A model generated the notes under the pieces. It searched no databases, was not told the DNA's origin, and saw nothing but the letters and a program-made list of their open reading frames with translations. A stretch of DNA of 33,542 bases from an uncultured Candidatus Saccharibacteria bacterium (GTDB taxonomy: Bacteria; Patescibacteriota; Saccharimonadia; Saccharimonadales; UBA4665). Made by a program: the position numbers and the translations under genes. Below are positions 1-33,542 of the stretch, in pieces (the first letter of the stretch is position 1; every line of letters begins with the position of its first letter). The stretch covers positions 1 to 33,542 of the forward strand of contig CAYTRU010000001.1 of the NCBI GenBank assembly GCA_964440265.1, given 5' to 3'.

Positions 1-227
1 TTATACTCCTTGACATCATGATGCCACGAAAAGACGGGCTAACTATGCTTAAGGAACTCCGAGCAACTGAAGAGGGTAGAACCGTACCCGTTATCGTACT
101 TACCAATCAGAAGAGTACCGAAGAGATTAATAGGGCACTTGTAGAAGACGTGCACGACTACTTTATTAAAGCCGACTGGGACATGACGGCCCTGATGGAC
201 TCGATACGCCAAAAGCTCGAAAGTTAA
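1..227 (+). CDS. Response regulator receiver domain protein, 5' end cut by the window edge
   Basis: The frame is open from base 3. It reads ILLDIMMPRKDGLTMLKELR...VPVIVLTNQ...YFIKADW, which are CheY-like receiver motifs (DxxMP strand, T/N, K region). Stop TAA is at 225-227. Confidence 0.85.
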   Translation, partial: ILLDIMMPRKDGLTMLKELRATEEGRTVPVIVLTNQKSTEEINRALVEDVHDYFIKADWDMTALMDSIRQKLES

Positions 228-229
228 TA

Positions 230-1528
230 TTATCCTAATGGTCCGTGACCTGTAGGTGTAGTAGCTGGCTTGCGATTGATGATTGTCACCACAGCGGTAC
301 TGCCGATGATGAACAGGCCAACGAACACATTGAGCAGCCCAGAGCTACCAGTGTTAACCAGTTGCTTAACGCTGGACTGGGTAGTCGTCGCCAAAACGGA
401 AGGCACACTCAGTAGCGCAAGGATGTTGGAAGGTGTGCTAGGAGTAGTCGTGTCAGTGGGATTGCCACCGCCTTGGCCTGGGGTGATGCAATCACCATTG
501 ATGTCTAAGACCATGCCGCTTGGTACGGTTGCCTGAACGCCAGCGATGTTGGGGCAGGCATCGGTGCCTGGAAGGGTACCGCAATTACTTGGCATCAGAA
601 AATCGTGACTCCAACTGGTGGTACCCACAATAACATAGCCGGGGTCAGCTTCAGCGGTGACAGTAATGGATGTAGCAGCCGATACTGGGTAGGTGCCAGG
701 GATGGTTACCACGCCATTAACCTTGTATGTAACGTGGCTGGCTGGCTCAATCGTGTAGGAACCGTCGGCATTACAGGTCATATCAGCAAACGTCGGGTTG
801 CCAACCACGATGGGGATATTGGGACAGGGGTTGTTGGTGAAGTCGTTCTGCCAAGTATTGTTGCCAGCCAGGACATAGCCAGCATCAGCAATCGCCATGA
901 CAGTAACCGTGCCGCTGCCGGGGTATACCCCAGCGGCCACCGTTGCACCGCCGATCTGATATAAGACACCAGTGGTGGTTGGGATAGTGTAGGTGTCAGA
1001 GCTAGTGCCACACATGTCCGTAAAGGTTACGTCGGCGGGAGTTATTGTGATACCACCACCGCTACAATCAACCTTAAAGACCTTGCTTTTGGCCTCCTCG
1101 TCATTGAGGTTAATGCTGCCACCAACGTCTTTACCATAGAGAGTGGCTTTGTAGGTGCCATCGGCAATGGTAGTGGTGCCAGCGCCATTATTGAAGTCTT
1201 GGGAGATTGCGTAACCAGCGGCGTCGGTAGGGCCAAAGCTAAATGGACCAGCGGCCGTGCCAGCTGGCGAGCTGCCACCTTGCGGATCAAGTTGTAAGTA
1301 GCCTGATTGGCTAGGATCAAAGCTGAAGCCTTCAAAGTTAAAGGCGCAGACTTTCGGATCATTGCTCTCGGTGCCGCTTGCCGTGCCGATTTCGTGAACC
1401 TTAAGGGTGCCATTATTACCAGCAGCAGCCGCGACATGCAAAGTTAATAAAGGTGCGACCACCATGCTGAAGAGAATCAGCGCTGTGGCAAATCCACTCT
1501 TAATTGATACTGCGTATGTAACTTTCAC
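230..1528 (-). CDS. Secreted, sortase-anchored surface protein with tandem Ig-like repeats and an LVNTG sorting signal
   Basis: The ORF is open over 230-1576. The preferred start is GTG 1528, with AAGGAG 6 nt upstream (alternatives GTG 1576 and ATG 1549). The signal-like N-terminus is MKVTYAVSIKSGFATALILFSMVVAPLLTLHVAAAA. Two ~80-aa repeats (DNA 578-1051) share the pattern TF.DM.C..YTI....V.Y...G..V..G.YP....V.V.A.AD.GYV..G...W..DF. The C-terminus has LVNTG (347-361), a hydrophobic helix and NRK. Confidence 0.85.
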   Translation of the reverse strand: MKVTYAVSIKSGFATALILFSMVVAPLLTLHVAAAAGNNGTLKVHEIGTASGTESNDPKVCAFNFEGFSFDPSQSGYLQLDPQGGSSPAGTAAGPFSFGPTDAAGYAISQDFNNGAGTTTIADGTYKATLYGKDVGGSINLNDEEAKSKVFKVDCSGGGITITPADVTFTDMCGTSSDTYTIPTTTGVLYQIGGATVAAGVYPGSGTVTVMAIADAGYVLAGNNTWQNDFTNNPCPNIPIVVGNPTFADMTCNADGSYTIEPASHVTYKVNGVVTIPGTYPVSAATSITVTAEADPGYVIVGTTSWSHDFLMPSNCGTLPGTDACPNIAGVQATVPSGMVLDINGDCITPGQGGGNPTDTTTPSTPSNILALLSVPSVLATTTQSSVKQLVNTGSSGLLNVFVGLFIIGSTAVVTIINRKPATTPTGHGPLG

Positions 1529-1599
1529 GGCCAACTCCTTAAGTCTCATAATTAATACTTGTTCTACTCGTGCCACCCGTGTCTGTTTCGTTGGTTGTG

Positions 1600-1628
1600 A
1601 TTTTACACTATTATTGCCAGCCGTGCAA
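1600..1628 (-). promoter_or_regulatory. Candidate sigma70-type promoter for the surface protein gene
   Basis: The minus strand reads TTGCAC (1628-1623), a 17-nt spacer, then TAAAAT (1605-1600). It lies about 70 nt upstream of the AAGGAG-led GTG at 1528. Confidence 0.4.
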
Positions 1629-1664
1629 CATTAATATTTAACTTAAGCAATTTGAGCAAGATTC

Positions 1665-1673
1665 TGTCATACT
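1665..1673 (+). promoter_or_regulatory. Extended -10 element (TGtCATACT) 6 nt upstream of the sortase ATG, implying a leaderless transcript
   Basis: TG is at 1665-1666 and CATACT at 1668-1673. The spacer agaacc precedes ATG at 1680, and no SD is present. Confidence 0.4.
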
Positions 1674-1679
1674 AGAACC

Positions 1680-2267
1680 ATGTCACCCACACTGCACCGT
1701 AAACTGAATACTGTCCTAACTGTAGTAACAATCGTATTAGGTCTATATATAGGGCTAGCGCCATTCATCCCGGAGGTTGGTTGGTGGTTTCGGCATCTGC
1801 ACGCTTCCCAAGCAGTCCAGCAGCCCACCACGTCCATAGCCATAGCTGCCAAACACACACCGATACCGACCGAGAACCTGTTGATTATACCTAGACTAGC
1901 AATGCGTGAAACCATACACGAAGGCCCCACGATAGCCGAGCTCAATAAAGGTGTCTGGCTGATACCCTCAAGCAACCTGCCGAATCAGCAAAGCAATACG
2001 GTGATTATCGGCCACCGCTTTACGTACGCTGGGCCAGCGGTGTTTTATTTTCTGGACAAGATACAGCTACAAGACACCATAACAGTTGATTGGAACCACA
2101 AGGAATACACCTATAAAGTCACTTCTATCAAAGTTGTACCACCGACCGATGTAAGTGTCGAACAGCCGACAATGAAGCCACAGTTAACTCTCTACACCTG
2201 TACACCACTTTGGACAGCCAAAAACCGATTGGTTATCACCGCCCCCCTGCAAGGAGTACGCTCATGA
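1680..2267 (+). CDS. Sortase family transpeptidase (class E-like, membrane anchored)
   Basis: It has an N-terminal TM helix (LNTVLTVVTIVLGLYIGLAPFI), the His motif IIGHRF, the catalytic QLTLYTCTP (TLxTC) and a downstream Arg (KNRLVITAP). It is divergent from the LVNTG substrate gene. Confidence 0.85.
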   Translation: MSPTLHRKLNTVLTVVTIVLGLYIGLAPFIPEVGWWFRHLHASQAVQQPTTSIAIAAKHTPIPTENLLIIPRLAMRETIHEGPTIAELNKGVWLIPSSNLPNQQSNTVIIGHRFTYAGPAVFYFLDKIQLQDTITVDWNHKEYTYKVTSIKVVPPTDVSVEQPTMKPQLTLYTCTPLWTAKNRLVITAPLQGVRS

Positions 2268-2380
2268 AAGAATGGTTACGTACACTACTACTGGTGGCCC
2301 TCATACTACTCGCTTTTGCTTACATTATTTGGACACACCACGTAGCTAATACGAGCTTGCTGCAGGGCATACCTCATTAA
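2264..2380 (+). CDS. Small single-TM protein (38 aa) translationally coupled to the sortase
   Basis: Its ATG overlaps the sortase TGA (ATGA at 2264-2267). The product is MKEWLRTLLLVALILLAFAYIIWTHHVANTSLLQGIPH, with stop TAA at 2378-2380. It is below the 60-aa ORF-track cutoff. Confidence 0.4.
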   Translation: MKEWLRTLLLVALILLAFAYIIWTHHVANTSLLQGIPH

Positions 2381-2516
2381 TTGCGAAGCTCGTCTAAAAT
2401 AGCCGGAGCCGGGGCTATCAGCAGTGCAAGCTAGTCAGTAATTAATCCGACAAACACGTTTGTTATTTCTTGCTACTATATGGGTAGTTAGAAACAGTAA
2501 GTGGAGGAGGGATAGT

Positions 2517-3419
2517 ATGGGGCAAAAAATTACACCAAATTTGTGGTTTGATGGCAACGCTAAAGAGGCTGTGGACTTCTACGTGTCGGTATTTCCGGAT
2601 AGCAAAGTAGTCTTTACGACCCATTATCCAAACAGCGCCGAAGAAGGCTTAGCTGATTTTCAACTAGACTTGGCGGGCAAGGAGCTGACGGTAGATTTTG
2701 AGCTGGGGGAGCTACGGTTTACTGCCATTAATGCCGGACCAGAGTTTACATTCAACCAATCTATTTCGTTTATGGTGAATTTTGACCCATCAAGTGATGA
2801 GCAGGCTCGTGAGCATATTGATGAGCTGTGGGGCAAACTTATCGATGGCGGGCAAGCCCTCATGCCGCTTGACACCTACCCCTTTAGTAAGCGCTACGGC
2901 TGGGTGAAAGATCGCTACGGGCTAACCTGGCAATTAATCCTGACCAACCCAGCGGGCGAACCACGCCCCTTCATCGTTCCATCATTGATGTTTGGCGAAG
3001 CAAATACTAACCATGCTGAAGAGGCGATGAACTTTTACATATCAGTATTTAAAGACGCTAAGCAAGGTACACTGGCTCGTTACAGCGAAGACACTGGCCC
3101 AGCTAAGGCAGGGTCGCTGATGTTTGCCGATTTTATGCTAGCCAATCAATGGTTTGCGGCAATGGATTCGGGCGTCGAGCAAGACTTCACCTTCAACGAA
3201 GCCGTTTCGTTATCGGTAACCTGCAAAGACCAAGCCGAGATTGACTACTTTTGGGAAAAACTTTCAAGCGTTCCAGCGTCCGAACAGTGTGGCTGGTGCA
3301 AGGATAAATACGGCCTAAGCTGGCAAATCGTACCCGAAAATATGGGAGAGCTGATGAAAAAGCCCAATGCCTTTGCCAAAATGATGCAAATGAAAAAACT
3401 TGTCATTGAGGAATTTTAA
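2517..3419 (+). CDS. VOC/glyoxalase-superfamily protein, tandem PhnB-like (3-demethylubiquinone-9 3-methyltransferase-type, PF06983-like) domains
   Basis: ATG 2517 has GGAGGAGG 7 nt upstream. The N-terminus MGQKITPNLWFDGNAKEAVDFYVSVFPDSK and the motif KDRYGLTWQL are echoed in the second half (MNFYISVFKDAK ... KDKYGLSWQI). Confidence 0.7.
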   Translation: MGQKITPNLWFDGNAKEAVDFYVSVFPDSKVVFTTHYPNSAEEGLADFQLDLAGKELTVDFELGELRFTAINAGPEFTFNQSISFMVNFDPSSDEQAREHIDELWGKLIDGGQALMPLDTYPFSKRYGWVKDRYGLTWQLILTNPAGEPRPFIVPSLMFGEANTNHAEEAMNFYISVFKDAKQGTLARYSEDTGPAKAGSLMFADFMLANQWFAAMDSGVEQDFTFNEAVSLSVTCKDQAEIDYFWEKLSSVPASEQCGWCKDKYGLSWQIVPENMGELMKKPNAFAKMMQMKKLVIEEF

Positions 3420-3500
3420 AGACTCTTCGACGTCAAATATCTTGAAAAAATAGTAACAGCAGACAGGTAAATAGAAGTCAGGCCCAGCGCTGACCCAAGC

Positions 3501-3527
3501 TTGCTTTTTGTAATTCATTATTATAAT
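3501..3527 (+). promoter_or_regulatory. Candidate promoter TTGCTT-15-TATAAT placed 8 nt upstream of ATG 3536 (leaderless)
   Basis: TTGCTT is at 3501-3506 and TATAAT at 3522-3527, with ATG at 3536. No SD is present. Confidence 0.4.
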
Positions 3528-3535
3528 ATAAAATT

Positions 3536-4114
3536 ATGCCTCGTATAATCATGGTTCACGGTAATGGCGCTGGTAGCGCACATGAAGCGGCCGGCGGTAA
3601 CGGCCATAGTTACTGGTTTCCTAGTACAAAAAAGGTCATGGAAGCAGCTGGGGTTGAGTGCATAACTCCTGACTTTCCAGATCCAGCTCAAGCCCGAGCA
3701 AAGATTTGGTTGCCATTTATCAGGGACGTACTTAAAGTCAGTGAGACCGATATTGTAGTCGGGCATTCTTCAGGAGCATTAGCAGCCATGCGGCTTGCCG
3801 AAACGCAACGTTTAAGAGGACTGGTAGTTGTTAGTGGCTATCACACCGACTTAGGCTATGAAAGCGAACGAGCAACAGGTTATTTTGACAAGCCGTGGCA
3901 GTGGAGCGATATTAAAGCAAATGTTAGTGTCAGGGGACAGTTTGCCTCTTCCGATGACCCCTGGATCCCAGTTGCAGAGCCTCGTTATATTCACAAACAG
4001 CTTGATACCGATTATCAGGAATTTTCTACTGATGGCCATTTTATAGGTAGTCTAGAAGAGCCTAGAACAGAATTTCCTGCATTAGTAGACTATCTTTTAC
4101 AAGAGTTTAACTAA
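3536..4114 (+). CDS. RBBP9/YdeN-family serine hydrolase (alpha/beta fold)
   Basis: It has the nucleophile elbow VVGHSSGALAAMRLAE. The motifs PDFPDPAQARAKIWLPF, ERATGYFDKPWQWSDIKAN and SSDDPWIP resemble RBBP9-type proteins as I recall them. Confidence 0.7.
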   Translation: MPRIIMVHGNGAGSAHEAAGGNGHSYWFPSTKKVMEAAGVECITPDFPDPAQARAKIWLPFIRDVLKVSETDIVVGHSSGALAAMRLAETQRLRGLVVVSGYHTDLGYESERATGYFDKPWQWSDIKANVSVRGQFASSDDPWIPVAEPRYIHKQLDTDYQEFSTDGHFIGSLEEPRTEFPALVDYLLQEFN

Positions 4115-4273
4115 AGTTATACAGCTGCGAAACTTATCTAGCATGGTGTAGTGCATGAAGTACCGGCGGATTTACGTAAAGCCTTGCTATCTGACTGCAG
4201 TATTTAGTTCGTAGAGTGTCAGTTACAGAGAAGCAAATTTTACAGATGCACCCTTATCTGGTATTTTAATTTT

Positions 4274-4447
4274 ATGAGCTCAACGACTCCCTATTTGATT
4301 GAGGATCATGTAACTGAAGACGCCTTCAGACACGAAGCTGAAAATTTACTGCTACTTCCTCCAGCAGACATCAATGTACTACGAGAAGCTGGAAGCTTTT
4401 TAAAGCACGAGGAGTACCTCAGATGCCTTCCCTTGTTATCGCATTAG
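4274..4447 (+). CDS. Small hypothetical protein (57 aa)
   Basis: The ORF MSSTTPYLIEDHVTEDAFRHEAENLLLLPPADINVLREAGSFLKHEEYLRCLPLLSH is below the track cutoff. The extended -10 TGgTATTTT (4259-4267) lies 6 nt upstream of the ATG, matching the leaderless pattern seen elsewhere in the window. Confidence 0.3.
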   Translation: MSSTTPYLIEDHVTEDAFRHEAENLLLLPPADINVLREAGSFLKHEEYLRCLPLLSH

Positions 4448-4570
4448 GTGAATATATAATGATTAAAAGTCAGGAGAGGATTCAGTAAGTTTTCAGAATT
4501 GGTTCAAGAATTTTGTTTCAGTCCTACAGAACAAGCTGGGCCTCAAATTATCATTTGCTATTATGAGCTT

Positions 4571-5170
4571 GTGATAAAAACTATCATTTTTGACCTTGGC
4601 GGAGTACTTTTTAGCAATGGTTTATTGGAATTTATTGAATTTCTGCAAACAAATTATGCTATTCCAAAAGACAAATCCTTACAGGTATTAGAAGGGGAAC
4701 TTGGGACAGCTTATCGAACTGGCCGAGTAAGCCGCGATGAATTTTGGTATAAGGCTGTCAGGCAGTTGGGAATTGATGATGCTATAGATACTCTGGAAGA
4801 AAAATGGATTACGGCTTACAGAATTGATGAGGACGTAAAGAAAATCATCCTTAGTTTAAGAAAAAATTATAAGGTCTTTTATTTATCTGATAACGTGAAA
4901 GAACGAGTGATTTACCTGGAGAGAAAATATAACTTTTTAGAGCTTTTTGATGGCGGCATTTTTTCTCATGACGTCGGTGTCAGAAAGCCGCAAGAAAAGA
5001 TTTATAAATTAGCGATAGAACTTAGCGGATGCAAGCCTGAAGAGATTGCTTTCATAGACGACAAATTATCGGCCCTTAAGCCAGCAGAACACTTACAGCT
5101 AAAAACTGTTCACTTTATAGATGCCGACACCTTAATCAAACAACTCAAAGCTGCAGGACTAGTCATTTAA
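4571..5170 (+). CDS. HAD-superfamily hydrolase (subfamily IA-like)
   Basis: Motif I is IIFDLGGVLF and motif IV is FIDD. The preferred start is GTG 4571, because the extended -10 TGcTATTAT (4556-4564) lies 6 nt upstream. The ORF-track start is TTG 4499. Confidence 0.75.
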   Translation: MIKTIIFDLGGVLFSNGLLEFIEFLQTNYAIPKDKSLQVLEGELGTAYRTGRVSRDEFWYKAVRQLGIDDAIDTLEEKWITAYRIDEDVKKIILSLRKNYKVFYLSDNVKERVIYLERKYNFLELFDGGIFSHDVGVRKPQEKIYKLAIELSGCKPEEIAFIDDKLSALKPAEHLQLKTVHFIDADTLIKQLKAAGLVI

Positions 5171-5349
5171 TTGAGTCATTAAAATTTGCAGACCGTTGCA
5201 CTTCGGTATGGAATCCCGAGAGCCGTACTTGTATGATTTATATTTATATGTTATAGTGAATATCATGTATAGTTGTAGGTTATTAACATGACTTTCGCAG
5301 AAAGCGGTCGCCCCGCTCCGCAAGTTGCAGGCACACTGAGATAGAGCCT

Positions 5350-5700
5350 TTGTCGGTTAGTGATGGCATACTTGCTACATATCACTGGGAGGCAGAGGGT
5401 GATGCGCATATTTTTCTTTACCTAACACTCGCAAAAACTCCTGGAGAGCGCTTTGCAATTGCTCAAACAAATGTTGATAGCGAGGATGTGAAGGGCCAAG
5501 GAGATGCCATTTGGGCATTTATTGGCACAACATTACAAGAGTTTAGCGACACAGGTTTCTTAGGTCATGGCCCTTGCCCAATTGTTCATGAAGTTACACC
5601 TAATGAATACTCTCGAAGATTACCGGACAGTGACCCTAGATATGTACCGACACCAGATGGAACGAAGTATCATGCTATTTTTCTACCAACCACTCTATAA
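5350..5700 (+). CDS. Hypothetical protein (116 aa)
   Basis: The frame is open, but the only in-frame start is TTG 5350, with no RBS or -10. I recognised no motif. Confidence 0.4.
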   Translation: MSVSDGILATYHWEAEGDAHIFLYLTLAKTPGERFAIAQTNVDSEDVKGQGDAIWAFIGTTLQEFSDTGFLGHGPCPIVHEVTPNEYSRRLPDSDPRYVPTPDGTKYHAIFLPTTL

Positions 5701-5759
5701 TGTAGTTAAAGATTGTTTCAAATAAAGCATCGCAAAGTCATTAGGTTATAATGAACCAC

Positions 5760-6023
5760 ATGTCACGCAATAAAAAACTGGTTAGTGGAATTTTGATATC
5801 GACTTTGATGATCGGGGTACTACTTCTTTTTTCAATCCCCACCTACCAAACTTCGGTTACTACTGGCTGTACATTACATGGCGGCACTGTTCGCAGAAGC
5901 TTGATTAGAGGGGACAGCAAGGAGAAAATTCAGCAAGAGATTGATGCAGCCAAGAGGTTGGATTCAGTAGTCGACTGTGCTGGACCAAGCCGAACAACAA
6001 CTTTCAAGCTCTATGCTCTGTAG
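5760..6023 (+). CDS. Small N-terminally anchored or secreted protein
   Basis: The product starts MSRNKKLVSGILISTLMIGVLLLFSIP (charged n-region then hydrophobic helix). TATAAT at 5747-5752 overlaps the first ATG (5751), so the ATG at 5760, 7 nt after the -10, is preferred. Confidence 0.5.
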   Translation: MSRNKKLVSGILISTLMIGVLLLFSIPTYQTSVTTGCTLHGGTVRRSLIRGDSKEKIQQEIDAAKRLDSVVDCAGPSRTTTFKLYAL

Positions 6024-6026
6024 CTC

Positions 6027-6218
6027 ATGAAAAATAAACGAATGATCGGTGTAGCCTTAGTGGTCTGTATGGTAGGAGTACTAGCATTTTACCTATACGC
6101 GATGCACACACCAGAAAGTGACTACTACAAATGTGCAAACGACCCGAAAGCTCTAATGGAAGCAACGAATCCGGCCAGATGCACAAATAGTTCTGGCACT
6201 TTTGTAGAGCCAAGATAA
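6027..6218 (+). CDS. Small N-terminally anchored or secreted protein
   Basis: The product starts MKNKRMIGVALVVCMVGVLAFYLY. The gene begins 3 nt after the preceding stop. The tail contains two Cys. Confidence 0.5.
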   Translation: MKNKRMIGVALVVCMVGVLAFYLYAMHTPESDYYKCANDPKALMEATNPARCTNSSGTFVEPR

Positions 6219-6308
6219 ATGAGATTCTAAGTTGCGGAGCTCGTCTAGTAGATATTAGCACGTAAAAATCTTAGGCTCTTATGCCCAGGTAAGCGCTACA
6301 ATGACAAG

Positions 6309-7766
6309 GTGATTATTGCTGCAGCTATACTTTTCGTCATCATTATCTATAGTTACGCCACTAATCCTTTCAGCCGCTGGAGCCTTATTCGTTTGCCGTA
6401 CAAAGCACGGGTGACACGCACTACCATCCAAGCGATTGATCATACTCATAAACTAGTCGTCCGGCAAAATAAGCTCTGGAAAGCCTTCGCAGTGCTGAAA
6501 AGCGGCATTCATATTTTAAATACTCGTTACGTGCGCAGTCCTCGCTCCAAAGGACGAAATGTGGTGCAGATCATCAATGACATTCATAAGCTCAGATTTG
6601 ATCCTACGAAACTTCTGGTAATTTCGGGTGATCATTTCAGTGGGCTATACGTTAGAAATCTGGGGGTTTTCTACTATCCGCTTCTCGACCCAAATAGCAA
6701 GACGGATAGGGCTGATTGGCAAAATCGTCAGCTGGTCTACCTGCAAAGCGTGGCCTATGCTTTGGGAGTATTTAGCAAATACTCTGTGCCGACTACCACT
6801 ATTATGCCGACGGGTCCTATGGCAGCCACGTGTATCAATTTTCACGCCTATCCTTCTGATACCGTCTATGGCATACTGTACGCTCTGGCCGTACTGACGG
6901 GCGAAGAAGCTAGTCATGAGCTGTACGACTATAAGCTACCACACACGCAAACCTTGCAAACCAAAGCCGTCAGTCAGGCACTGCTAGTGACCTATAAGCA
7001 GACACTACACAGCCTGTATGAACACTACCGTTTGACAGTTTTTGACGAGACAACAGGCTTGATTAAGCTAGAGGTTCGTCTGTCGGGCGCGAAAGACATC
7101 ACGAAACGCACCTGCGCCTTCTACGATAACGTTATTTTCTGGAAAACTACGCAACTCGCCATGAAACTCGGTACGATACCGCAGGACAAAGCTTTTCTAG
7201 CCGCCCTAAAAGCCCGGATTATTCGTAGCTTTTGGTATAAAAAGGGTGGGTATTTTTTAGAGGATCTATCTGACGAGGGACAGCAACAGCATTATTATTC
7301 ATCTGATTGGCTCGTCGTGTTGTTTAGCGGCTTTTTGGCTCCGGCAGACCCAGTCGAACAGTCTTACTTTATGCGTAGTGTGGCATACATTCAAAAGACC
7401 GGCATCGATAAGCCGTTCGGGCTGAAATATCAGCACCAGACTCGGGCCCATCGACAATTCTTTATCGTCAGAATGGCGGTAGCGTCGTATGGTGGTGATG
7501 CTATTTGGAGTTTTTGGGGCATGGAGTATATCAAGTGCTTATTGCTCCTCTATAGGCAAGGCGGAAAGCTAGAGTACCTCAAAGAGGCTGACCGACAAAT
7601 TGCGGCCTACAGTCAGGTGATGATACGCGATGGAGGCTTTCCGGAAGTTTATAACAGGCAGGGCGTTATGCTACAAACACCTTTTTACCGAAGTATTCGT
7701 CAAACAGGCTGGGTAGTTGGCTTCGAGCAAGTCCTCGCTTTAAGACAGAGTATTGCGGTAAGCTGA
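6309..7766 (+). CDS. Membrane-anchored protein with a possible (alpha/alpha)6-barrel glycosidase-like fold (GDE_C/GH63-like)
   Basis: It has an N-terminal TM helix (IIAAAILFVIIIYSY). The C-terminal DGGFPEVYNRQG...RQTGWVVG resembles the G.xPE...QAWS end of amylo-1,6-glucosidase-type barrels. TACAAT (6297-6302) lies 6 nt before GTG 6309. The functional call is weak. Confidence 0.55.
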   Translation: MIIAAAILFVIIIYSYATNPFSRWSLIRLPYKARVTRTTIQAIDHTHKLVVRQNKLWKAFAVLKSGIHILNTRYVRSPRSKGRNVVQIINDIHKLRFDPTKLLVISGDHFSGLYVRNLGVFYYPLLDPNSKTDRADWQNRQLVYLQSVAYALGVFSKYSVPTTTIMPTGPMAATCINFHAYPSDTVYGILYALAVLTGEEASHELYDYKLPHTQTLQTKAVSQALLVTYKQTLHSLYEHYRLTVFDETTGLIKLEVRLSGAKDITKRTCAFYDNVIFWKTTQLAMKLGTIPQDKAFLAALKARIIRSFWYKKGGYFLEDLSDEGQQQHYYSSDWLVVLFSGFLAPADPVEQSYFMRSVAYIQKTGIDKPFGLKYQHQTRAHRQFFIVRMAVASYGGDAIWSFWGMEYIKCLLLLYRQGGKLEYLKEADRQIAAYSQVMIRDGGFPEVYNRQGVMLQTPFYRSIRQTGWVVGFEQVLALRQSIAVS

Positions 7767-7869
7767 AGTCGCCTGACTCGCAAAACCTTATTCCTCTACA
7801 CGACTGTCTAGCCCATGTCGTTTTAGTATTTGCAACCTTCAGCTACTGATATTTTGCTATAGTATAACG

Positions 7870-8766
7870 ATGACCGACACACAAAAGCACCAGACAGTTG
7901 ACGCTGCGTTACTGTCCGCGTCTCTCGACCCAGTCGAGGTGAAGCGCATAATTAAGTTAGCGCTAGACGAGGATCTCAGATGGGGTCCCGACGTAACCAC
8001 CTATGCAACTACTGGGCCCAAGGTACATGCAGTCGCTGACGTTGTCGCCCGCCGGCCTGGCATAGTAGCTGGGCTGCCAGTTGCCAGGGCAGTGCTTGCT
8101 GCTATAGGGCTGCCAGAAGAAGCCGTCGTCACCCTGCGACAAGACGGCGATAGAGTGATGGTAGGAGATCCGGTCTTAGAAATTAATGGCTCACTACGCA
8201 AGATATTGTGCGCCGAGCGGACATTGTTGAATTTCTTGACGCATTTGTCAGGGATCGCTACCGCCACCCGAGCCTGGGTCGATGCGGTTGATGGCACAGG
8301 ATGTGTGATACGTGATACTCGGAAAACCACGCCCGGTTTGCGTTCGCTTGAGAAATACGCGGTGCGCTGCGGGGGTGGTAGTAATCATCGTATGGGACTA
8401 GGCGACGCCGCACTCATTAAAGACAATCATGTCTTGGCAGCAGGGGGGATTGCGCCAGCTATTGAGGCCGTGCGCCAAGCTGCCCCCACCATTCCACTCG
8501 AAGTAGAATGTGATACGCTCACCCAAGTTCGTGAGGCGCTCACTATGAACGTTAAGTTGATCTTGCTCGACAATATGTCACTCGAGCACATAAAAGCTGC
8601 GGTTGCTCTGGGGCAAGCTTACCCGAGCACGGGTTTCGAGGCGAGCGGCGGCTTGCAGCTGGAAACCGCCAGAATAGTCGCCGAGACTGGCGTGCACTTT
8701 TTGGCGGTAGGAGCTATCACTCATTCCAGTCCCGCTCTGGATCTCGCCCTGGACGTCCGCACTTAA
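7870..8766 (+). CDS. nadC: Nicotinate-nucleotide (quinolinate) phosphoribosyltransferase, carboxylating
   Basis: Motifs present are ERTLLNFLTHLSGIAT, IRDTRKTTPGLR, EKYAVRCGGGSNHRMGL and IKDNH. The extended -10 TGcTATAGT (7855-7863) lies 6 nt before the ATG. Confidence 0.92.
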   Translation: MTDTQKHQTVDAALLSASLDPVEVKRIIKLALDEDLRWGPDVTTYATTGPKVHAVADVVARRPGIVAGLPVARAVLAAIGLPEEAVVTLRQDGDRVMVGDPVLEINGSLRKILCAERTLLNFLTHLSGIATATRAWVDAVDGTGCVIRDTRKTTPGLRSLEKYAVRCGGGSNHRMGLGDAALIKDNHVLAAGGIAPAIEAVRQAAPTIPLEVECDTLTQVREALTMNVKLILLDNMSLEHIKAAVALGQAYPSTGFEASGGLQLETARIVAETGVHFLAVGAITHSSPALDLALDVRT

Positions 8767-8786
8767 AAAACGGTAAACTTGACAGT

Positions 8787-9542
8787 ATGGATGCCCCACC
8801 TATAACCAGCATCAAAGATCAGATTACAGATTTTATTGCCCGACACGCACCCTCTAATGGTGTGGTGATTGGCGTAAGCGGTGGTATAGATTCAGCTTTG
8901 GTGCTGGCACTCTGCGTGACAGCCCTCGGCAAAGAAAAGACTACCGCCTTACTCATGCCAGAAATGGCAACCGACATTAGCGACACCATTCACGAGTACA
9001 TAAAACAGCTCGGGGTAAAATACGAAGTCATACCAATCAAGCTATTATTTGAAGCTTACGCGCAGCACGCCGGTATTACAGATGACCGTCTGGTTATGGG
9101 TAACTTAAAGGCCCGGATCAGAATGAGCTTGCTCTATAGTCGGTCCAACGCCCAGGGTTTAGTCGTCATGGGAACCGGTAATCGGTCGGAGCTACTGACA
9201 GGCTATTTTACCAAGTATGGTGACGGAGGTGTCGACTACCTGCCTATTGGTGCTTTATATAAGACCCAGGTCAGGGAACTGGCAAAGCACATGGGTGTAC
9301 CAGAAGCCATAATTACCCAACCTCCTACTGCTGGACTGTGGGCGGGCCAAACAGATGAACAAGAACTAGGCATCACCTATCAGAAATTAGACCTAATCCT
9401 GCACGAGCACGCCGACAAAGGCATCCCCTTTGACGCAATAAACATCCCCGGTGTCACAAAAGCAGAGATCCAAACGGTTCAAAAACGTGTTGAGCATAAT
9501 AGCTTCAAGTCAATTGCTCCGCAGATCTGTCAGCTGACATGA
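8787..9542 (+). CDS. nadE: NH3-dependent NAD+ synthetase (short form)
   Basis: It has the PP-loop IGVSGGIDSALV, plus NLKARIRM and GTGNRSELLTGYFTKYGDGGVD..PIG.LYKTQVR. Confidence 0.9.
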   Translation: MDAPPITSIKDQITDFIARHAPSNGVVIGVSGGIDSALVLALCVTALGKEKTTALLMPEMATDISDTIHEYIKQLGVKYEVIPIKLLFEAYAQHAGITDDRLVMGNLKARIRMSLLYSRSNAQGLVVMGTGNRSELLTGYFTKYGDGGVDYLPIGALYKTQVRELAKHMGVPEAIITQPPTAGLWAGQTDEQELGITYQKLDLILHEHADKGIPFDAINIPGVTKAEIQTVQKRVEHNSFKSIAPQICQLT

Positions 9543-9704
9543 CAGTCAGAGTTGTCAAAAATATTATTATGGAATCGGCTTAGTCGTGGCCGTGGTCAGT
9601 GATAGCCTAGAGCTCAAGTTGGCCTTTTTGACTTAATTATAAGGCGTACTTTTCACTGACTGAGTTACTTCCTATATTATGAATGACTAGGTCGGGCTAA
9701 AGCA

Positions 9705-9733
9705 TTGACATACATATTGAAGTAGGTTATTGT
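9705..9733 (+). promoter_or_regulatory. Candidate sigma70 promoter TTGACA-17-TATTGT
   Basis: TTGACA is at 9705-9710, followed by a 17-nt spacer and TATTGT at 9728-9733. The -10 covers the ORF-track TTG start (9730), which argues for a downstream ATG. Confidence 0.45.
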
Positions 9734-9753
9734 TTTTTAATGCTTCCCAGGAT

Positions 9754-10152
9754 ATGCCGATGATAGTAGCCTCACCGGAATCAGACATGCCCGAACCCTA
9801 TAATGGCTATATCGAAGCTCGTGCTATTGTGATTGCTAGAACACTAGAGGCAATCGTGGGTGAGGTCAATGTCCAGCTCTGTCCGAGAGCGATTTTACCA
9901 TCTGAGCGCCACTTTGGTGTTGCTGAGCAAACTACTACTGATGCCCTGATTTATGGCTGCGTAGTCAAGCAGCGTGAAGATGGCGATAAATCTGTACTCC
10001 ATAAAATGAATAATGGTAGTCCTGATATGGGTATCGTAGCACATAGCAGAGATGCCGGCCTAGCCTATGCAGAGACCGTTTTGCGGGCAGGTAACCGAGT
10101 GCGTAATGAAAGATCCACGCGCCTCCGACGGGCGGGGACAATCGATTGCTGA
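9754..10152 (+). CDS. Hypothetical protein, possibly the N-terminal part of a frameshifted gene
   Basis: The frame is open, with ATGs at 9754 and 9760 downstream of the predicted promoter. The last ~20 codons are Arg-rich (NRVRNERSTRLRRAGTIDC) and overlap the next ORF. Confidence 0.45.
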   Translation: MPMIVASPESDMPEPYNGYIEARAIVIARTLEAIVGEVNVQLCPRAILPSERHFGVAEQTTTDALIYGCVVKQREDGDKSVLHKMNNGSPDMGIVAHSRDAGLAYAETVLRAGNRVRNERSTRLRRAGTIDC

Positions 10153-10768
10153 TACTCCAGAGGAAGTGGCAGCGTTATTTGACGACACGGCAACACTTGA
10201 GAGCACAGGGCTTGTTGTGATGCCGCATATCGCAGCGGTGACTGACCGCTACTCAATCGGCCACATACGACTTGGCCCTTTCGGCACCTACACCTACCTA
10301 GGCAGGGAACATATCATCGATCATGATAACAACAGCGTATACGCTGGAGCTGATCTAGCCGTTATGCCCAGCGATGAAGCAGCTGCCTTGGAGCACGCCG
10401 CTCAAACGCTCGAAGTCCCGCCAAAAATTATCTACCTGGCCCAGCAAGCGCTCCAGCATTTTGAGGCCTTAGCGGTGTACGATGGTCGGGTTAGCGTAGA
10501 TATACTCTGTGGCAGATCCGACAATGGCCAACTGCTCAGCGCCGTCGTCGATATCACCCCACGGGTAGGCAACAATACACCACCAGAAGTAGAGGCTATC
10601 AAGGCTCTATGTGAACAAGGTACTGGCCAGCATGTTGCATATGCTTCTGGCCAGCTCTACTACATTTCCAAGGAGACACCTGCGATCTCCAAAGCAGCTC
10701 GCTATATTGACACCGAATCGCTAGTCTCAACAGCAGTCGTAACTGATGTAATAAGAGTAGGTCGCTAG
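10106..10768 (+). CDS. Hypothetical protein with an ATP-grasp-like C-terminal flavour, possibly the C-terminal part of a frameshifted gene
   Basis: The frame opens at 10064, with ATGs at 10067 and 10106. The segment VSVDILCGRSDNGQLLSAVVDITPRVGNNTP loosely resembles the vD...g...vlEiNPR.g segment of ATP-grasp enzymes. Confidence 0.5.
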   Translation: MKDPRASDGRGQSIADTPEEVAALFDDTATLESTGLVVMPHIAAVTDRYSIGHIRLGPFGTYTYLGREHIIDHDNNSVYAGADLAVMPSDEAAALEHAAQTLEVPPKIIYLAQQALQHFEALAVYDGRVSVDILCGRSDNGQLLSAVVDITPRVGNNTPPEVEAIKALCEQGTGQHVAYASGQLYYISKETPAISKAARYIDTESLVSTAVVTDVIRVGR

Positions 10769-11580
10769 TAGGTAGCAGGGGAGTGGGTGGGCACAATCGG
10801 CAGATTGGGTAAGGGCTCGTTGAAGGCTTCCAGTTCTAGCCCACCTTCATATCCCCGATACGTCGTGAAACCACAGTTGAATGATTGAGTAGCTGCTAGC
10901 AATCTTGTGACCTCGCGAGGATCTAGATTTTGGCAATTTGCCCGTTGGGCTATCGTGGTGTTATGATGGCCAACGACTAAGAGCTCCAGCCCTACATACT
11001 CACCGATAATATCTCGATGTATGGAACGTAATCTTTCCCGAACATCGGGCGTGCTTTCGCCTCCCGGATACCTGTACCAATAAGCTGTCAGGCGTCTGCG
11101 CTCAGCTGCTTCTTCGGGATACAAAATTTCATACATGCGCCAATCGCAATACTTCTCAGCTCGTCCGCGCTCCTGTTCGCGTAGTCGTTCATCTTCGATA
11201 ACCGTCACTGCCTCCAGGGCTGGCCAGCTGGCTTTTAGCCAGCCCAATGTCTCGCGCGTTCGCCTATAGGGCGGGAGCAAGATAGCATCAGGGGTAGCAA
11301 TTTTTTTTCGCAGTTCCGGGCCAGCCGCTTCGGCTTGCCGTGGCCCAAACTTGGACAGCGGCACAGCGGGATCGCCGACCGTCATGACAAACTTATGTTT
11401 CACATCCTCATCTGTGGTTAAGGATCTCGCTAAAGCCAAAACCGTCTCAGGGTCTTCGCTACGTGCCTTGTAAGCTCGCATAAACCTTTGATAGTCCGGA
11501 TCAGTGGCCATACGCCGTCTTTTCGCGTTATAGTCGGACTCTGCATGCCTAATTGAGCTTAGTCTATTTGGGTGACCCAT
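10765..11580 (-). CDS. Histidine phosphatase superfamily protein (branch 1, PGM-like)
   Basis: It has IRHAESDYN (the RHG motif), PYRRTRET, PGGES and VVGHH. Confidence 0.75.
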   Translation of the reverse strand: MGHPNRLSSIRHAESDYNAKRRRMATDPDYQRFMRAYKARSEDPETVLALARSLTTDEDVKHKFVMTVGDPAVPLSKFGPRQAEAAGPELRKKIATPDAILLPPYRRTRETLGWLKASWPALEAVTVIEDERLREQERGRAEKYCDWRMYEILYPEEAAERRRLTAYWYRYPGGESTPDVRERLRSIHRDIIGEYVGLELLVVGHHNTTIAQRANCQNLDPREVTRLLAATQSFNCGFTTYRGYEGGLELEAFNEPLPNLPIVPTHSPATY

Positions 11581-11591
11581 AATTAGATCAC

Positions 11592-11620
11592 ATAATATTA
11601 TAATATTGAGTAGCTGTCAA
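11592..11620 (-). promoter_or_regulatory. Candidate sigma70 promoter TTGACA-17-TATTAT for the histidine phosphatase gene
   Basis: The minus strand reads TTGACA (11620-11615), a 17-nt spacer and TATTAT (11597-11592). The ATG at 11580 follows 11 nt later, so the leader is very short or absent. Confidence 0.5.
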
Positions 11621-11750
11621 AATAGTACACTCACCTGAATCTCAAAACCCTGTCAGCATAACCATCGCATACTATTCATACATTTGCTTGTCGTTCAGTC
11701 TGTATCACCCCACACCACAATGCATAGCCTATGCTGTAGGGTCAGGAGGA

Positions 11751-11790
11751 GTACATATAAAGTATGGCAAACTGCATACTTTATATGTAC
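11751..11790. repeat. Perfect 16-bp inverted repeat with an 8-nt loop
   Basis: GTACATATAAAGTATG-gcaaactg-CATACTTTATATGTAC, verified base by base. It lies in the 375-bp divergent intergenic region and is immediately preceded by AGGAGGA (11744-11750). Confidence 0.9.
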
Positions 11791-11955
11791 TACCCAGGAA
11801 CCCTTGTTAAAAACTAACGAACCAACCTTACTAAGCTGGCTTGCCAATGTGGGTTACGGGCGCTAGGAGGAAGATAATTCAGCCGTTCAGGTTTGAGTAG
11901 TTGCTCTCAGCAGCCTGAAAAGAGATAATGGAAGATTACACTGGAAAGGTACGAC

Positions 11956-12696
11956 ATGCAGTTCAAGGATTTTATAACTCGGCAACGGGCGGCCATTATC
12001 ACGGTAGGTCTACTGCTCTTTGCGGCCGCTTTGCTAGGAGCACAGGCGACGGGATATGAACATCTATGGGGAGCGCTGTTGACCGATCTGGCGGCTTCGG
12101 CGCTCACGGTTATCTTTACTGCGCTGATCATCGATTACTTAGGGGTACGTGAAGAACACGATAAGACCAAAAATGCTGCCGGTCTGGCGGAAGATGAGAT
12201 CGCGGCCACCTGTTTTCGAGTAAAATGGCGTATGGCACGGCTGTTTGGGCTGGAACGCCGCGAGACGGGCCGAGATAATATCAGCACTCGACAGCAGGCC
12301 CGGGACTACCTCGAGGAAGTGCGGCAGGAGGTGGACACCTACCTGGATACGCACGATCTGACGTCAGCAGAGACGCCCCTGGAAGTCACTATGCTAGCGA
12401 AGTATCAAGAACGTTTACAACTCGCTCGGGCTGAGCTTGAGCAGACCCTGCTGCTGTATCAATACGCCATGAGCTACAGTCTGCGGGAACGGGTGCTGAA
12501 TTTGCGCAGTGAGTTGCAGGTCGCCGATAACGTACTAGGCTTCATCGATTTTTCAGAAGAGGTGAATAGAGCTAACAAATCACTTGTGAGAATATTATCG
12601 CAGGCCAAACGTGACGAAATTGTAGAAGTATTGGGTCATGACTCAAGCACCGAGCTGGGTATGCCCATTCATGCCAAAGACAGTCCGCTGGTCTAA
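11956..12696 (+). CDS. Hypothetical membrane protein (two N-terminal TM helices plus a helical cytoplasmic domain)
   Basis: ATG has GGAAAGG 6 nt upstream. The TM helices are AAIITVGLLLFAAALLGA and LAASALTVIFTALIIDYL. The rest is charged and helical. Confidence 0.6.
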   Translation: MQFKDFITRQRAAIITVGLLLFAAALLGAQATGYEHLWGALLTDLAASALTVIFTALIIDYLGVREEHDKTKNAAGLAEDEIAATCFRVKWRMARLFGLERRETGRDNISTRQQARDYLEEVRQEVDTYLDTHDLTSAETPLEVTMLAKYQERLQLARAELEQTLLLYQYAMSYSLRERVLNLRSELQVADNVLGFIDFSEEVNRANKSLVRILSQAKRDEIVEVLGHDSSTELGMPIHAKDSPLV

Positions 12697-12708
12697 CTAT
12701 TACATTAC

Positions 12709-13281
12709 TCAGCTGCGGCCGACAAGCGCCAGGAGCTTTGTTTGGAGGTCAGCGCTTTCTGGTACTTCGAGAGCTGCCGGGAAGATGCCCATTTGGCGGT
12801 AGTCTTCTATGACCGGGCTAAACTCATCCCAAAGTGCTTGGACTAGATCATCGGCCATGTGCGTGTCTGCACCGATCAATTTGGCGATATCATAGATACG
12901 GAAGCTTCGGAAACTAATTATATGCTGCAGGTAGTCGCGGGCTGGAAAATCACCATAAGACAAGTGGGTTGTAGTATCCAAATCGTTGAAATTTCGCACG
13001 GCCTCAATGGCCACTGCATTATACTTTGCATACTCGCCTAAGGTGTCGGTGGCGGTCAGGAGAGATTCATATCGATCGCCGACATCTTCTTTGGTTTTGC
13101 CTGCCAAAACATCTGGCACCCAAGCATCGTCGTATGTATGGTAGTTGACTGATTGGCGCAGGGTAGCCGGTTTACTGGTTAGGCCAGCCGGCATGGTAGT
13201 CTCCCATTGGTCATCTCGGATTTGATCGATGACTTTTTTGAGTTCTTGATTGGATCGAATGAATAGTTCCTGAATGCTCAT
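12709..13281 (-). CDS. DinB/MDMPI_N-like metal-binding protein (TIGR03086-type)
   Basis: AAGGAGGA lies upstream of the ATG. Motifs are DQWETT, LAGKTKEDVGDRYESLL, THLSYGDFPA, DIAKLIGAD and LQTKLLALVGR, matching the actinobacterial TIGR03086 pattern as I recall it. Confidence 0.7.
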   Translation of the reverse strand: MSIQELFIRSNQELKKVIDQIRDDQWETTMPAGLTSKPATLRQSVNYHTYDDAWVPDVLAGKTKEDVGDRYESLLTATDTLGEYAKYNAVAIEAVRNFNDLDTTTHLSYGDFPARDYLQHIISFRSFRIYDIAKLIGADTHMADDLVQALWDEFSPVIEDYRQMGIFPAALEVPESADLQTKLLALVGRS

Positions 13282-13369
13282 GATTTTCCTCCTTGTTGTA
13301 ATTTCTCCTGTCTCCAGGATAGACTATTAACCAAATACTGCAGTGGTAATTCAGACAGTTGTAATCGTG

Positions 13370-14092
<723 letters not shown>

Positions 14093-14191
14093 TCATGTTA
14101 TTCACTTATATTATTATTGAAGCACACCTGGGTGAATAACAGGGGTAGCGTGTTACATTTTTCACCTTACAGAAAAAAACATACAATTTCT

Positions 14192-14220
14192 AGCTTACCC
14201 CACATGTCAAATAGTGTCAA
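14192..14220 (-). promoter_or_regulatory. Candidate promoter TTGACA-17-TAAGCT for rpf
   Basis: The minus strand reads TTGACA (14220-14215), a 17-nt spacer and TAAGCT (14197-14192). This predicts a ~115-nt leader. Confidence 0.4.
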
Positions 14221-14298
14221 GATCCTTACGGTTACACCACATATAGCGCCGGCCTAACCCAGCTGCTGCAAACATTGTCAAGTGCTATACTAAAAGGC

Positions 14299-14544
14299 AT
14301 GCATTTTTTAGGCTACACAGCCGCAGTCCTGACCGTAGCTGCCTTTATACCGCAAACATATCAAGCCGTTAAAACCCGGAAAACTAGAGACCTCTCATTA
14401 CCGACTTATGTCACCTTGGTTGTGACTGGTACTATGTGGTCTATCTATGGATTTGGCCTGCACGATCCTTCAATTTATCTAACGAATATAGCTATAGCGG
14501 CCTTAGCCGTGACGATTTGTGTCATGAAAATTATCGAGGGATGA
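14299..14544 (+). CDS. SemiSWEET (PQ-loop/MtN3 family) 3-TM sugar transporter
   Basis: An ~81-aa, 3-TM protein with FIPQTYQAVKTRKTRDLSL (PQ motif). The extended -10 TGcTATACT (14283-14291) lies 7 nt before ATG 14299. The ORF-track TTG 14275 is upstream of that -10. Confidence 0.8.
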   Translation: MHFLGYTAAVLTVAAFIPQTYQAVKTRKTRDLSLPTYVTLVVTGTMWSIYGFGLHDPSIYLTNIAIAALAVTICVMKIIEG

Positions 14545-14575
14545 GCAGGGAATTTGCCACTAATTGACCTGCGCC

Positions 14576-15043
14576 CTAAGCTTCGGTAGACAAGTTTTGG
14601 ATTATAGTTAGCAAATCACTCGGCACGATATTGGCTTTGACGATATAACCTTGAACGCCGTAATTTTTCGCTCGTTCCCGGACATCTTGTCGGGCAAGAT
14701 TTGTCATAACCAAGACTTTCGGCTGCATTTTGCTGTATTCTGGCGCCGTGCGGATTGTCTGCAACACGCTCAAGCCATCAATATCAGGAATCATAATATC
14801 GAGTAAAATAAGGTCTGGTTTAAATGACAGCACGCTGGCCAGCGCGTCCTTGCCATTCTCGACAATCAGCACGTCATAGTCACTCCGCTTTAAGACTAAC
14901 GAATAGAGATTAGCGATATCAGGATCATCTTCGACAATCAAGATTTTTTTTAAACCGTTCGCGAGCGTACTCATTGGACTCATACTAGCATCGCTGTTTG
15001 CAGTTTGTCGATAGCGCCGCCCTGAGCCTTGTAGCGCTGACAC
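14576..15043 (-). CDS. Stand-alone response regulator receiver (CheY-like)
   Basis: It has KKILIVEDDPD, LILLDIMIPDIDG, LVMTN and GYIVKA, and no output domain. The start is uncertain (GTG 15043, or ATG 14983/14974). Confidence 0.85.
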   Translation of the reverse strand: MSALQGSGRRYRQTANSDASMSPMSTLANGLKKILIVEDDPDIANLYSLVLKRSDYDVLIVENGKDALASVLSFKPDLILLDIMIPDIDGLSVLQTIRTAPEYSKMQPKVLVMTNLARQDVRERAKNYGVQGYIVKANIVPSDLLTIIQNLSTEA

Positions 15044-15067
15044 AGTACACGCGGTACAATAGAAACA

Positions 15068-16012
15068 ATGAATATCGGCCTCAGCTTTGTTGGTGTCTCT
15101 ATGCTTAGCGTGTTTATAGCCCTACCGTTAGGCTGGGTGATCGGTACGGTCGGTCGGCAGTTGCGCATTAAGAGAGCGGCCTGGTACTGGCGACGTCACA
15201 CTATTATTTATGCCGAATACGAGCCACCAGATAACCTCCGGCCTGGTGAGATCGCGTTTTTGTACGATCGATCCTTTGGGGAAGCAGAGCTGCTGGCAAC
15301 ACTCTTTGATTTAGAGCTCAGAAAAAAAGTTATCTTGTCGAACTTGCCGAGTAAAAACGATGCGGTCGACTTTCGCATCCGAGTAGTCAGTAAGGTAGTC
15401 GCAGACGATCTACGGGATTTCGAGCAGGAAACTCTAGCCACCTTAAAAGGTTACGGCCAAACAGCTACCTGGAGTCAGCTCAAGCTAGATACCGCCATCT
15501 GGGACTCCAATATCGAAACACATCTGGAGTCCGAGTTGCAGCAAAAAGACTACTTTCGGCAAGGCAGCACGAGCTTTTGGTCGACCATCGGCTTTGTAGC
15601 TTTTGGGATGATCATGGCTGGACTGACTGTCGTATTACCGACTGCCACAAGTGAGCATTGGCTACATAAGCAGCCCGTTAGTCCAGGCGATACCTATGCA
15701 GGACTGAATCATGATATCGCCACCTTTGAAGTGACCCTGCTATGGTCAATTGCCGCAGTAGCCTATGGCCTAGCGTTTTATTTTGCCGTTTCGGCCTACC
15801 GTCGAGCTATGGACTTGGAAAAGGGAACACCGCATTTACGCACTGTCTGGCCTCACATCGAAGGTTTTCGTCAGTATATACGAGTAGTCGATCAGGAACG
15901 TATTCAGTTTGAAAACCAGGAGCTTACCGTACACGCCCGCCAACAAGCCTTACCCTACGCCGTAGCCCTAAATCTTTCTACTAAATGGCAAGCGCGCTTT
16001 TCTGGGAATTAA
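15068..16012 (+). CDS. DUF2207 C-terminal-like membrane protein
   Basis: YEPPDNLRPGEIAFLYDRSFGEAELLATLFDLELRKKVIL matches the y.pP..l.PaE...L......d..atl.dLa.rg.l pattern, and several TM helices are present. TACAAT (15055-15060) lies 7 nt before the ATG. Confidence 0.6.
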   Translation: MNIGLSFVGVSMLSVFIALPLGWVIGTVGRQLRIKRAAWYWRRHTIIYAEYEPPDNLRPGEIAFLYDRSFGEAELLATLFDLELRKKVILSNLPSKNDAVDFRIRVVSKVVADDLRDFEQETLATLKGYGQTATWSQLKLDTAIWDSNIETHLESELQQKDYFRQGSTSFWSTIGFVAFGMIMAGLTVVLPTATSEHWLHKQPVSPGDTYAGLNHDIATFEVTLLWSIAAVAYGLAFYFAVSAYRRAMDLEKGTPHLRTVWPHIEGFRQYIRVVDQERIQFENQELTVHARQQALPYAVALNLSTKWQARFSGN

Positions 16013-16563
16013 ATAGGTGTCTTTTTGAGATGGAGTAAGTAGCCTACATAGCTGGAGGCAAGGTGAATAATAAACCAAGCAATCACTACCAAGCCGTATA
16101 TTTTCAGCGGCAGCCTACTAACGAGCATAGCTAATAAGCAACCCCCGATAATATAGTCAAGCTGGTCAAACGGAAACCAGCTGGCACCTGGCGCTACGGC
16201 TCGCTGACGCTTAAAAAAGCTCTCTATAGCGTCGCCAATAAGTGCTCCGGCTCCGAGTAAAACTCCCAGCAAAAATGACACATCTGCATAGCCAGCCTGC
16301 TGCAAATACATGCTGAAACCTCCTAGATGGTGGGACAGTTTTTGCTGCAGCAGAGCTACAAAAGCCGCAAAAATGATGCCGCACACCAGACCACGCCACG
16401 TTTTGCTAGAGCCCAACAATCTTTTACCGCGATAGTACTTCCCCCCATCTAGCGGTGCATTCCAGTGCCGTAAGAGCGGTAGATGGGCCACTAGAACCGG
16501 TGCCATATTGGCAGCCCCAGCTGGCAGAAAGAACCATAGCGCATACAAAAAATCATTCACCAT
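16009..16563 (-). CDS. carS: CDP-archaeol synthase (CarS, PF01864/DUF46) family CTP-transferase homologue
   Basis: The 184-aa polytopic protein has FFLPAGAANMAPVL, GKRLLGSSKTWRG, GDAIESFFKRQ and FDQLDY, and ends YLLHLKKTPI. These are the CarS family blocks as I recall them. Its start overlaps the PHP gene stop by 11 nt. Confidence 0.75.
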   Translation of the reverse strand: MVNDFLYALWFFLPAGAANMAPVLVAHLPLLRHWNAPLDGGKYYRGKRLLGSSKTWRGLVCGIIFAAFVALLQQKLSHHLGGFSMYLQQAGYADVSFLLGVLLGAGALIGDAIESFFKRQRAVAPGASWFPFDQLDYIIGGCLLAMLVSRLPLKIYGLVVIAWFIIHLASSYVGYLLHLKKTPI

Positions 16564-17206
16564 ATTGAAACCTCTTCTTTAAGCGATGCAGCGTCGGGTA
16601 TAGGGCACCAAAACCACCTACTCGCCGGGAAACATGCCGAGTATTGGTCAGTAAATCGACTAGGTTGTCTCTGGTGGGCAAACTCTCTATAAGCGAATAG
16701 GTCCGACCCCACCCAACCTTGCCATGGGCGTCACTGCTGCTCGCACTGGCTACCGGGTGAGCCTCAGCCCACGCTTTGGCTGCTGTCGATTTGTTCTGAA
16801 AATATGCCCGGCCATTATAGACCTCTATGATATCCACATCGGCGGCGATGCGGCGCAAAGTCTGCAGGCTGACACCCCGCCGCACCGTTTCGAACGGATG
16901 GGGGATGTACACGAGCCCGTTTTGAGCTCGAACCTGCCGAATAGTTTCCTCGGGGCTCAGCTGAGATAAGATAGTCGCCTTTAGAAATAAACCAATTATC
17001 TCGCCCTCAGTGGTTGTTATTTCCTCGCCAATAATAATTTTGTCACCCAACTGCTCATGCAGGGCAGTCGCAAAAGTGATGCGATCATGATCGGTCACTG
17101 CGATAACATCCAGCTCACCAGAACTCAGCATAGACTGATAATCTTTGGCTGTCAGACCACCATCTGACGAAGCAGTAGAGTGCGTATGTAAATCAAGCTT
17201 ATACAT
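16553..17206 (-). CDS. PHP-domain metal-dependent phosphoesterase
   Basis: It has LDLHTHSTASSDG and IAVTDHD, a further His/Asp in YIPHPFE, and SSSDAHG near the C-terminus. It starts 2 nt after the upstream gene stop. Confidence 0.8.
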   Translation of the reverse strand: MYKLDLHTHSTASSDGGLTAKDYQSMLSSGELDVIAVTDHDRITFATALHEQLGDKIIIGEEITTTEGEIIGLFLKATILSQLSPEETIRQVRAQNGLVYIPHPFETVRRGVSLQTLRRIAADVDIIEVYNGRAYFQNKSTAAKAWAEAHPVASASSSDAHGKVGWGRTYSLIESLPTRDNLVDLLTNTRHVSRRVGGFGALYPTLHRLKKRFQYGE

Positions 17207-17208
17207 AG

Positions 17209-17832
17209 CTATAACTGCCTGATAATGAGGTTTAGCCTTTCAAACACCATATAGCTCGCCAGCACTGCTATCAGCACAGTGACTACCAAGATTTGACTGC
17301 TTAGTAGCCCGATCACTATCAGCAACATCCGAACGTCAAATGGTACTACGCCCTCATGGTAGTAATGATTTATCTCATGATGACTGAGATGCTTGCGTGT
17401 CAGGGCTAGGGCAACCTCACCCTTTGCCTTAATAAAATTAGCCGTGAGCGAAGCGCCACAAGCCACGACCGCCACGCTAGTCCAGGCAGGACGACTACTG
17501 ACAGATAAAAAGTACGCAATACCGGTATACAGCAGTACCTCTTTGATACGATCAGTCGAGGCATCTAGAAACATACCGGCTTCGCTAGCCCGATTCTGTA
17601 AACGAGCTAACTCACCATCAAGTGTGTCAAACAACCCAAAAACAATCAGCAGCACACCCGCCAGCGGCAACTTACCAGCAGCAATCAAGAGGGCGATCGG
17701 TAGGTGCATGACTACGCCGACTACAGTAACTGTGGTGGGATGTAAGGAGCCGTGGGTCACTCGATTCAGCCAGTTAGCCACCCGTTTCATGATGTTCCGG
17801 ATGAATTGCCGCACCCATTCCACAATATGCAT
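17209..17832 (-). CDS. CDP-alcohol phosphatidyltransferase
   Basis: A perfect D-x2-D-G-x2-A-R-x8-G-x3-D-x3-D motif, DTLDGELARLQNRASEAGMFLDASTD, lies at 17551-17628. The protein is polytopic. Confidence 0.88.
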   Translation of the reverse strand: MHIVEWVRQFIRNIMKRVANWLNRVTHGSLHPTTVTVVGVVMHLPIALLIAAGKLPLAGVLLIVFGLFDTLDGELARLQNRASEAGMFLDASTDRIKEVLLYTGIAYFLSVSSRPAWTSVAVVACGASLTANFIKAKGEVALALTRKHLSHHEINHYYHEGVVPFDVRMLLIVIGLLSSQILVVTVLIAVLASYMVFERLNLIIRQL

Positions 17833-17890
17833 GTCTCTACTGTACTTGGGATCATTATAAAAATGAAAGAAAATAGTATATGTTTAAGGG

Positions 17891-19582
17891 ATGGGACTGC
17901 ATCGAACAGGGAAGCAAGCTGACTGGCAAAAAGTGCGGCGAGAGGAACAGACAGCCTGGCAACGCTTGGCTGAGCGCACACACGGCATCATTACACCTGG
18001 TAACATCATTAGTCTAACCGGTTTGCTTGGTGTGTTTTACGGAGCCGGGCTACTTCTGTATGAGCACTATACCGCCGGTTTAATCGCCATTACCGCGGGG
18101 CGGTTAGCTGATGTGTTCGATGGCCTGATAGCCGAAAAGACGGGTACCAAAAGCCCGCTAGGGGAAGTGGTAGATGCTACGATGGACAAGCTGGCTATTT
18201 TGGTACTAATACCTATCGTGATAATTGAGCATCTGCTACCGTTTACGGTATTCGGGATCATTGTCTTACAAAATGTCGTTAACGTGATGATCGCAGCCAT
18301 TGCCAAAGCCAGACGTCTTGAACTGCGTCCCACTATCGAAGGCAAAATCGCCACAGCGGCCGCGTGGGCTACTGTGGTTAGCTTTAGTGCCCTAACGGCA
18401 GCCCGCAAAGCACCACACCTCATCGTCTTGCAGGATATATTTTGGTTTGCGGCGTACCTATCGATCATACTTTTCTTGGTGTACGGACTGCGGGCTTCGC
18501 GAAATTATGCCCGCCTAGTTTTTGCTGTTAGTACGAGTGATTATATTAAGATGCTAGTAGGTAGATACCCCCCTCGCCCAAATCTACTGCACAGGTTCCA
18601 GCAAGTGATAATCATCGTGAATCCTCAGAGCAGTAACGTCCAGCGCGTCGAGAAGCGTCGCTACGAACTAAGCACGTTATTTCCCCTCACACCCATTAAA
18701 CTTATAGAAACTACTACCCGACCGGCTCAACTGACAGCTAGACTCAAACGAGCCCTCATTAATCAATCAGGTCCTACCTTACTATGTATCGGCGGCGGTG
18801 ATGGTACGGTACATCTGGTAGTCAACAGTTTGATGCAACTCCAGACAGAGATTGATCTGGCACAGGCACCAGTGTTACCACTGTGGGGCGGCAACGCGAA
18901 CGATCTCGCTACCATGTTGAATGGGCTTTCATCACGTACAAGCCTGAGAAGGTTGCTGACTAGCGCTAATATAATCGCCATTCATCCTCTTAAAATTACA
19001 AGCAGCTTGGATGGCCAAACGTCTACCCATCACTACGCCGCTTGCTATGCTAGCTTTGGTGTTTCCGCTTATGCCACTGCCGAACTCGAAAAGCCAGTAT
19101 ATAAAAAGCGATTACAGAGCAATTCGGCTCTGGGAACTTTCATCAAAGAATTTAAACAAGCTTGCCGGGCAATTTTAGATGCACCAGGATTTGATGCCGA
19201 ACAAAATGGTAAACGAATTAAAATTTTCGAACAGGTGTTTTCTAATGGCTCAAGGGTAGCTAAGATGGACCGCTTACCAGTCAAGTTGCACGAAAAACGC
19301 TTTTATCGGGCGGTTAACTCGGAGACGCAGCCCACTCCTTTATTTTATATTCGGCAATTCCTACTTTTACGCGGCAAGAAGCTCGGCGAAGTCACTGACC
19401 AAAACTTTCGGTTTACCACCAAGGAACGTGCTTGGGCGCAGTTTGACGGCGAGGCGAGGGTGCTACCCAAAAATACTACTGTTAGCATCGGTCTAGCGGA
19501 AGCACCTTTCTATGCTGTTAGCACCAAACTCAAACCGCGTGAAAACCACCAGGCCTCACCGGCAACAGATGCTGGTAATTAG
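17891..19582 (+). CDS. Fusion protein: N-terminal CDP-alcohol phosphatidyltransferase plus C-terminal DAG-kinase-type lipid kinase (DAGK_cat/YegS-like)
   Basis: The N-terminal motif is DVFDGLIAEKTGTKSPLGEVVDATMD (18110-18187; AR is replaced by AE) with TM helices. The C-terminal half has IIIVNPQS, GGDGT (18794-18808) and GGNANDLA. Confidence 0.85.
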   Translation: MGLHRTGKQADWQKVRREEQTAWQRLAERTHGIITPGNIISLTGLLGVFYGAGLLLYEHYTAGLIAITAGRLADVFDGLIAEKTGTKSPLGEVVDATMDKLAILVLIPIVIIEHLLPFTVFGIIVLQNVVNVMIAAIAKARRLELRPTIEGKIATAAAWATVVSFSALTAARKAPHLIVLQDIFWFAAYLSIILFLVYGLRASRNYARLVFAVSTSDYIKMLVGRYPPRPNLLHRFQQVIIIVNPQSSNVQRVEKRRYELSTLFPLTPIKLIETTTRPAQLTARLKRALINQSGPTLLCIGGGDGTVHLVVNSLMQLQTEIDLAQAPVLPLWGGNANDLATMLNGLSSRTSLRRLLTSANIIAIHPLKITSSLDGQTSTHHYAACYASFGVSAYATAELEKPVYKKRLQSNSALGTFIKEFKQACRAILDAPGFDAEQNGKRIKIFEQVFSNGSRVAKMDRLPVKLHEKRFYRAVNSETQPTPLFYIRQFLLLRGKKLGEVTDQNFRFTTKERAWAQFDGEARVLPKNTTVSIGLAEAPFYAVSTKLKPRENHQASPATDAGN

Positions 19583-19642
19583 CTTATTGTAGAGAAAACA
19601 GCTAGTATTGGCATAAGAGATAGCTTAAGTGAGGACACAGAT

Positions 19643-22390
19643 ATGGCTAAAACAGCGACAAAATCCTCAAAGAACACTAAAAACAAACTAGGACGCTTGC
19701 AACGTCTGAGTCTCTTATCATTTAATCGGCCACATCAGGCTGCTCTGATCTTATTGGTCTTGGTACTCTTTGGTGCTGTTTGCTACGGCACGCTACTAAA
19801 ACGCGAGGGCTTCCCTAGTATCAATACGCCTCTTGCCATCGCCAGCGGCACCTACCTTGTCAATGATCCCGCCCGTGTCGACGCCGACATTGCAAAACCA
19901 TTAAGTGACTTCTTGCTGAAACAAGCTGATATTACGACAGTCCAGAGCCAAAGTTTTGCTAATTTTTATAATATCACGGTGTCGTACAAGGAGGGTGTCA
20001 GCGCTTCGGCTAGAAGTAGCTCACTGTCCAAGCAAATAACCGACCGTCATCTGCTACCCAAGCAGTCAACTCTCAAGCTGGCTCCAGTCGAATTCGGTTT
20101 TACGAGTCGCGGTGACGATTTGGTCGTATCTTTTTATAGTACTGGCCATACGCAAGATAGTCACAGCTTAGTAGCTAAGGCAAAAGCCGCTGCAGCTTTT
20201 ATCCAAAAGAAGCATTTACCCCTGGTACAGACCGCTTCGATAATTGATCCATATGAAGCCGCCGTCAACCCCTTAAGCGGGCAGCGGGAAACCACCCAAA
20301 AATCATTCGATAGGTTCGGGCAGCGGGAAGCTGCTGCTAGCAAGTTTTATACCTCAGTCGTGATAGGAGTAAAGGCTACGACTGGCGCTGACAATCTTGA
20401 TTTGGATAAACAGGTTCGAGGGGCAGTTGCGAGCCTCAATCAGCAAGCTCAGTTCTCTGGTTATCAGGCGGTCGTCAGTGCCAGCTATGCACCGCAGATC
20501 AACGACCAAATTAACACGCTACAAACCTCGCTTTTGGAGGGTTTGCTGGCTGTATTGATAGTCGGTTCGCTAGTGATTGCTATCCGAGCCTCATTGATTA
20601 CCGTCCTATCCATGGTAACCGTACTGGCTACCGTCAATGGGCTGTTATATGTGTTGGGCTATAGCCTCAATACCATCACTTTATTTGCGCTCATCCTCGG
20701 CCTGTCGCTCATAGTCGATGATACGATCATTATGGTCGAGGCGCTCGACGCACAGCGACGCCGACAAAAGACGGCTGATCTGGCGGTCAGTGAAGCTACG
20801 CGGCGGGTCAGCCGGGCTATGATCGCCGCCACTTCGACGTCGGTGCTGAGCTTTGCGCCATTATTATTTGTCGGCGGCATACTCGGCAATTTTATTCGTG
20901 CCATACCGATAACTATCATCGCCGCACTCTTGACCAGTCTATTCGTAGCGCTAGTATTTATTCCGTTCTTCGGACGCTTCCTATTACTTGGTAAAAAACA
21001 AATGGGCGCTGACAACGTGCACGAGCTAAGTGCGGGCATCGAACGGCGCATCATTAAGTTCGTCGCCAGCCCCATGCTCTGGGCCAAAGGCTCAACCAAA
21101 AAGCTCATGAGCGTCGGGTTGATTGCTGTAGCAATCGGTTTTGGTTTCATCGGTGCAGGCGGTTACTTGTTCCAAAAAGTCAGCTTCAATATTTTCCCGC
21201 CGGCCAAAGATGGCGATCAGCTCAGTATCACCGTAGTCTTTCATCCAAATACTTCGATCGCCCAAGCCCAGGTGATTGCCGGTCAAGTCGATCACCTCGT
21301 CAGCCAGACAACTGGGAGCAATTTTGTCAGAGCCTCGTACTTTGGGCGAGCTGACATTCAGCAAGCTATGCTGACGACCGATATCATCCCCTACCAACAG
21401 CGCGCTATCACCGCCCCAGAGCTTGTCAAGCAATTGAACGCCAAATTTGACACTTTTTCAGCCGCCTCCGTCGAAGCCGCTCCATTGGCTGCCGGACCAC
21501 CGGCTGCTGACTTTACAGTACAGATAGAATCAGGTAAAAACCGGCCTGGAGCCTTGCGTCTGGCTGATGTGGTCGCCACGTATCTACAGAAAGAGGCCGT
21601 ACTCCGGCGAGCCGACGGCAGTATTGCCAAGGTAAAAAACGTTCGTATCAGCAATGCCAGTATTTACGTGCGCAGTGATAACAGGCAGTACGTAGCGGTC
21701 ACTGCCAAGTTCGTCGATACTGATACCAGCACGCTCGTTAGCCTCGCAAAGACCGCCGTGCAAAAACACTTCACCGACAACAAAGTAGCTACTTATGGTC
21801 TCCCAAAAAACACTATTGATTTTGATGCTGGTCAAGAAGACCAGAACCAGGACAGCTTTAAAACGCTGGCTTTAGCGTTCCCGGCACTACTATTTGTGAT
21901 TTACTTGGTCCTGGCGTTTCAATTCCGCAGCCTATTACAGCCGCTACTCATCTTTATGGCACTGCCGTTTAGCTTGTTTGGCATTACCCTCGGCCTGTAC
22001 CTGACAAACAATCCCTTCAGCTTCTTCGCTATGCTTGGTTTCTTCGCGCTGATCGGTCTTAGCATTAAAAACACCATCCTGCTGACTGATTATGCCAATC
22101 AATCCCGGAAAGCCGGCATGCACCCAGTGGATGCTGCTCATGAAGCTTTAAGCGAGCGCTTCCGTCCCTTAATTGCTACCAGTCTAACGGCAGTTTTTTC
22201 GCTGATCCCGTTAGCTTTGGCGAGCCCGTTCTGGGAAGGCTTAGCCGTAGTCTTGATTTTCGGCCTGTTGTCCAGCACCTTCCTGGTTATCACGGTGTTC
22301 CCGTACTACTACCTCGGCAGCGAATTTTTGCGCCAACATTTTAACCGTCGCACAGGTATATTACTTAAGGTTAGGCAAAGAAACTCTTAA
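19643..22390 (+). CDS. RND superfamily (AcrB-like) transporter permease
   Basis: 915 aa, with GAGGA as RBS. The N-terminus FNRPHQAALILLVLVLFG...GFPSINTP resembles AcrB TM1. Two TM bundles are separated by large soluble loops. The TM4-like LGLSLIVDDTIIMVEAL carries the DD pair (20717-20722). Confidence 0.85.
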   Translation: MAKTATKSSKNTKNKLGRLQRLSLLSFNRPHQAALILLVLVLFGAVCYGTLLKREGFPSINTPLAIASGTYLVNDPARVDADIAKPLSDFLLKQADITTVQSQSFANFYNITVSYKEGVSASARSSSLSKQITDRHLLPKQSTLKLAPVEFGFTSRGDDLVVSFYSTGHTQDSHSLVAKAKAAAAFIQKKHLPLVQTASIIDPYEAAVNPLSGQRETTQKSFDRFGQREAAASKFYTSVVIGVKATTGADNLDLDKQVRGAVASLNQQAQFSGYQAVVSASYAPQINDQINTLQTSLLEGLLAVLIVGSLVIAIRASLITVLSMVTVLATVNGLLYVLGYSLNTITLFALILGLSLIVDDTIIMVEALDAQRRRQKTADLAVSEATRRVSRAMIAATSTSVLSFAPLLFVGGILGNFIRAIPITIIAALLTSLFVALVFIPFFGRFLLLGKKQMGADNVHELSAGIERRIIKFVASPMLWAKGSTKKLMSVGLIAVAIGFGFIGAGGYLFQKVSFNIFPPAKDGDQLSITVVFHPNTSIAQAQVIAGQVDHLVSQTTGSNFVRASYFGRADIQQAMLTTDIIPYQQRAITAPELVKQLNAKFDTFSAASVEAAPLAAGPPAADFTVQIESGKNRPGALRLADVVATYLQKEAVLRRADGSIAKVKNVRISNASIYVRSDNRQYVAVTAKFVDTDTSTLVSLAKTAVQKHFTDNKVATYGLPKNTIDFDAGQEDQNQDSFKTLALAFPALLFVIYLVLAFQFRSLLQPLLIFMALPFSLFGITLGLYLTNNPFSFFAMLGFFALIGLSIKNTILLTDYANQSRKAGMHPVDAAHEALSERFRPLIATSLTAVFSLIPLALASPFWEGLAVVLIFGLLSSTFLVITVFPYYYLGSEFLRQHFNRRTGILLKVRQRNS

Positions 22391-22407
22391 CCTGTATAAT
22401 TGCTATC

Positions 22408-23031
22408 ATGAAGCATGGCCCTGCGGGAGGTATTACACCACTTCAGCCCGGCGAGGCGACTGAATATTTAAGCTTTCTCAGTAATGCCGTGCAAGAGATC
22501 AGCACCTCGCTGCACTATACGACGACGCTTCAGAATGTAGCTAGCACTATGGTACCCAGAATCGCCGATTGGTGCGCCGTAGACATTGCTCAAGACGATG
22601 GCACACTGAAACGACTAGCGACAGCTCATATTGATCCCAAAAAAATAAAAAAAGCATTAGAGATAGGAAAGAAGTATCCCCGCGACCCGAATGCTGGTAG
22701 CGGCTCTCCGCATGTCCTCAAAACGGGCGTACCAGAAATGTCCAATGGCATTACCGACAACCTCTTAGTAGACGCCGCGATCAATAAGGAACATCTTGCC
22801 ATGATGCGCGACTTACAATTTCATTCTTTGATGATCGTACCCATAAAATCGCGGCGTAGAACCCTCGGCACCATGACCTTCGTTTGGGCAGAATCAGCGA
22901 AGTCATATAGCCTCGCCGATTTGGCCTTCGCTGAGATATTGGCCAGTGTAGCTGGTAGTGCGATTGATAATTCACGCTTGTACCAAGCAGCGAAGCGAGC
23001 AGCAGCTAAAAAATTAGTCGCGAGTCACTAA
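22408..23031 (+). CDS. Stand-alone GAF domain protein
   Basis: It has LHYTTTLQNVASTMVPRIADWCAVDI...LATAHIDP...SLMIVPIKSRRRTLGTMTF...AEILASVAGSAIDNSRLY, the pattern of the GAF module found N-terminal to SpoIIE-type phosphatases. TATAAT (22395-22400) lies 7 nt before the ATG. Confidence 0.75.
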   Translation: MKHGPAGGITPLQPGEATEYLSFLSNAVQEISTSLHYTTTLQNVASTMVPRIADWCAVDIAQDDGTLKRLATAHIDPKKIKKALEIGKKYPRDPNAGSGSPHVLKTGVPEMSNGITDNLLVDAAINKEHLAMMRDLQFHSLMIVPIKSRRRTLGTMTFVWAESAKSYSLADLAFAEILASVAGSAIDNSRLYQAAKRAAAKKLVASH

Positions 23032-23702
23032 GCATGCGGTGGCGTAACCGCGACGGCGCGCTCTTCTTTGTGATAGCTCCGACCCTCAGGCGTTACTGAG
23101 AACAGCAAGATACGGTCAAAAGGCATTTCAACCGCCGCTATGTCGGCATCGCTGATAGCCTCCAGATGCTTGATAAGTGTGCGTAGCGTATTGCCATGCG
23201 ACACCACGAGGACTGTCTTTCCAGCCTGCAACTGGGGCAGAATACGGGACTCATAAAAAGGCACTGTTCGGGCGTGCACCATCTGCAGAGTTTCGCCACC
23301 CGGTATGGGATGATCCCAAGCTCGGCGGATACCGTCAAACTTGTCCTTACCCAGCCGGTCGAGTACTTGCCACTTATCTAGGCCAGTATACTCACCGTAG
23401 TCACGCTCGTTAAGCGGCGCGTGACGTTCGTGGGGCAAATCAGGCTGCTGCTGTGCTGTCGACAAGAGACCTTGCAACGTTTCCAAAGTCCGGACATGTT
23501 CAGAGTAATAAGCCAAATCGATAGTTAGGTCCTGCAGAGCCTCACCGATCAAGCGGGCATCCTGGCGGCCTTTCTCGGTGAGGTGAACATCCGCCTGGCC
23601 GGTCCATTTGCCCAATACGTTCCATTCGGACTCGGCATGTCGGACTAGAATGAGTTTGCCGCTGCCCGGTACAGATTTTTTATTACGCGAATTTGTAGCC
23701 AT
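23028..23702 (-). CDS. gpmA: 2,3-bisphosphoglycerate-dependent phosphoglycerate mutase
   Basis: It has LVRHAESEWN, LNERDYGEYTG, RRAWDHPIPGGE and VSHGNTLR, and is adjacent to eno. Confidence 0.85.
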   Translation of the reverse strand: MATNSRNKKSVPGSGKLILVRHAESEWNVLGKWTGQADVHLTEKGRQDARLIGEALQDLTIDLAYYSEHVRTLETLQGLLSTAQQQPDLPHERHAPLNERDYGEYTGLDKWQVLDRLGKDKFDGIRRAWDHPIPGGETLQMVHARTVPFYESRILPQLQAGKTVLVVSHGNTLRTLIKHLEAISDADIAAVEMPFDRILLFSVTPEGRSYHKEERAVAVTPPHA

Positions 23703-23706
23703 TGCT

Positions 23707-23716
23707 TGGTATTATA
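23707..23716. promoter_or_regulatory. Shared, symmetric -10 region serving divergent gpmA and eno
   Basis: The intergenic region is 22 bp. The plus strand has TGgTATTAT (23707-23715), 9 nt before the eno ATG. The minus strand has TATAAT (23716-23711), 8 nt before the gpmA ATG. Confidence 0.45.
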
Positions 23717-23724
23717 GAACTAGT

Positions 23725-24999
23725 ATGCTGATTCAGTCTATTATCGGGCGGCAGATTTTTGATTCGCGGGGCTACCCGACGGTGGAGTGTGACGTCACGC
23801 TAGCCGATGGCAGCCAGGGACGAGCTGCTGTTCCCTCGGGAGCATCCACTGGTAGTGGCGAAGCACTGGAATTACGGGATGGCGGTCAAGCGTTTGGCGG
23901 TAAAGGTGTCACAAAAGCCGTGGCAAACCTTCACCAGCTAATTGCACCAGCACTGCAAGGCCAAGACGCTAGCAATCAAGCAGCCATCGATCAAACACTG
24001 CAGGACTTGGATGGCACTGCCGACAAAAGCCGCCTTGGCGCCAATGCCACCCTAGCGGTATCACTGGCTGTCGCTCATGCCATGGCGGCTTGCAAGAAAC
24101 AACCACTGTATATCCACATCGGCGCACTAGCCGGTAATGATACTTTCACACTACCGCTGCCCATGCTAAATATCTTAAATGGTGGCCAACATGCTGCTGG
24201 CTCCACCGATATTCAAGAGTTCATGATACTGCCAATTGGGGCCACAGATTTGGCAACTGCTCTGCGTATGGCCAGCGAAGTTTATCATACGCTCGCCAGC
24301 GTTCTACAAGCAAAAGGCTACGCTACGACCGTCGGTGACGAAGGAGGCTATGCGCCTAGCGTCACCGGCGGGTCAAATGAGGCTCTGGAGCTCATCATGA
24401 CCGCCATTACCCAAGCAGGCTACCGTCCCGGCAAAGATATCGCCTTGGCCTTAGACGTCGCTGCCAGTGAGCTAGTAGACGGCTCAGATTATAATTTTGC
24501 CCGCGAAGGTAAGATCTACACGGTCGCGCAGTTGATTGAACAATACGCCGCTCTAGCCAAAGATTTCCCGCTACTATCAATCGAAGATGGGCTAGCCGAG
24601 AAAGATTGGTCCGGCTGGCAACAACTTACTCTAGAACTCGGTGGCACACTGCAACTGGTAGGTGATGATCTACTGGTTACCAATACCACCTTACTCCAAA
24701 AAGCCATCCGTCTCAAAGCTGCCAATGCTATACTCATCAAACCCAATCAAATCGGCACACTCAGCGAGACTATAGCTGCTGTCCGTATGGCGCAGGCTGC
24801 TGGTTGGCGCACCATTATATCGCATCGCTCGGGCGAAACCGAGGATACTACCATTGCCCATCTGGCAGTTGGCCTAAACGCCGGACAGATCAAAACCGGC
24901 TCCTTTTCGCGCTCTGAACGCCTGGCCAAATACAATGAACTACTGCGTATTGCTGAAACGTTAACCAACCCACGATTGGCGCCATTCCATGCAGCATAA
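23725..24999 (+). CDS. eno: Enolase
   Basis: The N-terminus is MLIQSIIGRQIFDSRGYPTVECDV...VPSGASTGSGEALELRD, and SHRSGETED is present. The start is set at ATG 23725; the ORF-track extension to 23608 would run through gpmA. Confidence 0.95.
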   Translation: MLIQSIIGRQIFDSRGYPTVECDVTLADGSQGRAAVPSGASTGSGEALELRDGGQAFGGKGVTKAVANLHQLIAPALQGQDASNQAAIDQTLQDLDGTADKSRLGANATLAVSLAVAHAMAACKKQPLYIHIGALAGNDTFTLPLPMLNILNGGQHAAGSTDIQEFMILPIGATDLATALRMASEVYHTLASVLQAKGYATTVGDEGGYAPSVTGGSNEALELIMTAITQAGYRPGKDIALALDVAASELVDGSDYNFAREGKIYTVAQLIEQYAALAKDFPLLSIEDGLAEKDWSGWQQLTLELGGTLQLVGDDLLVTNTTLLQKAIRLKAANAILIKPNQIGTLSETIAAVRMAQAAGWRTIISHRSGETEDTTIAHLAVGLNAGQIKTGSFSRSERLAKYNELLRIAETLTNPRLAPFHAA

Positions 25000-25555
25000 G
25001 GCCGCCCGTTCTGTGCTCCTTGCGCAGATCAGTTTATTTGCCGCGGCGGCCATTTGCTATGCTTTGGTGCCACAATATTTAGGCAAAGGTGGTGGGGCGA
25101 GTAATTACGGCGTACATCGGGAAACAATAGCTTTTTATAGCCTGGGACTAATCGGTTGTGGACTCTGCTTAGCTATGGCCGCCCGATCCTTGTTGTCGGC
25201 TACACCTACGGCAACGGCTCTCGCTAGGGCGTTACGCACACTAGCAATCCTCTTCATTCTAGTTTTGCTCAGTACATATCCTTATAAACTGAGTGCAACA
25301 TTAGACTTGCTACATATGGCTGTTACCATATTGCTGTTTGTCTATGAAATTAGCCTAGGCATTTGGCTGGTTAGTCGACTGAGCAGAAACATACCTAGCA
25401 GTTTATTACTGGCAGGTCAGTTAACCGGTTCGCTCTTTGCGCTACTCAGTCTATTGGGAAAAGTACACTTGTTGTTTCCAGCCGAAGCGGTAGCGGCGCT
25501 GTTTTTCGGCGGATTACTAGTCAGAGTTACCGCTCAAGCTGAGTCTTCAGCCTAA
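24989..25555 (+). CDS. Hypothetical polytopic membrane protein
   Basis: The 188-aa product has 5-6 hydrophobic helices. Its ATG overlaps the end of eno by 11 nt. Confidence 0.6.
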   Translation: MQHKAARSVLLAQISLFAAAAICYALVPQYLGKGGGASNYGVHRETIAFYSLGLIGCGLCLAMAARSLLSATPTATALARALRTLAILFILVLLSTYPYKLSATLDLLHMAVTILLFVYEISLGIWLVSRLSRNIPSSLLLAGQLTGSLFALLSLLGKVHLLFPAEAVAALFFGGLLVRVTAQAESSA

Positions 25556-25561
25556 AACAGG

Positions 25562-25837
25562 CTAGCGGTGTTTAGCCTTGAGGGCAACATACGCAGCAAT
25601 AAAAATACACATAACTATGATCGCCATAGCCGTAAGGTTCATATATAACCGCATTCGGCTAGGACGAGAACTGGCTTGCTCTAAAGCTACCCGCTCACGT
25701 ACTGCTTTAGCTAAGGCATCTCCTATGTCGGCATCGGTGATCATAGTCGGCTGATCTTGCCCGACTTCATGAAAGAGGGGCTGGGCCACCGGTCCATCAT
25801 CATAGTTCCAGGCCTGGATTGTAGGCTTACGAGGCAT
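25562..25837 (-). CDS. Hypothetical tail-anchored small protein (91 aa)
   Basis: It has a C-terminal TM helix (LTAMAIIVMCIFIAAYVAL). TATAAT (minus strand, 25851-25846) lies 8 nt before the ATG. Confidence 0.5.
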   Translation of the reverse strand: MPRKPTIQAWNYDDGPVAQPLFHEVGQDQPTMITDADIGDALAKAVRERVALEQASSRPSRMRLYMNLTAMAIIVMCIFIAAYVALKAKHR

Positions 25838-25905
25838 ATCTCTCGATTATATAATAATTACCGCCATGAAAGGGAATTCAGGAGAAAAATGATATCATTA
25901 TAGGT

Positions 25906-27576
25906 ATGAAAAGTGCTGGAGGTATTGCCTTATTGTCTGTCTATAACAAGACTGGCATTGTGGAATTTGCGGATGAACTGGTGCGCCTGGGATGGCAGGT
26001 CTATGCCTCAGGTGGTACAGCTAAGACCGTCTCAGAAGCTGGCATCGTAGTCAATGACATTACAGCCCTAGTTGGTGGCTCAGCCATATTGGGACACCGG
26101 GTAGTTACATTGTCGCGTGAGATCTCAGCCGGCCTGCTAGCCGATAAAGACAGTCCGGAAGACATGGCAGAACTGGCGGCCCTACACCTCCCGGTAATCG
26201 ACCTGGTATGCGTCGATATGTATCCATTAGAGGAGACTATCATGCAGCCGGGCTCTAGGAAACAAGAGGTCATTGATCAGACAGATATCGGTGGCCCGAC
26301 GATGCTACGAGCAGCTGCGAAAGGCCAGCGAATTGTGCTGTCTCACGCCGACCAACGTCAACCTGTCTTGGACTGGCTGAAAGCCGGCAAACCAGATGAA
26401 GCAACTTTCCTCGGCCAATTAGCTGCTCGAGCCGAGTATGAAGTGGCTCGCTATGTCTGGACATCTGCCCATTATCTGAGTGGTCGCACAGTGAGCGGCT
26501 CCGTAGCTCAACTGAGCAGTCCGACAAAGTACGGTGAAAACCCACAGCAAGCCCCAGCCGCCTTTTACGCCGACAACCGCATAGCTGCCGACCCTCTCGG
26601 TCTTGACCAGTTTGAACATGTGCAGGGCATGAAGCGCAGCTTCATCAATATGACTGACATCGACCGCCTGCTGCAGACGGTGACGCATGTCGCGGCCGGC
26701 TTCGCGCGCAACTTTGACGGCGTGCCAGCCATTGCCGTCGGCGTCAAACACGGCAATGCTTGTGGTGCTGCAGTTGCCGAGACAGCCGTTGAAGCTATCC
26801 AGAACATGTTGCTCGGTGACACCCGTGCCATCTTCGGGGGCGTGGTCATGCTGAATGACGAGATTGACAAAGCTGTCGCCGACACCCTAATGCATTTCGC
26901 CATGGAGGGCAAGCGACCCCGTCTGCTTGATGGCGTTATTGGCTCAAGTGTGACCAAAGAAGCCTTAGAGCTCCTCAGTCGCAATAAATTACGCGTTGTA
27001 GTCAATCCAGCCCTGGAAAACTTAGACGAGACCTCGCTCGATACCAAACGCCGCAGCCGACCAGTCCGCGGCGGCACTTTGGAGCAGCCGAACTACGACT
27101 TCATCCTCGACCTACAAGCTGACTACTTAGAACAGCACGGTGAAGCCACCGACCAGCAGCGACGCGACCTAGTTCTGGCCTGGGCCATCGGCTGCACCAG
27201 CAACAGTAACACCATCACACTTGTAAAAAACGGCCAGCTCATCGGCAATGGGGTCGGCCAGCAAGACCGCGTCGGCGCTGCCCAGCTAGCCCTTAGTCGT
27301 ACTACGACCGCTTTACCGACACTGGCAGAGCAGGGCGACAAAATCATTCTCACCATCACCCTCGACAAAGCCAAGCTGGCCGGCGCCAGTGCCTACAGCG
27401 ACAGCTTCTTTCCATTTCCCGATGGCCCCGGTTTGCTGGCCACTGCTGGCATCCGCGCCCTTCTCACTTCTAGTGGCTCTGTGGCTGATGAGATCGTCAT
27501 TCAAAGTCTTGTTAGCCAAAACGTTGTCGTCTTAACCGTCCCTGATAAACTTGCCCGCGGCTTCTACTTGCATTAA
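25906..27576 (+). CDS. purH: Bifunctional AICAR transformylase / IMP cyclohydrolase (divergent N-terminal domain)
   Basis: It has LLSVYNKTGIVEFA, ASGGTAK, DIGGPTMLRAAAK, VGVKHGNACG and SDSFFPFPDG. The extended -10 TGaTATCAT (25890-25898) lies 7 nt before the ATG. Confidence 0.88.
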   Translation: MKSAGGIALLSVYNKTGIVEFADELVRLGWQVYASGGTAKTVSEAGIVVNDITALVGGSAILGHRVVTLSREISAGLLADKDSPEDMAELAALHLPVIDLVCVDMYPLEETIMQPGSRKQEVIDQTDIGGPTMLRAAAKGQRIVLSHADQRQPVLDWLKAGKPDEATFLGQLAARAEYEVARYVWTSAHYLSGRTVSGSVAQLSSPTKYGENPQQAPAAFYADNRIAADPLGLDQFEHVQGMKRSFINMTDIDRLLQTVTHVAAGFARNFDGVPAIAVGVKHGNACGAAVAETAVEAIQNMLLGDTRAIFGGVVMLNDEIDKAVADTLMHFAMEGKRPRLLDGVIGSSVTKEALELLSRNKLRVVVNPALENLDETSLDTKRRSRPVRGGTLEQPNYDFILDLQADYLEQHGEATDQQRRDLVLAWAIGCTSNSNTITLVKNGQLIGNGVGQQDRVGAAQLALSRTTTALPTLAEQGDKIILTITLDKAKLAGASAYSDSFFPFPDGPGLLATAGIRALLTSSGSVADEIVIQSLVSQNVVVLTVPDKLARGFYLH

Positions 27577-27615
27577 ATTATTGTCTAGAAATTTTGTGTT
27601 ATTCTTAAGCCTACC

Positions 27616-28518
27616 ATGGCAATCGAGGAACATGCCCTATCTCAACCTGAAGCTAGGGGCTGTGTGTACGCCTGCTTGGCAGCAGAAGATGTTGGTACGG
27701 CAGTTCTAGAGTTGGTCGGCGACCTAGCTGCAGCTACTGACCCTGATGTCCTGAAGATAGCAGAATATGCCTTGCTCAAAAGACCGATTAATAACGGCCT
27801 AAAACGATACCTTGATGCCTCAGATGAAGGACCCGGTGGTACGCTAACACCTACTGATCTGCAGACTCAGGTTAGTAGAGAAGTTGATCGCTACGCCCAA
27901 CAGGAGCTATGGCAAGACCCAAATCATGGATTGCTAGCCAAGATCAACCTGCGAAGAGTCGAAATATACAGAGATCAAGAAAGAAGAGAGACAATACTGG
28001 GTACGACGCAGAAAGTTACACGTGCAGTAACCAGCTCCACAATAGCCTTATATGATGCCGCTGTGGTGAACGCGGCAGTTATTCATCAAGCCGGGGGGAT
28101 GGTCGAGCATCCACGTCAAGTTTTCATTGCTGCCGTGAAAGCCGACAGCTCTTTACCGCGGGCCATGACACGCATTCATCTTCAGCAAGTACGGGCAACA
28201 GATGCAAGCGTGACCAGATTAAGCACGAGTAAGCTTTCAGGCACGCCTGGATGGAATGAAGAGGCTCTGGTAGGCGACGGAATAAAGGGGGCAAAATTAA
28301 AGACACCGCTTGCAACATGGATTAATGCTAAAGATTTATTAAATGCCTGGGTACCACACTCGACAGGTACGGAGTCAGAAATCGATGACATCGCATTATC
28401 TGATGTGACTATTGGTTGCTTGATATCTTTCGAGCCGCAATTAGTGACAGGCTACTATCGACATCTTGTAGATTTAATTGAACGACACTCGGCTTGGCCG
28501 GTTGAATTAAGAGCGTAA
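27616..28518 (+). CDS. Hypothetical protein (300 aa)
   Basis: A long open frame with ordinary amino-acid composition. I recognised no motif. Confidence 0.55.
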   Translation: MAIEEHALSQPEARGCVYACLAAEDVGTAVLELVGDLAAATDPDVLKIAEYALLKRPINNGLKRYLDASDEGPGGTLTPTDLQTQVSREVDRYAQQELWQDPNHGLLAKINLRRVEIYRDQERRETILGTTQKVTRAVTSSTIALYDAAVVNAAVIHQAGGMVEHPRQVFIAAVKADSSLPRAMTRIHLQQVRATDASVTRLSTSKLSGTPGWNEEALVGDGIKGAKLKTPLATWINAKDLLNAWVPHSTGTESEIDDIALSDVTIGCLISFEPQLVTGYYRHLVDLIERHSAWPVELRA

Positions 28519-28544
28519 TGGCACGTCATATGCCTCTCTAGCTA

Positions 28545-29570
28545 CTAGTACGGACGGTCTTGCTCGAAAGCTTCAGACCATTGGCCTTTGCTAGCGAGAC
28601 TGTTGGCCTCTAAGCGGTGCAGGTAAGCGGCGCGTGCCTTATCAGGATCGCCAGCGGCGTAGAGGGTGAGAACGGGGTTTTGGATAGCACGGCTGTAAGA
28701 GAAACTGAGTGGCCAAGGTGCACCGCCGAGTTTGTTCATGGCATCGAGATGGGCGGTAGCTTCTTCCTCGGACTGTCCGCCGGACAGGAAAACCACGCCA
28801 GCGAGATTGGCCGGGACATTTTCGGTTAGACATTTGAGGGTCTGCTCAGCGACCGTCTGGACGTCGGCACGGGCAGCAGCGTCTTTGCCGGAAAGCACCA
28901 TGCTAGCCTTCAAGATCAGACCTTCTAGCAAAACGTCTTGGTTGGCCAGCGCAGCAAAGAGCGCTTTGAGCGTTTGGGCACTAGCTTCGTAGCAACGTTC
29001 GATGGAGTGGTCGCCGTCAAGTAAGACTTCCGGTTCGACGATAGGCACAATGCCCGCTTCCTGGGCTAGAGCAGCGTAACGAGCCAAGGCATGAGCATTG
29101 GCCTCAATGCAGGCCGCGCTCGGTGCGCTGTCACCGTCAATGGTGATGACCGCCCGCCATTTGGCAAAGCCGGCACCCATGGTCGCATACTCGGCAAAAC
29201 GTTTGCGCAGGCCGTCCAGACCTTCCGTAACTTTTTCGCCTTCGTGCAAGGCTAAATCCTGAGCGCCCATGTCAACTTTGATGCCTGGGATGATGCCTTT
29301 TGTCTTTAGGACCTCTGGGAAGAGGGTTCCAGCCATGTCTTTTTGCCTGATAGTTTCGTCGTAAAGGATTACGCCGCTCAAATACTGCTCGACCCCATCA
29401 CTGGTTAGCAATAACTCCCGGTAGGCACGGCGGCTCTCTTCGGTACACTCCAAGCCAGCGGCCTCAAAGCGTTTACCGACAGTGGAGCTGCTTTCATCCG
29501 CAGCCAGCAGACCTTTACCTACTGCTACCATCGCTTTTGCATTATCTCTCAATTGCTGGTCATATTTCAT
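28545..29570 (-). CDS. fba: Fructose-bisphosphate aldolase, class I
   Basis: It has LLAADESSSTVGKRF, TEESRRAYRELLLT, LSGVILYDETIRQK and FLSGGQSEEEAT. Its ATG overlaps the fbp TGA (ATGA). Confidence 0.9.
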   Translation of the reverse strand: MKYDQQLRDNAKAMVAVGKGLLAADESSSTVGKRFEAAGLECTEESRRAYRELLLTSDGVEQYLSGVILYDETIRQKDMAGTLFPEVLKTKGIIPGIKVDMGAQDLALHEGEKVTEGLDGLRKRFAEYATMGAGFAKWRAVITIDGDSAPSAACIEANAHALARYAALAQEAGIVPIVEPEVLLDGDHSIERCYEASAQTLKALFAALANQDVLLEGLILKASMVLSGKDAAARADVQTVAEQTLKCLTENVPANLAGVVFLSGGQSEEEATAHLDAMNKLGGAPWPLSFSYSRAIQNPVLTLYAAGDPDKARAAYLHRLEANSLASKGQWSEAFEQDRPY

Positions 29571-30553
29571 GTCGTCTCCTTATATAGCTCAACTAACTCT
29601 TTATTGCCGATAATTACTGGCACCCGCTGGTGTAGGGCCGTAGGTACCATATCCAAAATGACCTCCGTGCCGGTACTGGCCGCGCCACCGGCCTGCTCCA
29701 TCAGAAAAGCGATCGGTTTGGCCTCGTAATTGAGCCGCAATTTGGGTTTAAATTTGCCAGCACCGCTGGTATCAAAAGCTGGCATGAAAAAAACGCCGCC
29801 CTTCAGCATATTGCGGTGGAAGTCGCCGACAAAAGCACCAATCCACCTAACTTTGAGGATCTTTTGTTTAATCAGCGCCAGGTAAGCCTGATCGCGCTCG
29901 GCCATAAAGGGTGCGTAGCCTTCGTTGAAACTATAATAGGCGTGCTCGTCGGGCAGCGTCACCCGCGCCTCGCTGAGCAAAAACTCACCCAGATCGACGT
30001 CTAGCGTGAATTCGTGCACTCCGTCGCCCCAGGTAAAGACCAGCATGGTGCTGCTACCGTATAGGACGTATCCAGCCAGTACCTGGTCGCGACCAGCCTG
30101 GAAAAACTGTCGCTCGTCACCAGCCGGCATATCGTCCAGCTTGCGATGGATCGAGAAAATCGTTCCGACACTGACATTGACATCGATATTACTGCTGCCA
30201 TCCAGCGGGTCAAAGGCAATCACATACTTTGCAGCTGGATTCTCCAGGTCGACGACCTGCTCCTCTTCCTCACTGGCCAGCGCCGCAAACAGCCCAGTGC
30301 TTTTCAGGTAGTCTTTACAGAGGTCATTGGTATACACATCCAGCGTCGCTTGGGCTTCGTCTTGTACATTTGTGCTGCCGGCCATGCCGCGGATATCTGC
30401 TAGTCCTGCCCGATTGGTTTGTGACGAAATCAGTTTGCCGATAGTGGCAATATCCGACATCATCATAACTAAATCAAGCTGTTCTGGGTGGCCCTCCAGC
30501 TTTTCCAGCAAGTACTGTTGCAACGTTTTTGGCATGTGTGGCGTGGTTCCCAT
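29567..30553 (-). CDS. fbp: Fructose-1,6-bisphosphatase, class I
   Basis: It has FDPLDGSSNIDVNVSVGTIFSI and YVLYGSSTMLV. By alignment to the typical MKTL N-terminus, ATG 30535 (MPKTLQQYL) is an alternative start. Confidence 0.9.
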   Translation of the reverse strand: MGTTPHMPKTLQQYLLEKLEGHPEQLDLVMMMSDIATIGKLISSQTNRAGLADIRGMAGSTNVQDEAQATLDVYTNDLCKDYLKSTGLFAALASEEEEQVVDLENPAAKYVIAFDPLDGSSNIDVNVSVGTIFSIHRKLDDMPAGDERQFFQAGRDQVLAGYVLYGSSTMLVFTWGDGVHEFTLDVDLGEFLLSEARVTLPDEHAYYSFNEGYAPFMAERDQAYLALIKQKILKVRWIGAFVGDFHRNMLKGGVFFMPAFDTSGAGKFKPKLRLNYEAKPIAFLMEQAGGAASTGTEVILDMVPTALHQRVPVIIGNKELVELYKETT

Positions 30554-30651
30554 TCAACGATTCATTATACTATCTTTGCCAGTTTTTTCAGCTTCATCCC
30601 GCCCCATTTCCAGTTGTTTTTTATATAACACCCTCAGATAGTAGGCCGGGA

Positions 30652-32046
30652 TTAAGATTGCTGCCAGCGGGCGTGGACGGCGCGGGCTTTGGCAGCAGCC
30701 AGGCCCGTATAGTGGGTTTCGGGAGTGGTGATGATAGCTTGTTCGGCAGGGATGAATTTATGCCAGTACTCACTCGCTGCAGGATCGGTGGCAATGGCTT
30801 GAGACAATGACTGGTTAGCCGCAAGCGCTTGGTGGGCCAGGGTCTTGCTGGCTTCGTGGGCAGCGGTATGGCCGTATTTTTCCAGTAGAAGATACAGTGG
30901 CTCAGCGGCGATGGCGCCGGCGCTGAGAGTCAGGTTGCGCCGCATATTGTCGGGGTCTACTTCCAGCTTGGCCATGATGCGGTCCAAGCGCTCCAGCATA
31001 TTGGCCAACAGGGCAGGAACCAGGACGTAGAAGCGGGAATTGGCCGAATCGGTCAGGTCGCGCTGGTGCTCGCTGGCTAGGTTCAGGTTTGCGTTGACAG
31101 ATTGCGCCAAGACTTGTTTGTGCAGGCTGACAATGTTTTCGAAATTCCAAGGGTTGCGTTTGTGGGCCATGGTGGAAGAGCCGGTTTGGCCGTCTTCAAA
31201 TTTTTCACGGACTTCGGCGATTTCGCTGCGCTGCAGGTGGCGCAGGTCATGGCCAATGTTGGCTAGGATACCGGACATTGTTTTCATCTCGTCGATGAGC
31301 CGGACTAGGTTTTCTGGCGGCAGGATTTGGGTGGAATAAGGGGCAGGCTGCAGGCCAAGCCGGGCCAGCAGGCTTGCTTCAAACGCTAGTGGGTCGTCGA
31401 TGAAGACACTGAGCGCATTGTAAGCGCCAACGGCGCCGGAGAATTTACCACGCAGTTCACCAGTCAGCCACTCCAGGCACTGCAAGCTGTAGCCCAGGCG
31501 CTCGACGTACTCGGCGACCGCGAAACCGAAGGTAATCGGCACGGCATGCTGGCCGTGGGTGCGGCCGACCTGCGGAGTATCGGCATACTTCTCTGTCAGA
31601 TCAAGTAGGGTTTTATGTAACCGCTGAGCCCTTGGCAGCAATACCATTTGAACGATGTCACGCATCTGCAGGGCATTGGCTGTGGCAATGATGTCATAGG
31701 ATGTGGCGCCAAAATGCACGTAGGGCTTAGCCTCATCGCTAATGCCGGCCTTGATGCAATTCACCAGGGCTTTGATGTCGTGGCGGGTAGTTTTTTCTTC
31801 GGCGTAGACGTCGGCGGCTTTGACTTGGGCCGCCGCAGCGACGATCTCATCGGCCGCTGTCTTCGGGCAGACCTTGAATTCCGCCAGCGTCAAGGCCAGC
31901 GCCGCCTCGACGTAGGCCTGGTAAGCTACCCGGCTCTCTTCAGACACATAACGAGCGATTTCTGGGTCGTAATAACGGCTGTCGAGCGGGTCGATGCCAC
32001 TGTAATTAGGGGTAGGTGAGGGATCTGGCAACTTGACGGGCTTCAC
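30652..32046 (-). CDS. purB: Adenylosuccinate lyase
   Basis: It has the signature GSSTMAHKRNPWNFEN and a fumarate-lyase fold pattern. The GTG start overlaps the purC TGA (GTGA). Confidence 0.92.
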   Translation of the reverse strand: MKPVKLPDPSPTPNYSGIDPLDSRYYDPEIARYVSEESRVAYQAYVEAALALTLAEFKVCPKTAADEIVAAAAQVKAADVYAEEKTTRHDIKALVNCIKAGISDEAKPYVHFGATSYDIIATANALQMRDIVQMVLLPRAQRLHKTLLDLTEKYADTPQVGRTHGQHAVPITFGFAVAEYVERLGYSLQCLEWLTGELRGKFSGAVGAYNALSVFIDDPLAFEASLLARLGLQPAPYSTQILPPENLVRLIDEMKTMSGILANIGHDLRHLQRSEIAEVREKFEDGQTGSSTMAHKRNPWNFENIVSLHKQVLAQSVNANLNLASEHQRDLTDSANSRFYVLVPALLANMLERLDRIMAKLEVDPDNMRRNLTLSAGAIAAEPLYLLLEKYGHTAAHEASKTLAHQALAANQSLSQAIATDPAASEYWHKFIPAEQAIITTPETHYTGLAAAKARAVHARWQQS

Positions 32047-33005
32047 GCCGCGCTCGTTTCCAGGTACGCCTTGACGTTAGCCTCAATCCGCCCCGGCACA
32101 TTATCAGCTAGCGCTTTGACAAAGTTTTCGCCCGTCATTTCCTCGTATAATTCAATATAGCGCTCAGTCACCATTTGCACAAAATCGTCATCCAGTTCCG
32201 GCATGGTTTCGCCGGGCTGGTTGCGAAAACCGCGCTCCATCAGCCATTCGCGAACAAATTCTTTCGATAAATGCCGCGGGGTAACTTGCTTGTCGCCACC
32301 GACATAAGCGTCGTAACTGTCGGCGTAAAAGTAGCGCGACGAATCAGGCGTGTTGGCTTCGTCAATCAAAATTAAACGGCCATCCAAGCGGCCGAATTCA
32401 TACTTCGTATCAGCTAAGACTAACCCTCTGGCGCGAGCCATTTCCTGGCCACGAGCGAATAATTGGCGAGTGTAATCCTGGAGTTGCTGCCACTCTTCGG
32501 CCGTTGCCAAGCCTTGGGCCAAGATGTCAGCCCCGATAATATCCTCGTCGTGGCCGACGTCAGCCTTGGTCGTCGGGGTGATGAGCGGTTCGGGGAAGGC
32601 GTCGTATTCGCTCAAACCTTCCGGCATCACAGCGCCACAAAGTTCGCGCTTGCCAGCCTGGTACTCCCGCCAGGCATGTCCCACCAGGCAGCCGCGGATG
32701 ACCATTTCGATCATCACTGGTTCTGCCTTGAGGCCGGCGCTAGCGTTGGGGTCAGGCACAGCTTGCAGCCAATTCGGCACAATGTCGCTGGTCTTCTCGA
32801 GGAAATGTGCTGCTAATTGATTCAAGACCTGGCCTTTATAAGGAATGGCCCGTGCCAGGACGATGTCAAAAGCTGAGATCCGGTCAGTCGCAATCATGAC
32901 CAGCCGCTTGTCGCCAATACTGTAGACATCTCGGACTTTGCCGTGATACAGCGCCGTCTGGCCCGGAAATTGAAAATCAGTGGTCGAAATTGCCTGTGTA
33001 CCCAT
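32043..33005 (-). CDS. purC: SAICAR synthetase (long form)
   Basis: It has LYHGKVRDVYS, IATDRISAFD and LADTKYEFG. TATAAT (minus strand, 33019-33014) lies 8 nt before the ATG. Confidence 0.92.
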   Translation of the reverse strand: MGTQAISTTDFQFPGQTALYHGKVRDVYSIGDKRLVMIATDRISAFDIVLARAIPYKGQVLNQLAAHFLEKTSDIVPNWLQAVPDPNASAGLKAEPVMIEMVIRGCLVGHAWREYQAGKRELCGAVMPEGLSEYDAFPEPLITPTTKADVGHDEDIIGADILAQGLATAEEWQQLQDYTRQLFARGQEMARARGLVLADTKYEFGRLDGRLILIDEANTPDSSRYFYADSYDAYVGGDKQVTPRHLSKEFVREWLMERGFRNQPGETMPELDDDFVQMVTERYIELYEEMTGENFVKALADNVPGRIEANVKAYLETSAA

Positions 33006-33073
33006 TACTATGTATTATACGGTATGATTATTGTATTAGGAAAGTGCTTTGCATAATAATTTAGGAGGAATTT

Positions 33074-33542
33074 ATGGCTAATCCCATCGTCGGCATCATA
33101 ATGGGGTCAAAATCAGATCTGGACATCATGTCCGAAGCGGCGAAAGTCCTCGATGACTTAGGCGTAGCCAATGAACTGCGCATCCTTTCAGCCCATCGCA
33201 CACCAGCAGAAATGATCGAGTACATCGCCGGCGCTCAAGAGCGAGGCCTACAAGTAATCATCGCCGGCGCCGGCGGCTCGGCCCACCTGGCCGGAGTGGC
33301 CGCTGCTCACACGCCCCTGCCGGTTTTATCCATACCAGTCAAGCGGGCGGGCCACGACCATGAGGCCTTATTTTCAAACGTCATGATGCCTCCTGGTATC
33401 CCCCTCGCTACTATGCCCGAAAACGGTGGCAAAAATGCCGGTCTGCTAGCCGTCGAAATCTTGGCGCTAAACGATCCTGCTCTGGCTCAACGCTATGCTG
33501 CTTTTCGCCAAAAACAGCACGACAGCGTTCTCGAAACCAACG
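33074..33542 (+). CDS. purE: 5-(carboxyamino)imidazole ribonucleotide mutase, 3' end cut by the window edge
   Basis: AGGAGG lies 5 nt before the ATG. Motifs are GIIMGSKSDLDIM, SAHRTP and IIAGAGGSAHLAG. Confidence 0.88.
   Translation, partial: MANPIVGIIMGSKSDLDIMSEAAKVLDDLGVANELRILSAHRTPAEMIEYIAGAQERGLQVIIAGAGGSAHLAGVAAAHTPLPVLSIPVKRAGHDHEALFSNVMMPPGIPLATMPENGGKNAGLLAVEILALNDPALAQRYAAFRQKQHDSVLETN

What the first reader, a model, noticed from the sequence alone, without database searches (positions are those of the whole stretch)
16009..19582. Archaeal-type CarS homologue at the core of a compact bacterial lipid-activation and head-group module
Seen in sequence:
- Four genes share one 58-bp divergent promoter region (17833-17890).
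- On the minus strand are three tightly coupled genes. The first is a CDP-alcohol phosphatidyltransferase (17209-17832) with a perfect DG..AR...G...D...D motif. Two nt downstream is a PHP phosphoesterase (16553-17206). An 11-nt overlap leads into a CarS/PF01864-type polytopic CTP-transferase (16009-16563).
- On the plus strand is a second CDP-alcohol phosphatidyltransferase fused to a DAG-kinase-type lipid kinase.

Established knowledge:
- CarS makes CDP-archaeol in Archaea, whereas bacteria normally use the unrelated CdsA.
- CDP-alcohol phosphatidyltransferases install phospho-head groups from CDP-activated donors.
- DAGK-type kinases make lipid phosphates.

Inference: together these supply every chemical step of a self-contained route.
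1. The kinase converts a lipid alcohol (such as diacylglycerol) to a lipid phosphate.
2. The CarS-like enzyme converts that to a CDP-lipid.
3. The transferases convert that to a phospho-head-group lipid.
4. The PHP enzyme dephosphorylates the product.

In a reduced genome that cannot build acyl chains, this would be a way to salvage and re-head-group acquired lipids. I know of no experimentally characterised bacterial pathway organised like this.
Basis: partly seen in the sequence, partly recalled or inferred. Interest (0 to 1): 0.85.

Follow-up and report, generated by a model that had tools for sequence, protein, structure and literature searches.

The report
CarS-type phospholipid operon of Saccharibacteria
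A gene cluster conserved across the ultra-small Saccharibacteria joins an archaeal-style CDP-lipid synthase to an inositol-lipid-synthase-like enzyme, a phosphatase and a transferase-kinase fusion, most likely to put new head groups on lipids taken from the host; the genes are real and widespread, but the chemistry is still inferred.

Summary
16009-16563(-) is a CarS-type enzyme by profile HMM (PF01864, 104 bits) and by predicted fold (pLDDT 91; TM 0.72/0.82 to Aeropyrum CarS 5GUF; about 0.4 to CdsA). The organism is a Saccharimonadales (CPR) bacterium.

The block is not a one-off. At least 579 species genomes carry the CarS-like gene. In 52 of the 80 best loci it follows the same PT-PHP pair, and in 74 of 80 a PT, PHP or lipid-kinase gene lies within 4 kb. 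The exact four-gene divergent layout recurs in three distant relatives.

The upstream transferase resembles phosphatidylinositol-phosphate (PIP) synthase, including the phosphate-binding Arg/Ser/Tyr/Lys residues. This makes the PHP enzyme a candidate for the still-unidentified PIP phosphatase. The fused transferase is atypical: its motif Arg is Glu/Asp.

Substrates are untested, CdsA absence could not be checked, and lipid scavenging through CDP-DAG to PI was already proposed for a Saccharibacterium in 2018. I rate it a new variant of a known pathway, of moderate interest.

The parts
16009..16563 (-). CarS-type integral-membrane CTP:lipid-phosphate cytidylyltransferase (184 aa, five long helices)
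   Evidence: PF01864 104.3 bits and NF003114 131.5 bits, the latter below its equivalog cutoff of 148. ApCarS 5GUF E=6e-10. AF2 pLDDT 91.3; Foldseek 5GUF TM 0.72/0.82, CdsA 0.39. K54-T-W-R-G58, G110-D111, S115-F-F-K118-R119 and D133-Q-x-D136 are invariant in the 20-sequence alignment A1.
16553..17206 (-). Minimal PHP-family metal-dependent phosphoesterase (217 aa) with a conserved basic C-terminal tail; candidate phospholipid-phosphate (PIP/PGP) phosphatase
   Evidence: PF02811 26.1 bits; NF038032 67.5 bits. AF2 pLDDT 91.1; Foldseek hits to PHP esterases 3E38, 2ANU, 7UG9. H7, H9, D15, H40, E62, H103, D159 and H161 are invariant in 24 homologues. Tail net charge is +3 to +8. It lies between PT1 and CarS in 52 of 80 species loci.
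17209..17832 (-). PT1: CDP-alcohol phosphatidyltransferase most similar to phosphatidylinositol-phosphate / archaetidylinositol-phosphate synthases
   Evidence: PF01066 51.3 bits. NF040950 80.4 and NF045883 76.3 bits, against pgsA 21 bits. The best PDB sequences are mycobacterial PIP synthases, E about 1e-10 to 1e-11. The full motif is present. R95, S132 (N in the window), Y133 (F in the window), K135, K137, E139, R168 and R199 are conserved in 60 orthologues and match the MtPgsA1 ino-P pocket residues.
17833..17890 (.). 58-bp AT-rich divergent intergenic spacer between the PT1-PHP-CarS string and the fusion gene
   Evidence: Sequence read. No consensus promoter was found. The same divergent junction occurs in L004, L005 and L006.
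17891..18535 (+). PT2: divergent CDP-alcohol-phosphatidyltransferase domain (aa 1-215 of the fusion) with the motif Arg replaced by Glu
   Evidence: PF01066 46.8 bits. NCBIfam hits are weak and ambiguous: AIPS 38.6, PgsA 38.5, ClsA 34.5. No PDB sequence hit is better than E=0.09. Family motif GR-x2-D-x2-DG-x2-A-[ED]-x-T-x-TKSPLGE-x2-DA-x2-DK.
18596..19582 (+). DAGK_cat-type lipid kinase domain (aa about 236-563 of the fusion)
   Evidence: PF00781 39.1 bits. Weak hits to YegS/Rv2252/BmrU lipid-kinase models. PDB: sphingosine kinase 1 E=3e-5, YegS E=0.02. GGGDGT (303-306), LPLWGGNAND and QFDGE (517-521) are invariant in 16 homologues. The domain is stand-alone (about 320 aa) in many relatives.

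Best explanation
This is a conserved Saccharimonadia (CPR) phospholipid head-group module that works as a CDP-lipid (Kennedy-type) pathway built with unusual parts.

Step 1 (inferred): the DAGK_cat kinase domain, tethered to the membrane by its fusion to PT2, phosphorylates a lipid alcohol to a lipid phosphate. The most likely reaction is host-derived diacylglycerol to phosphatidate.

Step 2 (fold and motifs shown, substrate inferred): the five-helix CarS-type enzyme condenses the lipid phosphate with CTP to give CDP-diacylglycerol. It would take the place usually held by CdsA.

Step 3 (family resemblance and pocket residues shown, substrate inferred): PT1, a PIP-synthase-like transferase, moves the phosphatidyl group onto a phosphorylated polyol, most likely myo-inositol phosphate, giving phosphatidylinositol phosphate.

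Step 4 (inferred from position and chemistry): the PHP phosphoesterase, translationally coupled between PT1 and CarS, removes the head-group phosphate to give phosphatidylinositol.

PT2, an atypical transferase with Glu/Asp in place of the motif Arg, uses or makes CDP-lipid for a second, unknown head group or for head-group exchange.

The module would let a bacterium that depends on host lipids re-head-group them.
For: Gene linkage:
- PT1-PHP-CarS is co-directional and overlapping or abutting in the window, in L001-L003 and in 52 of 80 species-representative loci.
- 74 of 80 loci have at least one PT, PHP or kinase gene within 4 kb of CarS.
- The four-gene divergent layout is conserved in L004, L005 and L006, where the fusion is 51%, 45% and 36% identical and the flanks are unrelated.

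Fusions:
- PT2-kinase occurs in many genomes.
- A reversed kinase-PT fusion exists (P0211).
- One PT-CarS fusion exists (P0415).

CarS:
- HMM, sequence and fold all match ApCarS.
- The motif residues shared with ApCarS and E. coli CdsA (KTW-G, GD-x2-ES-x-FKR, D-x2-D) are invariant.

PT1:
- It scores 76-80 bits on PIP/AIP synthase models against 21 bits on PgsA, and its best solved relatives are mycobacterial PIP synthases.
- Its orthologues conserve the residues that bind the inositol-phosphate phosphate in MtPgsA1 (R94, S132, Y133, K135, R137, R155, R195; PMC6506517).
- PIP synthases yield a phosphorylated lipid that needs a phosphatase, and that phosphatase is unidentified in bacteria and archaea.

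PHP:
- It has a confident PHP fold, all metal ligands are invariant, and it has a basic C-terminal tail.

Context:
- Saccharibacteria are predicted to be unable to make fatty acids and to scavenge lipids, with annotated routes PA -> CDP-DAG -> PGP/CL/PI (PMC6031116).
- Another cultured CPR bacterium lacks de novo phospholipid synthesis and has its host's fatty-acid profile.
- A PIG-L (GlcNAc-PI deacetylase family) gene abuts CarS in 15 loci.
Against: - No substrate was tested.
- Characterised CarS enzymes prefer unsaturated archaetidic acid (DGGGP) over phosphatidate, and AfCarS does not complement an E. coli cdsA mutant (PMC9385802 and PMC4244643).
- The window protein falls below the NCBIfam CarS equivalog cutoff (131.5 vs 148), and PT1 falls far below the PIP/AIP synthase cutoffs (76-80 vs 170-180). 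Both are therefore divergent subfamilies whose specificity may differ.
- Absence of CdsA could not be checked. About 1 Mb of sampled CPR DNA contained no CdsA, but each locus covers only about 1% of its genome.
- No inositol-phosphate synthase was seen in the window or among the recurrent neighbours.
- The PHP's nearest solved relatives are nucleotide or RNA phosphoesterases or are uncharacterised, and a basic tail fits nucleic-acid binding as well as membrane binding.
- Seven of the 80 loci have PT1-CarS without PHP, and five have PHP-CarS without PT1.
- The kinase's closest solved relative is sphingosine kinase at only E=3e-5.
- PT2 lacks the canonical Arg.
Confidence: 0.5

Rival explanations
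1. Same pathway logic but a different head group. PT1 is a phosphatidylglycerophosphate (or other polyol-phosphate) synthase and the PHP enzyme is a PGP phosphatase, so the string makes phosphatidylglycerol rather than phosphatidylinositol. PT2 would then make cardiolipin or another lipid.
For: - PT1 is below the cutoffs of the PIP/AIP synthase equivalogs.
- No inositol-phosphate synthase was seen nearby.
- PG and cardiolipin are the usual anionic lipids of Gram-positive-type membranes.
- Starr 2018 annotated PGP synthase and cardiolipin synthase in a Saccharibacterium.
- Arg/Lys pockets would also bind glycerol-3-phosphate.
Against: - PT1 scores 76-80 bits on PIP/AIP synthase models against 21 bits on PgsA, and only PIP synthases, AF2299 and DIPP synthase appear among solved relatives.
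- The S-Y-x-K-x-[KR]-x-E stretch and R95, R168 and R199 match the MtPgsA1 ino-P pocket position by position.
- PT2, not PT1, has the (weak) PgsA/ClsA-like scores.
Confidence: 0.15
2. The PHP enzyme is not a lipid phosphatase. It hydrolyses a soluble by-product or nucleotide (PPi from the CarS reaction, CMP from the transferase reaction, or pAp/short RNA as in RNase AM/TrpH). It either pulls the cytidylyl transfer forward or is only a neighbour kept by translational coupling.
For: - The nearest solved relatives are the RNase AM PHP domain, nucleoside-bisphosphate phosphatase-like proteins and uncharacterised PHP esterases, and NCBIfam gives weak hits to those families.
- PHP-CarS pairs without PT1 exist in five of 80 loci, and PT1-CarS pairs without PHP in seven.
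- A basic tail also suits nucleic-acid binding.
- From my own knowledge, PHP domains of DNA polymerase III have reported pyrophosphatase activity.
Against: - The PHP gene sits between PT1 and CarS in 52 of 80 species.
- It is the best-conserved protein of the string, at 55-66% identity.
- PIP/PGP-type transferases require a dedicated phosphatase, and none of the known types (PgpA/B/C) was seen in the block.
- At 217 aa it lacks the extra insertion domain of TrpH/RNase AM (about 290 aa).
Confidence: 0.2
3. The CarS-like enzyme keeps an archaeal-type specificity and activates an isoprenoid lipid phosphate (an archaetidic-acid-like ether lipid or a polyprenyl phosphate). The module would then build an isoprenoid-based phospholipid or carrier lipid, not a diacyl phospholipid.
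For: - Characterised CarS enzymes are selective for geranylgeranyl-type substrates.
- The fold matches ApCarS much better than CdsA.
- DAGK_cat kinases are not restricted to diacylglycerol.
Against: - No GGGPS, DGGGPS/UbiA or G1P dehydrogenase gene was found in the window or among recurrent neighbours in 80 loci.
- The CPR clade is large and distant from archaeal CarS: ApCarS scores 42.8 bits, against more than 110 bits for 150 CPR clusters.
- Its catalytic-loop motifs (KTWRG, GDAIESFFKR) are closer to E. coli CdsA (KTWQG, GDLTESMFKR) than to ApCarS (KTIEG, GDMAGSFVKRR).
- The partners are bacterial-type head-group enzymes.
- Published data point to CPR using host fatty-acid lipids.
Confidence: 0.08
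4. The string makes a soluble inositol-phosphate solute (a di-myo-inositol-phosphate-like pathway: cytidylyltransferase, DIPP synthase, DIPP phosphatase) rather than a membrane lipid.
For: - PT1 also hits the IPCT/DIPP synthase model (53 bits) and the 4MND and AF2299 structures.
- The DIP pathway likewise ends with a phosphatase.
Against: - The cytidylyltransferase here is a five-helix integral-membrane CarS-type enzyme, not the soluble nucleotidyltransferase domain of IPCT.
- PT1 scores higher on lipid PIP/AIP synthases.
- The block is linked to a lipid-kinase domain.
Confidence: 0.03

Closest known systems
Archaeal CDP-archaeol synthase CarS (Aeropyrum pernix 5GUF; Archaeoglobus fulgidus AF1740)
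   Same: Same Pfam family (PF01864), same length and five-helix architecture. The predicted fold has TM 0.72/0.82 and rmsd 2.7 A to 5GUF. The K-T-x-x-G, G-D, S-F-x-K-R and D-Q-x-D motifs are conserved.
   Different: Only about 27% identical, and below the NCBIfam equivalog cutoff. It belongs to a large CPR-specific clade and sits in a bacterial head-group operon with no archaeal ether-lipid genes nearby. Several motif details are CdsA-like. The lipid substrate is probably diacyl rather than digeranylgeranyl, but this is untested.
Bacterial CDP-diacylglycerol synthase CdsA (PF01148; T. maritima 4Q2E/4Q2G)
   Same: Same superfamily and the same presumed reaction (lipid phosphate + CTP -> CDP-lipid + PPi). 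There is a weak local PF01148 hit over the catalytic loop (28 bits), with shared KTW-G and GD-x2-ES-x-FKR motifs.
   Different: 184 aa with five helices, against about 270-285 aa with nine. Foldseek TM is only about 0.4 and the NCBIfam CdsA score is 17 bits. It is not a CdsA family member.
Actinobacterial phosphatidylinositol pathway (DAG kinase Rv2252 -> CdsA -> PIP synthase PgsA1 -> unidentified PIP phosphatase)
   Same: Same order of chemical steps as proposed here. PT1 is most similar to PgsA1-type PIP synthases and keeps their ino-P pocket residues. The known hosts of Saccharibacteria are Actinobacteria. The role of Rv2252 is from my own knowledge.
   Different: The cytidylyltransferase is CarS-type rather than CdsA. 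The genes are clustered and partly fused here. A PHP phosphoesterase occupies the place of the missing phosphatase. PT1 is far below the PIP synthase equivalog cutoff.
Archaetidylinositol-phosphate synthase pathway of Archaea (CarS -> AIP synthase -> unidentified AIP phosphatase)
   Same: A CarS-type activator followed by an AIP/PIP-synthase-like transferase. NF040950 is the best NCBIfam hit of PT1 (80 bits). The phosphatase is likewise unknown.
   Different: The organism is bacterial, no ether-lipid core genes were seen, and a DAGK_cat kinase is present. This combination is not described in Archaea.
Predicted lipid scavenging in 'Candidatus Teamsevenus rhizospherense' (Starr et al. 2018, PMC6031116)
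   Same: Same lineage and the same overall idea: no fatty-acid synthesis, imported lipid, PA -> CDP-DAG -> PGP/CL/PI.
   Different: That paper worked from pathway annotation only. It did not note the CarS-type nature of the cytidylyltransferase, the operon, the PHP phosphatase or the transferase-kinase fusion.
Soluble lipid kinases DgkB / YegS / sphingosine kinase (PF00781)
   Same: DAGK_cat domain with the GGDGT nucleotide loop and a C-terminal DGE motif.
   Different: Very divergent (25-39 bits), fused to a polytopic transferase domain, and of unknown substrate.

Membership tests
CarS / PF01864 (CDP-archaeol synthase family) | Full-length match to the family profile above the curated threshold | tested here: met
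   PF01864 104.3 bits against a cutoff of 22, covering residues 2-182 of 184.
CarS / PF01864 (CDP-archaeol synthase family) | Equivalog-level match to archaeal CDP-2,3-bis-(O-geranylgeranyl)-sn-glycerol synthase (NF003114) | tested here: not met
   131.5 bits, below the cutoff of 148. It is a family member but outside the set trusted to share the exact archaeal function.
CarS / PF01864 (CDP-archaeol synthase family) | Five-transmembrane-helix fold of ApCarS | tested here: met
   AF2 pLDDT 91.3 and pTM 0.86, with five long helices. Foldseek top hit 5GUF: TMq 0.72, TMt 0.82, rmsd 2.7 A.
CarS / PF01864 (CDP-archaeol synthase family) | Conserved cytoplasmic-loop motifs shared with ApCarS and CdsA (K-T-x-x-G; G-D; S-F-x-K-R; D-x-x-D) | tested here: met
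   They align with ApCarS and EcCdsA, and are invariant in the 20-sequence alignment A1. I could not retrieve the list of catalytic residues from the ApCarS structure paper.
CarS / PF01864 (CDP-archaeol synthase family) | CTP-dependent activation of DGGGP (unsaturated archaetidic acid) | not testable with these tools
   Needs an enzyme assay. Published CarS enzymes prefer DGGGP over PA.
CarS / PF01864 (CDP-archaeol synthase family) | Genomic co-occurrence with archaeal ether-lipid core genes (G1PDH, GGGPS, DGGGPS) | tested here: inconclusive
   None was found in the 33.5-kb window or among recurrent neighbours of 80 loci. Whole genomes were not available.
CdsA / PF01148 | Full-length profile match and nine-helix architecture | tested here: not met
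   Only a local 28-bit hit covers 62 of 264 profile positions. NF008635 scores 17 bits against a cutoff of 385. Foldseek TM is about 0.4 to 4Q2G/4Q2E.
Phosphatidylinositol-phosphate / archaetidylinositol-phosphate synthase (NF045883 / NF040950), for PT1 | Equivalog-level profile score | tested here: not met
   76.3 and 80.4 bits against cutoffs of 170 and 180. These are the best-scoring families but well below threshold.
Phosphatidylinositol-phosphate / archaetidylinositol-phosphate synthase (NF045883 / NF040950), for PT1 | CDP-alcohol phosphotransferase signature D-x2-DG-x2-AR-x8-G-x3-D-x3-D | tested here: met
   D69, D72, G73, A76, R77, G86, D90 and D94 are present, and invariant or nearly so in 60 orthologues.
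Phosphatidylinositol-phosphate / archaetidylinositol-phosphate synthase (NF045883 / NF040950), for PT1 | Inositol-phosphate pocket residues of MtPgsA1 (R94, S132, Y133, K135, R137, R155, R195) | tested here: met
   Conservation in 60 orthologues: R95 58, S132 58 (N in the window protein), Y133 56 (F in the window protein), K135 48, K137 50, R168 60, R199 60. The alignment around R155/R168 is not unambiguous.
Phosphatidylinositol-phosphate / archaetidylinositol-phosphate synthase (NF045883 / NF040950), for PT1 | CDP-DAG + inositol-1-phosphate -> PIP activity | not testable with these tools
   Needs an enzyme assay.
PHP phosphoesterase (PF02811) | Profile match above the gathering score | tested here: not met
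   26.1 bits against 26.4, a marginal miss. Many orthologues pass in precomputed annotations.
PHP phosphoesterase (PF02811) | PHP barrel fold with His/Asp/Glu metal ligands | tested here: met
   AF2 pLDDT 91.1. Foldseek hits 3E38, 7UG9 and 2ANU at E 1e-9 to 1e-11. H7, H9, D15, H40, E62, H103, D159 and H161 are invariant.
DAGK_cat lipid kinase (PF00781) | Profile match and GGDGT nucleotide-binding loop | tested here: met
   39.1 bits against a cutoff of 23.6. G303-D304-G305-T306 is invariant.
DAGK_cat lipid kinase (PF00781) | Diacylglycerol as the phosphate acceptor | not testable with these tools
   Only weak similarity to SphK1, YegS and Rv2252-type models.
Canonical CDP-alcohol phosphatidyltransferase (PF01066), for PT2 | Profile match above threshold | tested here: met
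   46.8 bits against a cutoff of 22.
Canonical CDP-alcohol phosphatidyltransferase (PF01066), for PT2 | Complete signature including the Arg of DG-x2-AR | tested here: not met
   The position is Glu82 in the window protein. It is E/D/S in the 15 N-terminal-PT fusions and E/D/H in the PT2 alignment of loci sequences (17 rows including the window protein). All Asp and Gly positions are kept.

The most novel reading that the evidence does not exclude
A whole bacterial radiation (Saccharimonadia and other CPR phyla) makes its CDP-activated phospholipid precursor with a CarS-fold enzyme instead of CdsA, so a 'lipid-divide' enzyme family works on bacterial diacyl lipids. The PHP protein wedged between it and a PIP-synthase-like transferase would be the first identified member of the long-missing phosphatidylinositol-phosphate phosphatase class. 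The Arg-less PT2-kinase fusion would be a new head-group-exchange enzyme for salvaged host lipids.
Probability: 0.3. Interest if true: 0.75.

Novelty: new variant of a known kind. Interest (0 to 1): 0.55.

Why it matters
CarS and CdsA are usually presented as the enzymes that keep archaeal and bacterial phospholipid synthesis apart at the CDP-activation step. A CarS-fold enzyme embedded in a bacterial head-group operon and conserved in hundreds of CPR species gives a direct way to test what determines lipid-tail specificity in this superfamily.

The phosphatase that converts PIP (or AIP) to PI is still unidentified in mycobacteria and archaea. A small, highly conserved PHP enzyme translationally coupled to a PIP-synthase-like gene is a concrete, easily expressed candidate.

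For CPR biology, the module indicates which steps of membrane biogenesis these host-dependent bacteria keep for themselves (activation and head-group choice) and which they outsource (acyl chains). It also points to an essential, lineage-specific target in cultivable Saccharibacteria.

The idea itself (salvage plus a CDP-DAG route) is not new. What is new is the parts list and its conservation.

Tried and rejected
- **Literature.** Searches for any paper linking CDP-archaeol synthase/CarS with Saccharibacteria, CPR or Patescibacteria found only reference-list co-occurrences. Searches for Saccharibacteria lipid papers found only Starr 2018 and a 2026 CPR preprint. The Southlakia genetics preprint does not mention lipids. 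The ApCarS structure paper could not be retrieved, so catalytic residues were judged from conservation and from motifs shared with CdsA.
- **Promoter and terminator scan.** Nothing in the 58-bp spacer, and the counts were not above shuffles.
- **tRNA and Rfam scans of the window.** Nothing found.
- **Composition.** The block (GC about 0.49-0.50) does not differ from the window, so there is no sign of recent transfer.
- **CdsA search.** A PROSITE-like regex and phmmer with E. coli CdsA against the window plus about 1.0 Mb of fetched CPR loci hit only the CarS-like ORFs. This is too little of each genome to conclude absence.
- **RND/MMPL transporter downstream of the fusion.** Not conserved next to the block. 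Only L037 has a homologue nearby, so it is not counted as a part.
- **DUF2207 neighbour.** Not conserved.
- **Fold search of the PHP model and PDB sequence searches for PT2 and the kinase.** No substrate-level information.
- **Di-myo-inositol-phosphate pathway.** Considered and rejected, because the activator is a membrane CarS-type enzyme.
- **CTP-dependent polyprenol-kinase role for the CarS-like protein.** Considered but not favoured. Those kinases belong to PF01148 proper, and a separate kinase is already linked to the block.

Full report
**Observation**

- 16009-16563(-), 184 aa
- 16553-17206(-), 217 aa
- 17209-17832(-), 207 aa
- 17891-19582(+), 563 aa

The PT and PHP genes are separated by 2 nt. 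PHP and CarS overlap by 11 nt. The two transcription directions are separated by a 58-bp AT-rich spacer.

Pfam assigns:
- PF01864 CarS-like to the 184-aa protein (104.3 bits, cutoff 22, nearly full length);
- PF02811 PHP to the 217-aa protein (26.1 bits, just under the 26.4 cutoff);
- PF01066 to the 207-aa protein (51.3 bits);
- PF01066 plus PF00781 (DAGK_cat) to the 563-aa protein.

A consensus promoter scan found nothing in the spacer and was not above chance for the region. The spacer is therefore a shared intergenic region, not a demonstrated promoter. Base composition of the block equals that of the window.

**Organism and wider window**

The rest of the window encodes a sortase, an Rpf-like transglycosylase with LysM, NAD salvage, glycolysis/gluconeogenesis and purine-synthesis enzymes. 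There are no tRNA or Rfam hits. Homologues of the CarS-like protein that carry names come from Candidatus Saccharimonadales MAGs, where the gene is already auto-annotated 'CDP-archaeol synthase' or, in JGI data, sometimes 'CDP-diglyceride synthetase'.

**Is 16009-16563 really CarS-like?**

Yes, at three levels.
- Profile: PF01864, and the archaeal equivalog model NF003114 at 131.5 bits. That is a strong full-length match but below the trusted cutoff of 148.
- Sequence: the only significant solved relative is Aeropyrum pernix CarS 5GUF (E=6e-10).
- Fold: an AlphaFold2 model built on 20 homologues has pLDDT 91.3 and five long helices. Foldseek against the PDB returns 5GUF as the only significant hit (TM 0.72/0.82, rmsd 2.7 A). 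CdsA structures reach only TM about 0.4.

The loop motifs K54-T-W-R-G58, G110-D111, S115-F-F-K118-R119 and D133-Q-x-D136 align with ApCarS and with the E. coli CdsA signature, and they are invariant in the 20-sequence alignment A1. In detail these motifs (KTWRG, GDAIESFFKR) look more like E. coli CdsA (KTWQG, GDLTESMFKR) than like ApCarS (KTIEG, GDMAGSFVKRR). This explains the weak local PF01148 hit.

**Distribution**

The best 80 are almost all Saccharibacteria, plus WS6/Dojkabacteria and Levyibacteriota.
- An exhaustive HMMER search of 50%-identity cluster representatives found 1827 clusters at E<=1e-3 and 822 at E<=1e-10. The best 150 still score above 110 bits, and the named ones are Dojkabacteria and Patescibacteria.
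- ApCarS scores only 42.8 bits.

The CPR proteins therefore form a large clade of their own inside the CarS family. This is not a recent one-off transfer.

**Conservation of the block**

I translated all ORFs of 86 fetched loci and searched them with the window proteins. Among the 80 species-representative loci:
- 52 have PT1 and PHP directly upstream of CarS in the same order and orientation as in the window;
- 7 have PT1-CarS without PHP;
- 5 have PHP-CarS without PT1;
- 17 have a PT2-type transferase within 4 kb, often convergent right after CarS;
- 10 have the kinase within 4 kb;
- only 6 have none of these, and some loci are cut by contig ends.

The exact divergent four-gene layout is present in L004, L005 and L006. 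There the fusion protein is 51%, 45% and 36% identical to the window's, and the flanking genes are unrelated.

Gene fusions add independent links:
- The PT2-kinase fusion occurs in many genomes, while other genomes have the kinase alone.
- P0211 has the reverse order, kinase then a canonical-motif transferase.
- P0415 fuses a canonical transferase to a CarS-like domain, although it comes from a single 1.8-kb contig.

In a Levyibacteriota genome the CarS-like gene is flanked by a divergent PF01066 transferase and a convergent Exo_endo_phos family protein. Together this is strong evidence that the five domains work in one process.

**The transferase PT1**

- Its best NCBIfam models are archaetidylinositol-phosphate synthase (80.4 bits) and phosphatidylinositol-phosphate synthase (76.3 bits), far ahead of PgsA (21 bits) or PssA. 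All are well below the equivalog cutoffs.
- Its best solved relatives are the mycobacterial and Renibacterium PIP synthases, then AF2299 and DIPP synthase. All of these use inositol phosphate as acceptor.
- The structure paper on M. tuberculosis PgsA1 names R94, S132, K135, R152, R155 and R195 (plus Y133 and R137 by mutagenesis) as the inositol-phosphate pocket, with R155 and R195 strictly conserved (PMC6506517).
- In 60 PT1 orthologues the aligned positions are R95 (58/60), S132 (58/60; Asn in the window protein), Y133 (56/60; Phe in the window protein), K135 (48/60), K137 (50/60), E139 (57/60), R168 (60/60) and R199 (60/60). The full catalytic motif is invariant. The alignment around R168 is not unambiguous.

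PT1 is best described as a divergent PIP-synthase-like enzyme whose acceptor carries a phosphate.

**The PHP protein**

PIP (and PGP) synthases release a phosphorylated lipid that must be dephosphorylated. The PIP/AIP phosphatase is explicitly 'yet unidentified' in mycobacteria and archaea. The PHP gene sits between PT1 and CarS, coupled to both.

- Its family is large (3291 database hits) and is the best conserved of the block, at 55-66% identity among the top 120. It is annotated only as 'PHP domain-containing protein' or 'TrpH'.
- The AF2 model (pLDDT 91.1) is a compact PHP barrel.
- All expected metal ligands are invariant.
- The nearest structures are uncharacterised PHP esterases (3E38, 2ANU), the RNase AM PHP domain and PsfC. 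The fold does not give the substrate.
- The C-terminal 20 residues form a conserved, strongly basic helix (LYPKLNRLRKR; net charge +3 to +8). This would suit binding to an anionic membrane, but also to nucleic acid.

A lipid-phosphate phosphatase role is the most economical reading. A pyrophosphatase or nucleotide-phosphoesterase role cannot be excluded.

**The fusion protein**

The kinase domain keeps GGGDGT, LPLWGGNAND and QFDGE as invariant blocks. It is only distantly related to sphingosine kinase 1 (E=3e-5), YegS and the YegS/Rv2252/BmrU models. It is a lipid kinase of unknown specificity.

The N-terminal transferase domain (PT2) passes PF01066 but is atypical. The Arg of DG-x2-AR is Glu82 in the window protein. 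It is E/D/S in the 15 N-terminal-PT fusions and E/D/H in the PT2 alignment of loci sequences (17 rows including the window protein). G70-R71 and T84-x-T86-K87-S-P-L-G-E form a family-specific signature. PT2 has no informative solved relative and only weak, ambiguous NCBIfam scores (AIP synthase, PgsA and ClsA, all 35-39 bits). Its reaction is unknown.

**Context from the literature**

- Starr et al. 2018 concluded that a soil Saccharibacterium cannot make fatty acids, probably imports phospholipid or phosphatidate, and has annotated genes for PA -> CDP-DAG -> PGP, cardiolipin or PI, and for PI mannosides (PMC6031116).
- A 2026 preprint reports a cultured CPR bacterium without de novo phospholipid synthesis genes whose co-culture fatty-acid profile equals the host's.
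- Reviews state that purified AfCarS prefers DGGGP to phosphatidate and does not complement an E. coli cdsA mutant. The M. thermautotrophicus activity cared about unsaturated isoprenoid chains but not about ether/ester linkage or glycerol stereochemistry. CdsA can substitute for CarS in engineered cells.
- I found no paper connecting CarS with CPR bacteria.

**Interpretation**

The best-supported mechanism is a CDP-lipid head-group pathway:
1. lipid alcohol -> lipid phosphate (kinase);
2. lipid phosphate -> CDP-lipid (CarS-type enzyme);
3. CDP-lipid -> phosphatidyl-polyol-phosphate, most likely PIP (PT1);
4. PIP -> PI (PHP).

PT2 provides a second, unknown transfer.

Shown here:
- the family and fold assignments;
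- intact active-site residues;
- the strong, repeated genomic linkage, including fusions.

Inferred:
- every substrate;
- the direction of PT2;
- the claim that the CarS-type enzyme replaces CdsA.

I could not test CdsA, Pls or Fab absence. Only the CarS-like ORFs matched E. coli CdsA in about 1.0 Mb of sampled CPR DNA, but that is about 1% of each genome. No inositol-phosphate synthase was seen in the window or among recurrent neighbours. The recurrent neighbours in about 25 loci are ArgRS, a DUF1361 membrane protein divergent from PT1, a PIG-L family deacetylase abutting CarS, and a PGI/PMI isomerase. The PIG-L family includes GlcNAc-PI and GlcNAc-inositol deacetylases, which is a weak further hint towards inositol chemistry.

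**Verdict**

Its novelty is narrower than claimed, because the salvage/CDP-DAG idea and the 'CDP-archaeol synthase' label already exist.

New here:
- the recognition that a CarS-fold enzyme is the conserved partner of bacterial-type head-group enzymes across Saccharimonadia;
- the PHP enzyme as a candidate PIP/PGP phosphatase;
- the Arg-less transferase-kinase fusion.

I rate it a new variant of a known kind of pathway, interest 0.55.

Noticed in passing
window 18110-18190 (codon of E82 at 18134-18136); alignments A2 and the PT2 set from loci: The transferase domain of the fusion has Glu where all canonical CDP-alcohol phosphatidyltransferases have the motif Arg (DG-x2-AR). The position is E/D/S or H in every homologue examined. 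G70-R71 and T-x-TKSPLGE are family-specific invariants, so this is a distinct, uncharacterised subfamily.
   Followed up: partly
P0211 and P0415: Two alternative fusions exist. P0211 is kinase then a canonical-motif transferase, the reverse domain order. P0415 is a canonical transferase fused to a CarS-like domain (336 aa, from a single 1.8-kb Logan contig, so a frameshift or assembly artefact is not excluded).
   Followed up: partly
window 19643-22390 (+); L037 2-2008: An RND/MMPL-type permease (915 aa; ACR_tran, MMPL and SecDF hits) starts 60 nt after the fusion gene. A close homologue lies 2.7 kb upstream of PT1 in L037. It is absent beside the block in the other loci examined. It could be a lipid transporter, but the linkage is weak.
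   Followed up: partly
L085 5403-7297 (Levyibacteriota, CP066685.1): In this other CPR phylum the CarS-like gene is flanked by a divergent PF01066 transferase and a convergent Exo_endo_phos family protein (the family includes inositol-phosphate phosphatases and phospholipase C/sphingomyelinases). This may be a non-orthologous counterpart of the PHP enzyme.
   Followed up: no
about 25 of loci L007-L086 (e.g. L044 7499-8230, L074 4010-4693): Recurrent neighbours of the PT1-PHP-CarS string are a PIG-L family deacetylase convergent right after CarS (15 loci, median gap 13 bp), a DUF1361 polytopic membrane protein divergent from PT1 (24 loci), a bacterial PGI/PMI isomerase (25 loci) and ArgRS (25 loci). 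These loci probably belong to one sub-clade, so the counts are not independent.
   Followed up: partly
window 16009-16563 versus E. coli CdsA (L087 678-1535): The catalytic-loop motifs of the CPR CarS-like proteins (KTWRG; GDAIESFFKR) are closer to E. coli CdsA (KTWQG; GDLTESMFKR) than to A. pernix CarS (KTIEG; GDMAGSFVKRR), although overall sequence and fold are CarS-type.
   Followed up: partly
window 16553-16620 (C-terminal 20 residues of the PHP protein): There is a conserved, strongly basic C-terminal helix (consensus LYPKLNRLRKR, net charge +3 to +8 in 24 homologues). It fits peripheral binding to an anionic membrane but equally fits nucleic-acid binding.
   Followed up: partly
L001 / L008 (OY969576.1): One relative with the PT1-PHP-CarS string sits on a 1.9-Mb single-chromosome MAG, about twice the usual size of Saccharibacteria genomes.
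   Followed up: no
window 23028-23702 (-) and 23608-24999 (+): The longest-ORF call for enolase (TTG at 23608) overlaps the divergent His_Phos_1 gene by 95 nt, and the Enolase_N domain starts only at residue 42. The true enolase start is probably further downstream.
   Followed up: no
window 10765-11580 (-), 23028-23702 (-), 4499-5170 (+), 3536-4114 (+): Two histidine-phosphatase (His_Phos_1) genes, a HAD hydrolase and an alpha/beta hydrolase lie elsewhere in the window. Any of them could be lipid- or sugar-phosphate phosphatases or lipases relevant to lipid salvage. None is linked to the block in other genomes examined.
   Followed up: no
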